A stretch of 63,745 bases of DNA from Spirochaetales bacterium (lineage in GTDB: Bacteria; Spirochaetota; Spirochaetia; UBA9216): NCBI GenBank assembly GCA_003245835.1, contig QKCC01000046.1:1-63745 (forward strand), given 5' to 3'. Below are positions 1 through 63,745 of the stretch, piece by piece. The notes beneath the pieces are model-generated. The model was not told the origin of the DNA, searched no databases, and saw only the letters and a program-made list of their open reading frames with translations. How positions within the stretch are numbered: position 1 is the stretch's first letter; each line of letters begins with the position of its first letter. The position numbers and the translations under genes are program-made.

Positions 1-1
1 G

Positions 2-736
2 TCGGATAAACATCAGTTTATATGGCTCGGTGCGGATGAAGTAGAAGAACAGGGAGTCGTTCAGACTAACCAGTTCCTGATAATCAATAACGGCAGGGGA
101 ACTCTTGTCGATCCGGGCGGAATTCATCTGTTTTCAAGGGTAGTGGCCCTGGTGAGCAGGTATATAGATCTGGACAAAATCGATAACATCTTTTTTTCAC
201 ATCAGGATCCGGATGTTTCAAGCGGTATCGCATTATGGCTTGGCGTAACCAAGGCTCAAATCTATATATCACAGTTATGGATAAGATTCATTCCTCATTT
301 CGGTATTGTGGACAACAGCCGGATTAAGGCAATCGAAACCCTCGGCGGAAAGCTATCACTCGGATCAGGAGCTTCTCTGAAGCTTATACCTGCTCATTTT
401 CTGCATTCATGCGGTGTTTTTACATTTTTTGACCCTGTATCCGGCACGCTTTTTACGAGCGATATAGGAGCTGCTGTTTTCCCTTCTAACGGACAATATC
501 TTTTTGTTGAAGATTTTGAAAAACACCTTGCCATAATGGAGCCCTTTCATAAACGTTATATGGCATCCAATACTGTTATCAAAAAATGGATCAGCTCGCT
601 TAACGGACTTGATATAAAACTCATAGCGCCGCAGCATGGTGCATTAATCAAGGATGGAAATATCTCCAAGTTTTTTAACTGGTTTTCCAATCTCCGCTGC
701 GGAATAGATATTCTGGACAGTATCTATAATAGCTGA
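2..736 (+). CDS. Oxygen-binding di-iron protein (ODP)-like metallo-beta-lactamase-fold protein, 5' partial
   Basis: The frame is open from base 2 (SDKHQFIWLG...VQTNQFLI...LVDPGG). It has the SHQDPD, HFLH, FTSDIG and APQHG metal motifs, lacks a flavodoxin domain, and lies 7 nt upstream of a soluble MCP. Confidence 0.85.
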   Translation, partial: SDKHQFIWLGADEVEEQGVVQTNQFLIINNGRGTLVDPGGIHLFSRVVALVSRYIDLDKIDNIFFSHQDPDVSSGIALWLGVTKAQIYISQLWIRFIPHFGIVDNSRIKAIETLGGKLSLGSGASLKLIPAHFLHSCGVFTFFDPVSGTLFTSDIGAAVFPSNGQYLFVEDFEKHLAIMEPFHKRYMASNTVIKKWISSLNGLDIKLIAPQHGALIKDGNISKFFNWFSNLRCGIDILDSIYNS

Positions 737-743
737 GGTTTTT

Positions 744-1598
744 ATGAATTCAGATTTTAAACTTTCTTTTTACAGAAAAACAATCGGATTGCTTACAATC
801 GGTTATAACAAGGGTGTAGTTCTCTCAAAAATTACACGAAGCGGAATGAATATTATCGGTCAGAAAATCGGCAGCATTCATAACGCCCTTGAAACAATAG
901 TAACCAGCTTTGAAGAAATCCGTGCGACCTCTGAAAGCACTGCGTCAAATACCGAAAACATCTACAACAGTATGACCGGTATTATCGATTCGACCGCTAG
1001 GGTCAATACTGCCATGCATGCGAATGTAGACGAGATTAGAAAGGCCGCCGTCGAATCAAAAAAAATCCAGGAATTATTCTCTATTCTTGATGAACAGTCA
1101 TCACTTGTAAAAGGGATGACGCATGAAATTGATGACGTAGCGCAGCAGACTAATATTCTTGCCATAAACGCATCTATTGAAGCGGCGCGGGCCGGAAGCG
1201 CCGGTAAAGGCTTCCATATCATCGCCAAGGAAGTCAGGAAGCTGTCTGAGCAGACCCAGGAATTTGCGACCAAAATAGACGGTACAATAAACGGTTTTAA
1301 CAGCGGACTGGTACAGGTGCAGTCTTCTTTCAACAGCCTGCTGGGTCTTCTGGAGAACTTTCAGAAAGATCTGGTTGCCACCAGCCAGATTTTTGATGAA
1401 AATAACGGACGGCTCGAGTCTTCGGGACGGATGCTGGCGGAAATTAAAGCCGGTATAACAGAGCAAACCGAGGCTATGACCGACGGGCTTAAATCGCTTG
1501 AGAATGTATTTTCTCTTCTGAAAGACACAAACACTATCTCGACAACCCTGAACAACAGCCATGTTGCCCTCGATCAGCTTCTTAACAAGAAAAGCTGA
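744..1598 (+). CDS. Soluble methyl-accepting chemotaxis protein
   Basis: Hairpin-tip motif QTNILAINASIEAARAGSAGKGFHIIAKEVRKLSE; no transmembrane segment; GAGG SD. Confidence 0.9.
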   Translation: MNSDFKLSFYRKTIGLLTIGYNKGVVLSKITRSGMNIIGQKIGSIHNALETIVTSFEEIRATSESTASNTENIYNSMTGIIDSTARVNTAMHANVDEIRKAAVESKKIQELFSILDEQSSLVKGMTHEIDDVAQQTNILAINASIEAARAGSAGKGFHIIAKEVRKLSEQTQEFATKIDGTINGFNSGLVQVQSSFNSLLGLLENFQKDLVATSQIFDENNGRLESSGRMLAEIKAGITEQTEAMTDGLKSLENVFSLLKDTNTISTTLNNSHVALDQLLNKKS

Positions 1599-1615
1599 CA
1601 TTCATATTGTCAGCT
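1593..1615. terminator. Hairpin between convergent genes
   Basis: AGCTGACA-7nt-TGTCAGCT inverted repeat; no strong U-tract on the + strand. Confidence 0.4.
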
Positions 1616-1631
1616 GCTGATCGATAAGCAA

Positions 1632-3839
1632 TCAGGGATCATAGGTTTTGTAATTTTCCCTGCCCTGAAGCACCCTGATCACGCCATCGGCAAGCGCCTG
1701 CATCTCATTTTCACCCGGATAAACGGTTATACCGCAGTTCAAATTTGCTACATCCCTGCGAATGCCGTCAGTAAGCCGGTCAGACCTCGACATTCCGCCT
1801 GTAAGAATAATCTGATCAATTTTTTCTCCGTTGAATGCCGGCAGCAGGGAACATATTTCCTTTGAAAGCTGATAGGTCAATGCACTGAAGACTAAATCTG
1901 CATCTTTGTCACCCTGCTCTATCCGGGCTTCCACATCCCTGAGATCATTTGTCTGCAGCAAATCTACCAGTCCACCGGCCCCCTTATTGAGTTTTTTCAG
2001 CTGTTCTTTTGTATACCTTCCGGAGAAGCATAAATCAATAAGCTGGCCGGGTGGAAGGCTGCCTGATCGCTGCGGTGAGAATGGACCTTCTCCGTTAAGG
2101 GCGTTATTAACATCAACGTACCGCCCCCTGAAATGTGCTCCTACGGAAATTCCGCCGCCCATATGCGCAACAATAACATTTATATTCTTATAAAAGGTTT
2201 CGTGTTCTTCAGCCCACCTTCGTGCCGAAGCTATCTGATTTAAAGCATGACTTATCACGTACCTGCGAATCTCTTTAATCCCGGTAATTTTGACCTTTTC
2301 TTCAACCTCGTCAACTACAACCGGATCAACAATATATGCTTCAATTCCGGCAGATGCGGCAATTTCAGAAGCAATAATCCCGCCCAGATTCGATGCGTGT
2401 TCACCGCCTACCCCTGTCCTCAGATCCTCCAGCATTTTTTGGGTAACCAGGTAAGTCCCCTGCTTTATAGGCCTCAGAAGGCCTCCTCTACCGGCTACCG
2501 CGTCAAAACTCGAAGCGCTGATGCCGTTCCTGTCTAAAAATGCAAGAATCTTTTCTTTACGGTATTCATACTGCTCAGTAACCGAACGGTTTTCAAATGC
2601 ATATAGTTCTTCTGCCGGATGCTGCAGTTCTTCGGAGCAAATCATGTAAGATCCTTCGAAGACGCTGACCTTTGTTGATGTGGAGCCTGGATTGATTGCA
2701 AGAACCCTGTATCTTTTAAAAAATGTGTCGTTTGGGGTCCGGGTCCAGGCTTCTTTTTTCAGGAGGTTAAGAATAGTAGCCTTTACCCCTAATCTTATAT
2801 CTTCAGAAGAACAGTCACGTGCAAGATCCACGGCTGAAAATCCTATTCCCGATAAAATACTGAATTTTTTTGAATTCGGAAACCTGGTTGCATAGAGATG
2901 GTAAAGCAGATTCCCCATATCCAGATTCGGACATATTATAACGTTAGCAGGTCCGTCCCAGCTTTCGAGCTTGTCGTGACTGTAGTACATAGCAGAACGC
3001 CGCGATAGTGCTACATTGACTTTAACTTCGCCCTCGATAGATATACTACCGTAACGGCTGTCCTGCTTTACATACTTCTTCAAAAGTACCGGAACAATCT
3101 CTGATGCCTGTTTAACCAGCTCGGGGGAAGGTCCCTCATCAGAGCCGTGGTTCGAATACGATACTATAGCTCCCTGTATTTCCGGCAGGATATCTTCAGG
3201 AATGATATTTCTGGCAATCGTACAAGTATCAACCGCAATATGAGCAAGTACCTCCGGAGTCATTGTTCCGTTTACACCGACATCGCCGAATACGATTATA
3301 TTATTCGAATAAATTTCTTCATTGTTTTCGTCAGGCAGAACAAAAACGCCAGTTTCAGACTGTACTTTTCTGGTTTTCAGATATTTCAGCAGCGGCCGGA
3401 AATATGTTACTGCTTCGTGTGTGCTTCCTCCAACGACAATATCAGCATGTCCCATTTTTACTGCAAAAATACCGAAAATACAGGAGTCTTTAACATATTC
3501 AACCGCTGAGCTGTATTCGATATTTCTTCCCTGAGTAGATTCAGACTTTATATATTCAGCAGCAAAACTTTCGATAAGTTCTTTCTGCTCATTAATATCA
3601 ATGAAAACGGTCTGAGATAGCGCATACTCTATCCTGTTTTTTTCTAGAAATCCAAGTTCATTTTCTATAATCTTCCGGACAGTCTTTTCTGATTCGGGTA
3701 TTACCGGTCTGATAAATCTTGTCAGATAACACAGAGCTTCAAGCTGGCGGGAATCACAGGCCTCTGTAAAAAACACAGTCGGCCTGCCGCTTTTCAGTTC
3801 TGCTATCTGCCGGTCAAGAGATTCTTCGATATTATACAA
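1632..3839 (-). CDS. buk: Fusion of a phosphate acetyltransferase-type domain and butyrate kinase
   Basis: N-half has PTA-family motifs (SYSNHGS, ANVIICPNLDMGN, DLARDCSSEDI). C-half has Buk motifs (INPGSTSTK, GRGGLL, HASNLG, HALNQ, HMGGGISVGAH, PGENEM). TTG start with GGAGG SD. Confidence 0.88.
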   Translation of the reverse strand: MYNIEESLDRQIAELKSGRPTVFFTEACDSRQLEALCYLTRFIRPVIPESEKTVRKIIENELGFLEKNRIEYALSQTVFIDINEQKELIESFAAEYIKSESTQGRNIEYSSAVEYVKDSCIFGIFAVKMGHADIVVGGSTHEAVTYFRPLLKYLKTRKVQSETGVFVLPDENNEEIYSNNIIVFGDVGVNGTMTPEVLAHIAVDTCTIARNIIPEDILPEIQGAIVSYSNHGSDEGPSPELVKQASEIVPVLLKKYVKQDSRYGSISIEGEVKVNVALSRRSAMYYSHDKLESWDGPANVIICPNLDMGNLLYHLYATRFPNSKKFSILSGIGFSAVDLARDCSSEDIRLGVKATILNLLKKEAWTRTPNDTFFKRYRVLAINPGSTSTKVSVFEGSYMICSEELQHPAEELYAFENRSVTEQYEYRKEKILAFLDRNGISASSFDAVAGRGGLLRPIKQGTYLVTQKMLEDLRTGVGGEHASNLGGIIASEIAASAGIEAYIVDPVVVDEVEEKVKITGIKEIRRYVISHALNQIASARRWAEEHETFYKNINVIVAHMGGGISVGAHFRGRYVDVNNALNGEGPFSPQRSGSLPPGQLIDLCFSGRYTKEQLKKLNKGAGGLVDLLQTNDLRDVEARIEQGDKDADLVFSALTYQLSKEICSLLPAFNGEKIDQIILTGGMSRSDRLTDGIRRDVANLNCGITVYPGENEMQALADGVIRVLQGRENYKTYDP

Positions 3840-3860
3840 ATCTGCCTCCGATTTTGCTTA

Positions 3861-5573
3861 TCAAGTATCTTCGAACTCCTTCACAGGAATATCAAGAAGG
3901 AAGGAAATATGCTTATCAGCAGAGTAACTGTAAGTGAAGCTTCCATTAAGCTGCTGGGCAAGGTTTTCAAGCAGATTTAATTCAAAACCATCCATAGGAC
4001 ATTCATTTTCAGGATATTTTCCGGTACAAATATAAATAAACTCGAATGAATACCTGTCTTTTGAAAGACTTTCTTTTGATTTCATTATGAATTCAATTTT
4101 TTCACTTTTTTCACGTTTAAATAACTCGAACATTATTATCATGATACCGGCGAAAATCAAACCGGAAATCGTAGCTTTGTCAGTCGGAGCATGGATTTCT
4201 ATCAGCTCGGTCTGAGTCTTGAAGTTTTCTGCTGATAAATTGCTTTCTGTTTTTAGGTATCCTATAAGCCGGTTAATATAATCCTTTAAAGAGACAGCCC
4301 GAAAGTTGTCGGATTCATACATCAGCTCATGAACTATTGCCATTGAAAATAATCTCAATTCGAATCTTAAGATAAGATCATTACACTTTTCTGATACTTC
4401 ATCAGTTTTTTCAAAATTCAGCAGGCTTATGATAATCTGAAGATTGTTTTTTACCCGGTGATGCAGTTCTTTTATCAGTATTTCTTTTTGTCCCAGCGAG
4501 TCAGTCAGCTTGTTCTGAATATTTTTGAGCATACTGACATCGGTGAATACGGCATAACTTCCGCTGTAGTCTCTATCATCATCAAACAAGCCTCTGGGAC
4601 TGACAATTGTTTCTGTTCTGTTTTCATTCCTGTCGATCAGCGTCAGCTCGTACTGGTCGTTTCCGCCGGATTTCCTTAAGCTGATATTACATTCAAAAGC
4701 GTTTTTAAATTCGTCATCTATATAATCAAGCATATCGGTCCCGGCGATGTCCGTTTCATTCATACCGACCCAGTCGCAGAATTTTCTGTTTGCAAGTTTA
4801 ATCCTGTTGCTGCTGTCAATCACAACAAAACCGTCGTTCATGCTTTTTAATAGCTCAAAATATCTTCTTTCACTCTTAAACAGATCCATTTTAAAATTCA
4901 AATTCTGCGTGTTCAGTTTTACCCTTTGTCTGTATAAAAAGACCGAAATGAGAATTATCAGCAGCAAAACAGCAGTAGAAAAAATGGTTATTACGATAAA
5001 AAGACTTCTGATCTCAGATGATAATCTCTGTATATAAAAACCCGTTCCAATTATCCAGCCCCATGGTTCGTAGCTCTTCACAAAGGATTTTTTTGCCAGC
5101 ACATCGCCGCCCGAATACGGAACTTCCCAAAGATATTCGAGATAACCTTCACCGGATGTTTTGGCAATATCAACCATTTCCTGAAACAGCCTGTTCCCTT
5201 TTGCGTCCGTGTAATTGCCTACATAGGTATGTTCCAGATCCTTCTGAAAAGGATGCATCAGCAAAACCGGCTGCATATCAATAATCCAGAAGTAAAAATC
5301 CTTTTTCTCGCCGTATCTCTGGTCTTCAAGAATTGACAGGGCTTCGGCCTTTGCATGGTGCAGACTAATAGTCCCGTTCTTTACGCTTTTGTTCATCGTA
5401 TCCAGAATCTGGATCTGAGACTCTACGAGCAGCTTTATATTCTCGGTCTCTTTTGCAACAAAAGATTTGCGTATATAGGGCATGATTATTATAAATATAG
5501 TTAATGAAAACAGCAGAATAATAATAAGCAAAGGAATAATTATACCTGATATCCTTATTTTTATCCTCTTCAT
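3861..5573 (-). CDS. Membrane sensor: single Cache, PAS and HisKA_2 domains with a degenerate HATPase domain
   Basis: Two TM helices flank an sCache_2-like domain (YFWI..LMHP..DAKG..GYLEYLW..WGWIIGTG), followed by a PAS domain and the H-box ELHHRVKNNLQII. Confidence 0.85.
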   Translation of the reverse strand: MKRIKIRISGIIIPLLIIILLFSLTIFIIIMPYIRKSFVAKETENIKLLVESQIQILDTMNKSVKNGTISLHHAKAEALSILEDQRYGEKKDFYFWIIDMQPVLLMHPFQKDLEHTYVGNYTDAKGNRLFQEMVDIAKTSGEGYLEYLWEVPYSGGDVLAKKSFVKSYEPWGWIIGTGFYIQRLSSEIRSLFIVITIFSTAVLLLIILISVFLYRQRVKLNTQNLNFKMDLFKSERRYFELLKSMNDGFVVIDSSNRIKLANRKFCDWVGMNETDIAGTDMLDYIDDEFKNAFECNISLRKSGGNDQYELTLIDRNENRTETIVSPRGLFDDDRDYSGSYAVFTDVSMLKNIQNKLTDSLGQKEILIKELHHRVKNNLQIIISLLNFEKTDEVSEKCNDLILRFELRLFSMAIVHELMYESDNFRAVSLKDYINRLIGYLKTESNLSAENFKTQTELIEIHAPTDKATISGLIFAGIMIIMFELFKREKSEKIEFIMKSKESLSKDRYSFEFIYICTGKYPENECPMDGFELNLLENLAQQLNGSFTYSYSADKHISFLLDIPVKEFEDT

Positions 5574-5645
5574 CTTTTATTTACCTGTATATATTCTAAT
5601 CTATTCAAACCTAAAAATCCAATTTCAATTTTGCTAAATTCTTTT

Positions 5646-6305
5646 TTATCCGGAAAATATATTTTCAGCAAACTCTTCAGCCGTTTTCAGCAGTCCAATG
5701 TTTTTCTTATAATCATCCTCAACAAGGTGCTGCGGCAAACCTAATTTGGTGTATATTTCGGAAAGTCTCGTTTTATCAGAGGTTACCTGTCCCGCAATCG
5801 CAAGCCTGGTTCCGTTAATACATTTCAAACTGTTTTTTTCACCAAGTGTTTCTTTCATAAAATCAAACAGATCAACCAGCGGCAAAGCATCTTCGACGGA
5901 TGATGATCCGTGGGCGGTAAAAAGAAATATTTTCTTGTTCCATGGATTATGGGGAGTATGAATAATACCTTCTTCGGTTATCCTGACGTTTATAAAAGAC
6001 CGGAACCTGTCAAGCAGGCGTTTCATCGATGATACGGTATGATGAAAATAGATCGGAGTTGCGAAAACAAGAACGTCTGAAGCACTTATTTCATCAGCGA
6101 GCCCGTTCCAGCAGTCATTTCGTATTGCGCATTTCTTCAGCACATTGCACATCAGGCAGCCGCGGCATTCTTTCAGGTCAAGCTCGCTGGTCCTGTACAC
6201 GGTTAAATCAGCACCTAATTCTTCAGCTCTGTCGGTAAATGATCTCAAAATTGCCGTACTGTTGCCGTTTTTTCTCGGACTTCCGTCGAATGCAGTAATT
6301 TTCAT
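5646..6305 (-). CDS. Flavodoxin-family iron-sulfur flavoprotein / NAD(P)H-dependent FMN reductase
   Basis: GSPRKNGNS, CRGCLMC...C cluster motif, FATPIYF. Confidence 0.85.
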   Translation of the reverse strand: MKITAFDGSPRKNGNSTAILRSFTDRAEELGADLTVYRTSELDLKECRGCLMCNVLKKCAIRNDCWNGLADEISASDVLVFATPIYFHHTVSSMKRLLDRFRSFINVRITEEGIIHTPHNPWNKKIFLFTAHGSSSVEDALPLVDLFDFMKETLGEKNSLKCINGTRLAIAGQVTSDKTRLSEIYTKLGLPQHLVEDDYKKNIGLLKTAEEFAENIFSG

Positions 6306-6311
6306 TCGTCT

Positions 6312-6340
6312 ATTTTAAAATATACTAGTATTTTATTCAA
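6312..6340 (-). promoter_or_regulatory. Sigma70-type promoter, leaderless geometry
   Basis: TTGAAT-17nt-TAAAAT-6nt-ATG(6305). Confidence 0.65.
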
Positions 6341-6347
6341 TTTTTAA

Positions 6348-6376
6348 TTGCAAAAACATCACTCGCCAAATATGAT
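6348..6376 (+). promoter_or_regulatory. Sigma70-type promoter, leaderless geometry
   Basis: TTGCAA-17nt-TATGAT-7nt-ATG(6384). Confidence 0.65.
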
Positions 6377-6383
6377 ATGTATT

Positions 6384-7343
6384 ATGAGCTTTATTTTACC
6401 AATCGGATCAGGAAAGGGAGGAGTCGGTAAAACAATTTTTACCGCAAACCTCGGTATAATGCTGGCACAATCAGGCAAAAAAACTGTACTGGTTGATCTA
6501 GATCTCGGCGGAAGCAATCTGCACACATGCCTTGGAATTAAAAACAGCAACTCCGGAATCAGTGCCGTTATCAATAAGCAGGAGAGTTCAATAGAGGAGC
6601 TTATCTTCGAAACCGGGGTTGAGAATCTCTATTTTATACCCGGAGACACTCTGAATCCCGGTACCGGAAACCTTCCCTTTTTTATAAAGCAGAAAATATT
6701 AAAACAGCTTAATAAAATTGATGCAGATTTTGTCATTCTCGACCTCGGTGCCGGTTCAACATATAATACTGTCGACTTTTTCCTTGTTTCCTCATACGGA
6801 ATAATTTTCACATCGCCCGAGACGACATCGGTACTCAACGCTTATTCTTTTATCAAGACCGCAGTCTTCAGAATGCTTTTCAGAAGCTTCAAATCAAAAA
6901 GCGCGGAACGCGATATTATCTATAATTTCGTGAACAGTAAAATTGAAGGTTCCGGGCGCTCATTCACAAGTGATCTTATAAATGAGCTGACAGCCAATTC
7001 ATATATGTCGGGACAGCTTGCAACCCAGAAAATAAAGGAATTTCACCCCTGGGTTATTGTAAACAGGGCTGAAAACCAGGAAAGTGTCGATCTCGGACTG
7101 AAACTTCGCGACATCACCCGTAAAAATATCGGTATCGACCTCGATTTTCTTGGGGCTCTGCCTGAAGACAGGGAGGTACAGCTTTCAATTTTCAGACGCA
7201 GTCCTGTCGCGCTGACTCATCCGGACTCGGTTTTCATAAAAAGCCTCGGATTGATAGCAGCAAAGCTTTCATCCGGCGAAGCGTTTCCTCAGCCGGAGCT
7301 GTATCTTGATGATGATGATCTGCTGGCAATAGACGACGACTGA
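6384..7343 (+). CDS. MinD/FlhG(FleN)-family P-loop ATPase
   Basis: Deviant Walker A SGKGGVGKT, VDLDLGGSNLH, VILDLGAG. Start moved to ATG 6384 because the upstream TTG is the -35 box. Confidence 0.85.
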   Translation: MSFILPIGSGKGGVGKTIFTANLGIMLAQSGKKTVLVDLDLGGSNLHTCLGIKNSNSGISAVINKQESSIEELIFETGVENLYFIPGDTLNPGTGNLPFFIKQKILKQLNKIDADFVILDLGAGSTYNTVDFFLVSSYGIIFTSPETTSVLNAYSFIKTAVFRMLFRSFKSKSAERDIIYNFVNSKIEGSGRSFTSDLINELTANSYMSGQLATQKIKEFHPWVIVNRAENQESVDLGLKLRDITRKNIGIDLDFLGALPEDREVQLSIFRRSPVALTHPDSVFIKSLGLIAAKLSSGEAFPQPELYLDDDDLLAIDDD

Positions 7344-7359
7344 GTCTGCCCGGCCCGGA

Positions 7360-8814
7360 TTATCCTTCGTATATTTTCAGATAATCCCCGGCAGAGTTTT
7401 CCCATGAGAACCGTTTTCTCATTGCACGCTTTCTCATATTTCTGATGTGTTCTTTTCTCGACTCCCAGGTTTCAATTACCCAGCGCACTACATTGTAGAG
7501 CACGTCAGGCCTGAGGTCGTCAAAAACAAAGCCCGTACCGGAACCCGTTTCCTGATTATAATTTTCTACTGTGTCTGCAAGCCCCCCGGTATTTCTGACA
7601 ATCGGCAGCGTTCCGTATGAAAGCGAATATATCTGGTTCAGACCGCAAGGTTCATACCTGCTGGGCATCAGGAAAAAATCACATCCCGCTTCTATCATGT
7701 GGGCCAGCCTGTTGTTATAACCGATAGTTACACTCAGGTTAGGAAGTTTTTTCGAAAGTGTCGTCAGTTCAGCCTCGCACCACGCATCGCCTGAACCGAG
7801 GATCACGAACTGTACATTCATATCCTTACAGATTGAATAAACCGCGCCTGTACCGGGTTCAAATAATTCCCTGATGCCTTTCTGGTCAACGAGCCGAGTT
7901 ACAATGCCTATCAGCGGGGTAGATTGCTTCACATGAAGCCCCATTTCCTGCTGCAGCCGTTTTTTTACGTTATTCTTTCCGCTTATTCTTTTTTCGGAAA
8001 AATTATCCGGTTTGATATATTCATCTTTTTCCGGATCCCATTCCGAATAATCAATACCGTTAAGTATTCCGGACAGATCAGCCTTCCGGTAGTTTAGAAG
8101 GCCGTCCATGCCGAAACCGAACTCGGGACGTTTTATTTCCTCTGCATAGGTTGGTGATACTGTTGTTATTTTGTCCGCCGTGATTATTCCGGACTTAAGA
8201 AAATTGAGTGCGCCTGCAAACTCAAGCGTCGACAAGTTGAGCATATCTGTCTCAGGCTGAAGATATACTGCATCATCAAGAGAGAATATCCCCTGGTAGC
8301 CTAAATTGTGGATAGTCAGAACACTTTTGGTCTTATCGAAACCCCGGTATTGTTCTTCTTTTTTTAGAAGGTAGCATGCCGGTGCCGAAGGCCAGTCATG
8401 ACAGTGAAGAACATCAGGAATCCAGTGAAGCATCCGGCACAGCTGAAACGCTCCCCTGGATAAAAGTGAATACCTGGCAGCATTGTCTTCAAAGCCCTGG
8501 TCAGCCCTGTGACCGTAGATTCCGTCGCGTCCGTAGAATCTTTCATGTTCAAGAAAATATACAGGCACGTCTACACCGGGCAGGCTGCCTTCATAGACAG
8601 CTGTCCACTCTTCGCCTTTTCCGAGCCAGATACCGAGGGCTCCGTCTACCTGTTTCAGACTGTTTCGGTCTATATGATAATAGCGGGGCATCAGGATTCG
8701 CACATCCTGACCCATAGCTTTCAGCTGTACCGATAATGCTGTCACGACATCGGCAAGTCCGCCGGTCTTAGCAAATGGAATTGCTTCACTTGTCACCATC
8801 AGGATTTTTTTCAT
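7360..8814 (-). CDS. glgA: Glycogen synthase (GT5)
   Basis: KTGGLADV, HCHDW, TIHNLGYQG, MPSRYEPCGL; ATGA overlap with the upstream gene. Confidence 0.95.
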   Translation of the reverse strand: MKKILMVTSEAIPFAKTGGLADVVTALSVQLKAMGQDVRILMPRYYHIDRNSLKQVDGALGIWLGKGEEWTAVYEGSLPGVDVPVYFLEHERFYGRDGIYGHRADQGFEDNAARYSLLSRGAFQLCRMLHWIPDVLHCHDWPSAPACYLLKKEEQYRGFDKTKSVLTIHNLGYQGIFSLDDAVYLQPETDMLNLSTLEFAGALNFLKSGIITADKITTVSPTYAEEIKRPEFGFGMDGLLNYRKADLSGILNGIDYSEWDPEKDEYIKPDNFSEKRISGKNNVKKRLQQEMGLHVKQSTPLIGIVTRLVDQKGIRELFEPGTGAVYSICKDMNVQFVILGSGDAWCEAELTTLSKKLPNLSVTIGYNNRLAHMIEAGCDFFLMPSRYEPCGLNQIYSLSYGTLPIVRNTGGLADTVENYNQETGSGTGFVFDDLRPDVLYNVVRWVIETWESRKEHIRNMRKRAMRKRFSWENSAGDYLKIYEG

Positions 8815-10430
8815 TTCATAGTCCTTACGGCGCAGGCTCCGCATGCACCCAGTGTTATATTAAGCACTGCATCTGAAACATGGTATTTAACCTCCGCATT
8901 CTCATACAGCAAGGGTTCCGCTGTTCCAATCAGCGAATAATTGAAACTATGACTTTTATTTATATCAAGATTAACAGCAATCAGGATACTTTCGCCGCTG
9001 CCGTCCCTTCTTCTGCATACAATCAAGCTGTCGCATCCAGTATCAAAGAATTCGACATTTCCGGTCCAGCTAAGACTGGGCTCATTCTGCAGCAGCTTGT
9101 TTACAGCTGAAATAAATGCCCTGAAGTCGCGTTCTGACCCTTCCGGCATTATGCCTTTTCTTCCTATAAAATCTATTTTTTCTGAGACGCCGTCTTCATA
9201 CCCCTGAACAATACCGGTAATACCGGTCCCCATCAGCGCGCAGGCGGCGTATCGCGGAACGGAAGAACATGCTTTACCGAACAGCTGGGCGGCGGTACCG
9301 GTATCATGCGAAACAGGAGTAAGCAGATACCGGGCGATACCGGAAGATTTATGTATTGAATCAATGTATCTTTGGAGTCCCGGTGCAAACGGGTATTCCC
9401 AGCTGTTCCCTGTAACAAGGTTCAGTCCGTAATTCATTACAGCATCTTCTATATGGTAATCAGCCCCGAAAAATTCCGAAAGTATAATAACTTCAGGATA
9501 TTTTTTTCTTACAGCCGGCAAAAGCCATTTTATAAAGTTTTCGTTGGAGGAATGAAGATTATCGAGTCTTATCATTACCCGGCCTTCACCTGCGGCCCTG
9601 ATCCAGAATTCGACATAAGAATACATATATTCATACAATTCTTTTTTAACCGAAGGATCGGGATGATCATAATTTAAAAGCACTAGGTCTTCCCAGCTTA
9701 TCCAGCTGTTCTGATGATAACATCCGGCCCTTTTCATTTTGTCAGCCCGCTGCTTATCCGGAATTACCCATTCTGCATGCTTTGAACACAAAATATTGTC
9801 GCTTGATACATGGTTAAGAACGATATCGAGGCAGATTGTAATTCCCAGTTTCACAGCTTCTGCTGAAAAACTTTTAAAATCACCGACAGAATCTGCATAA
9901 GCGTTGTCTATACTGAATAAATCAGCGGCAGCATACGGGCTTTCAGAGGAACCCATCTTTGTAAAAGGCAGAATATGAACCGCGTTAAACCCAAGATCCT
10001 TTAAAGTCTTCAAGCCTCGCGTCCAGTCTTTCATCGTTCCCGAAACATTCGGTATAAGCGTATACATTGTAATGGTTTTCATGAAATCCGGATCCGCCAA
10101 TACCTGGTGATATTCCGCCGGTTCCCATTCAATATTATGATTGGTTTCTGCCGCGATACGCCAGGCTGATCGCCCGCCTCTGAGCCCGGACAGTTCAATC
10201 ACAAAAATCCCGTTTACCTTTTTGAACGGGATCATCTGCCAGTCTGCACTCATTGTATCTGTGTGCAGATAGACACGTTTAATTTCTTCTGCTTCCGCGA
10301 AGGCAACTTCAATCTGCAGTTTATCGCTTTCATACAATCGCTGAAGATGAGGTATTTTATCGATTGACTGACCGTTTACATATATTACAACATTATAATC
10401 ACGCTTCAGCAGTATATTATTTCTTGACAT
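8811..10430 (-). CDS. GH13 alpha-amylase-family protein resembling the 4-alpha-glucanotransferase half of eukaryotic glycogen debranching enzyme
   Basis: GFNAVHILPF, SPYAAAD, DIVLNHVS, RLDNLHS (nucleophile), SEFF (acid/base), SHDT. Start could be 10430 or 10442. Confidence 0.75.
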   Translation of the reverse strand: MSRNNILLKRDYNVVIYVNGQSIDKIPHLQRLYESDKLQIEVAFAEAEEIKRVYLHTDTMSADWQMIPFKKVNGIFVIELSGLRGGRSAWRIAAETNHNIEWEPAEYHQVLADPDFMKTITMYTLIPNVSGTMKDWTRGLKTLKDLGFNAVHILPFTKMGSSESPYAAADLFSIDNAYADSVGDFKSFSAEAVKLGITICLDIVLNHVSSDNILCSKHAEWVIPDKQRADKMKRAGCYHQNSWISWEDLVLLNYDHPDPSVKKELYEYMYSYVEFWIRAAGEGRVMIRLDNLHSSNENFIKWLLPAVRKKYPEVIILSEFFGADYHIEDAVMNYGLNLVTGNSWEYPFAPGLQRYIDSIHKSSGIARYLLTPVSHDTGTAAQLFGKACSSVPRYAACALMGTGITGIVQGYEDGVSEKIDFIGRKGIMPEGSERDFRAFISAVNKLLQNEPSLSWTGNVEFFDTGCDSLIVCRRRDGSGESILIAVNLDINKSHSFNYSLIGTAEPLLYENAEVKYHVSDAVLNITLGACGACAVRTMK

Positions 10431-12852
10431 GGCAGCTTTCAATTTTCCAGATATCCCTCGCGTATTCGTTTATTGTCCGGTCTGATGAAAATTTACCGGA
10501 GTTGGCTATATTCATAAGTGAAGACTGCAGCCAGGCTGTTCGGTCAAGGTATTTTTTCCCGGCCTCGGTCTGTACATCAATGTATGAACCAAGATCAGCC
10601 AGATGCATATAATAATCATGGTCAAGCAGGTGCCTGATCAGCATATCAAATATGTCCGGCTCGCTTATGTTGAAGTACCCGCTCCTCAGGAGCCGTATAA
10701 CATCATCAATCCGTCTGTCTGAAAGAATGGATTTAGGATCATAGTTCAGCCTCATCTGTTCCACTTCATCGGCCTTCAAACCGAAGATAAACATATTTTC
10801 TTCGCCGGCTTCCTCAAGTATTTCAATATTTGCCCCGTCGAGTGTTCCCATAGTCAGCGCACCGTTAAGCATGAACTTCATATTGCCCGTTCCTGAAGCT
10901 TCAGTTCCTGCTGTCGAGATCTGTTCCGAGAGTTCTGATGCAGGAAAAATTCTTTCTGCAAGCGATACGCTGTAGTTGGGCAGAAAAAACACTTTCAGCT
11001 TGCCGGCAATCGATCTGTCCCCGTTGATAACGTGACTTACATTATTGATAAGCTTGATAATTAGTTTTGCCGCGTCATATCCGGGCGCAGCTTTTCCGCT
11101 GAAAATAAATGTCCTCGGAGTGATTTCTTCACCGGCCCTTGCTTTATTGTAAAGTGATATAATATGCAGGATATTCAAAAACTGTCTTTTATATTCATGT
11201 ATCCGCTTCACCTGCACATCAAACATCGACGCCGGGTCAAGACTGAATCCCCATTTCTGTTTACAGTAATTCGAAAACATCACCTTATTCTCGTATTTAA
11301 CTTCACCGAGCCTTTCAAGAAACGAAGTGTCTTTTTTGTATTTTTCAAGTTTTTTAAGCTCATCAAGTTTTGTAATCCATTTTTCGCCTATTGCGTCGCT
11401 TATCAGCGTCGAAAGGTTTTTATTTGACTTAAGAAGCCATCTTCGCTGTGTTATTCCGTTTGTTTTATTATTAAAACGATCAGGGAACATCTCATAGAAA
11501 TCCGGGACCAGTTTTTCTTTAATCAGTTTTGAATGCAGTTCCGCCACACCGTTTACTGAATGTGAACCGAGTATCGCAAGAGGAGCCATCCTGACCCTCT
11601 TTTCTTCTCCTTCACTTATCAGCGACATATTAGAAAGCTTTCCCAGGTTTCCGGGATACCTGCCAGTAACCTTCTGCAGGAAAAAGTGGTTAATCTGGTA
11701 GATTATTTCAAGGTGCCTGGGCAGGTATTTTTCAAACATGGAGACGGGCCATGTCTCAAGGGCTTCGGGCATAAGAGTATGGTTTGTATAGCCGAAGGTC
11801 TCATTCGTAATCGACCAGGCTGTATCCCAGTCGATATCTTCTATATCAACCAGCAGTCTCATGAGCTCTGCCACAGCGATCGCCGGGTGTGTATCGTTCA
11901 GCTGAACCGCCATTTTTTTCGGAAATTCACTTATAGGAAGCTCGAAACGCTTAAACCTGCGGAAGATATCCTGCAGCGAAGCGCTGACAAAAAAGAACTG
12001 CTGCCGGAAACGAAGCTCCTTTCCGGAATAAATGGAATCGTTCGGGTACAGAACCTTTGTCAGGGTTTCAGCACGTACTTCATCATCCACCGAGTTGTAA
12101 TAGTCTCCTTCATTGAAGGCCTGGTAATCGAACTGCTCAGGGCTCTTTGAATCCCAAAGCCTGAGTGTATTAACCGTATTGCCGCCGTACCCGACTATTG
12201 GTGTATCATAGGGCGTAGCAACAATGTCCTGCGTATCTACCCAGAAGCATTTACCGAATTTATTTCTGGCAACCCGACCTCCGAATTTTACATTAACCTG
12301 AATATCGTTTCTGCGGATCTCCCAGGGGTTTCTGTATTTAAGCCAGTCGTCAGCTTCTTCAACCTGGTAACCGTTAACAATAGTCTGTTTAAAAAAACCA
12401 TATTTATATCTTAGCCCGTATCCGTAAGCCGGTATCTCGAGTGTTGCCAGTGAATCAAGAAAGCAGGCGGCAAGCCGTCCCAGGCCTCCGTTGCCGAGCC
12501 CGGAATCAACCGTTGCCGATTTAAGCTCTTCCCACATGATCCCTTCTTCTTCGATCATCTTCTCGACCTCGTTCTGAATTCCGAGATTGATCATATTATT
12601 CGACATAGCGCGTCCCATAAGGAATTCAAACGAAAAATAATTGACACTTTTGGCCTTTGTCGCTGCGTGGGTTTCTTTAGTGTCGAACCATCGCTCGATG
12701 ATCCTGTCCCTGATTGTCATTGCAAGTGCAATGTACTTGTCGGTACGGTGACTGTTTTCAAATGTTACAGCGAGGCTGTACTTCAGATGCTCATAAAAAC
12801 TGTCGCGTATAGCTTCTTTACTGTTTCCTTTTTTTAATATTTCTTTCTTCAA
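10417..12852 (-). CDS. glgP: Glycogen phosphorylase (GT35)
   Basis: GLGNGGLGRLAACFLDS, KRIHEYKRQ, EASGTGNMKF (PLP lysine); TTG start overlaps the upstream stop. Confidence 0.95.
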   Translation of the reverse strand: MKKEILKKGNSKEAIRDSFYEHLKYSLAVTFENSHRTDKYIALAMTIRDRIIERWFDTKETHAATKAKSVNYFSFEFLMGRAMSNNMINLGIQNEVEKMIEEEGIMWEELKSATVDSGLGNGGLGRLAACFLDSLATLEIPAYGYGLRYKYGFFKQTIVNGYQVEEADDWLKYRNPWEIRRNDIQVNVKFGGRVARNKFGKCFWVDTQDIVATPYDTPIVGYGGNTVNTLRLWDSKSPEQFDYQAFNEGDYYNSVDDEVRAETLTKVLYPNDSIYSGKELRFRQQFFFVSASLQDIFRRFKRFELPISEFPKKMAVQLNDTHPAIAVAELMRLLVDIEDIDWDTAWSITNETFGYTNHTLMPEALETWPVSMFEKYLPRHLEIIYQINHFFLQKVTGRYPGNLGKLSNMSLISEGEEKRVRMAPLAILGSHSVNGVAELHSKLIKEKLVPDFYEMFPDRFNNKTNGITQRRWLLKSNKNLSTLISDAIGEKWITKLDELKKLEKYKKDTSFLERLGEVKYENKVMFSNYCKQKWGFSLDPASMFDVQVKRIHEYKRQFLNILHIISLYNKARAGEEITPRTFIFSGKAAPGYDAAKLIIKLINNVSHVINGDRSIAGKLKVFFLPNYSVSLAERIFPASELSEQISTAGTEASGTGNMKFMLNGALTMGTLDGANIEILEEAGEENMFIFGLKADEVEQMRLNYDPKSILSDRRIDDVIRLLRSGYFNISEPDIFDMLIRHLLDHDYYMHLADLGSYIDVQTEAGKKYLDRTAWLQSSLMNIANSGKFSSDRTINEYARDIWKIESCHVKK

Positions 12853-14834
12853 TTTCGTTCCCTCTTTATTATTTCAGCTGCTCTCAATATTTCTCCGCAG
12901 CTCCATGCCTGTGCAAAACATCCCTTCCCGGTACCCGGAGCCAATCCGTCGAATATTTCGGATACGGAACCCCAGCCGTCACGGAAAAGATGAACCGATA
13001 AAAAATTATTAATGTAATTACCCCAGAAGTTTCGTGTTTTTTCCTGATTTTCCGAAACAAGCAGCGATGTTTCTACCATTATTCCGAGCGGCCACGGCCA
13101 GACCGTTCCCTGATGATATTTGCTGTCCCTTTCATCAGGACCGCCGGAATAAAATTCTGCAAAATCAGGGTCGCCCGGAGCGAGGGTTCTTAACCCCATA
13201 TCCGTCAGGAGATACTTTTCTGCCGCTGCTGCGACCGCCTTTCTTTTTTCCAAATCAAGCAGACCGTTCCTGGCAGATGAAGCAAAAAGCATGTTCGGCC
13301 TGATTTTCATATCAGGACCAAATTCGTTGACTGTATCCGAAAGATATCCGTAATCGTTAAGCCAGAACTTTTCAGTGAACTTCTCCGGAAATGCCTCAAT
13401 TCTATTAGCTATATTCTTTTCAGGTTTATTGCCGGCCATCCTGTCGAGTGATTCTATAAGTTTGAGAGCATCGTACCAGAGCGCGTTAAGCTCAACCGCG
13501 TATCCGTAGCGCGGCGTTACCGGCCTTCCCCATGCTGTGGCATCCATCCAGGTCAGCTGAGTATCGGGACTGCCGGAATAGACAAGACCGTCGGAATCCA
13601 GCTCTGCATGCTCAACCCTGTTTTCGATAAAGGCTCCGGCAACCGCTCTGACAGCAGGAAGAAACCTTCCGGTAAGAACTGCTTTTTCATCATTATTACG
13701 GCCGTAACCGAAATCGATCAGCTTGTTTATTGCCCAGCAGAACAGCAGACCGGCATCGATTGAGTTATAAGAGGTGAATCCCTGTGTATCTCCCAGGGTA
13801 TTCGGCAGAAGCCCGTCTTTAATCATAGAAATATAATCACTCAATATCCGGATACCTTGCTCAGTTTTTCCGCTGTAAAAAGTGAGCCCGGGAAGGGCTA
13901 TCATCGTATCTCTGCCCCATTCGCCGAACCATGGGTAACCGGCATTTATGGAATTTTTTCCGGAGGGATTACGAAGCAGAAAATGGGCAGACTGGCGCCT
14001 TAATAGTTCTATACTGCTTTCGGGTTCTGAATAGCCTTTATACCTTGATGCAGTTTCTTTGCGGTAGTAATCCAGGAGATCGCCGCAGGCCTTACCCGCG
14101 CCGACGATACCGACTTTTATGACAAATGGTACTCCCTTTTTAAGCACTATGGACACAGTTCCGGGCACAAAACGATCTTCAATCCATTCGAGTCCGCGGT
14201 CCTTTTCGTCGATGTAGCATATATTTTTATCCCAGTAAAAACCCTCTTCATACTCCCATTCTCCCGAAAACCGTATTTCTGTCGACGGGAAACCTGTATA
14301 TGGAGCGATGGTTAATGAATCACCGGACTGTACTGCTGTTCTATTTATGCTGCTGTTTTCAAAAGTCAGGTTATGGCTGTTTCTGCACGAAAAAAGAAAT
14401 TTCAAATCTGCATTTACAACAGCATCACCGTCTTCGAGGGTATACACTATCCATACTGCGGATTCTTCCCTCCGCATGAAAACCTCTTTTTTCAAGCTGC
14501 AGCTGCTGTTTTTGTATACCCAATGCGGGAACGGAAGAAGTACGGCTTCGTCAAGCGCTCTCCATCCTTCCGGATAGAAAGCGCCGGGGTATCTGGTTAT
14601 TCCCGTCAGAATCGGTTCCCGGCTGTTAAGTATGATATCTACAGATGAAAGTATATGAAAGCGGCCTTCGAAGCCTTCAACAGGGGCTACAAGCAGTCCG
14701 TGATACTTTCTGTTATTCAGTTCAATTATACTCGATGAAGCGTAGGCTCCGGCATTGTTAGTCTCGAGCCATTCGATACTTCCGTGGGTGTCAGGAAAAA
14801 AAGGTGCCTTAAATTTACCATTTAAACTATTCAT
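12849..14834 (-). CDS. Amylo-alpha-1,6-glucosidase (GDE_N + GDE_C, GH133-type)
   Basis: EWLETN, RKYHGLL, AGYPWFGEWGRDTMI, TWMDA, YHQGTVWPW, QAWS. Confidence 0.9.
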   Translation of the reverse strand: MNSLNGKFKAPFFPDTHGSIEWLETNNAGAYASSSIIELNNRKYHGLLVAPVEGFEGRFHILSSVDIILNSREPILTGITRYPGAFYPEGWRALDEAVLLPFPHWVYKNSSCSLKKEVFMRREESAVWIVYTLEDGDAVVNADLKFLFSCRNSHNLTFENSSINRTAVQSGDSLTIAPYTGFPSTEIRFSGEWEYEEGFYWDKNICYIDEKDRGLEWIEDRFVPGTVSIVLKKGVPFVIKVGIVGAGKACGDLLDYYRKETASRYKGYSEPESSIELLRRQSAHFLLRNPSGKNSINAGYPWFGEWGRDTMIALPGLTFYSGKTEQGIRILSDYISMIKDGLLPNTLGDTQGFTSYNSIDAGLLFCWAINKLIDFGYGRNNDEKAVLTGRFLPAVRAVAGAFIENRVEHAELDSDGLVYSGSPDTQLTWMDATAWGRPVTPRYGYAVELNALWYDALKLIESLDRMAGNKPEKNIANRIEAFPEKFTEKFWLNDYGYLSDTVNEFGPDMKIRPNMLFASSARNGLLDLEKRKAVAAAAEKYLLTDMGLRTLAPGDPDFAEFYSGGPDERDSKYHQGTVWPWPLGIMVETSLLVSENQEKTRNFWGNYINNFLSVHLFRDGWGSVSEIFDGLAPGTGKGCFAQAWSCGEILRAAEIIKRERN

Positions 14835-16814
14835 CTAATCAATCCGTTTAAACACTAAACCGGTTCGTGCAGGGAGGTAAAGCCTCAGCCTTGTCTTTCC
14901 GTCGCCATCCGTGACGGTATCAAGCTCAAGCTGTTCAGGAACCCTTCCCTGTCCGTCATAATCAACCGAATCAGTATTAAAAACAAGCCCCCATCTGCCT
15001 TTTTTAACGCAAATACCATAGTGCGTAAATGATACAGATTGGTTGATATTAATTACGTATATAAGGCCGCCCCTAATATATGCGAGCACACCGTCGTGAT
15101 TGTTGCAGTGTTTAAGCTCTGCAGACGAATCGTTCAGCGAGCTGCTGCATTTATGAATCATATCAGCAGTGAACTTATTGAGCCTGTAGTATCTTAGACC
15201 GGGATTGTCCGAAAGCGACCACTGCCGCCTCGCGTAGTGATAACTCCAGTTGTTGCCTTCTCTAGGAAAGTCGATCCACTCGGGGTGTCCGAACTCATTT
15301 CCCATGAAGCACATATATCCGTCGCCGCCGGCGGAAAAAGTCAGAAGATTAATCAGCTTGTAATAAGCAATGCCCCGGTCTGCTGAAAGTGATTCACAGT
15401 CAACCGACATGTCCGTGTACATCGCGGAATCCATAAGTCTGAACAGAATAGTCTTGTCGCCTACAAGTGCCTGATCATGGCTTTCAGAATAGGCAATATG
15501 CTTTTCACCGTAACGCCTGTTGCTGAGCACTTCCCAGAATTCCGATACCCGCCAGTCCTCATCCTTCCTGTCCTTTATGATTTTAATCCAGTAATCCGGC
15601 AGTCCCATTGTAAGCCTGTAGTCGAATCCGCAACCGCCGTCCTCCGGCGGCTTCCCCATTCCGGGCATACCGCTCATATCTTCGGCGATAGTTAGCGCAT
15701 CGGTATTTATGCCGTGTACCAGATCATTCGCAAGGCTGAGATACAAAAAGGCATCCTCATCAACATTGCTGCCGAAATATTTGTCGTAATGATCGAATGC
15801 CGCCCCGAGTCCGTGATCGTTGTAAAGCATGCTTGTAACTCCGTCGAAACGGAAGCCGTCAAGCCTGTACTCCTCGATCCAGAACCTGCAGTTGGAAAGA
15901 AGAAAATTACGGACTTCGTGTTTTCCGTAGTCAAAGCATCGTGAATCCCAGGCCGGATGTGTTCCTTTATGATTGCCGTGAAAATACAGAAAATTACTTC
16001 CGTCCTGAAATCCGATGCCTTCGACCTCGTTTTTTACCGCGTGGCTGTGTACGAGGTCCATTATCACTCTGATCCCGTTTTTATGGCATTCATCTACAAG
16101 CTGTTTAAACTCTTCAGGGGTTCCGTAGCGTGAAGAAAGCGCGAAAAAGCTGGAAACCTGGTATCCGAACGAAGCATAATACGGATGTTCCATCAGTGCC
16201 ATAAGCTGGATTGTGTTGAACCCGCCGGCTGCAATCCTGGGCAGGATGTTCTCCCTGAATTCGCTGAATGTGCCTATGCCGCCGTGCTCACGGGCCATTC
16301 CGATGTGAGCCTCGTAGATGACCGGCGGAAGATTTTTAGGTATGTAACTCTCAATCTGCCAGCTGTACTGCTCGGGCGGCTGCCATACCTGTGCCGTGAA
16401 AATATAGGTAACAGGATCCTGAACGACCCGTCTTGCATAGGCCGGAATCCGATCCCCGCTTCCGCCGGGCCAGGAAATATACAGCCTGTAATGGCTGCCG
16501 TGAGACAGAACATCAAGCGGAACCTTTATTTCCCAGTCACCGTAATGATTGAGCCGGCTGAAACTGAATCTGTCATCAGGCTGCCATCCCGAACTGTCGC
16601 AAAGCAGTCTGATTGATTCGGCATTTGGAGCCCACTCCCTTATTACAGTCATTCCATCTTCGTAATGCTCACCATAATAACGATGGGCAAACGAGAAGCC
16701 TGCATTTTTATAGAGAGAGGTTTTTAACGTACTGAAATGCCGTATCCTTGATTTAATCTGGCTGCTGTAGGGTTCTAACCAGGGATCCTTCTTTATTATT
16801 TCGGGAACTTTCAC
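14835..16814 (-). CDS. glgB: 1,4-alpha-glucan branching enzyme (GH13_8-like)
   Basis: DLVHSHA, GFRFDGVTSMLY, IAEDMSG, ESHDQALVGDKT, MGNEFGHPEWIDFPR; GTG start. Confidence 0.93.
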   Translation of the reverse strand: MKVPEIIKKDPWLEPYSSQIKSRIRHFSTLKTSLYKNAGFSFAHRYYGEHYEDGMTVIREWAPNAESIRLLCDSSGWQPDDRFSFSRLNHYGDWEIKVPLDVLSHGSHYRLYISWPGGSGDRIPAYARRVVQDPVTYIFTAQVWQPPEQYSWQIESYIPKNLPPVIYEAHIGMAREHGGIGTFSEFRENILPRIAAGGFNTIQLMALMEHPYYASFGYQVSSFFALSSRYGTPEEFKQLVDECHKNGIRVIMDLVHSHAVKNEVEGIGFQDGSNFLYFHGNHKGTHPAWDSRCFDYGKHEVRNFLLSNCRFWIEEYRLDGFRFDGVTSMLYNDHGLGAAFDHYDKYFGSNVDEDAFLYLSLANDLVHGINTDALTIAEDMSGMPGMGKPPEDGGCGFDYRLTMGLPDYWIKIIKDRKDEDWRVSEFWEVLSNRRYGEKHIAYSESHDQALVGDKTILFRLMDSAMYTDMSVDCESLSADRGIAYYKLINLLTFSAGGDGYMCFMGNEFGHPEWIDFPREGNNWSYHYARRQWSLSDNPGLRYYRLNKFTADMIHKCSSSLNDSSAELKHCNNHDGVLAYIRGGLIYVININQSVSFTHYGICVKKGRWGLVFNTDSVDYDGQGRVPEQLELDTVTDGDGKTRLRLYLPARTGLVFKRID

Positions 16815-16823
16815 TGTTCCCCG

Positions 16824-18107
16824 CTAAATTACTGTTCCGTCTTTAATTACGGCGCCCTTGTGAATAATAATTATCCCGTCCACAATATGGTAGTTTCCAT
16901 AATCTCCGTCCCGGCGTGAATCAGCGTCGATTCCGATTCTGCATGCCGATCCGATTCGGGCATTTTTATCGATGATTGCGCCCTTGATGACCGATCCGCG
17001 TCCGATACCTATATCCGGTATACCCATTTCCCGGTTGTGATCACGATCCTCGCGCGTCTCATACCAGTCGGAACCCATACAGTATACACCGTCAAGCGAA
17101 GCGCCCTCACTGATAATCGTTCTTACTCCGACGATGGAATAATTTATGTATGCGTCTGTGATTATTGAGCCCTCAGCCGCAAGCGAATGCTTGAATACAC
17201 ATGAATTTATCTTTGATGGAGGAAGGTTCCTTCTGTGGGTAAACACAGGTTTTTCTTCATCATACAGATTGAATTTCGGATGTGAAGAAGCAAGGTTAAG
17301 GTTGGCTTCGTAAAAACTCTTTATTGTTCCGATGTCTTCCCAGTATCCGTCGTATACATAGGCCAGGACCTTTTTATTCCTGATTGCGTCCGGGATTATT
17401 TCCTTGCCGAAATCAGTCGAATCATTTTTAAGACATTCTTCCATCGCGTCAGCATTGAAAATATAGATACCCATGGATGCAAGGTATTCCTTCCTGCCGT
17501 CCTCTTCGCGCCTGCTCTGTATTCCTTCCGATTCGGGTATTTTTAACTCTGATATATCAAGGTCGGGACCCGGTTTCTCAAGAAACGAATCAATTTTCTT
17601 ATCGCTGTCGATTTTAAGGATTCCAAGCTGGTTTGCATCCGTTCTGCTCACCGGAGTAGCCGCAATCGTGATATCGGCGCCGCTTTGTTTATGCTGTCGC
17701 AAAAATGCAGTCAAATCCATATTGTAAAGCTGGTCGCCTGAAAGGATCATGTAGTAATCGGGATTATGCATTTCATAATTTTTCCAGTTCTTCCGAACTG
17801 CGTCTGCAGTTCCTTCGTACCAGCCGCTCTGTGCGCTTTTCTGGGTAGCCGCGAGAATTTCAACAAACCCCCTTGAAAAACCGTCAAACTGGTAGGACCT
17901 GTTTATATGAAAGTTCAGAGAAGCTGATTCAAACTGGGTCAGTATAAAAATTCGTCTAAGTCCTGAATTTATACAGTTTGAAATAGCAATATCAATAAGC
18001 CTTGATTTTCCGCCGAAAGGTACCGCCGGTTTCGCTCTGTCTGCAGTCAGGGGATACAGTCTTGTACCCTTCCCGCCACCCAATATGATGCATAATACAT
18101 TATCCAT
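16824..18107 (-). CDS. glgC: Glucose-1-phosphate adenylyltransferase
   Basis: ILGGGKGTRLYPLT, RAKPAVPFGG, GTADAVR, ILSGDQLY, FLEKP, YWEDIGT; AGGAG SD. Confidence 0.95.
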   Translation of the reverse strand: MDNVLCIILGGGKGTRLYPLTADRAKPAVPFGGKSRLIDIAISNCINSGLRRIFILTQFESASLNFHINRSYQFDGFSRGFVEILAATQKSAQSGWYEGTADAVRKNWKNYEMHNPDYYMILSGDQLYNMDLTAFLRQHKQSGADITIAATPVSRTDANQLGILKIDSDKKIDSFLEKPGPDLDISELKIPESEGIQSRREEDGRKEYLASMGIYIFNADAMEECLKNDSTDFGKEIIPDAIRNKKVLAYVYDGYWEDIGTIKSFYEANLNLASSHPKFNLYDEEKPVFTHRRNLPPSKINSCVFKHSLAAEGSIITDAYINYSIVGVRTIISEGASLDGVYCMGSDWYETREDRDHNREMGIPDIGIGRGSVIKGAIIDKNARIGSACRIGIDADSRRDGDYGNYHIVDGIIIIHKGAVIKDGTVI

Positions 18108-18127
18108 TCGTTACTCCTCTTTTTTTA

Positions 18128-18156
18128 ATTATAACTCCGCATTATTTTGAACGCAA
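18128..18156 (-). promoter_or_regulatory. Sigma70-type promoter of the glycogen operon
   Basis: TTGCGT-17nt-TATAAT upstream of the glgC SD. Confidence 0.65.
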
Positions 18157-18202
18157 ATCAGATTTTAGTATATTAACCAGCTTCCGTCCACAGTAATAAA
18201 AA

Positions 18203-18232
18203 TTGCTTTTGACTGTAAAAAAATGATATATT
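18203..18232 (+). promoter_or_regulatory. Sigma70-type promoter of lipB, leaderless geometry
   Basis: TTGCTT-18nt-TATATT with an extended -10 TG, 6 nt before ATG 18239. Confidence 0.55.
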
Positions 18233-18238
18233 TTTATT

Positions 18239-18931
18239 ATGAATTTAAACCTTGTCGATCTCGGCCGGATGCCGTACTCAGAAGCCCTTGCAGTACAGAA
18301 AGCAGCTGTAGAAAGAGTCCGAAATCACGAAATAGACAATACACTCTTTCTTGTAGAACATCCGCCTGTCCTTACCCTTGGAAGGCGCGCAGAGCGAAAG
18401 AACATCCTCGTCTCTGATGAAGTCCTTCATGAAGCCGGGGTCGAACTGTTCAATATCGAACGCGGAGGGGACGTCACATATCACGGTCCGGGACAGCTTG
18501 TGGGGTACCCGATTCTGAGACTTTCCGAATTCGGACAGGACCTTCATAAATATGTGTCCGATATTGAAGAGGTCTTTGTCAGGCTGCTTCTTGACTGTTA
18601 TGGTATCGAAACTGCAAAAGAAAAAGGCAAATACACCGGCGTTTACATCGAGAGCAGAAAGATAACCGCTATCGGAATAGCGGTAAGAAAATGGATTAGT
18701 TATCACGGTTTTGCATTCAACGTCAGTACCAACCTGAAGCATTTTGACTGGATAATTCCCTGCGGACTTGCAGACAGGAGTGTCACCTCGCTTGAAAAGG
18801 AAACCGGCCGAACAACTGATTTTGAAAATGTTAAAATGCAGACTGCTGAATATTTCTCAAAAGTTTTCAGCACCGGGATAGTCCCTAAAAAACTGTACGA
18901 GGTACTTGATGAAGATTACAAACAGGCCTGA
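18239..18931 (+). CDS. lipB: Lipoyl(octanoyl) transferase
   Basis: [45 protein letters not shown]. Confidence 0.95.
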
Positions 18932-19775
18932 ATGGCTTAAAGTAAAATATAAGGCGGGCTATGATTTCACCAGGGTTGAAAACCTTCTTGACAGGCTGCA
19001 TCTGAACACTGTGTGCGAAGAAGCAGCCTGCCCTAACAAGGGTGAATGCTTCAACAGAAAAACAGCCACATTTATGATTCTAGGTAGGGTATGTACCCGT
19101 TTCTGCACCTTCTGCAATGTCACTGGCGGAAATCCCGAGGTTGTTGATTCGGAAGAACCCGCTAATATCGCCCAGGCAGTGAAAGAGCTGGAGCTTAAGC
19201 ATGTAGTAATTACATCCGTAACAAGGGATGATCTTCCTGACGGGGGGGCAGCTCATTTTGCGGATGTGATCCGGGCTGTAAAATCAGAATATGATAAGGT
19301 GATTATCGAAGTCCTGATTCCTGATTTCCAGGGAGATGAAAACGCCCTGAATCTTGTGATTTCTGCTTCTCCGCATATAATCAACCATAACGTCGAGACA
19401 ATCCCGTCCCTGTATCACGAAGTCCGTCCGCAGGCAGACTACAGGCAGTCGCTTCAGCTGCTTGAGAGGGTAAAGACCCTGAATAATTTGATTTACACAA
19501 AATCAGGCATCATGCTGGGACTCGGTGAAACTGAATACGACGTAATCAATGTTTTTAAGGATCTTCGCTCAGCCGGCTGCGATTTTCTTACTGTAGGGCA
19601 GTATCTTTCGCCTTCGAAACAGCACCATCCGGTAGTTGAATGGGTGCATCCGGATCAGTTTGCCCGCCTCCATGACAAGGCAATGGAGCTCGGTTTTCTT
19701 CATGCATCATGTGCCCCGCTTGTCAGAAGTTCATACCTTGCTGATGAGGCAATGAAATCAATAAGGAATGATTAG
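18909..19775 (+). CDS. lipA: Lipoyl synthase
   Basis: [26 protein letters not shown]. Confidence 0.95.
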
Positions 19776-19779
19776 CTGA

Positions 19780-20265
19780 ATGTATGCAATCTATATTGTC
19801 TGCGCAGCCGCATTGGTAATCTCATTTATTGCTGATCGCCGAAAAACCTTGAAAGCGCTCAGGATAGCCCTAAAGAAAATTCTGAATATCTTACCGGCTT
19901 TCGGCTTAATGCTTGTGATAGTTTCCGCTGTGCTGTATTTTCTCCCCCAGGACGTTATTGCCCGTCAGCTTGACTCAGGCAGCTCCATCAGGAATATCGG
20001 AATCGCAGCCGTTCTTGGTTCTGTGGCGATGCTTCCCGGCTTCATTGCTTTTCCCCTATGCGGGCTTCTTCGTGACAGCGGAGTCTCATGGGCTGTAATC
20101 GGAGCGTTCTCAACAAGTCTTATGCTTGTAGGCGTAATTTCTTTCCCTGTTGAAAAACATTATCTTGGCACAAAGACTGCGCTGCTGAGGAATTGCATTG
20201 CACTGTTGATGTCGATAATCATTGCACTCCTGATCGGCCTGCTTTACGGAGAATTCCTTTCGTGA
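19780..20265 (+). CDS. Permease (DUF318/ArsP-like half)
   Basis: Hydrophobic multi-TM protein with AAVLGSVAMLPGFIAFPL motif; 4 nt downstream of lipA. Confidence 0.65.
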   Translation: MYAIYIVCAAALVISFIADRRKTLKALRIALKKILNILPAFGLMLVIVSAVLYFLPQDVIARQLDSGSSIRNIGIAAVLGSVAMLPGFIAFPLCGLLRDSGVSWAVIGAFSTSLMLVGVISFPVEKHYLGTKTALLRNCIALLMSIIIALLIGLLYGEFLS

Positions 20266-20780
20266 AGAAACGGCATATAATATTATTCAGCGGTTATGCG
20301 TTATTTATTATTGTTTCACTTTTTACGGCTTACCCGCCCGGTATAACGATTGGAAAGAATTTTATTTCATTCGGGGTCTCGATGCTTAAAGTTCTTCCTG
20401 CGGCCTTTATCTTAATCGGACTTTTTGATGTCTGGGTCAAAAAAGAAACTATAGAGAAGCATCTTGGTTCGGGAGCGGGACCTGTATCATATTTCTGGAT
20501 ACTTCTGCTCGCCGGTTCATCTGTAGGCGGCATTTATGTTTCATTACCGGTTTCTGCCGCTCTTTATCGCAAGGGTGCTGCCCTTTCCGTTATTTTCGCC
20601 TACCTGACTGCTTCCGCAGTTTTTCGGATACCGATGTGTATTTTCGAATCAACATTTCTCGGTTTAAAATTCACACTGCTTCGCTTTGCGGTTTCCCTTC
20701 CATTGATAATCCTGTCCTCACGGATACTCGCTCGTATTACTGAAAAATCGCCTGAAAAAGACAAGATATACCCTGAATAA
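20262..20780 (+). CDS. Permease (DUF318/ArsP-like half)
   Basis: GTG start overlapping the previous stop (GTGA); LIGLFDVWV..ETIEKHLG, GGIYVSLP, FESTFLG motifs. Confidence 0.65.
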   Translation: MKKRHIILFSGYALFIIVSLFTAYPPGITIGKNFISFGVSMLKVLPAAFILIGLFDVWVKKETIEKHLGSGAGPVSYFWILLLAGSSVGGIYVSLPVSAALYRKGAALSVIFAYLTASAVFRIPMCIFESTFLGLKFTLLRFAVSLPLIILSSRILARITEKSPEKDKIYPE

Positions 20781-20880
20781 TCTATCGAATATGATTTTTT
20801 CTGATTATTTCAGTATAAATTCTGAAATTTCAACCTTTTGGTTGATTTACAATTCAATCTATCGGGTACATTATTATACA

Positions 20881-21037
20881 ACTTTTAAGTAAAAGGATTA
20901 AAAGTAGCATTAAGAGAATGTTTTTAATCTTTGAAAGTTTGAGATTTAAAACAGTTAAATCTCTATAAAGTTTTTTTGTCTGCTGTTACCCAGTCTGCGG
21001 GATACAGAAAAGCAGCCGTTTTCACGGCTGCTTTTTT
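20881..21037 (+). ncRNA. Candidate structured small RNA or long 3' UTR (unverified)
   Basis: Possible promoter TTTACA-17-CATTAT (20846-20874), three hairpins and a terminator within a 276-nt gap between convergent genes. Confidence 0.25.
21008..21037. terminator. Bidirectional intrinsic terminator
   Basis: AAAAGCAGCCGT-TTTC-ACGGCTGCTTTTTT. Confidence 0.85.
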
Positions 21038-21056
21038 ATTTGATTAGTATAAGTTA

Positions 21057-22460
21057 TCAGACAATTACTGGATTTGCCCTGCGGACATATTTTCCAAAGC
21101 CCTTTTCCACGCAGAGCTCCCCGTTGTTTACGACTGTAGTTCCGCGTATGATGGTTCTTACGGGAAGACCTTTGATCTGCATTCCTTCGTAGGCATTGTA
21201 ATCTACAGCCATATGATGAGTCTTTGCCGAAATTGTGTGTTCCTTCTCCGGATCCCACAATACAATGTCTGCGTCAGAACCGACTGCGATAGTTCCCTTT
21301 TGCGGATACATACCCATCGATTTAGCAACATTTGTGGAAGTAATCGCTACGAACCGGTTCAGGCTTATACGTCCGGAGTTTACGCCGTTATGGTACATTA
21401 CAGGCATCCGGTCTTCAATTCCGGGTATACCGTTCGGAATTTTATGCCAGCCTTCCCTGCCGAGTTCTTTTCCGGCTATCTTACCGTTAACTCCGCCATC
21501 GTAATGAAACGAACAATGGTCGGTCGCAACACACTGAAGTGTTGTATTCCGCAGAGCTTCCCAGATGTATTCAGCATCCTTCGGCGTTCTGACCGGAGGT
21601 CCGCACGCCCATTTTGCTCCTTCATAGCCTGGGACCCGCATATCGTCCTCGAATTTAAACATATACTGCGTACATGTTTCACCCATAACGTTGTAGCCCT
21701 TTGAACGGCCGAGCGCCATCTGCTCGATTGAATCGGAGCATGACATGTGTACAACGTAGAGTTTGGCGCCGGTAACCGCTGAAAGTGCAATAGCCCTTGC
21801 TGTCGCTTCACCTTCAATCTCCCGGGGATGCGCATCAAGATGGTATTTAGGCTCAAGCTTTCCTTCAGAAACAAGTTTTTCAGTCAGAAGCGCAATTGCA
21901 TCCCCGTTTTCAGAATGAGTCATAAGCATAATGTCGGAATCACGGGCAACTTCCATTGCCTTGTAAAGGGCTGTATCATCAACCATGAAAGCACCTTTAT
22001 ATGCCTGAAAAACCTTAAGCGATGCAACGCCGATATCCTTGAGCGTCGCTATTTCATTAATCGAAGCTTCGGTGGGATCTGTAATTGCAATATGAAAACC
22101 GTAATCGGTTATGGTTTTTCCTTCTGCCTTTTTCTGCCACATCTCGACGCCGTCCTTAAGCGTCGCGCCTTTCTGCTGAAGCGCAAAATCAATATGGCAT
22201 GTAGTTCCGCCGAAAGCGGCAGCTCTCTGTCCTGTAAAAAAATCATCCGCGGTAATTGTTCCGCCGAACGGCATATCAAGATGTGTATGCGGATCAATTC
22301 CGCCCGGCATCAGAAGCAAACCTGCAGCGTCTATAATTTCGGCCCCGTCAGACGGCAGATTCAATCCGATCATAGTTATTTTTTCATCTTCAATTAAAAC
22401 ATCAGCCTTATAGGTATCGCTGGCAGTTACAACGGTACCGTTTTTGATAAGGGTCTTCAT
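21057..22460 (-). CDS. hydA: Dihydropyrimidinase / D-hydantoinase
   Basis: PGGIDPHTH, AAAFGGTT, SLKVFQAY (carbamylated Lys), HSEN, YVVH, TDHC, PNGIPG; GGAGG SD. Confidence 0.92.
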   Translation of the reverse strand: MKTLIKNGTVVTASDTYKADVLIEDEKITMIGLNLPSDGAEIIDAAGLLLMPGGIDPHTHLDMPFGGTITADDFFTGQRAAAFGGTTCHIDFALQQKGATLKDGVEMWQKKAEGKTITDYGFHIAITDPTEASINEIATLKDIGVASLKVFQAYKGAFMVDDTALYKAMEVARDSDIMLMTHSENGDAIALLTEKLVSEGKLEPKYHLDAHPREIEGEATARAIALSAVTGAKLYVVHMSCSDSIEQMALGRSKGYNVMGETCTQYMFKFEDDMRVPGYEGAKWACGPPVRTPKDAEYIWEALRNTTLQCVATDHCSFHYDGGVNGKIAGKELGREGWHKIPNGIPGIEDRMPVMYHNGVNSGRISLNRFVAITSTNVAKSMGMYPQKGTIAVGSDADIVLWDPEKEHTISAKTHHMAVDYNAYEGMQIKGLPVRTIIRGTTVVNNGELCVEKGFGKYVRRANPVIV

Positions 22461-22484
22461 TTTAAACCTCCAAATTGATTTTTA

Positions 22485-22532
22485 TGTTAGCGTTAACAAT
22501 AGTATTTTAATCCCAAATTTCTAATCAGGCAA
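22485..22532 (-). promoter_or_regulatory. hydA promoter with LacI-type operator
   Basis: TTGCCT-17nt-TAAAAT on the minus strand; palindrome TGTTAGCGTTAACA (22485-22498) covers the predicted +1. Confidence 0.65.
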
Positions 22533-22550
22533 CCATAAATCAGGTGAATA

Positions 22551-24551
22551 TCAGGGTCTCGTCTCACTGAGGATCTTAATTATATACATCACTATATACT
22601 GCTTGAAACTATCCTTTTTCTTGATAACCGAGAATGCCCTGTTACCCGACAACATATCTGCGATATTATTGACCCTTTCGGCGTCGGGCACGGCAAATGC
22701 AGTTTCGCGTAATATCTTCCTCATATAGTCGCGAACCATATTGTTTACATCTTTAACAAGATTATTCCTTGCCTGATTATCAAGAAGCGGGTTCCATTGA
22801 TTTGAGAGCTCTTCAATCCTCTGAGGAGCATTTGAGCTGTTATAATTAAGACTCTGCTTAAGATTCTCGACCCCGCGTTTGTACTCGGTCAATCTCCCTG
22901 CAGATTTACTGCCGGAAGAGACTGATCCCCCCGCTGATGTATTATTACGGCCTGCAGATGCTGCGGTGGACCTGGGTACGGAAGCAGTTCCGAGCTGGGC
23001 TTTCAAACTGGTCTTCTTTTTATTCTTGCTTTTTTTGCCGCCGCCGAACATCGCGGCCAGTTTACGGAAAAAACCGAATGTGAGCCAGAACGGAACCAGT
23101 GATCTGACCTCTGAAGCAAGGAGCCTGCGGCTCAGGTTCAGGATAACCGGCAGCGGCCTTGTATCTCTTGTTTTAGGATCAATCCAGCCCTGGGCTACAG
23201 CCTTGAGTTTTACATTTTTTGTTTCATTTATGGCCAGATAAAGAAGGTCGAAGCCAAGGATAGCATATAGAAGCGGGTCTTCTTTCTTGATATTCTGCTC
23301 GAGATCAGCATTAAAAAGCTCATCGCTGTTCATCGAATTTGGTGATTCATAGTTTTTTAATTCAGCGACCCAGTCATCCAGATACTTTCGTCTGTAATAG
23401 TCATGGGCATCATTTATTTTTTTACTTACCAGGGTCAGATATGATAACCGATGGATATAGTATAATTTGTTGTTTACTGTTTTTACCTTAATCAGTTCGG
23501 GAAGAAGTTCATTCTCTTTTAATTTGAACTTTTCATTTAAAAAATCGTGTAAATCTTCCTTTCCATACTGATTTTCAATCAGAAGCCCGTTTTTATCCCT
23601 GAAATCGTAAATATCGCTGATTGTAAAAAAATAAGGTTCTTTTCTGAGCCGTTCTCCAACCGCCCTGAGAGCTTCCGCCCTTTTTTTACCTCGTAAGATA
23701 ATATTTTTATAATAAAGAATGAAGGAATTAATAAGAAATGCTGACTGCAGAAGCCCTTCGTCATGATCTGTTTTATTTTCTTTACCGCTCAGGTCCTTTC
23801 TTAAATAACCGCACATCTGGGTCCAGAATGAAAAGATAAATTCATCCGGCTTTTTTAAAGCTGTCGCTGCACGTCCGGGATTAGACTGTACTGTTTTTAT
23901 TGTATCGATCAAGGCGCGTGTATTCTTGCTGAACGCGGGAACCATCTTCTGGTATATAAAATTGGCATTGTTTTTATATGTCAGGAAATTTCGAATCTTG
24001 CTCACCGCGAGTACAAGCATACGTGAGCCGATTATACTGCTGCTTACAATTACGGGGTCGAGTCCGCCGTTCAGAACAAGCCGGTATATTTTTTCCTCAT
24101 CTTCGGCACCTGAGTTAAGGATGGATGTAAGCCCGTCAGGAAGATGCAGATTGGTCAGGCACTCATCAGGAATGGCCATTCCGATGGACTGCTGTGTCGG
24201 AAACGGGTACTCAGAATTTGCCTCCATCTTTTCATATGCCTGCTGTACGACAATGTTTACATATCCGTAATTTTTTATAATAGAAACTGTACTTCCGTTG
24301 TAAGCAAGCTCGCAAATGCCGGATTTTTCAAGTTCCATCAACATTGCTGTAACAACATCAGATGTGTTTGTAATAAATACCGAGTACTTTCCTGCTTCAT
24401 CATTTATTACGAGGTTGTCGATAAAATTCAGCAGTCCGTCAAAACTTATTTTCCAATTATTTGTTTTTCTTGAGTAACCATTAATAATTTTATGAAGTAT
24501 ATTGGGGCTTTTCACCGGATCAATCCTAAACTCCGTATACATCTTTGTCAA
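22551..24551 (-). CDS. Hypothetical protein, about 665 aa
   Basis: Long ORF with protein-like composition and a Lys/Ser-rich linker before a C-terminal domain. No recognisable catalytic motif. Start is TTG 24551 or ATG 24542. Confidence 0.75.
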   Translation of the reverse strand: MTKMYTEFRIDPVKSPNILHKIINGYSRKTNNWKISFDGLLNFIDNLVINDEAGKYSVFITNTSDVVTAMLMELEKSGICELAYNGSTVSIIKNYGYVNIVVQQAYEKMEANSEYPFPTQQSIGMAIPDECLTNLHLPDGLTSILNSGAEDEEKIYRLVLNGGLDPVIVSSSIIGSRMLVLAVSKIRNFLTYKNNANFIYQKMVPAFSKNTRALIDTIKTVQSNPGRAATALKKPDEFIFSFWTQMCGYLRKDLSGKENKTDHDEGLLQSAFLINSFILYYKNIILRGKKRAEALRAVGERLRKEPYFFTISDIYDFRDKNGLLIENQYGKEDLHDFLNEKFKLKENELLPELIKVKTVNNKLYYIHRLSYLTLVSKKINDAHDYYRRKYLDDWVAELKNYESPNSMNSDELFNADLEQNIKKEDPLLYAILGFDLLYLAINETKNVKLKAVAQGWIDPKTRDTRPLPVILNLSRRLLASEVRSLVPFWLTFGFFRKLAAMFGGGKKSKNKKKTSLKAQLGTASVPRSTAASAGRNNTSAGGSVSSGSKSAGRLTEYKRGVENLKQSLNYNSSNAPQRIEELSNQWNPLLDNQARNNLVKDVNNMVRDYMRKILRETAFAVPDAERVNNIADMLSGNRAFSVIKKKDSFKQYIVMYIIKILSETRP

Positions 24552-24565
24552 CGACGTTATTTTGC

Positions 24566-24595
24566 TTGCCTATATATATTTTTTTCATTTACAAT
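24566..24595 (+). promoter_or_regulatory. Promoter of the purine catabolic operon, leaderless geometry
   Basis: TTGCCT-18nt-TACAAT-7nt-ATG(24603); no SD. Confidence 0.55.
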
Positions 24596-24602
24596 AGATG
24601 CC

Positions 24603-25355
24603 ATGAATAATATGAAGTGGTTTTTTCCTGAATCGGCTGATGAAAGTGTTCATCTCTTTCGGCAGGGCTTCAAGCCTCATGGCGGCGGAACTTTCCTTAT
24701 CAAAACATCATTAAATGTTCCGGGGCTCTTCGACCTCTCGCTCGTTAACGATTTCAAGAATTTTGAAGATGATGGGACCCATTTAAGTATCGGGTCTGCA
24801 CTCAGCTACCATGATTCCGCAGTCCTTCTCGAGTCTGCTTCTGACGGCAACTTTTTTTCAGCAGCACTGCTTTCTGCAGCATCGACCCCGCTTAGAAACA
24901 GAATTACAGTCGGAGGCAGTATCTACGCACTTCCAAAATGGTCCGATATCGCCGCACCTCTTGCCGCCGCTGAGGGTTTGATTGTGCCTGCGGACGATGA
25001 TACTCCGGTCGGCATTTATGAATATATTGATGACCGTGAGCTTAAAAAAAGCATTTTGATATCTTCTATAAAACTGCCGAAACAGAATCTCAACGGTTCT
25101 TATTACCGTTTTACTCTTACCGGTTTCGATTATCCGTTTTTTACGATTGCTGCTTCAGACAGGGGCCGGGGGGTGTTCAGAATTGCAGTCTCGGGAACTC
25201 GCAGCGGCATACAGATTTTCTCAGGTTCAGGAGACTCCATGCTGTCAGAAGCAAAAAGTAATCTCTCGTTCAGTGATGAGCGCGGCATCAGCGGTAAATA
25301 TCTTAAAATGCGTGCATTGATTCAATTAAAACGGATCATCCGGGCAGAGGAGTAA
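24603..25355 (+). CDS. Xanthine dehydrogenase family FAD-binding subunit (YgfM-like, short)
   Basis: FFPES..E, HGGGT, LRNRITVGGS, SDIAAPL; followed by 2Fe-2S and Mo subunits. Confidence 0.8.
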   Translation: MNNMKWFFPESADESVHLFRQGFKPHGGGTFLIKTSLNVPGLFDLSLVNDFKNFEDDGTHLSIGSALSYHDSAVLLESASDGNFFSAALLSAASTPLRNRITVGGSIYALPKWSDIAAPLAAAEGLIVPADDDTPVGIYEYIDDRELKKSILISSIKLPKQNLNGSYYRFTLTGFDYPFFTIAASDRGRGVFRIAVSGTRSGIQIFSGSGDSMLSEAKSNLSFSDERGISGKYLKMRALIQLKRIIRAEE

Positions 25356-25359
25356 CATT

Positions 25360-25845
25360 ATGCAGGATTTGATCACCATTGAGCTGACAATTAACAGCAT
25401 AAAAAAGAAAATCAGTTTCAATCCAGACTCCACTCTGCTTTCTGTCCTGCGCGAAAACGGTTATACCGAAGTTCATAACGGATGTGAGACCGGAGACTGC
25501 GGGGCCTGTGTTGTCATTTTAAACGGGAAGACCGTGAATTCTTGTATGGTGCTTGCCGCGACAGCCCGCAACGGAAACGTGATGACGGTTAGAGCCCTCG
25601 GAGATGTTCATAATCCACACCCCATTCAGCGAGCGTTTGCAGACAGCGGTGCGGTCCAGTGCGGATTCTGTACCCCTGGACAGGTATTAAGTACTTATTC
25701 ACTTTTATCAGAAACCCCTGATCCCTCTGAAACTGAAATTAAAGACGCGCTTGACGGAAATCTCTGCAGGTGTACCGGCTATAAAAAAATTATCGAAGCG
25801 GTTGAACTTGCTGCAGAATATATAAGGGAGGCATCCGATGAATAA
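25360..25845 (+). CDS. Xanthine dehydrogenase family (2Fe-2S) subunit
   Basis: GCETGDCGAC, QCGFCTPG, GNLCRCTGY. Confidence 0.93.
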   Translation: MQDLITIELTINSIKKKISFNPDSTLLSVLRENGYTEVHNGCETGDCGACVVILNGKTVNSCMVLAATARNGNVMTVRALGDVHNPHPIQRAFADSGAVQCGFCTPGQVLSTYSLLSETPDPSETEIKDALDGNLCRCTGYKKIIEAVELAAEYIREASDE

Positions 25846-28150
25846 TGAATTTAAATCCGCCGGCATCTCCCATGCCAAGTTTGATTCTCTTGCACTTGCA
25901 TGCGGCAGTGAAAAATTTACTGATGATTTTATAACAGAAAACCCGCTTTATATTGCATTCAGATATTCCAGTGTTGCAAACGGAATTATAAAAAACATTG
26001 ACACCGCTGCCGCAGAAGCTGCTGAGGGCGTAAAAGCAGTTTTTTACTTCGCCAATACACCCGACAATCTTCACACAACTGCCGGGCAGGGTTTCCCTGA
26101 GCCTTCACCCTATGACTGCAGAATGTTTGACAGGAAAGTCAGATACTTCGGTGACCGTATTGCCGCGGTAGTCGCTGAATCAAGGGTACAGGCTGAAGAT
26201 GCCGCGGCTCTTATTAAAGTCGATATTGAGGAACTTCCGTCCCTTTTTAATATTGAAAAAGCAATGGATCCCGATTCTCCGGTTCTTCACAATGACGGTG
26301 AATACCCCGCTATTCCGGTAACCTATAAGCCGGAACAGAACATAGCGGCCGAGATTATTACAGGCTTCGGTGATGTCGAAGAAGCTCTATCCTCATCTGA
26401 CCTGATTATTGACGAGACATACAGTATGCAGTATGCCTCTCATTGCGCAACCGAACCTCATGCAGTCTCTGTTTACTTTGATACACGGGGAAGGATGATT
26501 ATAATTTCGGCGACCCAGGTACCGTTTCACCTCAGGCGTATTGTAAGCAGGGTGTGCGGAATAGAAATTAAAAACATCAGGGTAATAAAACCCCGTGTCG
26601 GCGGAGGCTTCGGCGGCAAACAGGAGGTATTTCTCGAGCAGGTCGCAGCGCTTGCCGCATGGAGACTGAAGCGTTCAATTAAAATTGTACTGTCACGCAA
26701 AGAGGTATTCATGAACGCGCGGACCCGTCATGCCATGCGCAGCAGGATCCGTATGGGCGTCAATAAAGACGGAACAATTACAGCGCTTGATGTTGATGAC
26801 CTTCTTAACGCCGGTGCTTACGGACCGCACGCGTTGACTGTGCTTTCCAATGCCGGCGCCAAGGTGCTTCCGCTTTTTAATAAAATCGAAAACCTAAGGT
26901 TTACCGGGCGTTCGGTTTATACCAACCTGCCCGTAGGCGGGGCATACCGCGGCTATGGGGCGACTCAGGGTTATTTTGCACTCAACCAGCATATAGATGA
27001 AGCCGCAAGGTTCTGCGGGGCTGACTTCTGCGATTTCGTAAAGGAACGCCATATCAAAAGCGGAGAGACTTCCCGCGTATTCGAAGCCCTCGGTGAAGGA
27101 AAAGAAGGTGTGAGCCAGTATATAAAATCCTGCGGCCTGACCGAATGTATCGACCGCGGAGCTGAAGCAATAAACTGGAACGAACTGCGCGGTAAAAAGC
27201 TCAGGAACGGTACCCGTGTGCGCGGGGTCGGGGCTGCAGTCAGTATGCAGGGTTCCGGAATCCCTGAAATCGACATGGCAAGCTGCCATATCAAAATGAA
27301 CGAAGACGGCTCGTTCAACCTCAGCACCGGCGCGACCGACATAGGCACCGGAAGCGATACCATCCTTGCCCAGATTGCAGCAGAAGCGCTCCAAACCGAT
27401 TATACGAAAATGATAGTTTTATCTTCTGATACCGACAACACACCATTCGACACGGGGGCTTATGCCTCTTCTACAACATACATCACCGGTAACGCGGCAA
27501 GAGAATGTGCGGAAAAGGTACTCGACATAATTTTAGATGCAGCAGCGGAAATACTTTCAGCCGACAAAACCAACCTCAAAGCCGAAGACGGCTGCGTTTA
27601 CGCCCCGGACGGCGAGAGTATCGGCTACGGCGAAATCTGTTCTTACAGGCTTTATACCAGGGGACAGACCCAGATCCAGGCATCGGCATCGTATGTTGCA
27701 CATGAATCGCCTCCGCCCTTTTCAGCAACATTTGCAGATCTCGAAGTCGATACCGAGACTGGCGAAATATTTCTTAATAAAATTGTTGCAGCCGTCGACT
27801 GCGGTCTGCCGCTGAATCCTCTGCTTGCAGAGGGACAGGTCGAAGGCGCAGTGGTGAACGGCATATCCTACGCACTGACCGAGGATTATATTTTCAGCAG
27901 CAGGGGAAGGATGACGAACCCGGATTTCGGCCGGTACAAGATATTTTCAACCCTGGATATACCCGAAATCGTCACTATATTTGCCGATACCTATGAAGAC
28001 ACAGGTCCTTTCGGGGCCAAGAGCGTCGGCGAAATCGGGCTGAACGGCCCAGCTCCGGCAATTGCAAATGCTGTCTTCGATGCAGTTGGGATACGGCTCA
28101 GGCATACTCCGTTCACTCCCGATAAAGTCTGGAAGAAGCTGCATGAATAG
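25838..28150 (+). CDS. Molybdopterin-binding subunit, XdhD-like purine/urate oxidoreductase
   Basis: TTAGQGFPEPSPYD, GGGFGGKQE, GAYRGYG, YASSTT, GAKSVGE. Confidence 0.88.
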   Translation: MNNEFKSAGISHAKFDSLALACGSEKFTDDFITENPLYIAFRYSSVANGIIKNIDTAAAEAAEGVKAVFYFANTPDNLHTTAGQGFPEPSPYDCRMFDRKVRYFGDRIAAVVAESRVQAEDAAALIKVDIEELPSLFNIEKAMDPDSPVLHNDGEYPAIPVTYKPEQNIAAEIITGFGDVEEALSSSDLIIDETYSMQYASHCATEPHAVSVYFDTRGRMIIISATQVPFHLRRIVSRVCGIEIKNIRVIKPRVGGGFGGKQEVFLEQVAALAAWRLKRSIKIVLSRKEVFMNARTRHAMRSRIRMGVNKDGTITALDVDDLLNAGAYGPHALTVLSNAGAKVLPLFNKIENLRFTGRSVYTNLPVGGAYRGYGATQGYFALNQHIDEAARFCGADFCDFVKERHIKSGETSRVFEALGEGKEGVSQYIKSCGLTECIDRGAEAINWNELRGKKLRNGTRVRGVGAAVSMQGSGIPEIDMASCHIKMNEDGSFNLSTGATDIGTGSDTILAQIAAEALQTDYTKMIVLSSDTDNTPFDTGAYASSTTYITGNAARECAEKVLDIILDAAAEILSADKTNLKAEDGCVYAPDGESIGYGEICSYRLYTRGQTQIQASASYVAHESPPPFSATFADLEVDTETGEIFLNKIVAAVDCGLPLNPLLAEGQVEGAVVNGISYALTEDYIFSSRGRMTNPDFGRYKIFSTLDIPEIVTIFADTYEDTGPFGAKSVGEIGLNGPAPAIANAVFDAVGIRLRHTPFTPDKVWKKLHE

Positions 28151-29444
28151 CCGGTTTCTGCTTTCAAACTGTACTGTTATATCTGAAAACCTTTTTATCG
28201 ATAACGGCAGTGTTCTTGTTGAGCACGGTAAAATAACCGGCGTTTTCGCTGGGCCCGATGCTGAAGGCGTTGAAGATACACCTGTTTACGATCTCGGCGG
28301 ACGAATCCTGATGCCGGGACTCGTTAATCCCCACACCCATCTCTATTCGGCATTATCGGCAGGCTTGTCACCTAAGGGGCAAACCCGGAACTTTACCGAA
28401 GTATTATCAAATCTATGGTGGCCGCTTGACTCTGCGCATGATGAAGAATCAATTTACTGCAGCGCGGTATCAGGAATCTTTGATGCCGTAAAACACGGGG
28501 TTACATGTATAGTTGATCATCATGCCTCCATGAACCGGGTAAAAGGCAGCCTCGATACCATCGCTTCCGCTTTCAGACTCTCAGGATTAAAGGGTATACT
28601 CTGTTTCGAGACTTCTGACAGATCCGGAGTTGAAAAATCGGGAACTCATATAGAAGAAAATCTGAGGTTCATCGATGAAAATATGAACAGCAGCAATCTG
28701 CGCGGAATGCTTGGGATGCACGCCAACCTGACACTTTCGGATAAAACCCTGAAGACAGCTGCCGACCTGACAGGACGAAACCCTGAAAAATATCCGGTAC
28801 ATATCCATTGCGGGGAAGATAAATCCGATACTGATTTCTGTATCGAACAGGGGTTTTCAGGCCCGGTAGACAGGCTTAACAGCTACGGGCTGCTTTCAAA
28901 TGGTTCAATTCTGGCGCATTGCATTCACCTGTCTTTTCGTGATCTGGATATCCTTCGTGATTTATCACCCTTCATTGTCAGCAACCCTGAATCCAATGCA
29001 AACAACAGAGTCGGAAAACCCGATAGATCGGCATTTCCTTCCTATCTGATTGGGACCGACGGAATGAGTATGGATATGATTTCATCCCTCCGTTCGCAGT
29101 TTCTTCTCGGTACAGGCCTTTCCGAAGATTTCGGCAGTCTTTATGAAAGTTTTTTCAATCAGCCCCGACAGTTGTTAAAATATTTTTTCCCCGGGACAGG
29201 ACTCATAGAAAACGGATTTGATGCAGACATCGCTGTACTTGACTACATTCCCGAAACACCTATCAGCGCGGAAAATATAATGGGACATCTAATCTACGGC
29301 GCGCGGGGCGGCAGGGTCTACATGACCGTAGCCGCAGGCAATATACTCTACCTTGACGGGAAATTAACATTTACATCAGAAGCATCGCTGCGCAGCCGTA
29401 TTAAATCGGCGGCGGCGGATCTGCACAGGAGGTATTATGGCTGA
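28143..29444 (+). CDS. ssnA: SsnA-like amidohydrolase
   Basis: PGLVNPHTHLYS, LWWPLD, DHHAS, GMHANLTLS, HIHCGE, NPESNANNRVG, GTDG; start ATG 28143. Confidence 0.8.
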   Translation: MNSRFLLSNCTVISENLFIDNGSVLVEHGKITGVFAGPDAEGVEDTPVYDLGGRILMPGLVNPHTHLYSALSAGLSPKGQTRNFTEVLSNLWWPLDSAHDEESIYCSAVSGIFDAVKHGVTCIVDHHASMNRVKGSLDTIASAFRLSGLKGILCFETSDRSGVEKSGTHIEENLRFIDENMNSSNLRGMLGMHANLTLSDKTLKTAADLTGRNPEKYPVHIHCGEDKSDTDFCIEQGFSGPVDRLNSYGLLSNGSILAHCIHLSFRDLDILRDLSPFIVSNPESNANNRVGKPDRSAFPSYLIGTDGMSMDMISSLRSQFLLGTGLSEDFGSLYESFFNQPRQLLKYFFPGTGLIENGFDADIAVLDYIPETPISAENIMGHLIYGARGGRVYMTVAAGNILYLDGKLTFTSEASLRSRIKSAAADLHRRYYG

Positions 29445-30345
29445 TTTAAGTTCTGAAGTATTCGGCATAAAATTCAGGAACCCTGTCATGCCTGCCGCCG
29501 GGCCGAATGTAAAGAATTCTGGCCTTATGATTGCTGCCGCAGAAAAGGGCGCCGGTGCGGTTGTATCCAAGACCTTCTCTGTCAAACCGGCGGAAGATCC
29601 GAGGCCTACCATGAAAAAAACTGTGTCGGGGGGCCTTCTGAACTGTGAAACATGGCTTGAGGACAGCTATGAAAATTTCCTTTACGAATTGAAAAAAGTT
29701 CGGCAGGAAACCTCTGAACCGCTGATTGTCTCGATCGGATACAGCGCGGATGATGTCGCTTTCCTCGGCAGTCTGCTCGAGAAAGAAATTCAGCCTGATG
29801 CCATTGAATTTTCAACCCACTACACCGGAAGCAGCATAGATCCACTTTTAAAGGTAGCTGATTCGCTCAAAAGCAGCGTTAAAGTACCTGTACTGATGAA
29901 ACTTTCACCCGGTTTTCCGGCTATCGAAGAACTTGTCCGCGAGGCTGATTCAATCGTTGACGGCTTTGTTGCAGTTAATTCTATCGGCCCGGCGCTCGAC
30001 TTCGACCCGGTCAAATGCAGGCCGTCCCTCGGTTCCGAATGGGGACAGGGCTGGCTTTCCGGTCCGCCGCTGATGCCGATTGCCCTTGGGCTTGTTTACC
30101 GCCTCTCAGAAATTGCAGCAAAGCCGATAATCGGAGTCGGAGGCATATCTTCAGGCATAGATGCTGTGAAATTTCTTATGGCAGGTGCCTCGCTTGTTCA
30201 GGTTTGTACGGCGGCGATTCACGGAGGACCGGCTACATACGGACAGATAGCCTCCGGGCTGTCAGAATGGCTTGATTCAAACGGATACGCAAGCATAGCT
30301 GAAATCCGAAACATGTATAAAGAGAATATTAAAAAACGGAGCTGA
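29437..30345 (+). CDS. Dihydroorotate/dihydropyrimidine dehydrogenase-like FMN enzyme
   Basis: NPVMPAAGP, VVSKT, PVLMKLSP, GWLSGP, IIGVGGI, AGASLVQVCT. The catalytic loop reads EFSTHY instead of NxSCPN/H. Confidence 0.8.
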   Translation: MADLSSEVFGIKFRNPVMPAAGPNVKNSGLMIAAAEKGAGAVVSKTFSVKPAEDPRPTMKKTVSGGLLNCETWLEDSYENFLYELKKVRQETSEPLIVSIGYSADDVAFLGSLLEKEIQPDAIEFSTHYTGSSIDPLLKVADSLKSSVKVPVLMKLSPGFPAIEELVREADSIVDGFVAVNSIGPALDFDPVKCRPSLGSEWGQGWLSGPPLMPIALGLVYRLSEIAAKPIIGVGGISSGIDAVKFLMAGASLVQVCTAAIHGGPATYGQIASGLSEWLDSNGYASIAEIRNMYKENIKKRS

Positions 30346-30347
30346 TT

Positions 30348-31559
30348 ATGGGAGTAGACACAGGTATTTATAAAAATATACGGGAACTTTCTGAAAAATA
30401 CAAAGATTATACGTCAGAACTGCTTTCCGATATTGTAAAAATTCCGAGTTTCAGCGGTCAGGAAGAGGCAGTAATTAAAAAACTTGAACAACTCTGTACC
30501 CGCGCAGGTTTTGATGAGGTATATGTTGACGGACTAGGCAACCTTGTCGGCAGAATAGGAAGCGGACCTAAAAAGATAGCGTTCGATGCACATATAGATA
30601 CCGTGACAGTCGGTGATCCGGGGCAATGGAAGACTGATCCTTTTTCAGGCATAATTACAGATGAGCTTGTTCTTGGCCGGGGTTCAACCGATCAGAAAGG
30701 CGGTGCCGCGGCTATGATAACCGCCGGCCGAATTCTTAAAGAACTTGATTACACCGGCCGATTTACAGTCTTCTTCACTTTTACGGTTATGGAAGAAGAC
30801 TGTGACGGAATGTGCTGGAAATACCTTATCGAAGAAGAAAAGCTCGTTCCCGATTTTTTTGTCAGCACCGAACCTTCCTCATGCAATCTTTACAGGGGGC
30901 ATCGAGGCAGAATGGAGATGAAGGTTAAATTCAGGGGAATCTCGTGTCACGGTTCAGCTCCGGAGCGCGGCGACAGTGCCGCTTACAAGGCAGCGCGCGG
31001 TGCTCTTGCCGTTGAAAAGCTTAACGAAGATCTTAAACCTGACGATGAAAATTTTCTCGGCAAGGGTACAGTTGTTGTTTCTAAAATGTCGGCGGAGGGT
31101 CCGTCACAATGTGCCGTTCCCGATACCGCGGAACTCTACCTTGACCGGCGGCTCACCTGGGGAGAGACACAGGAAATTGCAGTTGAACAGATAAAGAAAA
31201 TAATTCCCGAATGTGAAGATGTAATTGTTCCCTACTACGACAAAACCAGCTGGAAAGGTACCGTTTACGGCCAGGAATTGTATTTCCCGACCTGGAAGAT
31301 TGAATATGATCATCCGCTCGTCACTTCCGGAGTCGAAGGATACAGGCAGCTTTATCAAGCTGATGTAAAGGTCGATAAATGGACCTTCTCCACGAACGCT
31401 GTTGCGGTATGCGGCCGGTACCAGATTCCTACGATAGGCTTCGGTCCCGGTGACGAAAACCAGGCGCATGCTCCGAATGAGGTAAACCGGACAGATGATC
31501 TTGTAAAATGCAGCGCATTCTACGCGGCGCTGGTTTACAGCCTGGAGGATATGTTATGA
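30348..31559 (+). CDS. ygeY: YgeY-family M20 metallohydrolase
   Basis: FDAHIDTV, GRGSTDQKGG, EEDCDG, RGHRGRME, WTFSTN, AHAPNE. Confidence 0.9.
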   Translation: MGVDTGIYKNIRELSEKYKDYTSELLSDIVKIPSFSGQEEAVIKKLEQLCTRAGFDEVYVDGLGNLVGRIGSGPKKIAFDAHIDTVTVGDPGQWKTDPFSGIITDELVLGRGSTDQKGGAAAMITAGRILKELDYTGRFTVFFTFTVMEEDCDGMCWKYLIEEEKLVPDFFVSTEPSSCNLYRGHRGRMEMKVKFRGISCHGSAPERGDSAAYKAARGALAVEKLNEDLKPDDENFLGKGTVVVSKMSAEGPSQCAVPDTAELYLDRRLTWGETQEIAVEQIKKIIPECEDVIVPYYDKTSWKGTVYGQELYFPTWKIEYDHPLVTSGVEGYRQLYQADVKVDKWTFSTNAVAVCGRYQIPTIGFGPGDENQAHAPNEVNRTDDLVKCSAFYAALVYSLEDML

Positions 31560-32716
31560 AATTCTACTATAAATGCCTCGAATGCGGTTTGACATACGAT
31601 ATAAAACCGGGCGTATACCTCTGCCCGGCATGCAAGAATGCCGCAGCCCCGGGAAGACCTCCGCGCGGTGTTCTTGAAACTGTCTGTGAAGGCAGCCCGG
31701 AAAGCTCGCCGCAGACCAACCCTGTTGATTTCATTCACAATTTTCTGCCGGTCGAAAAAGAGTTTTTCCCGCCTGTACCTGTCGGCGGCACACCCCTGTG
31801 GCAGCCTGAAAACCTGCGGAACCTGCTTGGACTTAAAAATCTTTATATTAAAGACGATACAGCCAACCCTACCGGCTCGCTTAAAGACCGGGCATCATAC
31901 CTTGTTGCGGCCTTTGCAAGAAAATACGGAATAAAAGACATTGTAGTAGCATCCACCGGCAATGCCGCGTCATCGATGGCAGGCATCGGTGCAGCTGCCG
32001 GGCTGAATGTAAAAATTTTTATTCCATCCTCGGCACCTAAAGCCAAAAGAGTTCAGGCGCTTCAATACGGAGCGGAAGTCAACCTTGTTGACGGTACTTA
32101 TGACCTGGCATTCGACAAGTCTATCGAATACACAATTAAAAACGGCGGGCTGAACCGGAATACCGCGTACAACCCGCTTACAATCGCGGGTAAAAAAACT
32201 GCAGCGCTTGAAATCTACACAAACCTGGGGCGTGTTCCTGATCATGTGCTTGTGCCGGTCGGTGACGGTGTTATTATCGGAGGTCTGTACCGGGGCTTTG
32301 CCGATCTTTACGAAAAAGGCTTTACCGATAAAATTCCTGTTATTTATTCAGTTCAGGCGGAAGGTTCTTCTGCTGTCAACAGGGCGCTTGATAATGGCGA
32401 TTTTTCAGACCCTGTACCTTCGAATACAATTGCAGATTCAATTTCTGTTGACGTTCCCAGAAACGGGTATTACGCTTTAAGTATGTTAAAAAAATATAAC
32501 GGAAAAGGCATTACAGTTTCAGATGGAGAAATACTCTCTGCGCAGAAAATGCTTTCTTCTTCCACAGGACTTTTTGCCGAACCGTCTTCCGCTTCAGTTC
32601 TTGCCGGACTTCTTAGAATTCGTGAAGGAATCGGTGAAAATGCTGTTACAGTTATGCTTGTTACAGGAAGCGGGCTGAAAGATATCGACGGCGCCATGAA
32701 GGCTTTGGAAATATGA
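31556..32716 (+). CDS. Threonine-synthase-like PLP fold-type II enzyme (possible diaminopropionate ammonia-lyase substitute)
   Basis: N-terminal CxxC..CxxC, NPTGSLKDR (PLP Lys), ASTGNAASS, VPVGDG, TGSGLKD; ATGA overlap with ygeY. Confidence 0.8.
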   Translation: MKFYYKCLECGLTYDIKPGVYLCPACKNAAAPGRPPRGVLETVCEGSPESSPQTNPVDFIHNFLPVEKEFFPPVPVGGTPLWQPENLRNLLGLKNLYIKDDTANPTGSLKDRASYLVAAFARKYGIKDIVVASTGNAASSMAGIGAAAGLNVKIFIPSSAPKAKRVQALQYGAEVNLVDGTYDLAFDKSIEYTIKNGGLNRNTAYNPLTIAGKKTAALEIYTNLGRVPDHVLVPVGDGVIIGGLYRGFADLYEKGFTDKIPVIYSVQAEGSSAVNRALDNGDFSDPVPSNTIADSISVDVPRNGYYALSMLKKYNGKGITVSDGEILSAQKMLSSSTGLFAEPSSASVLAGLLRIREGIGENAVTVMLVTGSGLKDIDGAMKALEI

Positions 32717-32726
32717 GGAGAGTTTA

Positions 32727-34892
32727 GTGCATAAGATAAGCCAGCCGGTTAAACGTAATGATTCGGCTCCGAAGGCATCAGGATCAGCTGTTTATACAGC
32801 TGATATAAAAAAAACCGGAATGCTTTATCTTTCGGTACTCTCGTCCGATTTTCAGCACGGCAGGATAATAAGAATAAACTATCCTGAAATACCTTCCGGT
32901 TATACCGTTATTACTTCAAAAGACTTTCCGGGTATGAACCGTGCAAGTATAGTTGCGCGGGACTGGCCTTTTTTTGCAGAAAATGAAGTTCTTTACTACG
33001 GTCAGCCGGTGCTGGGAATAGCCGGACCTGATTTGGAAACCTGTGAAAAACTTTGTTCCCGTTTCAGCATTGAATATGAAGAACTCCCGGCTGTATCTGT
33101 TATCGAAGAAGCAGCTGAACATTTTAATGATTTTTCTATAATTAAAGGTGATCCGAAATCGGCTTTTACGTCAGCAGATAAGATATTTGAATTTTCCTTT
33201 AAAACCGGCATGCAGGAACAGGCGTACATGGAGCCCCAGGGGATGATTGCCGAATTTGTAAACGGTAAACTGACAATTACGGGTTCGCTTCAGTGCCCCT
33301 ATTACATCAAAAATTCCCTGATGAATGCCTTCGACTTAAAACCCGACAAAGTCAGAATAATTCAGGCTGCAACCGGCGGAGCTTTCGGAGGGAAGGAGGA
33401 CTATCCTTCGATACTATCAGGTCAGGCAGCTGCCGCAGCGATTGCGACAGGAAGACCTGTAAAGATCATTCTTGACCGGCGGAATGACATGAAGGTTACT
33501 CCCAAAAGACATCCGTCACTTATTACATTTAAAACCGCAGTAGACAGTTCCGGAAACATTACAGCTATGGATATTGACTGCAGACTCGATGCCGGCGCAT
33601 ACCAGACACTCTCCGGCGTTGTGCTTGAACGTGCCATATTTATAGCGACAGGCGCCTATAATATAACAAATGTCCGGGTCCGCGGCAGAACTATGAAAAC
33701 AAATCATGTTCCTTCGGGGGCCTTCAGGGGCTTCGGCGGGCCGCAGGCCCTGTTCGCCGCAGAAATGAACATGCATAATATTGCACACGAACTTGGACTG
33801 CCCCCACTCGAATTGAAAAGGAAATATCTTTATCGCCGCGGGGACAGATCGGTTACCAGCGGAACTTTTCGCGACGAAATCAAATTTGATGAGATGCTTG
33901 ATAAAATTGAATATGCTTCAGGCTACAGCCAAAAATGGCTTGAATATTCAAACCGGAAACACATCGCTAATGCTCCCCGACGCGGTATAGGAATTTCTTT
34001 TGCAGCACACGGCGGTGCTTTTACCGGAAGCGGCGAGCAGGACATGATAAAAAGCCTTGTACGTGTTGAAGCAGGGCAAAACCGTTTTAACGATAAGGAT
34101 TATGAAATCAGAATACTTGTCTCAAACGTTGAAATGGGCCAGGGAGCGTCAGTTACCCTTCAAAAAATAGCGGCTGAAGCGATGGAACTTCCCCTTAATA
34201 AAGTTTTTTTCACAACCCCCGATACAGATCTTGTACCGGATTCCGGACCTACGGTCGCTTCCAGAACAATTATGATTGTTGGGAAACTCCTTCACGATGC
34301 GGCAGCAGATCTGAAACAGAAGATGAACGATATGAAGGCATCCGATTTTTCAGCATCATTGTCAGCCGGCAACATCCTCTATTCAGAAAAGCGTTACGTA
34401 CAGCCCGAAGAAATGTCCTGGGATGAATCCACCTTCACCGGGGACGCCTACCCCGGATATTCCTGGTCGGTTAATGTGGTTGAGGTTGAAGTCGATCCCG
34501 TTACATTCGAAATCAGGGTAGCAGGATCCTGGGCGGTGTACGATGTGGGTACACCGATTGATACAATCATACTCAAGGGCCAGATGCAGGGAGGAACTGT
34601 TCAAAGCCTTGCATATTCATCAATTGAAAAAATGGAAATGATAAACGGAAAACCTGCACAGGCGTCTTTTACCGATTACACTATTCCCACCACGCTTGAT
34701 TTTCCCGATACCGAATGTATTTTCGTTGACAACCCCTACAAATACGGACCGTTCGGCGCAAAGGCTGCCGGTGAACTGCCCAACGAGGGTCCGGCCGGGG
34801 CTTTTGCCGCGGCGGTTTCTCAGGCTACAGGACTTCGAATAAACTCTATACCTGTCACTCCTGAAATGCTGGAGGCAATGATTAATGAATGA
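32727..34892 (+). CDS. Xanthine dehydrogenase family molybdopterin-binding subunit (second complex)
   Basis: QAYMEPQG, GGAFGGKED, GAFRGFGGPQ, GPTVASR, GAKAAGE; GTG start with GAGGAG SD. Confidence 0.9.
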   Translation: MHKISQPVKRNDSAPKASGSAVYTADIKKTGMLYLSVLSSDFQHGRIIRINYPEIPSGYTVITSKDFPGMNRASIVARDWPFFAENEVLYYGQPVLGIAGPDLETCEKLCSRFSIEYEELPAVSVIEEAAEHFNDFSIIKGDPKSAFTSADKIFEFSFKTGMQEQAYMEPQGMIAEFVNGKLTITGSLQCPYYIKNSLMNAFDLKPDKVRIIQAATGGAFGGKEDYPSILSGQAAAAAIATGRPVKIILDRRNDMKVTPKRHPSLITFKTAVDSSGNITAMDIDCRLDAGAYQTLSGVVLERAIFIATGAYNITNVRVRGRTMKTNHVPSGAFRGFGGPQALFAAEMNMHNIAHELGLPPLELKRKYLYRRGDRSVTSGTFRDEIKFDEMLDKIEYASGYSQKWLEYSNRKHIANAPRRGIGISFAAHGGAFTGSGEQDMIKSLVRVEAGQNRFNDKDYEIRILVSNVEMGQGASVTLQKIAAEAMELPLNKVFFTTPDTDLVPDSGPTVASRTIMIVGKLLHDAAADLKQKMNDMKASDFSASLSAGNILYSEKRYVQPEEMSWDESTFTGDAYPGYSWSVNVVEVEVDPVTFEIRVAGSWAVYDVGTPIDTIILKGQMQGGTVQSLAYSSIEKMEMINGKPAQASFTDYTIPTTLDFPDTECIFVDNPYKYGPFGAKAAGELPNEGPAGAFAAAVSQATGLRINSIPVTPEMLEAMINE

Positions 34893-35406
34893 CCGAATTC
34901 TGCTTAATGTCAGCATAGACGGCCGGGACTGTTCCTTCGAAACCGAAACCGATCGCAGGCTGCTTGATTTGCTCCGTGAAGACGCGGGTATAACCGGGGT
35001 ACGGGAAGGCTGCGGCGAAGGCGAATGCGGAGCATGCAGTATATTTCTGGACGGGAAGCTCGTTAATTCATGCTGCATCCCGGCGGTTGCTGCCGACGGC
35101 AGCAGTATCGTCACAATCGAAGGTTTTTCAAAAACACCTGAGTTTGATATTATTTCAGACGCCTACGCCGAAGCCGGAGCCGTTCAGTGCGGCTTCTGCA
35201 CTCCGGGATTCATTATGGCGACGGCCGCGCTTTTACGCGAAATTCCGATCCCTGATGACAATCAAATAAGAACCGCACTTTCCGGCAACCTCTGCCGCTG
35301 TACAGGTTACAGCATGATAATTGATGCTGTCCGAATTGCTTCGAAAAATTTTCATTCGGCATCGAGCCCGCTCGATCAGCAGTACGGAGGCCTCAATGAT
35401 ACCTGA
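34885..35406 (+). CDS. (2Fe-2S) subunit of the second Xdh-family complex
   Basis: GCGEGECGAC, QCGFCTPG, GNLCRCTGY. Confidence 0.93.
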   Translation: MNDRILLNVSIDGRDCSFETETDRRLLDLLREDAGITGVREGCGEGECGACSIFLDGKLVNSCCIPAVAADGSSIVTIEGFSKTPEFDIISDAYAEAGAVQCGFCTPGFIMATAALLREIPIPDDNQIRTALSGNLCRCTGYSMIIDAVRIASKNFHSASSPLDQQYGGLNDT

Positions 35407-36277
35407 TTTTCCAATAAAGGCATCGGTTCTTAATCCTGAAACAATACCCGCAGCCCTGCAGCTGATGCAGAACGGGTTCAAACCTGTAGGCGGCGGCACT
35501 GACCTGATGGTCAGAAGGCATGCGGTGAAGAAGTCCGGTATTTATCCTGATAATTCGCTGTTCAGCACCCGGAAAATTAAAGGAACTGATACATATTCAG
35601 TATCCGGCAGACGCATAACGATAGGCAGCAGTCTGCCGCTTTCTGAAATTATAAAAATAAAAGAGCTCCCTCAGATACTTAAAGAATCACTGCTATCAAT
35701 CGCATCGCCTGGGCTGCGCAATACTGCAACTCTTGCAGGCAATATCTGCAATGCAAGCCCGGCGGCAGATTCGCTTCCGGCGCTTTATATTCTCGATGCT
35801 GTTATCCATACTGCTGAAACTGTCGAAGGCGAATCAGCGCCAGCAGTACGGAATATACCTGTTTCAGAATTCGTTACGGGACCGGGCAAAACTGTCCTGC
35901 CGGAAACCGCGCTTGTAACCGCGATAAGTTTTGATTATCCGTCCGAAACTGATTTTTTTTACAGGAAAATCGGAACCAGGGCGGCGAACGCTCTTTCCAA
36001 ACTGAGTATTGCTGCATTATGGAAAATTGAGGACGGCCGTTTTACCGATTTTCGCCTCTCAATAGGGGCCTGTGCGGCGACGGTTATCAGAAGTTCCGAT
36101 GCCGAAAACCTGATTATAGGATCTGCATTACCGGTTGATGATAAAATTCATTTGAATGCACTTAAAATATACGAAGGACTGATAAAACCCATCGATGATC
36201 AAAGAAGTACAGCACGCTACAGGAGGAACACAGCATTACGTCTGATTGAAGATATTTTTCATAACGGAGGTAGATAA
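35396..36277 (+). CDS. FAD-binding subunit of the second Xdh-family complex
   Basis: GGGTDLMV, LRNTATLAGNICNASPAAD, PIDDQRSTARYR; GGAGG SD before ATG 35396. Confidence 0.9.
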   Translation: MIPDFPIKASVLNPETIPAALQLMQNGFKPVGGGTDLMVRRHAVKKSGIYPDNSLFSTRKIKGTDTYSVSGRRITIGSSLPLSEIIKIKELPQILKESLLSIASPGLRNTATLAGNICNASPAADSLPALYILDAVIHTAETVEGESAPAVRNIPVSEFVTGPGKTVLPETALVTAISFDYPSETDFFYRKIGTRAANALSKLSIAALWKIEDGRFTDFRLSIGACAATVIRSSDAENLIIGSALPVDDKIHLNALKIYEGLIKPIDDQRSTARYRRNTALRLIEDIFHNGGR

Positions 36278-36278
36278 T

Positions 36279-37649
36279 ATGCTTGTTTTAAAAAACTGTT
36301 ACAGTATTTATACCGGAACTGAAATTCTTTATAACAAAAACATTCTAATCGAAAACAACATTATAACCAGGATAACAGATGCATCAGATAAATCCTGGAG
36401 GGATTCGGGATACGCATACGAGGTTATCGACTGTTCCGCACATATAGTTATTCCCGGAATGGTAAATACACATCATCATTTCTACCAGATACTGACAAGA
36501 AATCTTCCGGAGGTACAGAACGCTGAGCTGTTCGACTGGCTTGTTTACCTGTACGAAATATGGAAGAACCTTTCTCCGGAAGCCGTTTATTATTCCAGTC
36601 TTGCAGCAATAGCGGAACTTATGAAAACCGGATGCACATGCACCTCTGATCATCTTTATCTTTACCCGGCCGGTTTCGGCAAAGACATCATGTCTATTCA
36701 GTTTGATGCAGCGCAGAAGCTCGGCATACGGTTTTCTCCGACACGGGGCTCTATGTCTTTAAGCAAGAAAGACGGGGGACTTCCGCCTGATTCAGTAGTC
36801 CAGTCTGAAGATCAGATTCTTAAAGACAGCGAGCGGGTTATCAAGGCTTTTCACGACCCCTCCCCTCTGGCTATGAATAAAATTGTTCTTGCTCCATGCA
36901 GCCCGTTTTCGGTAACCGGCGGGCTGATGAAGGAAAGTGCTTCGCTTGCGCGGTCCAACGGAGTCAGACTGCATACCCACCTTGCCGAAACAAAAGATGA
37001 AAACAATTTCTGCGTTGAAAAATACGGCATGCGCCCGCTTGAACTTATGCAGAAATATGACTTCATCGGTCCGGATGTTTTTTATGCCCACGGGATTCAC
37101 TTCAATGATCAGGAGCTGGCCCTGCTCAAAGACAGCGGCTGCGGCATTAGCCACTGCCCTTCGTCCAATATGCGGTTGGGTTCGGGTATTGCCCGGGTTA
37201 GTGATATGCTTAAACAGGGCATTAAAGTATCGCTCGCTGTAGACGGTTCGGCTTCAAACGACAGTTCAGACATGCTCGGTGAAGCGCGGAATGCTCTTCT
37301 GCTTCAGAGAGTGCTCGGAGGTGCCGGTGCAATTACTGTTGAGCAGGTCATGGGCATGGCAACAAAAGGCGGGGCTGACATCCTCGGCTTTACCGAATGC
37401 GGCGAAATAGCCGAAGGAAAGGCGGCTGATATTGCAGCATTCAATCTTGACCATCCCGGATACGCCGGCTCGATAACAGATCCGCTGGCAGCTCTTCTGT
37501 TCTGCGGCTACAATCATGAAGCAGACTATACTATCGTTAACGGAAAGGTAACCGTCAGAAACGGCCATCTTACCGGTTTCGATCATGACCAGATTGTCTG
37601 GGAGGTAGATAGGTTTGCAGCCAGTCTTCTAAAAAAAGCGGCTAAATGA
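36279..37649 (+). CDS. 8-oxoguanine deaminase-like amidohydrolase
   Basis: NTHHHFYQ.LTR, LFDWL..LY, GGLPPDSVV, APCSPFSV, HTHLAET, HCPSSNMRLGSG, VDGSASND. Confidence 0.85.
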   Translation: MLVLKNCYSIYTGTEILYNKNILIENNIITRITDASDKSWRDSGYAYEVIDCSAHIVIPGMVNTHHHFYQILTRNLPEVQNAELFDWLVYLYEIWKNLSPEAVYYSSLAAIAELMKTGCTCTSDHLYLYPAGFGKDIMSIQFDAAQKLGIRFSPTRGSMSLSKKDGGLPPDSVVQSEDQILKDSERVIKAFHDPSPLAMNKIVLAPCSPFSVTGGLMKESASLARSNGVRLHTHLAETKDENNFCVEKYGMRPLELMQKYDFIGPDVFYAHGIHFNDQELALLKDSGCGISHCPSSNMRLGSGIARVSDMLKQGIKVSLAVDGSASNDSSDMLGEARNALLLQRVLGGAGAITVEQVMGMATKGGADILGFTECGEIAEGKAADIAAFNLDHPGYAGSITDPLAALLFCGYNHEADYTIVNGKVTVRNGHLTGFDHDQIVWEVDRFAASLLKKAAK

Positions 37650-37697
37650 ATTAACCTTTAACCTGTTTTGCCTTTTTTCTCCTGTTTTCTTTTTAAG

Positions 37698-37726
37698 TTG
37701 CGCTGGTTTTATATAGGTTTTATACT
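37698..37726 (+). promoter_or_regulatory. ygeW promoter, leaderless geometry
   Basis: TTGCGC-17nt-TATACT-6nt-ATG(37733); no SD. Confidence 0.65.
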
Positions 37727-37732
37727 GCATTT

Positions 37733-38932
37733 ATGATTAATAAAAATATAAACAACCTTATAAAAGAATTATCCTCACTGGATATTTCAGGTATGACCAG
37801 AAAGGATTTCCTCCTTACATGGGAACAGTCCGATGATGCTGTTTCTGCCGTTTTCAAAACTGCGGAAATCCTCAGATTATTGCGTCGGGAAAATATATCA
37901 CCGCGCATTTTCGATTCCGGACTTGCTGTTTCTGTTTTCCGCGACAATTCCACCCGCACCAGATTTTCCTATGCGAGTGCAGCAAATCTTCTGGGACTTA
38001 CAGTTCAGGACCTCGATGAAAAAAAATCCCAGATTGCTCACGGTGAAACAGTTCGCGAAACTTCATGTATGATTTCGTTTCTTACTGAAGCCATTGGAAT
38101 CAGGGACGACATGTACATAGGTGAAGGCCATAGATACATGAAGGAAGTAGCGGATTCACTCGATCAGGATTTTGAAGCAGGGCTGCTGCCTTCCCGTCCC
38201 GCAATGGTCAACCTTCAATGCGACCTCGATCACCCGACACAGTCTATGGCGGATATGCTGCATCTCATCAATCATTTCGGCGGGGTTGAAAACCTGAAGG
38301 GTAAAAAAATAGTTATGAGCTGGGCCTATTCACCATCGTACGGAAAACCGCTTTCCGTTCCCCAGGGTGTAATAAGCCTTATGAGCAGATTCGGAATGGA
38401 TGTAACTCTTGCGCATCCGCCCGGATACAGCCTTGTTCCGGAAGTTCTCGACAAGGCTGATATGTTCTGCAGGCAGTCGGGTGCGGTTTTCACCAGGACT
38501 GAGTCCATGGAACAGGCCTTCGAGGGCGCTGATATTGTTTACCCGAAGAGCTGGGCGCCCTTCAGCGTAATGCAGAAGCGGACAGAACTGCTGAAAGACG
38601 GCGACAGCGCAGGGCTTGTCCAGCTGGAGAAAGACTGCCTCAGGCAGAACGCTGAATACATGAATTGGGAATGTACTGAAGAGCTGATGAAAAAAACCAG
38701 GAACGGCTCTGCGCTTTATATGCACTGTCTTCCGGCGGATATTACCGATGTAAGCTGCAGTCACGGAGAAGTCGCAGCGTCAGTATTTGACCGCTACCGT
38801 AAACTGACTTATGAGGAAGCCGGATATAAACCATATATAATTGCTGCAATGATACTGCTTGCAAAACTTAAAGATCCTGCTTCAAGTCTTAACTCAATTA
38901 TTAAACGTGCGCCTAAAAGGAAAATTTTCTGA
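37733..38932 (+). CDS. ygeW: Knotted carbamoyltransferase YgeW
   Basis: DFLLTWE, FRDNSTRTR, SQIAHGETVRET, HPTQ, WAYSPSYGKPLSVPQG, HCLPAD. Confidence 0.93.
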   Translation: MINKNINNLIKELSSLDISGMTRKDFLLTWEQSDDAVSAVFKTAEILRLLRRENISPRIFDSGLAVSVFRDNSTRTRFSYASAANLLGLTVQDLDEKKSQIAHGETVRETSCMISFLTEAIGIRDDMYIGEGHRYMKEVADSLDQDFEAGLLPSRPAMVNLQCDLDHPTQSMADMLHLINHFGGVENLKGKKIVMSWAYSPSYGKPLSVPQGVISLMSRFGMDVTLAHPPGYSLVPEVLDKADMFCRQSGAVFTRTESMEQAFEGADIVYPKSWAPFSVMQKRTELLKDGDSAGLVQLEKDCLRQNAEYMNWECTEELMKKTRNGSALYMHCLPADITDVSCSHGEVAASVFDRYRKLTYEEAGYKPYIIAAMILLAKLKDPASSLNSIIKRAPKRKIF

Positions 38933-39501
38933 TGTTCAAAGTACCTATTGCAAGATCCGATGTTCATATTCATTTAAACAGGGCTGATGTTGATACTCTT
39001 TTTGGTAAAAATCATCAGCTCACAAATATACGCAACCTGACAATTCCGGGACAGTTTGCATGCAGCGAAACCGTCAGTATTACAGGTCCCGACGGAACTA
39101 TCGACGGGGTCGTTGTGGTCGGGCCTGAACGCCCGTATACCCAGGTTGAAATCTCTGTTACCAATGGTTTGAGATTGGGAATAAAAGCACCTGTAAGGAT
39201 GTCCGGCGACCTTGAAAATACACCAGGTGTAATTGTCACCGGTCCGAAGGGTACGCTTCACCTTGACAGAGGGATTATTGTAGCTGCCAGACATGTACAT
39301 ATGCACTCAACCGACGCAGCAAAACTCGGACTTAAATCCGGAGACATCGTAAGCGTAAAGATTCCAGGGGAACGCGGGCTTGTCTTTAACGAGGTCAGAA
39401 TAAAGTGCGGACCCGATGAAGCACTTGAAATGCACGTTGATTTTGATGAAGGCCATGCGGCGGGAATAATTGATTTTCAGGAAGTCGAATTGCTGATTTA
39501 A
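38932..39501 (+). CDS. pduL: PduL-type phosphate propanoyl/acetyltransferase
   Basis: HIHL, PGQFAC, GPERPYTQVEIS, RMSGDL, IVAARHVHM, EMHVDFDEG; TGATG overlap with ygeW. Confidence 0.88.
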   Translation: MFKVPIARSDVHIHLNRADVDTLFGKNHQLTNIRNLTIPGQFACSETVSITGPDGTIDGVVVVGPERPYTQVEISVTNGLRLGIKAPVRMSGDLENTPGVIVTGPKGTLHLDRGIIVAARHVHMHSTDAAKLGLKSGDIVSVKIPGERGLVFNEVRIKCGPDEALEMHVDFDEGHAAGIIDFQEVELLI

Positions 39502-39521
39502 AAGCTTTGATTTTTGTTCAT

Positions 39522-39556
39522 AAAAAAAGAAACCGGAAGCAACGCTTCCGGCTTCT
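39522..39556. terminator. Intrinsic terminator between pduL and gdhA
   Basis: CCGGAAGC-AAC-GCTTCCGG, with an A-tract that gives a U-tract on the minus strand. Confidence 0.75.
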
Positions 39557-39616
39557 GAAAATACCTATAATAATACCTGCCGTTTCCTGCAGATATACAG
39601 CACCATTACACTTGTG

Positions 39617-41035
<1,419 letters not shown>

Positions 41036-41075
41036 GAAATAGTTTCAAATTTCACAATAAACTTATGGTAACACC

Positions 41076-44042
41076 TCACTTACATATCACTGACTTCCTG
41101 TTCTTCCCATCCATAATAACTTTAAACGGCTCTTCACTCACAATATGTGTGAAGTAATCATAGTTTGTTGCGCCATTTCTGCATTTAATGTGACTCCAAT
41201 CAATAAATGACTGTTTTTTCTTTTTGTAAGGCACATTAAAATAGCCGATATTCATTGCAACGACATTATGAAAGAAATGAGTGCCCTGTGAAGGTTCAAT
41301 TTCATAATCTTCAAGACCTACTTCTACTATGATTTTCGCCTTGCTTATCTGCGACCAAATTACCGGGATACCGAGAAACCTGTCACGGGTACCCCACCGG
41401 CCCGGACCAATAAGAATATATTCACGATTCAGCTCTTTCATCATCGTATTAAGCTTATCAATTTCAGAACACATTTCCTGTGTCCTCGTTTTATCAAATT
41501 TCTCAGGATCAATAAAAATTATGTCATAAATATCATCAATCGTACCGTTCCCTAAACCTTCTTCCGTATACAACAGCATATCTTCTTCACTAAGACTCTT
41601 GATGTCTACTAACGATTCTTCAAAATTTACCGTCATCGGCCTGACCTGCAGCATATAGAAAGTTGGTCTGATATTTTCGTTTTCATTCTTTGTCAGGTCC
41701 ACCGCAAATTCGATTTCCACGGGGATACCGAGGGCAATCTGGGCCATGGCAAGAATTTCCTTCACGATTGATGATAGAGGAAAATACTCGTATTTAAGAA
41801 TATTTGCGAAATTTATTATCCTCGGTCCCGGACTGCCTATACCGTCTATTATCCGGTGGTTGTCAGGATCCCATACCGATGCAAGGTGGTACAAATTTTT
41901 ATGCTTTTCAGCTTTAAACATCCTGAGTTTTACAAGGGTTTCAAACTCTCCTTTCAGGATGTCAAAGTCTTTGCGGCTCAAATCTACAGCATAAAAATCA
42001 GTTTGGGTTGAATTAATAACATCCGCATCAGACAGGTAATTTACTGTCGGATATTCGGGGCAGAATCTGAAATTTCGTTCCCCCTCCACCACTGACTGTC
42101 CCAGTCCGACCGCAATCGATGCCACCCCGTCCTGGTTTTTCATATTTCCTATCGGGTAGTAATTATATGATTGTGCAACACCTGAAAAATGGGGGTAATA
42201 GTAATCCTCATAACGCTGACCTACAATCTCCTGAATTACAACTGCCATACTCTCTTCTTCGATAATGTAATTGAGATTTTCTATATACCTCCGGGTATCG
42301 TTAAGGAAAACTGATGAATACACAAGTTTTACTGCCGTAACGAGCTGCTCAAGACGTTCTTTTATATCATCAGCATTATTGGGAAGCATGTAGGTCTGGT
42401 AAACGCCGGCGAACGGCTGTGACTGGGAATCTTCAAGCAGACCGGAAGATCTGACCGCAACAGGAACTTTGACCTCTTCAAGATAGATCTGCAGTTTGGC
42501 AACCACATTTTCAGAAAGGACCCCGCCTATAAATCTTTTTTTTATCACATCGTCGTCATCACAGTTTCTAAGTTCAAACAGGTTGTTGTCGTCGACAAAT
42601 TCACTGAAACAGGTTGTTCCAATTATCGTTGTCTGCGGGATTTTCACCCTTACATCACGGAACATCGATTCAAACTCGGTTGTGACCAGAAATGAATTGA
42701 AAAAGGCCAGTCCGCGGCCTTTCCCGCCCAGAGACCCGCTTCCAATCCTGGTTATTACCCCGTCATGCGTTATCGTTTCTCGGTTAACCGTTACAATCTT
42801 GCCGCGGTTCCTCATTCGCCTTAAATTACGGAACTGATCAATCAGGTAAGCTTTATAGGCCTCATAGGTATCAAAATCTTCCACTTCAACAGGTCTGACC
42901 TTTTTTGCAAGCTGCATCTCTCCGTGAGCTATAAGCCAGGATGAAAAATCCTTCTGTCTCGTATGCCGAAGTATTACATCCATCGGCAGCGTGGGAATTA
43001 TGTTCTCAAAATCCGACAGTGTTTTTGCCCTTGCTATTTCATTCCCTCTTTCGTCCCTGAATACGAGGTCTCCAAAACCAAGATTCTCTATAATAAAATT
43101 CCGTAAATCCTTCAGAAGAAATTGCGACTGTTTATGAAAAAAGGTAACGCCAAGCTCCTCGGCCTTTCTTCTGTTACTGAGAAGTGAGGACTGCAGAATA
43201 CATGCGAGGTCAGGATCTTCAGTTTTTATCATTTTAAGAAATTTTACGCCTGCCTCACCGTCAAGCTGCTGTTCATGATAAAATTCCATATCCGACATAA
43301 CGCACAGCAGGTGCTCCCTGTACTTATTATATATCTCCAGGCCTTCTTCATAACTGCTTGCAACAAGAACTTTGGGTCTGGTTCTCATTCGATTGTATTT
43401 CTGGTTGTCGTTAAGTTCTTCAGAGATCAGCCTTTGGGTTTGCTCCATAATTTCCGTATATAGAAGCGGCAGATAAATCGAAATAAAGTTTATAGAATCT
43501 TCAACCAGCAGAATTACCTTTACAAGCCCGTTTTCCGTATCATAGGGAGCATTTTTTTTATCTTCTATATATTTGATTATTACAAGAATAAGCTTTGAAT
43601 CACCGTTCCACAGGAAAATATTCTCAATAAATTCGAGCCTGTCACGGTTTCTGTTTATTATCGCAATATCAGATTTTACAGTCAGCATCAGGATGATTGG
43701 AATTTCGCTGTTAACCTCTTTGATTTTACGCGACAATTCAAACGTATTATCTTCACCGGTCCGCATCGTTGTAATTACAAGATCGAAATGCCTGTTTGCA
43801 AGCAGTTCAAGCGCGTCTTCACCAGTCGGAACCGAAGTAATCCTCGGAACAGTCGTAAGATTCAGCTGGTGGTATTCCCCTACAATCTGTTCGGACAGCA
43901 GCGCATCATGCTCGAATATATATGCATCGTAGAATGTCGATATAAGCAGAATCTCTTTAACCCTAAACTGCATAAGGTTGTGAAAATTATCTTCACCATA
44001 TTTGAATTTTTCATAATAGTAGCGCAGTTCTTTAAACTTCAT
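41076..44042 (-). CDS. Receiver-like domains fused to a PEP synthase/PPDK nucleotide-binding domain
   Basis: Two REC-like segments, then GSLGGKGRGL, AVRSSGLLEDS..PFAGVY, EIEFA, LQVRP and a C-terminal SQGTHFF. Confidence 0.85.
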   Translation of the reverse strand: MKFKELRYYYEKFKYGEDNFHNLMQFRVKEILLISTFYDAYIFEHDALLSEQIVGEYHQLNLTTVPRITSVPTGEDALELLANRHFDLVITTMRTGEDNTFELSRKIKEVNSEIPIILMLTVKSDIAIINRNRDRLEFIENIFLWNGDSKLILVIIKYIEDKKNAPYDTENGLVKVILLVEDSINFISIYLPLLYTEIMEQTQRLISEELNDNQKYNRMRTRPKVLVASSYEEGLEIYNKYREHLLCVMSDMEFYHEQQLDGEAGVKFLKMIKTEDPDLACILQSSLLSNRRKAEELGVTFFHKQSQFLLKDLRNFIIENLGFGDLVFRDERGNEIARAKTLSDFENIIPTLPMDVILRHTRQKDFSSWLIAHGEMQLAKKVRPVEVEDFDTYEAYKAYLIDQFRNLRRMRNRGKIVTVNRETITHDGVITRIGSGSLGGKGRGLAFFNSFLVTTEFESMFRDVRVKIPQTTIIGTTCFSEFVDDNNLFELRNCDDDDVIKKRFIGGVLSENVVAKLQIYLEEVKVPVAVRSSGLLEDSQSQPFAGVYQTYMLPNNADDIKERLEQLVTAVKLVYSSVFLNDTRRYIENLNYIIEEESMAVVIQEIVGQRYEDYYYPHFSGVAQSYNYYPIGNMKNQDGVASIAVGLGQSVVEGERNFRFCPEYPTVNYLSDADVINSTQTDFYAVDLSRKDFDILKGEFETLVKLRMFKAEKHKNLYHLASVWDPDNHRIIDGIGSPGPRIINFANILKYEYFPLSSIVKEILAMAQIALGIPVEIEFAVDLTKNENENIRPTFYMLQVRPMTVNFEESLVDIKSLSEEDMLLYTEEGLGNGTIDDIYDIIFIDPEKFDKTRTQEMCSEIDKLNTMMKELNREYILIGPGRWGTRDRFLGIPVIWSQISKAKIIVEVGLEDYEIEPSQGTHFFHNVVAMNIGYFNVPYKKKKQSFIDWSHIKCRNGATNYDYFTHIVSEEPFKVIMDGKNRKSVICK

Positions 44043-44145
44043 TTAAGCTCCCGGTAAGTACAAAACTTGGTTTTACTAACAGGTTAATCTGCAAGCACGA
44101 ACTCGTCAAGCTTCATATTTATACCGATCGAACCCATATTTTTAT

Positions 44146-44198
44146 TTGCAATATGCTTTTTTATCTGTTAATATTAAATAAATGTTAAGGCAAACATT
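44146..44198 (+). promoter_or_regulatory. Promoter with LacI-type operator-like site
   Basis: TTGCAA-17nt-TAATAT with extended TG; AATGTTAAGGCAAACATT (44181-44198) at the predicted +1. Confidence 0.6.
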
Positions 44199-44221
44199 TC
44201 AATTTCAGGGGGATTAATATT

Positions 44222-45490
44222 ATGTCAGTTTACGAATGCAGTCTTGAAAGAATGACTGATAAAATTAAAACGATGAGCAAATTCGGCGATGCAGGACACG
44301 GTGGTATTACAAGGTATACGTTGTCACCTGCCGATTTACAGGCACGCGAAGAATTCACAAAAAGAATGAAAGCAATCGGAGCTTTAATCGAAATCGATGA
44401 TGTAGCGAATGTTTATGCAACTCTTCCCGGCAGTGATCCTGATGCTAAAAGAATTGTTATGGCCTCCCACTCTGATTCCGTTAAAAACGGCGGTAATTAC
44501 GACGGCATTCTCGGCGTAATGTCGGCCATGGAGGTTCTTGAGACAGTAGCCGAGAAGAATATACCGCACAAACATCCTCTCACAGCGATGATCTGGACTA
44601 ACGAAGAAGGTTCACTTTACCCGCCTGCAATGATGGTTTCAGGAATTGTCTGTTATGATTACCTTCCCGAAAACATAAAAGGCAAGTTTAAATATGAAGA
44701 CATGATGAAATCCAAAAGCGTGATTGACTCTTCAGAAACCTTTGGTGCGGCCCTTGACGCTTCCGGTTATAAGGGCGACAAGAAATATCGCCTCAGCCCG
44801 GAAAAATACAAGAATATGTTCGAAATCCACATCGAACAGGGACCGATACTTGAAGACGCAGGCAATCATGTCGGCATCGTTGACTGCGTACTCGGAATGT
44901 TCAACTACAGATTCAGGTTCTACGGCCAGACGGTACATGCGGGCACATTTCCCATGAATAAACGACAGGACGCCCTTTTTGCAGCCTCACAGGTTATATG
45001 CTACCTGCACAGTGAAATCGACAAGCTTGGACATCCGGAACTTGTTTATACAACAGGTGAAATCGTATGCCATCCCAATGTACACACATGTGTTCCAGAC
45101 TATGTCGATTTCAGCCTCGATTGCAGGCATGAATCCCCTGAATTACGAGAGAAGGTTCTTGGAATAGTTAAAGGCTGCGCAGCCCGGGAATGGGCCGGAT
45201 GCAGGTGCGAAGTTGAAAAAATGTGGAACAGGGACACTGTTTACTGGGACAAAAAACTCTTTTCCTACGTTCAGGAAGCAGCTGAAGAATCAGGAATCTC
45301 TCACCAGGTACTGCATTCCGGTGCAGGTCATGATGCCCAGTTTGTTGCTTACATGCTGCCTACAACAATGATTTTTGTTCAGTCCAAAGACGGACTTTCA
45401 CATTGCGAACCCGAGTATTCCACACCGGAACACTGTACCGAAGGAGCTACTATTCTGCTGAACGCAGTGCTTAAGGCTGATGCTGAATAA
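44222..45490 (+). CDS. Zn-dependent M20 hydrolase (beta-ureidopropionase / N-carbamoyl-amino-acid hydrolase family)
   Basis: SHSDS, GGNYDGILGV, WTNEEG, EIHIEQGP, SGAGHDA, GLSH. Confidence 0.88.
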   Translation: MSVYECSLERMTDKIKTMSKFGDAGHGGITRYTLSPADLQAREEFTKRMKAIGALIEIDDVANVYATLPGSDPDAKRIVMASHSDSVKNGGNYDGILGVMSAMEVLETVAEKNIPHKHPLTAMIWTNEEGSLYPPAMMVSGIVCYDYLPENIKGKFKYEDMMKSKSVIDSSETFGAALDASGYKGDKKYRLSPEKYKNMFEIHIEQGPILEDAGNHVGIVDCVLGMFNYRFRFYGQTVHAGTFPMNKRQDALFAASQVICYLHSEIDKLGHPELVYTTGEIVCHPNVHTCVPDYVDFSLDCRHESPELREKVLGIVKGCAAREWAGCRCEVEKMWNRDTVYWDKKLFSYVQEAAEESGISHQVLHSGAGHDAQFVAYMLPTTMIFVQSKDGLSHCEPEYSTPEHCTEGATILLNAVLKADAE

Positions 45491-45505
45491 AAAAAGGAGT
45501 TACGT

Positions 45506-46753
45506 ATGAATTTAAGTGAATTACGGGTAGACGGAGCCAGGCTTCAAAGCACCATTGAAGAATCGGCAAGAATCGGTAAAACCGAAAATAACGGTTTGAT
45601 TCGGTGTGCCGCAACCGATGAAGACAAGATAGGCCGTGATCTTCTTGTAAAATGGTACAGGGAATGCGGCTGCGAAATCACCATTGATGAAATGGGCAAT
45701 ATTTTCGCAAAACGCCCCGGGAAGAACCCTAAACTCGGTGCAGTCATGACCGGATCTCACTTTGATACTCAGCGTCCCGGCGGAAGATTCGACGGTATTC
45801 TCGGCGTACTTGGTGCACTGGAAGTAATGCGTGTAATCAGTGAAAACAACATCCAACTTGAACGTGATCTGATTATTGTCGACTGGACCAATGAAGAAGG
45901 CGGCTGGTTCTCGCCGGCCTGCATGGGTTCCGGAGTCTGGGTAGGCAATCATACCAAGGAATGGGCATACGCAAGAAAAGACCGGGACGGCGTCACTGTA
46001 TTCGGTGAGGAACTCGAAAGAATCGGATACAAGGGCAGCTTCCCATGCAGTCACAAGGAATGGGACATATATGCCGCATTCGAACTTCATATCGAGCAGG
46101 GACCGCAGCTGTACAACGAAAAAATTCAGATTGGCGCACCCAAGGGCATACTCTGCCTCCATTGGTATGACATCTGGCTTGAAGGTACAGCCAACCAGGT
46201 AGGTCCGACACCGATGATAGGCCGTAACGATGCGCTTCTCGCTTTCTCAGAGATGAATATTGTCGTCAACAAGGTAGCGCACCAGATGGGTAATATGGTC
46301 GGAACTGTCGGCGAGATTCAGAATTACCCGAATTCAAGAAATATCATTCCTGACGCCGTTCACTTCACTGTCGACATCCGCTCTTGGGATGACGCTCATG
46401 CTGTAAAAGCATGGGAGATGATGAAGAAGGAATTCGAGGTTATAGCCGAAAGACGCGGCTGTCCTATCAGAACTGAAGAAACCTGGAAGGTCGCCCACGC
46501 TCCTTTTGATAAGGGGCTTTGGGACAGGGTTGTTGAAACATCGGAAGAACTTGGTTACAGCTGCAAGAGAATGGTCTCAGGCGCCGGACATGACATGAGT
46601 GAAGTAAACCAGGTAACCCGCGGAGCAATGATATTCGTTCCGTCAATCAACGGACGTTCACATGTTGAAGTTGAAGACACACCATATGAAGACTGTGAAC
46701 ACGGAGCCAATGTCCTTTTGCATTGCATTCTGAAGACAGCAAACGAGGCATAA
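45506..46753 (+). CDS. Second Zn-dependent M20 hydrolase (hydantoinase/carbamoylase family)
   Basis: GSHFDTQ, GGRFDGILGV, WTNEEG, ELHIEQGP, SGAGHD, GRSH. Confidence 0.88.
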   Translation: MNLSELRVDGARLQSTIEESARIGKTENNGLIRCAATDEDKIGRDLLVKWYRECGCEITIDEMGNIFAKRPGKNPKLGAVMTGSHFDTQRPGGRFDGILGVLGALEVMRVISENNIQLERDLIIVDWTNEEGGWFSPACMGSGVWVGNHTKEWAYARKDRDGVTVFGEELERIGYKGSFPCSHKEWDIYAAFELHIEQGPQLYNEKIQIGAPKGILCLHWYDIWLEGTANQVGPTPMIGRNDALLAFSEMNIVVNKVAHQMGNMVGTVGEIQNYPNSRNIIPDAVHFTVDIRSWDDAHAVKAWEMMKKEFEVIAERRGCPIRTEETWKVAHAPFDKGLWDRVVETSEELGYSCKRMVSGAGHDMSEVNQVTRGAMIFVPSINGRSHVEVEDTPYEDCEHGANVLLHCILKTANEA

Positions 46754-46775
46754 CCGCTTCACTGCTTTAATACAG

Positions 46776-46808
46776 CGGCAGCCGGATTGTTAAAGGCTGC
46801 CGTTTTTT
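46776..46808 (+). terminator. Intrinsic terminator
   Basis: CGGCAGCC-11nt-GGCTGCCG-TTTTTT. Confidence 0.8.
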
Positions 46809-46850
46809 AAAATACAGACAAAGAGTTGCGGACAGATACCAATAATTAAC

Positions 46851-46879
46851 TTGCAAGAATGCCGGAGAGATAATACTAT
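46851..46879 (+). promoter_or_regulatory. Sigma70-type promoter
   Basis: TTGCAA-17nt-TACTAT. Confidence 0.55.
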
Positions 46880-46917
46880 TAATATAGTAACAGATCGAAA
46901 AGAAACCGGAGTATGCT

Positions 46918-47814
46918 ATGGTAATCAGAAGATTCATTTTTGCTTTTATCGTCTTCATGATAATTGCGGCTCCTGTATTCTCAAAGGAACGTGTCGCGGT
47001 TCTTGATTTTGAAGCGAAGGATGTTCCTGAATCAGACGCCATGTCGGTTTCCGACCTTTTCCGGTCTGATCTTGTTGTTGTTGGAGCCTATACAGTACTT
47101 GAGCGCGGTAATATGCAGTCTATTCTTTCGGAACATCAATTACAAATGAAAGGAATCACAGATGAAGCGTCAGCATCCGAAATCGGGAAACTGCTGTCCG
47201 TTAATTATCTGTTTCTTGGAAACCTCAGCAAATTCGGCAGTAATTTTATTCTGGTTATAGATAAAATAAATGTCGAAACCGGCGAGATTGAAAATTCTGT
47301 AAAAAAATCGGCGGTTAAAATTGATGATCTTCTTGTACTTTCCTCGGAGGCCGCTGCCGAGATGTCTGAAGGCGCAGGATTCACTGAAAACGGCTCCGAC
47401 AGGCTTTACAATGCCGAAACACTGACTCAGCTTATAGCCGAAATTAATATTTATCATCTTCTTGAACTGTCTGTTCTTGAAGTTAATACCGCTGAAATGC
47501 AGGCGACGGATATTGATCTCAGGCGGCAGATTTACAACAGCCGCAAGCTCGACAATTCAGTTTTATGTATGATTGTAAATGCGTTTACATTCGGAATAGG
47601 CGGTAATTTCATGCAGGGGTTTAATGAATACGGCTATATCAGCATCGGGACCACAGCAGCATTTGCCGCGTCCCTGCTGTTCTCAGACAATACAACGCTG
47701 AAGATTGTTACGGGAAGCCTTTGGGCAGTAACGTACGGCGGCAGCATTTTATCCCCTTTTATTTATGAGGTAGATTATAATCAGTATCTTAAAGACAGCC
47801 TTCTTGTCTATTAA
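46918..47814 (+). CDS. Exported protein with a CsgG/TolB-N-like domain and a C-terminal P13/TM2-like hydrophobic domain
   Basis: Signal peptide; VAVLDFEAK..VLER.NM..IL.E..IGKLL..GNLSK..INVETGEI; C-terminal FGIGGNFMQG and hydrophobic helices. Confidence 0.7.
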   Translation: MVIRRFIFAFIVFMIIAAPVFSKERVAVLDFEAKDVPESDAMSVSDLFRSDLVVVGAYTVLERGNMQSILSEHQLQMKGITDEASASEIGKLLSVNYLFLGNLSKFGSNFILVIDKINVETGEIENSVKKSAVKIDDLLVLSSEAAAEMSEGAGFTENGSDRLYNAETLTQLIAEINIYHLLELSVLEVNTAEMQATDIDLRRQIYNSRKLDNSVLCMIVNAFTFGIGGNFMQGFNEYGYISIGTTAAFAASLLFSDNTTLKIVTGSLWAVTYGGSILSPFIYEVDYNQYLKDSLLVY

Positions 47815-47849
47815 TTGATAGAGAAACTTAAAATTTTGGAGCATTATGA

Positions 47850-49610
47850 ATGATTGATCCCACAAAACTCAAGGACTGGGAGATTGCAGAACTCTCAGAA
47901 AAAAACATGAAAACAGTCACCGTTCTTGCTGCGGAACTCGGACTTACAGAGATGGAAGTTCTGCCGTACGGTCACTACATCGGCAAGCTTGATTACAAGT
48001 CGATTCTTGACAGGCTGCAGGATAAACCTGACGGAAAGTATATCGAAGTAACAGCAATAAATCCTACCCCGCTTGGGGAAGGTAAAACCACAACTACAAT
48101 GGGACTGGTTCAGGGGCTCGGCAAGATCGGTAAAAAGGTTACCGGAGCCATCAGGCAGCCTTCCGGCGGCCCGACATTCAACATTAAGGGTTCGGCAGCC
48201 GGAGGCGGACTTGCTCAGTGCATACCGCTTACCGAGTTCAGCCTCGGCCTTACCGGCGATAATGATGCTATTACAAATGCACATAACCTTGCGATGGTTG
48301 CGCTTACCAGCCGGATTCAGCATGAATTCAATTATGATGATGAAACTCTTGCAAAAAGGGGCCTCAAACGTCTTGATATCGATCCGCGCAATCCTGCTGT
48401 AGGTTGGGCGATAGATTTTTCGGCACAGGCGCTAAGAGAGATTCTTATCGGCCTCGGCGGCAAGATGGACGGTTTTATGATGAAAAGCGGTTTTCAGATC
48501 ACTGTTTCGTCTGAAATCATGGCCATCCTTGCAGTTGCCAAAGACCTGAAAGATATGCGTGAGCGCATCGGCAGGATGATTGTAGCCTACAACAAGAAGG
48601 GTGAACCGGTTACAACAGCTGATTTAGAGGTTGACGGAGCGATGACTGCTATCATGGCGAAGGCTATTAACCCGAACCTTATGCAGACAATCGAAGGTCA
48701 GCCTGTACTCGTACATGCAGGCCCGTTTGCGAACATTGCAATAGGACAGTCATCCATCATTGCAGACAGGCTCGGACTTAAGCTTGCCGATTACCATGTC
48801 ACAGAGAGCGGTTTCGGAGCCGATATCGGGTTTGAAAAGTTCTGGAACCTTAAATGCAGGTTTTCGGGGCTTACACCGAACTGTTCTGTAATTGTTTGTA
48901 CTGTACGGGCCCTTAAAATGCACGGAGGGGGGCCCAGGGTTGTACCCGGCAAGCCGCTCGACAAAGCATACACTGAAGAAAATACCGCTCTTGTTGAAAA
49001 GGGGCTCGACAACCTTCTTAAACATATCGATACAGTCAGAAAAAGCGGCATCCCGGCGGTTGTATGTATAAATCATTTTTACACAGATACAGACAACGAA
49101 ATCGAGACTATTAAAAAGGCATGCAGAGACGCAGGCGCCAGGGTTGCAGTTTCCCGTCATTGGGAAAAAGGCGGAGAAGGTGCGGTAGAACTGGCAGAAG
49201 CCGTTGTCGAAGCATGTAATGAAAAACCTGACTTTAAATTCCTTTACTCGGATGATATGCCGCTCGAAAAAAGGATAGCGTTAATCGCAAAAGAGGTTTA
49301 CGGTGCCGACGGCGTCAGTTACACACCGGATGCCAGGAAAAAGCTTGATACCATCTCAGCTGACGCTTCATTCGCAGGAATGGGCACATGCATGGTAAAA
49401 ACGCATCTTAGCCTCTCTCACGATCCGACTCTTAAGGGAAGACCTACAGGATGGACACTGCCGATTAGAGACATCCTTGTGTACCAGGGGGCGGGATTTG
49501 TAGTCCCGGTAGCCGGTGATATTAAACTGATGCCTGGAACAGCGTCGGACCCTGCTTACAGGCGTGTGGATGTCGACACTGAAACCGGAAAGGTGAAAGG
49601 GCTTTTTTAA
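47850..49610 (+). CDS. fhs: Formate--tetrahydrofolate ligase
   Basis: [51 protein letters not shown]. Confidence 0.95.
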
Positions 49611-49623
49611 TTATTCCAGATTT

Positions 49624-49657
49624 GCCTGACTTCCATAAAGGGAGTCGGGCTTTTTTT
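49624..49657 (+). terminator. Intrinsic terminator after fhs
   Basis: GCCTGACTTCC-ATAAA-GGGAGTCGGGC-TTTTTTT (two G-U pairs). Confidence 0.8.
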
Positions 49658-49748
49658 CAACAATCAGCCTGGAATAATTTTTTCACTCAATGCCGATTAA
49701 ACATAACTTAAATAGACTTTTTATCGATTGTGTCGCATAATGCTATGC

Positions 49749-51983
49749 ATGAGAAAGCTGCTAATATTTGTCCTGTTTTTATCAATTTCAGTTTCCGGTC
49801 TTTTTTCAGAAAATATTCTTGGCTCACCATCCGAACTGCTGCTGCTCGAAGGATTCAAGATATACAGCTCTGACTATTCTCCCGGAAGTCTTATTGATGA
49901 GGCGTATTCAGGCTGGGAAACCTGGAACGGTGCAGATTTCACTGATTCCGAGGCTAAACCCGGCAGGATGATAACCCTTAAAACCGATTTTACCCTTGAT
50001 AAATCAGTCAGGGGAACACCTCTCGGTATTTACATCGGGCCGTCCCCATACCCCTGCAGAATATTTATTAATGGCTATAACGTATATAAATCCGGCCAGT
50101 ACGGAAAAACCTGGATCGCCGGGGCCTTCGTATCGGCTGTATTCCTGCTCCCAGAGAAGGCGCTGAATTTCGGAACCGAATCAAACATTCTTACTATAGA
50201 GATTGTTCCGAATGGTTTCAGCGAACCGTTCCCCGACATGAAGCTTACAAACCAGAGAGAGGCAGCCCGCCTGGCATTCTGGAGGAACTTTTTCAGTGTT
50301 TACCTTATAAGAGCAACCAGCTTCATGGGTGTTTTTCTTGCTGCTTATTATCTTCTGCTCTTTTTCTCTTCCGGACGTCGGGACAAAAGATTTTTATATT
50401 TTTCTATTCTTTGTATTTCTTTCTTTATCTCATACCTCGAAATCAGTTTTGCTACCGATGCCATTAATGACCTCATGATAAAAAAACTCAGTAAAATTGG
50501 TTTTACGCTTTTATTAATTTTCCTGACGACATTCGTTATTGAATTTACGCAATTAAAGAAAATACGGATTCCCGGCCGCGCGGCTGTAACTGTTCCCGGT
50601 GCAGTTTTTATTGTTCTGCTTCTCCTGGACTCTTCACATGCAGAAATAGATTCCACCTTAGGGATTATGCTCACCTACTTTTTTCCTGTAATCATACTTC
50701 TGAACCTTGTGATAATAGTTTACGCTGCACTTAAATACCGGACTCCCGACAACTTCGTGCTTCTGCTGGCATTAATCGGAGCTATAGTCTGCGCGCTCGT
50801 CGATATATTCCATATTCTTTTTTCTTCAATTCCTTACACATACATAACTCCGTACGGGTTTCTTCTTATAATATTTGCACTTTTCATTATCCTTACATTT
50901 GAGCAGCTCAGGGTTTCCGCCCAGAACAACAAACAGGCAATTGTCCTTGCTGAAAAAAACCGTATACAGAAGGAAATGATTGACGGGATATCCAGTTTGT
51001 CGGAATTCCTCGAAGAATCCGGACACAACCTGAATCTGAAAATAGCCGAATCTTCACGAATCATAGAGGAGAATTCCTCGGCTAACGCCAATATGAATAT
51101 TAAAATACGTGAACAGATCGACTCAATCGAAAAGACGCTTCCTGTAATTAAAAAAAATCTCGGTGAATCCGCTGAACGAATTTTTTCAGCACTCACAAAC
51201 CAGAATGCTTATGCAGACGAGATCAGTGAAACTCTATCGGGGATCATAAATAAAATGCATTCTTCACAGTCGGTTCTTGAAGAGACCGGAGCCGCCGCAG
51301 ATACGCTTAATAATATTGCCAAAAATAACCGTACCGTAATTGAAGAGTCATCCAAAGCACTCAAAGAGATCCATACACATTCAAAAACAATCCATGATGT
51401 TCTTGCCGGCATCGGCGACATTTCATCCAGAACTGATCTGCTTGCTATGAACGCATCAATTGAAGCGGCGCACGCCGGTGAAGCAGGTAAAGGCTTTGCT
51501 GTCGTAGCCGGTGAAGTGCGTAAACTTTCAGAACAGTCCCGAAAACAGATTGCCGAGAGCAATACCAAGCTCGAAGGGATGGAAACTGCTATAAACCGAA
51601 ATACTGAATTATCGAACAAGGTCTATGACGGACTTCACTCCATCATAGAAGAAGCTGTCCGCAGCTCTGAAATGATGAAGAAAACAAGAAGCGAGGTCGA
51701 ACTTCAGTTAACCGATACCGGCGAGCTGCTCGCATCAGTTCACAGTCTTATCGATGATACAGTTACAATCAAGGGACTCTCTGAAGAAAACAGACTTGTT
51801 AACAGTGAAGTTCAGCAGTTTCTGGAAAACTACCGTACTACCTTGCTTGGATTTTCCGATCTTATATCAAACCAGGAAAAGCAGATCTTAAATCTAAACG
51901 ATAATATAAGCCGAATTGAAGACCTTTTCCGCGAAAATCTTAAATCGATCGACAATCTTAAACGGCTGCTGGTACAGCAATAA
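49749..51983 (+). CDS. Methyl-accepting chemotaxis protein with a 7TM-DISM-like sensory region
   Basis: Signal peptide, beta-sandwich-like extracellular domain, about 7 TM helices, and [32 protein letters not shown]. Promoter TAGACT-17-CATAAT lies 7 nt before the ATG. Confidence 0.85.
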
Positions 51984-51999
51984 AGCAGAATTAATATAC

Positions 52000-52060
52000 A
52001 GATCTGCGGCTGCGATTATCAGGATTGTGAAATCCTTTTAAACCATACGGCCGCAGATCT
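52000..52060. terminator. Long stem-loop between convergent genes
   Basis: AGATCTGCGGC...GCCGCAGATCT 11-bp stem enclosing an AGGATT/AATCCT inner hairpin. Confidence 0.5.
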
Positions 52061-52069
52061 ATCAGAAAA

Positions 52070-52978
52070 TCATTTTATTCCAAGACTGGATTTAAACGAC
52101 TTCATTGTATTTTTCATAAGCATAGTAATGGTCATAGGTCCGACCCCGCCGGGAACAGGGGTAATCCACCCTGCCCGTTCGCATGCCGGTTCGAAATCGA
52201 CATCACCGGAAAGAACAGCTATGGTTTTTCCGGTTTTACTGCTTACTTTTTCACCGATACGGTTTACACCTACATCAATAACACATGCACCAGGTTTGAT
52301 CCATTCCGGCTTCACAAGCCCGGGAACACCTGCCGCGACAATGAGTATATCAGCGCGCAGGCAGTGGGAAGCAAGGTCTTTTGTTCCGGTATGAACAATT
52401 GTAACCGTCGCGTTGGCACCGGCGCCTTTCTGCAGCAGCATATTCGCTATCGGTTTGCCTACGATGTTCGAACGGCCGACAACTACAACCTCGGCTCCGG
52501 AGGTTTCTACACCGGAGCGGATAATCATCTCCTGGATAGCGGCCGGAGTGCAGGGAGGGAATTTTACTTCATCACCTCCGAGCATCAGCCTGCCTATGTT
52601 CACGGGATGAAACCCGTCTACATCTTTGTCCGGATCGATAGCATTGATTACCTTGGCCTCATCGATATGCTTCGGAAGCGGCAGCTGGACAAGAATTCCG
52701 TTTATGCTGTCATCTTTATTGTAGCGGTCAATCAGGTCAAGCAGTTCAGCTTCCGATATGTCCGGGTCCCTGTTATCCTGGATCTCTTTGTAGCCCAGGC
52801 TTTGGGCTGTTTTTATCTTCAGCGTCACATAGGACACCGATGCCGGATTTTCACCGATTAGAATTGTAACAAGCCCGGGGACTCTGCCGTATTTAGCTTT
52901 AAGTTCTTCAGTTTCGGCCCTGAGTTCCGCGAGTATTTCCTCGCGGATTTCAGTACCTTTTATAAGTCTTGCAGTCAT
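52070..52978 (-). CDS. folD: Methylene-THF dehydrogenase / methenyl-THF cyclohydrolase
   Basis: GILVQLPLP, KDVDGFHP, PCTP, GRSNIVGKP, DVGVNR, TPVPGGVGPMT; ATG abuts the panB stop. Confidence 0.95.
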   Translation of the reverse strand: MTARLIKGTEIREEILAELRAETEELKAKYGRVPGLVTILIGENPASVSYVTLKIKTAQSLGYKEIQDNRDPDISEAELLDLIDRYNKDDSINGILVQLPLPKHIDEAKVINAIDPDKDVDGFHPVNIGRLMLGGDEVKFPPCTPAAIQEMIIRSGVETSGAEVVVVGRSNIVGKPIANMLLQKGAGANATVTIVHTGTKDLASHCLRADILIVAAGVPGLVKPEWIKPGACVIDVGVNRIGEKVSSKTGKTIAVLSGDVDFEPACERAGWITPVPGGVGPMTITMLMKNTMKSFKSSLGIK

Positions 52979-53845
52979 CTAAACACCAAGCGCTTTTTTA
53001 AGTTCCTCAACCTGATCCTGTTTCATATTGAAGCAGTGTTCTTCACCGGGGAATTTAACCTCTTTTACTTCATTTATGAAGGATGAAACAGCATCAAGCT
53101 GTGCCGTGTACATATCCGCGTAAACCTTTACAAACTTCGGAGTAAATCTTTTAAACAGGCCGACCATGTCATGAAGAACAAGAACCTGACCTGCACAGCT
53201 CGGACCTGCTCCGATACCTACAGTCGGGATAGTAAGTTTTTCAGTGATAATGGCTGCAAGCTGCTGGGGTATCGCTTCAAGAATAATAGCGAAAGCTCCG
53301 GCATCCTGCATTGCAAGCGCGTCATCGAGAACAGCCTTCGCAGCGTCTATTGACTTTCCCTGCACTTTGAAACCGCCGAGCATTGCAGCAGTCTGCGGGG
53401 TAAGACCGATATGAGCGAAAAACGGTATTCCGGCCCTTGTAATTGCGGCTGCAACCTTTGCGTAATCCTGTCCGCCTTCAGCTTTAACTGAGTCGGCACC
53501 GCCGTCTTTATAAATTATTCCGGCATTGGCAACGGCCTGCTCGGTTGAAATATTATATGACATGAACGGGAGGTCGCCTACAACATGCGCACGCTTTACA
53601 GCACGCATTACGGATTTGGTATGCATTACCATTTCATCCATTGTAACAGGAACGGTATCGTCATACCCCAACTCAACCATTCCGAGGGAATCACCGACAA
53701 GAATAATATCGATACCTGCCTGGTCTACAATCAAACCCTGCGGGTATGAATATGCCGTAATCATGGAAATTTTTTCGCCGTCATCCTTCATTTTCTGAAG
53801 ATCGGCAGATAACAATTTTTTAGTTGCTTCTGGATGTGAACTCAT
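52979..53845 (-). CDS. panB: 3-methyl-2-oxobutanoate hydroxymethyltransferase
   Basis: ILVGDSLG, DLPFMSY, VKAEGG, HIGLTPQ, GGFKVQGK, GIGAG..GQVLVLHD. Confidence 0.93.
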   Translation of the reverse strand: MSSHPEATKKLLSADLQKMKDDGEKISMITAYSYPQGLIVDQAGIDIILVGDSLGMVELGYDDTVPVTMDEMVMHTKSVMRAVKRAHVVGDLPFMSYNISTEQAVANAGIIYKDGGADSVKAEGGQDYAKVAAAITRAGIPFFAHIGLTPQTAAMLGGFKVQGKSIDAAKAVLDDALAMQDAGAFAIILEAIPQQLAAIITEKLTIPTVGIGAGPSCAGQVLVLHDMVGLFKRFTPKFVKVYADMYTAQLDAVSSFINEVKEVKFPGEEHCFNMKQDQVEELKKALGV

Positions 53846-53929
53846 ATATATCTCCTTATTAGTGCATTTGAATGCTAATAATATAACCTAAATTTAAATT
53901 TCTTGACAGCATTGTTTTGAAAAGTTTTA

Positions 53930-53958
53930 TTTAAATGTTTGCGCAAATATGGTAATAT
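53930..53958 (+). promoter_or_regulatory. Promoter region with LacI-type operator
   Basis: Palindrome TGTTTGCGCAAATA (53936-53949) lies just upstream of an extended -10 TGGTAATAT. A TTGACA also lies at 53903-53908. Confidence 0.6.
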
Positions 53959-53980
53959 TCTTTAACTTCGGAGGTCTTGA

Positions 53981-55180
53981 ATGAATGTACTTGTAATCAA
54001 CAGCGGAAGTTCTTCTATAAAATTTCAGTTAATAGATATGGATAAACGCTGTACTCTGGGCAAGGGCCTGATTGAACGTATCGGCATTGACGGGATTCTA
54101 AACTTTCAGCCTGAAGGCGGAGAACGCTGCGTCAGGAAGCTTGATATACCCGACCACAAAACCGGGCTTGATTATGCCCTTGAAAGTATTACAGATAAAT
54201 CATCAGGTATTATCAATAATCTTTCTGAGATCCATGCCGCAGCGCACCGTATCGTGCAGGGCGGAGCTGCAATGACCGGGCCTGTTATTATCACACCCGA
54301 ACTTCTTAAAGAGTTTGAAAAATACACCCCCCTCGCCCCTCTTCACAATCCAGCCTGCCTGCTGGGTGTCAGTGCAGCACAAGTCCTTCTTCCGGGCATC
54401 CCTCATGTTGCTTCATTTGACACAGCCTACTACAGCGGTATGACTGAAGAGGCTTACACCTTTGCGCTTGATTATGACTGTTATGAGAAACTAGGGTACC
54501 GCAAGTTCGGTTATCACGGGGCATCTCACCGTTACGTTAATTTGCGGGCCGCAGAATTTCTTGGTGCAGATAAAACAGACTTCAGAACAATCAGCTGCCA
54601 TATCGGCGGCGGCGTGACTGTTGCGGCATCGATCGACGGCGAAGGCGTCGACACATCACTTGGGTACGGAACCGTCTGCGGGGCACCGATGGGCACAAGG
54701 TCCGGAGACGTTGACCCCGAAGTTATTCTTCAGTTGATTTCACGCGACGGCTACACCGCCGAAGAAGTCAAGGAAATGATTTATAAAAAATCCGGATTAT
54801 TAGGTATAAGCGGTATATCAAGCGACATTCGTGATATACTGCAGGCAATTGAAGACGGTAATGCACGAGCAGAACTGGCTTTAAATATTTTCACCAGGTC
54901 TATCCGAAGATTTATCGGTGCACTCAGCACCAGCCTTGACGGGCGTATGGATGCCCTGATATTTACTGCGGGAATCGGTGAAAATTCTGATACTGTGCGT
55001 TCGATGATATGTAAAGGACTCGAGATATCAGGAATAAAAATAGATGAAGAACTAAACAGCGGCTGCAGAAATGAAGCGGTAATATCATCTTCTGATTCAG
55101 CTGTCAAGATTCTCGTTATTCCGACAAATGAAGAAATGATGATGGCTATTGAAGCCGTTGAAACACTTAACAACAACTGA
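53981..55180 (+). CDS. Acetate kinase family carboxylate kinase (divergent)
   Basis: INSGSSSIK, APLHNP, FDTA, MGTRSGD, TAGIGEN and PTNEE are conserved; several pocket residues are atypical. Confidence 0.88.
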   Translation: MNVLVINSGSSSIKFQLIDMDKRCTLGKGLIERIGIDGILNFQPEGGERCVRKLDIPDHKTGLDYALESITDKSSGIINNLSEIHAAAHRIVQGGAAMTGPVIITPELLKEFEKYTPLAPLHNPACLLGVSAAQVLLPGIPHVASFDTAYYSGMTEEAYTFALDYDCYEKLGYRKFGYHGASHRYVNLRAAEFLGADKTDFRTISCHIGGGVTVAASIDGEGVDTSLGYGTVCGAPMGTRSGDVDPEVILQLISRDGYTAEEVKEMIYKKSGLLGISGISSDIRDILQAIEDGNARAELALNIFTRSIRRFIGALSTSLDGRMDALIFTAGIGENSDTVRSMICKGLEISGIKIDEELNSGCRNEAVISSSDSAVKILVIPTNEEMMMAIEAVETLNNN

Positions 55181-55190
55181 GGTGATGAAA

Positions 55191-56162
55191 ATGCTTAACT
55201 CGATTTGTGATGTACCGGGTATTCTTGTCGGTCACGCGCAAAACACTGAAGGCGGTACAGGCTGTACGGTAATTATAGCGGAGAATACCGCAGTCTGCGG
55301 CGTTGATGTAGCGGGCGGAGGACCAGGAACAAGGGAAACTGACGCTCTTAACCCGGTCAATCTTGTCCACGCGGTAAATGCGGTTTACCTCGGAGGCGGA
55401 AGCGCCTACGGCCTTGCGGGAGCTGACGGTGTCATGAAATGGTGCGAGGAGAACGGAAAAGGATTTAATGTCGGTGTCGGCATTGTTCCGATTGTTCCGG
55501 GCGCAGTCCTTTTTGATCTTCCTATCGCTGATTACAAGGCCCGCCCGGATTCAGCCATGGGATATGAGGCCTGCTGCAGCGCCAACAATGCCGAAAACAG
55601 GATGGGAAATATTGGTGCGGGCACCGGTGCGACGATCGGCAAAGCACGCGGTTTCGGAGGCATGATGAAAGGCGGGCTTGGAACTGCAAGCCTTAAAATA
55701 GGTGAAATAGTAATCGGTGCAATTGTTGCAGTAAATTGCTTTGGAGATATTATCGATCCATCAACCGGCAGGATAGTCGCAGGGGTACTGCCGGAGGAAG
55801 GTACGGATTTTCTCGGTTCGACCTATTATATAAAAAAGGTTCTTGAAAAAGGTATTAACCCGCTTGGCGGCAATACTACAATCGGTGTTATTGCCACCAA
55901 TGCCAAATTGAACAAATCTGAGGCGACCAAGGTTTCAATGATGGCGCACGACGGGTATGCAAGGGCAATCAACCCGATTCACACTCTGCACGACGGTGAT
56001 ACTATATTCACACTGTCTACAGGAGATCTTCAGGCGGATGTGTCTTCCATAGGAGCACTTGCAGCTGAAGTAATGAGCAGCGCAATACTCGCCGGCGTAA
56101 AAGCAGCAGTAAGTGCTTATGGAGTTCAGGGATACGCAGACATGAACAGGAGTGATAAATGA
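55191..56162 (+). CDS. DmpA/P1 (S58) family self-processing amidohydrolase
   Basis: SICDVPGILVGH, TGCTVI, GGGPGTRETD, GGSAYGL, GAGTGA, MKGGLG, NTTIGVIATNA, HTLHDGD; GAGGTG SD. Confidence 0.88.
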   Translation: MLNSICDVPGILVGHAQNTEGGTGCTVIIAENTAVCGVDVAGGGPGTRETDALNPVNLVHAVNAVYLGGGSAYGLAGADGVMKWCEENGKGFNVGVGIVPIVPGAVLFDLPIADYKARPDSAMGYEACCSANNAENRMGNIGAGTGATIGKARGFGGMMKGGLGTASLKIGEIVIGAIVAVNCFGDIIDPSTGRIVAGVLPEEGTDFLGSTYYIKKVLEKGINPLGGNTTIGVIATNAKLNKSEATKVSMMAHDGYARAINPIHTLHDGDTIFTLSTGDLQADVSSIGALAAEVMSSAILAGVKAAVSAYGVQGYADMNRSDK

Positions 56163-57076
56163 AAATTTCAATTATCGGTGCAGGCGCAATGGGGTCGCTT
56201 TTCGGCGGCAAACTTGCTGCTTCAGGAAATGAAGTGGTACTTTACGATATCAACAAGGCACATGTTGATGCGGTGAACAGCAACGGACTCAAAATCGAAA
56301 CACTCGCCACGGGTGATATTCAGACAGTAAAAGTTAAGGCTTCTTCAGACGCGGCAGATGTCGGCGGTTCGGATATTATGATTGTTTTCGTAAAGTCGAC
56401 AGCTACAGAAATTGTGGCCAAAAACTTCAAACAGGTTGCCGGTGACAATACCATCGTAGTTACCCTTCAGAACGGCTACGGCAACGAAGAGATACTGAAA
56501 AATCATTTCGGCGCGGCTTTCACTGCTGCCGGGGTGACTTCGCAGGGGGCGACCTTTGCAGGTCCCGGGCATATCAAACACGCCGGCAACGGACCCACCC
56601 ACATCTGTATGTCCGACAAAAACAACGATAAACTTGCGCCCTTTATAAAAGCGCTTAATGAAGCAGGTTTTGAAGCTGACGCTGAAAACAACATTGAAAG
56701 CCTCGTATGGAGCAAACTTGTAATCAATGTCGGAATTAATGCTCTTACAGCACTTACCGGCCTTAAAAACGGACAGCTGCTTGATTTTAATGAAACTAAG
56801 GCACTGATGAAGGACCTTGTTGATGAAGCGGTTAATGTCTGTAATAAGTCCGGTATTAAACTTACATATGATAATCCGCTTGAAGCTGTTTATTCGGTAG
56901 CAGAGAAAACCGGTCCGAACCGTTCATCAATGCTTCAGGATTTTGACCGCGGAAGCGTCACTGAAATCGATTTTATCAACAACGCCATTGTCAGGGCTGC
57001 TGAAAAGATTGGGGTTGATACCCCGGTCAACAGAACGGTTGCTCGCATCATTAAGACGATAGATTTAACGAGATAA
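56159..57076 (+). CDS. panE: 2-dehydropantoate 2-reductase
   Basis: GAGAMG, FVKS, TLQNGYGN, WSKLVIN..IN, SSMLQD, TEIDFIN; ATAA/ATG overlap with the previous gene. Confidence 0.9.
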   Translation: MKISIIGAGAMGSLFGGKLAASGNEVVLYDINKAHVDAVNSNGLKIETLATGDIQTVKVKASSDAADVGGSDIMIVFVKSTATEIVAKNFKQVAGDNTIVVTLQNGYGNEEILKNHFGAAFTAAGVTSQGATFAGPGHIKHAGNGPTHICMSDKNNDKLAPFIKALNEAGFEADAENNIESLVWSKLVINVGINALTALTGLKNGQLLDFNETKALMKDLVDEAVNVCNKSGIKLTYDNPLEAVYSVAEKTGPNRSSMLQDFDRGSVTEIDFINNAIVRAAEKIGVDTPVNRTVARIIKTIDLTR

Positions 57077-57109
57077 TTTTCCTGCTTATATAAAAATATA
57101 AAATTAAAT

Positions 57110-57145
57110 AAAAAACGCCGACAGGGTTTCCCGTCGGCGTTTTTT
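57110..57145. terminator. Bidirectional intrinsic terminator
   Basis: AAAAAACGCCGAC-10nt-GTCGGCGTTTTTT. Confidence 0.85.
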
Positions 57146-57181
57146 ATAAGCCGGACTATGATAGTGTCCGGCTTTTGTTCC

Positions 57182-58393
57182 CTATTCCGGAACGATCTTG
57201 GCAACAAGAACCTTCTTTCCGCCTTCAATTTCAAAGAGGAAAAGAGGTTTGTCGGCAGGATATCCGCCCTTGTTGGTCCAGCTGTACTGGAGACCTTCAA
57301 AGTTCTTTATGTCGTTACAGTAGTCTCTGATCTTGGTTCTTTCTTCAGCAAGCTTCTTCGGGTCACCGGTAACTCCGGTTTCTTCGATAGCTCTTTTGAT
57401 CATGTAAACTGCATCATAGTAGTTCGGTGAAAGTGAGAAAGGCTCCATACCGTCATGATCATCCTTGAATCCCTGGCGGAAAGCATTCCAGCGCGGAGTG
57501 TCAAGAGCAGGATCATTGTAGTTGTAGATCATAATACCGTTGATCTTGTCGCCGCCTGTTGTGTAAAGAGCAGCATCATCAGCGCTGGAGAAAACAAGAA
57601 TCTTGTTCATGTCCGCCCATCCGCGGTTTTTGAGCTCAATAACAATTTTGGCTACTTTCTCGGCATTACATGCAAAGATGATTCCGTCAGGATTCTGTGC
57701 AAGGGCTTTAACAATAAGCGGACCGAAAGCAACTGCGTCCTGGGGTACTTCAACATCATCAAGTACTGTTACACCGGCTTTTTCAAGTCCGATTACATGT
57801 GCAGCAGCCATTCCGGGCCATGCGCCGTAATTTTCAACAAACTGTACAACCTTCTTGGTACCGGTTTTTTTCGCCCATGCAGTTACAATCGGCGGAAGCT
57901 TTTCGTCTGTCGGGGAGAACCATGAAATTGCCCACGGAAAATATTTTGCGGCATATTCATATGATGTTGTAGCAGTGAAACTGTAAACACCCTCGTCTGC
58001 TGCGATAGGTACTGCGGCCATGATTACAGGCTCCGGAACCGGACCCATAACAACAAGTGCATCCTCAACAAGCTTGGACATCTCGACAGTACCCTTTTCA
58101 GGACTCATTCCGGTGTCAACGCCGATAACCTTTACGGGTTTTCCTGCAATACCGCCGGCAGCATTGATCTGCTCTGCAGCGAATTCTGCACCCCATTCAA
58201 GGTATTCACCGATACTTGCAATCGGGCCGGTAAGACAGTTAAGGAACGGGATTTCCCATTCGTCTACCATTACTTTTGCGCTTTCTTCGGCTTTTTCCAT
58301 CGCAGGTTTATCAGATGCTTCCTGAGTTCCGCCCGCAAAAATGAATGAAGCTGATACAAGCAGCAACAGCAGGATGGATAGAATTTTTTTCAT
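57182..58393 (-). CDS. LIV/HAAT-family ABC transporter substrate-binding protein
   Basis: Signal peptide ending IFAGGTQE; LTGPIASIG, INAAGGIAG, YDAVY. Confidence 0.88.
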   Translation of the reverse strand: MKKILSILLLLLVSASFIFAGGTQEASDKPAMEKAEESAKVMVDEWEIPFLNCLTGPIASIGEYLEWGAEFAAEQINAAGGIAGKPVKVIGVDTGMSPEKGTVEMSKLVEDALVVMGPVPEPVIMAAVPIAADEGVYSFTATTSYEYAAKYFPWAISWFSPTDEKLPPIVTAWAKKTGTKKVVQFVENYGAWPGMAAAHVIGLEKAGVTVLDDVEVPQDAVAFGPLIVKALAQNPDGIIFACNAEKVAKIVIELKNRGWADMNKILVFSSADDAALYTTGGDKINGIMIYNYNDPALDTPRWNAFRQGFKDDHDGMEPFSLSPNYYDAVYMIKRAIEETGVTGDPKKLAEERTKIRDYCNDIKNFEGLQYSWTNKGGYPADKPLFLFEIEGGKKVLVAKIVPE

Positions 58394-58447
58394 GTTTTCC
58401 TCCAAATAATTTTCAGTACTTAAAGTACCGTTTTAGATCGTAATATT

Positions 58448-59329
58448 TTATACCTTTTTTTTATTTAGTGACAGCAAACTTTCTAGTTTTTTAACCATCG
58501 GTCTGGTAATTATGCCCTCCGGTTTAATAACAAGAACAATAATCAGAAGAACACCATAGATAACAATGTTCCATGATTCCACGGCGTCCGGCAGGATCAG
58601 CGGAAACCCCCATAAAATCGGTGCGGCAAGCAGTGCTCCCCATAAGGTGGAATATCCGCCCACAAAAAGCATAGTCATACATACACCTACAATATGAAAA
58701 GTGAAGTGATTAGGAGAAATGCTGCGCATAATAAACGCATACATAACACCGGCCATTCCGCCGATACCGCTCGCCCAGGTCTGCAGAAACATTCCCATTT
58801 TCTTAACATCGACGCCGAACGAAACAGCAAGGTCCTTATCAATAAAAATCGCTGAAGAAGCGCGTCCGAGGCGGGAATGATCAAATCTCGAAATAAGAAA
58901 ACCCGTAATAAGAACAAGCGCGTATACTACTATCAGCAGCAGCGTTCTGTTTGATGCTGAAGAACTGAGAACCTTGGGAATGCTGAAAATTCCAAGCGGT
59001 CCGCCGAAAGCATCGACATTCTCTATTATTGTTTTTGTGAGGTAAATAAATGTAAAACCTACAATAACAACTGCAAAACAAGGAGCGTCCCCTATCGCAA
59101 AGGAAACAAGAAATCCTATCAGCGCGCCGAGCAGGGTCCCCGCAATAAGCACAAGCCAGAACGGCCATGCAAAAGTAATTGCCATAAGCGCCGCAAAATA
59201 CGCTGAAATCGCCATATTAGCAATTGTCATAAAATGGAGCTGTCCGATTCGGTACGGAATGTAGATAGACCAGCTCATGAGAATATAGATCGCTGTTATA
59301 GCAAGAAAATAAAATAAAGTTAAAGACAC
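58448..59329 (-). CDS. LivM-like ABC permease
   Basis: Multi-TM; SRLGRA, GVDV, MLFVGG..LWGALL, KPEGI; GTG start with GGGAGG SD. Confidence 0.88.
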   Translation of the reverse strand: MSLTLFYFLAITAIYILMSWSIYIPYRIGQLHFMTIANMAISAYFAALMAITFAWPFWLVLIAGTLLGALIGFLVSFAIGDAPCFAVVIVGFTFIYLTKTIIENVDAFGGPLGIFSIPKVLSSSASNRTLLLIVVYALVLITGFLISRFDHSRLGRASSAIFIDKDLAVSFGVDVKKMGMFLQTWASGIGGMAGVMYAFIMRSISPNHFTFHIVGVCMTMLFVGGYSTLWGALLAAPILWGFPLILPDAVESWNIVIYGVLLIIVLVIKPEGIITRPMVKKLESLLSLNKKKV

Positions 59330-59343
59330 ACTTTCCTCCCGGC

Positions 59344-60231
59344 CTATAGCTTTGAACCGAAAACCCCTTTGGGTTTCGCCAGAATTACTACCAGCATTAC
59401 AATGAAGGCAATAGCATTCGACCACGATCCGGCCATATAGCCCTGAATTATCGCCTCAAGGATACCAAGCAGAAGACCGATTATAAGACCGCCTGTCAGG
59501 TTTCCGAGACCCGCAATAATCGATACGGCAAGCACCTTATGTCCAAGCTGGTCACCAAGGCCCGCAGATGCTGAGCCCAGAAGTATGGCCATCAGTACTG
59601 CAGTCACTCCGCCGATAAACCCTGTCAGAGCGTAACTCTGAAAGCCGGTTCGCAGAAGCGGAATACCAACGAGCTTTGCTCCGTTCGGATCTTCTGCAAT
59701 AGCGCGGAATGCACGGCCTGACCTGGTTTTGTAAAGCAGCCAGAAAAGTCCGAGAACGAATATTACGCCTATTACAAGAGTGAGCACCTGCCCTCTCGAA
59801 ATACTTACTAGTCCGATACTCACAATCGCGCCCTTGTCATTCCCTGTAAGAGCGTCGGGAAAGGCAATGGGAAAACCCTGGTTGAATGTATGGGACAGAA
59901 TATCAGTGATGATCATTCCCATTCCCATCGAAATTACCATGGTCGCATTTATGTCGACCGATCCCCGTTTTTTCATAATATGCTGGAACATCGGTGCGGT
60001 AATCGCATTGACAGCTATAGCCGACAGGATTCCTGCCGCGATGCCCAAAGCCACGCTTCCGGTAAGCTTCATAACAAACCATGAAATATACATTGAAAAT
60101 ACAACTACAACCGGAAAAGAAAAATGAATAATCATTGCGACAAGAAGAAGAAGATTGAATCCAGTCACAAGAAGAACATAAATACTTCCGATTGATAATC
60201 CGTTAAAAATCTGAGCAATTAATACTTCCAT
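59344..60231 (-). CDS. LivH-like ABC permease
   Basis: NGLSIGSIY, KTRSGRAFRAIAED, IIAGLGN, KPKGVFG. Confidence 0.9.
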   Translation of the reverse strand: MEVLIAQIFNGLSIGSIYVLLVTGFNLLLLVAMIIHFSFPVVVVFSMYISWFVMKLTGSVALGIAAGILSAIAVNAITAPMFQHIMKKRGSVDINATMVISMGMGMIITDILSHTFNQGFPIAFPDALTGNDKGAIVSIGLVSISRGQVLTLVIGVIFVLGLFWLLYKTRSGRAFRAIAEDPNGAKLVGIPLLRTGFQSYALTGFIGGVTAVLMAILLGSASAGLGDQLGHKVLAVSIIAGLGNLTGGLIIGLLLGILEAIIQGYMAGSWSNAIAFIVMLVVILAKPKGVFGSKL

Positions 60232-60234
60232 CAG

Positions 60235-60948
60235 CTATGCTCCCAGGTATGCTTCGCGGACAGATTCATCGTTCAGAAGTTCATCTGAAGTTCCGCTTTT
60301 AATAATTTTGCCGGTCTCAAGGACATACCCCCGGTGGGCAATTTTGAGAGCCTTATATACATTCTGCTCTGAAAGCAGAATCGAATATCCTTCTTTATTA
60401 AGGTTAACCAATATTTCAAAAATATCGTTAACAATAATTGGCGCAAGACCAATTGACGGTTCATCGACCATAATCATATCCGGTGCAGACATAAGCGCCC
60501 TTGCGATTGCAAGCATCTGCCGCTCGCCGCCGCTCAGTGTTCCGGCAATCTGCGTCCTTCGTTCTCCGAGGACAGGGAAAGAGTCGAATACAAGCTCCAG
60601 CTTGCTCGCTGAATCTTTAAGATTGTGATGAGCACCGAGAAGCAGGTTGTCCATTACCGTCATCGACGAAAATACTCCTCGCCCCTCAGGAACGAGGTAC
60701 ATGCCGTTGCGAACATTCCTGTCAACAGGATTTCCTGATGTCAGCTTGTCCTTGAACCGGATTTCACCTCCGGACGGAACATTAGCCCCGAGAACAGTTT
60801 CCATTATGGTTGTCTTTCCGGCTCCGTTGGCTCCGACCAGAACAACTATTTCACCCTGCCCGACATCAAGACTAACACCCTTCAAAGCATTTACGTGACC
60901 GTAATTTACTTTCAGATCTTTAATACTCAGTATATTATTCCGTTCCAA
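60235..60948 (-). CDS. LivF-like ABC ATPase
   Basis: GANGAGKTT, VPEGRGVF, LSGGERQML, DEPS; TTG start at 60948 with GGAGG SD. Confidence 0.9.
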   Translation of the reverse strand: MERNNILSIKDLKVNYGHVNALKGVSLDVGQGEIVVLVGANGAGKTTIMETVLGANVPSGGEIRFKDKLTSGNPVDRNVRNGMYLVPEGRGVFSSMTVMDNLLLGAHHNLKDSASKLELVFDSFPVLGERRTQIAGTLSGGERQMLAIARALMSAPDMIMVDEPSIGLAPIIVNDIFEILVNLNKEGYSILLSEQNVYKALKIAHRGYVLETGKIIKSGTSDELLNDESVREAYLGA

Positions 60949-61690
60949 GGTATGCCTCCAGTACTCTCGGATCCTTCTGAACTTCTGCAGGCGTACCTTC
61001 AAAAATATTATCGCCGAAATTCAGCACCGTTACCATCTCGGCTACATTCATAAGCATTTTCATATCATGACTTACCACGACCGGAGAAATACCCATACTT
61101 TTAATCTTCTTGATCAGCTCACCTACCTGATCCGTCTCAATAGGTCCCATTCCTGACGCAGGCTCATCAAGCAGAAGCATCTTGGGTTTAGAAACGACCG
61201 CCCTTGCAATCTGAACGAACTGCCGCTCAGCCCATACAAGATCGTACGCCCACCTGTCGGCTGATTTCTCGAGGTCAAGAAGCTCGAGGATCTCCATAGC
61301 TTTATCCTTAAGAACGGACTCTTTTTTTGATTCTTTCAGCGGAACTCTGAAAAATGTATCCGCTATATCATTACGTCCATAATCAAAAATTCCGCTCATA
61401 ACGTTCTCTACAACAGTAAGTGAAGGCACAAGCTTCCCTTGCTGAAAAGTCCTGCGGATTCCGAGATTTGATATCTCATGAGCTTTTTTCCCGGTTATTT
61501 CAACGTCATCCAGGTAAATATTACCCGAAGTTACCTCGAGCAGTCCTGTAATACAGTTGAACATAGTTGTCTTGCCGGAACCGTTTGGTCCTATTATTCC
61601 ATGAACCCGGCCGTCGGCTATGTCGAAGCTGACATTCTTCAGCGCTTTTAGTCCGCCGAAATGTTTACTGACACCTTTTATTGAAAGCAT
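60935..61690 (-). CDS. LivG-like ABC ATPase
   Basis: FGGLKAL, GPNGSGKTT, RTFQ, LLLDEPASG, HDM, VLEAYLG. Confidence 0.9.
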   Translation of the reverse strand: MLSIKGVSKHFGGLKALKNVSFDIADGRVHGIIGPNGSGKTTMFNCITGLLEVTSGNIYLDDVEITGKKAHEISNLGIRRTFQQGKLVPSLTVVENVMSGIFDYGRNDIADTFFRVPLKESKKESVLKDKAMEILELLDLEKSADRWAYDLVWAERQFVQIARAVVSKPKMLLLDEPASGMGPIETDQVGELIKKIKSMGISPVVVSHDMKMLMNVAEMVTVLNFGDNIFEGTPAEVQKDPRVLEAYLGTE

Positions 61691-61715
61691 TCTATATCCT
61701 TTGGATTATCTGTTT

Positions 61716-61804
61716 TCCTTCATTTAATAATTGGATATGATTGTAAAATGAAGGATAACTAAAGTCAATAAAAAGTACAAATTATAATATGATTGTATTA
61801 CAAT
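61716..61804. promoter_or_regulatory. Divergent control region of the ABC operon and ptb
   Basis: Minus-strand TTGACT-17nt-TACAAT (61768-61740); inverted repeat TCCTTCATTT/AAATGAAGGA; palindrome ATTGTA-T-TACAAT (61792-61804). Confidence 0.55.
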
Positions 61805-61848
61805 ACTATCAGTAATTGTGATTCGGAGAATTTTACAGGAGTTTTTAT

Positions 61849-62745
61849 ATGATTAGCGATTTCAAGGAACTTGAAAAACTGGCGGTTACGAATGTATCCA
61901 AAAAGGTAGTACTGGCTATGGCAGAAGAAGCTGACGCACTTGATGCTGTTGCAAAGGCATCAGCGGCAGGTATTATAAACCCGGTGCTTGTTGGGAATAT
62001 TGATGCAATAAAAAGGACTGCAGATGAAATCGGTGTCGACATCACTGATTTCGAACTTGTACCGGCTGAAGGTGAATATGAATGTGCCGCAAAGGCGGTT
62101 GCCCTTATCAGGGACGGCAGCGGAGACTGCCTGATGAAAGGAAAGACAGCTACATCCACCATTATGAAAGCCGTTCTTGATAAAGAGACAGGCCTAAGAG
62201 GTTCCGGAGTTCTATCGCACATTGCAGTCATTAATCCTCCCACCTATCACAAACTTTTAATTACAACCGACTCGGCGCTTAACATCGCGCCCGAACTCAA
62301 AGACAAGATTGCAATAATCGAGAATGCTCTTACGGTTGCCAGAAAATTAGGTATTGAAACTCCTAAGGTTGCAGTAGTCGGGGCTGTCGAAAAAGTAAAC
62401 ACGGCAATGCCTGCGACCCTCGATGCGGCAATCCTGTCAAAAATGTCGGACAGGCACCAGATTAAAAACTGCATAATTGACGGTCCATTCGCTCTTGACA
62501 ATGCAATTTCTCAAAAAAGTTGTGAAATTAAGGGGATCGAATCCGAAGTCGGAGGCGATGCCGACATCATCCTGTTCCCGGATATCGAAGCGGCAAATGT
62601 ATTCTATAAATCGCTTGCCTACCTGACCGACTACCCGATGGCAGGCCTGATAGCCGGCGCTTCCGTACCTATAATCCTGACTTCACGCAGCGATACGGAT
62701 ATGATTAAGTACTACTCAATACTGGCGGCGGTATCGCTGGTTTAG
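61849..62745 (+). CDS. ptb: Phosphate butyryltransferase (branched-chain phosphotransacylase family)
   Basis: LMKGK..T, LSH, TDSALNIAP, IDGPFALDNA, PDIEAAN..YK, ILTSRSD. Confidence 0.88.
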   Translation: MISDFKELEKLAVTNVSKKVVLAMAEEADALDAVAKASAAGIINPVLVGNIDAIKRTADEIGVDITDFELVPAEGEYECAAKAVALIRDGSGDCLMKGKTATSTIMKAVLDKETGLRGSGVLSHIAVINPPTYHKLLITTDSALNIAPELKDKIAIIENALTVARKLGIETPKVAVVGAVEKVNTAMPATLDAAILSKMSDRHQIKNCIIDGPFALDNAISQKSCEIKGIESEVGGDADIILFPDIEAANVFYKSLAYLTDYPMAGLIAGASVPIILTSRSDTDMIKYYSILAAVSLV

Positions 62746-62788
62746 GAGCCGCTGAATCGTTGAATGCAGGTTCAGATAGGCGGTCTAT

Positions 62789-62814
62789 AAAAAAGCCTGC
62801 TTCCGCAGGCTTTT
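62789..62814. terminator. Bidirectional intrinsic terminator
   Basis: AAAAAAGCCTGC-TTCC-GCAGGCTTTT. Confidence 0.85.
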
Positions 62815-62823
62815 CTGATTTTA

Positions 62824-63744
62824 TTAATCCTTGTAGTAAGTTACCGTAAGATTTGGCGCAGTTCCGCCATAAAAATCCAATAAGTAATCAAACGTAGCTG
62901 CAGAATCATTGAATGGATACAACCTTAAACCATAATTTCCATAAGCACCGCTAGCCCATAAGCTGACAATTTGTGTAACATCCTGAACGAACTCTGTCTG
63001 GGTAGATGACGGCGGGTATGTCACAATACTGTAGTTCGAATTAATAGCTCCGGCGGCACTGACATTGTCCCATGTTTCACCGCTCCACGCATAAATCATC
63101 ATTTGTATTTCCATATGACCCATTGTAGCGTCAACTGTATCTGTAGTCGTCAATGTTAATGATGCAGATGTTACTTTAAAATCAGATGAACTGATATCAT
63201 TCAGATTAAATGTTATAAAACCTATAGCCTGAAGAATGCTGGCCATATCTTCAGATACTACGATAGGATCTGACTGAGTACCGGAAGGATTGAAAATACT
63301 TCCTGATTCAGATGCGGACAGGGTGACTGTATCAGTTACAATCAAGGAAGTACTTACCGGTCCCACAAAGTAATAATTCTCCGAGTTATAAAGCGCCCCG
63401 TCTGTTGCTTCATAGTACAGCTGCTCATCTGAACTTAGATCCGTCCACTTCGGGCCGTATGAAAAAATCGAATAATAGACACGGTAGCCTCTCGGGTAAC
63501 CATCTGCGTCGACACTGCCGTCATCAGAAGAAACGCTGCCCTGTGCCAGGGTTACGACGTCACCGTCCCATACCGAAACCGGAGCTGAACCGGCCTTCCT
63601 GACCAGAACATAGCCCTCCAGACTGCCGTCACCGCCGTCACCGTCAGCCCATGCAAGCTGCACAATCCGGTTCGACGGATTATCCTCATTCAGCGTTGCA
63701 GTAAAATCAACTGCAGCGGGTATCGGGTTTTCCGTATCGTTTGG
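62824..63744 (-). CDS. Extracellular/surface protein with an FN3-like segment and a DNRLRE-like C-terminal domain, 5' partial
   Basis: Frame is open to the window end (PNDTENPIP...). Ser/Thr/Asp-rich; ITFNL..VTSASLTL..TW..DVTQIV..W..NYGLRL..PNLTVTY pattern. Confidence 0.65.
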   Translation of the reverse strand, partial: PNDTENPIPAAVDFTATLNEDNPSNRIVQLAWADGDGGDGSLEGYVLVRKAGSAPVSVWDGDVVTLAQGSVSSDDGSVDADGYPRGYRVYYSIFSYGPKWTDLSSDEQLYYEATDGALYNSENYYFVGPVSTSLIVTDTVTLSASESGSIFNPSGTQSDPIVVSEDMASILQAIGFITFNLNDISSSDFKVTSASLTLTTTDTVDATMGHMEIQMMIYAWSGETWDNVSAAGAINSNYSIVTYPPSSTQTEFVQDVTQIVSLWASGAYGNYGLRLYPFNDSAATFDYLLDFYGGTAPNLTVTYYKD

Positions 63745-63745
63745 A

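Follow-up and report, generated by a model that had tools for sequence, protein, structure and literature searches.

We favour, at a probability of roughly 0.55, a fermentation that degrades the pantoyl moiety of coenzyme A fragments as the function of a gene cluster in a Spirochaetales bacterium. Pantetheine would be converted via pantothenate, pantoate and ketopantoate to 2-oxoisovalerate and methylene-tetrahydrofolate (THF), and these would end as isobutyrate and formate with formation of ATP. If this is true, the first steps of vitamin B5 synthesis run backwards for energy in bacteria that are unable to make B5. The cluster was analysed in a contig of 63,745 nt (QKCC01000046.1, assembly GCA_003245835.1), the whole of which is referred to as the window.

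Genes of the cluster and of the source genome

The gene calls and positions of an earlier note on this DNA were all reproduced with open reading frames and family scans. On the forward strand, fhs (47850–49610; NF010032, 1107 bits, cut-off 938) is followed by a terminator-like hairpin (49624–49650) and by a chemotaxis receptor gene (49728–51983) recognised from the open reading frame list and family scans. On the reverse strand, the last base of panB (52979–53845; TIGR00222, 308 bits, cut-off 208; PF02548, 355 bits) abuts the first base of folD (52070–52978; NF010765, 550 bits, cut-off 501). The forward strand then carries genes for an AckA-family kinase (53981–55180; TIGR00016, 401 bits, cut-off 293) and a self-processing amidohydrolase of peptidase family S58 (55149–56162; PF03576, 152 bits), and panE (56159–57076; TIGR00745, 272 bits, cut-off 141). 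The overlaps of 32 bases between ackA and the S58 gene and of 4 bases between the S58 gene and panE indicate that the three form one operon. A strong two-way terminator hairpin (57108–57147) lies beyond panE. The reverse strand from 57182 to 61690 holds LIV-type ABC importer genes (livK/M/H/F/G-type) for a binding protein (57182–58405; PF13458, 158 bits), two permeases (58448–59425 and 59344–60231) and two ATPases (60235–61002 and 60935–61690), the last four named by NCBIfam. A PTA_PTB phosphotransacylase gene of the Ptb type (61849–62745, forward strand; PF01515, 158 bits; NF004472, 360 bits, cut-off 399) is followed by another terminator-like hairpin (62791–62814). Curated cut-offs were exceeded by Fhs, FolD, PanB, PanE and the AckA family. 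Two M20 carbamoylase-type amidase genes, amid1 (44222–45490) and amid2 (45506–46753), precede fhs on the forward strand; the pair scored 439 bits with NF006771 and 454 bits with NF006769.

The source assembly comprises 4.43 Mb in 318 contigs (96.66% complete, 7.08% contamination). The earlier claim that the window holds no panC or panD was borne out and extends to the whole assembly, where the family search gave 0 candidates for panC, two PanC proteins used as tblastn queries reached no E lower than 0.33, and none of 6 candidates scored for panD matched. The search for a second panB returned a single distant PanB-like gene (136 bits) on contig C66 with unrelated neighbours. Searches of the same assembly found no archaeal PPS, coaBC, CoaB or type I PanK; CoaX, CoaD and CoaE are present. 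The state of the assembly counts against the fermentation reading, yet a closed genome from the same genus (G113) shows the same absences.

Two further fhs genes at 45–46% identity are located on contigs C18 and C66, and a second folD adjoins the fhs on C18; the cluster fhs and folD are thus extra copies. Beyond the cluster copies, the genome holds three ackA paralogues and a second ptb. Dedicated extra copies of fhs-folD, ackA and ptb fit bulk flux better than vitamin-level flux.

Linkage within and beyond the spirochaetes

Family and homology searches were tabulated for a class sample of 151 genomes. panB was found in 73, of which 23 had panC, 26 had an archaeal-type PoK/PPS operon and 24 had neither. 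Among these 24, CoaB (PF04127) occurred once, compared with 48 times among the remaining 49 panB genomes, and CoaX was present in only 9 of the 24. The fact that CoaB and CoaX follow this pattern where panC and PPS are lacking indicates that pantoate has no known route to CoA in the 24 genomes. S58 was matched at 51% identity or more in 22 of them, and in 17 of the 22 panB lay within 3 kb of the S58 gene.

It is conceivable, but unlikely, that the cluster is biosynthetic and that PanB and PanE make pantoate. Isobutyrate would then be activated by the kinase and phosphotransacylase and reductively carboxylated to 2-oxoisovalerate, and Fhs and FolD would make methylene-THF from formate. The importer together with the S58 and M20 enzymes would free beta-alanine from imported beta-alanyl compounds, and the halves would be joined by PanC where present and otherwise by a hypothetical ligase. 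In the spirochaete group this requires at least three unknown enzymes, because PanC/PPS occur in 0 of 24 genomes, CoaB in 1 and CoaX is missing from 15. No conserved ATP-grasp or adenylating enzyme was found in the related loci, and a vitamin needed in traces would hardly call for dedicated copies of fhs, folD, the kinase and the importer. On the other side, folD-panB also occurs within operons of the order folD-panB-coaBC-PPS-PoK (L035, L043). These are plainly biosynthetic and their PanB appeared in the tree as sister to the clade of cluster copies, which counts against fermentation.

panB and the S58 gene are usually accompanied by panE and by genes for an M20 deacylase and an ABC importer. 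Frequent companions are folD, fhs, 2-oxoacid:ferredoxin oxidoreductase, a Ptb or PduL phosphotransacylase and an AckA paralogue with altered pocket. The linkage recurs in genomes of the same genus, the same family and other families, and once in another phylum; it is far beyond chance. The neighbourhood singled out in the earlier note was strongly conserved for panB, the S58 gene, panE and the importer, and folD, fhs, ptb and ackA recurred. folD follows panB in L003, L035, L043, L049–L054, L058, L061 and L151, and fhs is near panB in, for example, L052, L053, L054, L058, L061 and L151. panE follows the S58 gene in most related loci, and an M20 deacylase gene adjoins panE in 16 distinct spirochaete loci. 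Oxidoreductase subunits directly adjoin panB in 6 loci (L047, L054, L056, L058, L059, L068). Ptb was found in 5 loci, the PduL type in 3 and ackA in 9, Ptb and PduL belonging to two different Pfam families. The Ptb-type gene adjoins LIV genes in L049, L050, L051 and L058, and the PduL-type enzyme (PF06130), unrelated to Ptb in sequence family, follows S58 in L008, L019 and L058. The window panB fell in a clade of 30 panB sequences from genomes with neither panC nor PPS (SH-aLRT 93), most of which adjoin an S58 gene.

That the genes form two unrelated units, neighbours through descent alone, is highly improbable. The S58 gene and importer would serve peptide use, and the pantoate and C1 genes would be the remnant of a lost biosynthetic pathway. 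Loci do differ in their M20 gene, in ackA and fhs and in the type of importer. Many phyla commonly have S58 relatives at about 50% identity, and pan genes were absent from most of the 80 loci scanned, which also counts against fermentation. Against the reading of two units, panB, S58 and panE are kept together across at least nine families, where PanB of the cluster clade retains 71–90% identity to the window copy and S58 has diverged to about 50%. A relic would be expected to decay, yet all frames are open here.

The same gene set was also assembled independently in Bacillota, which again speaks against two unrelated units. In locus L151, fhs, an FTCD_C cyclodeaminase-type gene, folD, a formate/nitrite transporter gene, iclR, panB, panE, M20, an OPT transporter gene and S58 lie on one strand. 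Spirochaete S58 copies adjoining pan genes formed one clade and the L151 copy was placed outside it, so the pan/S58 association arose at least twice. The L151 genome has PanC and CoaB elsewhere and no PanD, and the operon panB is its only one. The operon must therefore serve, or also serve, biosynthesis, and in that genome the role of S58 and M20 could instead be to supply beta-alanine. A biosynthetic role is likewise suggested by L114 (S58, DUF2520 reductase, panD, panB) and by L175, where DUF2520 reductase, panB, panC, panD, nadA, nadB, nadC and one further gene precede S58.

The importer adjoining the cluster is of the LIV type in L006, L007, L011, L019, L022, L027, L049–L053 and L058, of the Dpp/Opp type in other loci and an OPT transporter in L151. 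Three unrelated importer types would suit a different imported amide with unchanged downstream chemistry, which we consider distinctly improbable. Candidates would be 4'-phosphopantetheine, some other conjugate with a pantoyl or pantothenoyl group, CoA-derived carrier-protein peptides, or a peptide-like compound of an unrelated kind that is broken down, by coincidence, to a substrate of PanE or PanB. The presence of a HAD phosphatase, a metallo-beta-lactamase-fold hydrolase and a metallophosphoesterase beside the cluster in several loci (L054, L060, L065, L066, L068), and of a type I phosphodiesterase beside S58 in L012, L018 and L020, points the same way. So does the occurrence in aerobic Bacillaceae (L107, L164) of a module of S58, M20 and peptide importer that lacks pan genes. 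The window PanB and PanE, however, are orthologues of true pantoate enzymes. In the source genome the HAD, metallo-beta-lactamase-fold and Dpp genes are on a separate contig (C115), which makes their link with the cluster a loose one.

The S58 protein, the kinase and the amidases

The label 'DmpA-family' given earlier to the S58 protein held at the Pfam level only. Among solved structures, ThnT (188 bits, E 2.4e-54) and NylC-type enzymes were matched instead, the best being nylon hydrolase 9cxr (233 bits), and neither DmpA nor BapA appeared at E up to 0.001. Of the characterised enzymes, ThnT is nearest by sequence; no other microbial pantetheine hydrolase is said to be known (PMC13602198), and ThnT is described as degrading a pantetheinyl group to cysteamine (PMC6097109). 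This relative cuts a pantetheinyl amide and not a free beta-alanyl peptide, which argues against the biosynthetic alternative; DmpA-type S58 enzymes are described as used with beta-alanyl donors (PMC9570944), which argues for it. Counting against fermentation, the group cut by ThnT is reported to be attached to a carbapenem (PMC6097109), and the nylon hydrolase has no known natural role. The processing site N242|T243 of the window protein reads NTT in 18 of 21 aligned relatives and HST in 3. Relatives align with the protein from about residue 13, which leaves its start codon uncertain.

The cluster kinase fell below all equivalog cut-offs despite its TIGR00016 score. In all 8 complete cluster-linked copies the motif reads GYGTVCGAPMGTR, where the canonical form is GFTPLEGLxMGTR; the three unlinked ackA paralogues retain the canonical form. 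Pro232 of this motif is reported to line the acetate pocket (PMC5517563). The kinase is an AckA-family variant with an altered acyl pocket and not a Buk-family member.

The source genome lacks the M20 deacylase (best match 27% identity), as do 4 of 5 further genomes in its family, so that the pantothenate-cleaving step has no assigned gene here. It is possible that amid1 and amid2 belong to the cluster; both are again next to fhs in L049 and L051, and one of the two is so in L054, a locus of a different family. They may be candidates for the missing cleavage, for beta-alanine metabolism, or members of the upstream purine genes.

Proposed route and related pathways

In the favoured fermentation, an ABC importer would bring in pantetheine or a close relative; the LIV type is the candidate here, for pantetheine or pantothenate, and Dpp-type or OPT transporters elsewhere. 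The ThnT-like S58 protein, a proposed pantetheine hydrolase, would yield pantothenate and cysteamine. A second amidase, in most relatives the ArgE/DapE-type M20 deacylase, would cut pantothenate to pantoate and beta-alanine. PanE would oxidise pantoate to ketopantoate, and PanB run in reverse would convert ketopantoate and THF to 2-oxoisovalerate and methylene-THF. The C1 unit would leave as formate through FolD and Fhs with formation of ATP. Isobutyryl-CoA would come from 2-oxoacid:ferredoxin oxidoreductase, whose gene is elsewhere in the source genome and beside panB in relatives. Ptb would then form isobutyryl phosphate, and the variant AckA-type kinase isobutyrate and ATP.

All enzymes of this route are reversible, so we infer the direction of flux, which the genes do not give; the substrate and the ATP yield are likewise proposals. 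Pantetheine is scarce in nature and the host organisms probably need it themselves, both of which count against fermentation. The fermentation put forward in the earlier note was partly supported. All the sequence-based checks suggested there favoured it, so that it gained from the absence of panC and panD and from the conserved neighbourhood, and it lost from the missing M20 candidate and the L151 operon in a genome with panC. Support that it did not have came from the S58 protein being nearest to ThnT, the lack of PPS and CoaBC, the oxidoreductase beside panB, and the formate channel and IclR of the Bacillota operon.

The proposed opening resembles CoA truncation by ThnR/ThnH/ThnT for thienamycin in Streptomyces cattleya, where the self-processing ThnT, homologous to the window S58 protein, is reported to take the pantothenoyl part off the pantetheinyl group after phosphatase and pyrophosphatase action (PMC6097109). 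Some relatives of the cluster likewise have a HAD phosphatase and a phosphoesterase. ThnT belongs to a secondary-metabolite cluster and supplies cysteamine for the antibiotic, whereas the window genes suggest primary metabolism in which the pantothenate side is apparently used further. The animal vanin route has the same sequence, from CoA through 4'-phosphopantetheine and pantetheine to pantothenate and cysteamine (PMC13602198, PMC12570885). Unlike the proposed cluster, it returns the vitamin for reuse and leaves pantoate undegraded. Vanins belong to the nitrilase superfamily and not to S58.

The window PanB and PanE are of the same families as in the canonical PanB/PanE/PanD/PanC pathway, above equivalog or subfamily cut-offs. 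PanC, PanD and CoaB/CoaC were not found in the source genome, the window genes have amidases, importers and ATP-forming enzymes as partners, and the proposed flux is reversed. Aerobic degradation in Pseudomonas also starts with cleavage of pantothenate to pantoate and beta-alanine, by pantothenase (EC 3.5.1.22). Pantoate is then oxidised via aldopantoate and dimethylmalate, which differs from the PanE/PanB retro-aldol route proposed here. Which protein carries the pantothenase activity is stated not to be known (PMC10393543).

Both ATP-yielding branches would use the enzyme families of known anaerobic fermentations. FolD and Fhs give formate plus ATP in purine and glycine fermenters, and 2-oxoacid oxidoreductase, Ptb and butyrate kinase give a branched short-chain acid plus ATP in fermenters of branched-chain amino acids. 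The window differs from the latter in its AckA-family kinase in place of a Buk-family enzyme, and from both in that one retro-aldol split of ketopantoate would feed the two branches.

Gene organization and enzyme families of the cluster

The window, contig C259 of the assembly (4.43 Mb in 318 contigs, 96.66% complete and 7.08% contaminated), carried all the genes that the earlier note had named within 47850-62745, as found by ORF and family scans. The closest relatives of the cluster genes were in assemblies labelled Spirochaetota. fhs (47850-49610) and a chemotaxis receptor gene (49728-51983) are on the plus strand, followed on the minus strand by folD (52070-52978) and panB (52979-53845), which abut each other. 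An AckA-family kinase gene (53981-55180, plus strand) begins an operon divergent from panB-folD; it overlaps the peptidase S58 gene (55149-56162, plus strand) by 32 bases, and the latter overlaps panE (56159-57076, plus strand) by 4 bases. Five genes of a LIV-type ABC importer (57182-61690, minus strand) and a Ptb-type phosphotransacylase gene (61849-62745, plus strand) complete the cluster. Strong hairpins were located at the unit ends (49624-49650, 57108-57147 and 62791-62814). Only these three were used as operon marks; scan counts were near shuffle level, with no excess of promoter-like sites (32 versus 27.7 ± 4.5 in shuffles) or terminator-like sites (18 versus 16.3 ± 4.5). No Rfam family reached the gathering score in 44000-63745.

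Upstream of the fhs cluster are two M20 carbamoylase-type amidase genes, amid1 and amid2 (44222-46753), and near them a CsgG-like gene. Further upstream, a YgeW-type knotted carbamoyltransferase (37733-38932, 688 bits), a PduL-type phosphotransacylase-like ORF (38932-39501; 52% identical to the S58-adjacent copy of locus L058) and an NADP glutamate dehydrogenase (39617-40996, minus strand) may form a locus for fermentation of purines or nitrogen compounds. The only matches of a 988-residue protein (41076-44042), to PigC-type ligases and PEP-utilising enzymes, were weak (~49 bits). The window ends within the gene for a DNRLRE-domain protein (62824-63744).

PanB belonged to PF02548 and scored 308.3 bits with the equivalog model TIGR00222 (cut-off 207.55); it was 59-61% identical to the PanB proteins of operons that encode the archaeal-type pantoate kinase (PoK) and phosphopantothenate synthetase (PPS) with CoaBC. 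PanE contained both PF02558 and PF08546 and scored 271.6 bits with TIGR00745 (cut-off 141.35), and was under the cut-offs of all equivalog models. The Ptb-type protein was a member of PF01515 (158 bits) and scored 344.6 bits with TIGR02706 (cut-off 410.5) and 359.8 bits with NF004472 (cut-off 399). A second fhs-folD pair on contig C18, a third fhs, three further ackA paralogues and a second ptb were present elsewhere in the genome.

The cluster kinase belonged to the acetate kinase family TIGR00016 and aligned end to end with the Methanosarcina acetate kinase, in which Pro232 is one of four acetate-pocket residues together with Val93, Leu122 and Phe179, according to the available part of PMC5517563. 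Val and Leu were kept in the cluster kinase, while Phe was replaced by Tyr and Pro232 by Thr. Judged by these residues, it appears not to be an acetate kinase proper. Residues 230-237 read YGTVCGAP where the Methanosarcina enzyme has FTPLEGLA. The changed motif, GYGTVCGAP, was found in all eight complete cluster-linked kinases, and a ninth, truncated copy started alike; TPLEGL was retained in all three unlinked AckA paralogues. The fact that this pocket change is common to the cluster-linked kinases argues that the kinase is a pathway-specific variant, the substrate of which is probably another acid.

The S58 domain extended over the full length of the amidohydrolase (PF03576, 151.8 bits, residues 17-328 of 337). 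Asn242-Thr243 aligned with the Asn-Thr pair of ThnT and is the predicted nucleophile site; in ThnT, self-cleavage occurs at Asn281/Thr282. The processing site was NTT in 18 of 21 aligned relatives and HST in the other three. In a search of solved structures the top match was the nylon hydrolase 9cxr (233 bits); ThnT matched with 188 bits (E 2.4e-54) and NylC with about 95 bits, and the 17 matches with E of 0.001 or less included no DmpA or BapA chain. By sequence, the S58 protein is thus placed closer to ThnT than to the DmpA/BapA aminopeptidases. ThnT acts on a pantetheinyl group to give cysteamine, after ThnR and ThnH have trimmed CoA to pantetheine (PMC6097109, in the portion available), and was described in the accessible text of a 2026 review (PMC13602198) as the sole microbial pantetheine hydrolase known.

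Conservation of the neighbourhood

With the S58 protein as query we obtained 26 loci, 11 labelled as spirochaetes and 15 from other phyla. panB was beside S58 in 8 and panE in 9 of the 11 spirochaete loci; neither was beside S58 in any of the 15 loci of other phyla. In five other S58-bearing genomes of the family, livGFHMK, panE-S58-ackA and the divergent panB-folD mostly recurred, with ptb kept in three and fhs in four. The core in other families consisted of panB followed by S58-panE and an ArgE/DapE-type M20 deacylase gene, the last in 16 distinct loci, with an importer of the LIV type or the Dpp/Opp type beside it. Other genes were also found repeatedly with the core: ackA in 9 loci, 2-oxoacid:ferredoxin oxidoreductase subunits adjoining panB in 6, a PduL-type phosphotransacylase 3' of S58 in 3, and a HAD phosphatase, an MBL-fold hydrolase and a metallophosphoesterase in several. 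The set of panB, S58, panE and importer therefore recurs across spirochaete families, as the earlier note had proposed to check. A tree of 104 S58 relatives placed the pan-linked spirochaete copies in one clade (SH-aLRT 92); pan linkage was seen in 25 of its 29 rows.

The case for HAD, MBL, Dpp and phosphoesterase genes as core members was weakened by their position on another contig in the window's own genome: the unit of HAD phosphatase, MBL-fold hydrolase and Dpp/Opp-type importer, which flanks the S58 cluster in other families, is next to CTP synthase on the separate contig C115 (583-6572). The flanking genes c23-c29 of four loci (L006, L007, L022 and L027; MptE-like, Memo, MBL and M16) were judged unrelated. 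An S58 protein 70% identical to that of the window was found in a record titled uncultured Vibrio sp. (L090), where it adjoins a Dpp-type importer without pan genes. It nests in the clade of the window's own family with support 100, and the taxonomic label may be a poor fit for this contig.

The search for a second panB recovered only a distant PanB-like gene (C66:4717-5583, 137 bits). It was considered unrelated by its neighbours, which are LuxR-type regulators, a trigger-factor C-domain protein, a short-chain dehydrogenase and a chaperonin-like gene; the third fhs is 5 kb away. This gene could come from the 7% contamination. Several S58-cluster genomes contained one or two more full-length panB paralogues (L075-L085, 41-54% identity), which formed two clades of their own. 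Three conserved settings were seen: an aminotransferase with an AsnC regulator; an octopine-dehydrogenase-like gene; and an OMP-decarboxylase/HUMPS-family gene with a BMC-domain protein, a SorC-type regulator and an FGGY kinase.

A profile scan for S58 gave 80 further loci, mostly without pan-type neighbours. One Anaerovoracaceae locus (L151) carried on one strand fhs, an FTCD_C gene, folD, a formate/nitrite transporter gene, iclR and panB, and also panE, an M20 deacylase, an OPT transporter and S58. Its S58 is in a Bacillota clade of the tree, which indicates that the gene set arose separately. Elsewhere S58 was beside coaBC (L111 and L144), in or near pan biosynthetic genes (L114 and L160), about 5 kb or less from oxidoreductase genes (L137), paired with an M20 gene (L105, L107, L164 and L168) or adjoining a type I phosphodiesterase (L012, L018 and L020). 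The S58 subfamily is thus repeatedly tied to pantothenate/CoA genes. No lead came from Firmicutes loci L014-L017, in which S58 is next to ETF, LeuA-like, macro-domain and PRTase genes.

Pantothenate and CoA partners

The earlier note had found no panC or panD in the window, and their absence extended to the whole assembly. Family search of the assembly gave no PanC candidate, and no tblastn hit of two PanC proteins was better than E 0.33; six candidates scored for PanD and 11 scored for PPS (PF02006) included no match. Six more family members, including one with a closed genome, had no PanC, and PPS was found in none of six genomes of the family, compared with 26 of 151 in the class. CoaB (PF04127) had no match in the assembly and was matched in all 14 control genomes. 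For type I pantothenate kinase there was only a 30-bit match, and the type II model PF03630 matched neither the assembly nor any of the 14 controls, so that no conclusion was drawn from it. CoaX, CoaD and CoaE were found. The genome is without the partners needed for a biosynthetic locus. Type III pantothenate kinases reportedly do not accept pantethine (PMC12570885, in the part available).

We searched a 151-genome sample of the class for panC, S58, panB, CoaB, PPS and CoaX and tabulated the results by hand; the genomes are related, hence the counts are not independent. panB was present in 73 genomes, 23 with panC, 26 with PPS and 24 with neither, without overlap. S58 matches of at least 51% identity, a cut between close and distant matches fixed after the data had been seen, occurred in 22 of the 24 genomes with neither. 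S58 was less than 3 kb from panB in 17 of the 22; in the remaining five the two genes were on different contigs, with S58 near a contig end in four. The two exceptions (G029 and G141) had the same panB type, adjacent to ackA or to oxidoreductase genes. Five genomes of the panC or PPS groups had more distant S58-family matches (40-46% identity), none of them near panB. CoaB was present in one of the 24 (G008), compared with 22/23 in the panC group and 26/26 in the PPS group. CoaX was found in nine of the 24, one copy being interrupted by stop codons, and was absent from 15.

The CoaX match of G001 (C45:26934-27448), a genome of the same genus as the window organism, was in pieces and contained TAA and TGA stop codons; the gene for this type III pantothenate kinase may be in decay. 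The operon of the PPS group comprised genes for a GHMP kinase, PPS, PanB, a PLP-dependent decarboxylase and CoaBC (L029-L046, e.g. L033:7077-11904). The GHMP kinase is pantoate kinase-like, and the archaeal-type route is in one operon in 26 of the 151 genomes; these were without panC, and in all families but one without CoaX too. This route has been reported in bacteria for Candidatus Poribacteria in a 2020 paper, the main text of which has no words beginning 'Spirochaet' or 'Treponema'.

Direction of the predicted pathway

Taken together, the loci appear to encode all enzymes for conversion of pantetheine to 2-oxoisovalerate and methylene-THF. In the proposed pathway pantetheine would be hydrolysed to pantothenate and then pantoate, PanE and PanB working in reverse would give ketopantoate and then 2-oxoisovalerate with methylene-THF, and formate and isobutyrate would be formed, each with ATP. 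We infer that this catabolic direction is the most likely, with a probability of about 0.55, because these genomes are without a known route from pantoate to CoA. Dedicated FolD and Fhs would fit its stoichiometry, as each turn loads one THF that has to be unloaded. Of the fermentation proposed in the earlier note, the gene set, the conserved linkage and the absence of PanC and PanD held; the M20 candidate for pantothenate cleavage is absent here. The M20 deacylase was not found in the window's own genome (best match 27% identity) and was absent from four of five other family genomes. We can only guess that amid1, amid2 or S58 itself cleaves pantothenate in this genome.

Several findings weigh against the catabolic direction. 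True biosynthetic operons (L035 and L043) begin with folD-panB too, and their PanB proteins are sister to the clade of cluster copies. Pantetheine is scarce. The natural substrate of ThnT is a pantetheinyl group bound to a carbapenem, according to the part of PMC6097109 available. The Bacillota genome with the full operon (L151) had PanC and CoaB elsewhere, the panB of the operon was its only one, and PanD was not found. In that genome synthesis is the function of the operon, or one of its functions, and S58 and M20 might be a source of beta-alanine.

A ligase-free route to the CoA core was also considered, in which the kinase would make an acyl phosphate of pantoate or pantothenate and S58 would pass the acyl group to beta-alanine or cysteamine through a Thr-bound intermediate. 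The presence of CoaX, CoaD and CoaE without CoaBC, with CoaX itself missing in 15 of the 24 genomes, led us to keep a small probability for this new synthetic route. The either/or pattern had also prompted the idea of S58 as a ligase replacing PanC, which was kept only as part of this improbable route: there was no conserved energy source or ligase, and CoaBC is missing too. A PanC gene near an 'amid'-type M20 gene in G151 was given no weight, as two unrelated genes, one for a spore photoproduct lyase and one for a cell-wall amidase, separate them.

What is new is not the component families, which are known, but their arrangement and the direction proposed for the pathway. Our literature searches, supplements excluded, yielded neither a published description of an anaerobic breakdown pathway for pantothenate or pantetheine nor a published gene for pantothenase (EC 3.5.1.22), for which, as of 2023, no protein was stated to be known (PMC10393543, in the text available). 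The available portion of a 2025 review of CoA metabolism in gut bacteria has no word beginning 'catabol'. If true, the catabolic direction would make this the first route for anaerobic catabolism of vitamin B5 or pantetheine, in which a vitamin pathway (PanE and PanB) is reversed to conserve energy. It would also provide gene candidates for pantothenase and for a bacterial pantetheinase of primary metabolism, ThnT being the only one known according to the accessible part of PMC13602198. Automatic annotation would be corrected as well, since genomes with panB and panE are usually scored as partial B5 producers; in this class, 24 of the 73 panB-bearing genomes are without any known way of using pantoate for CoA.
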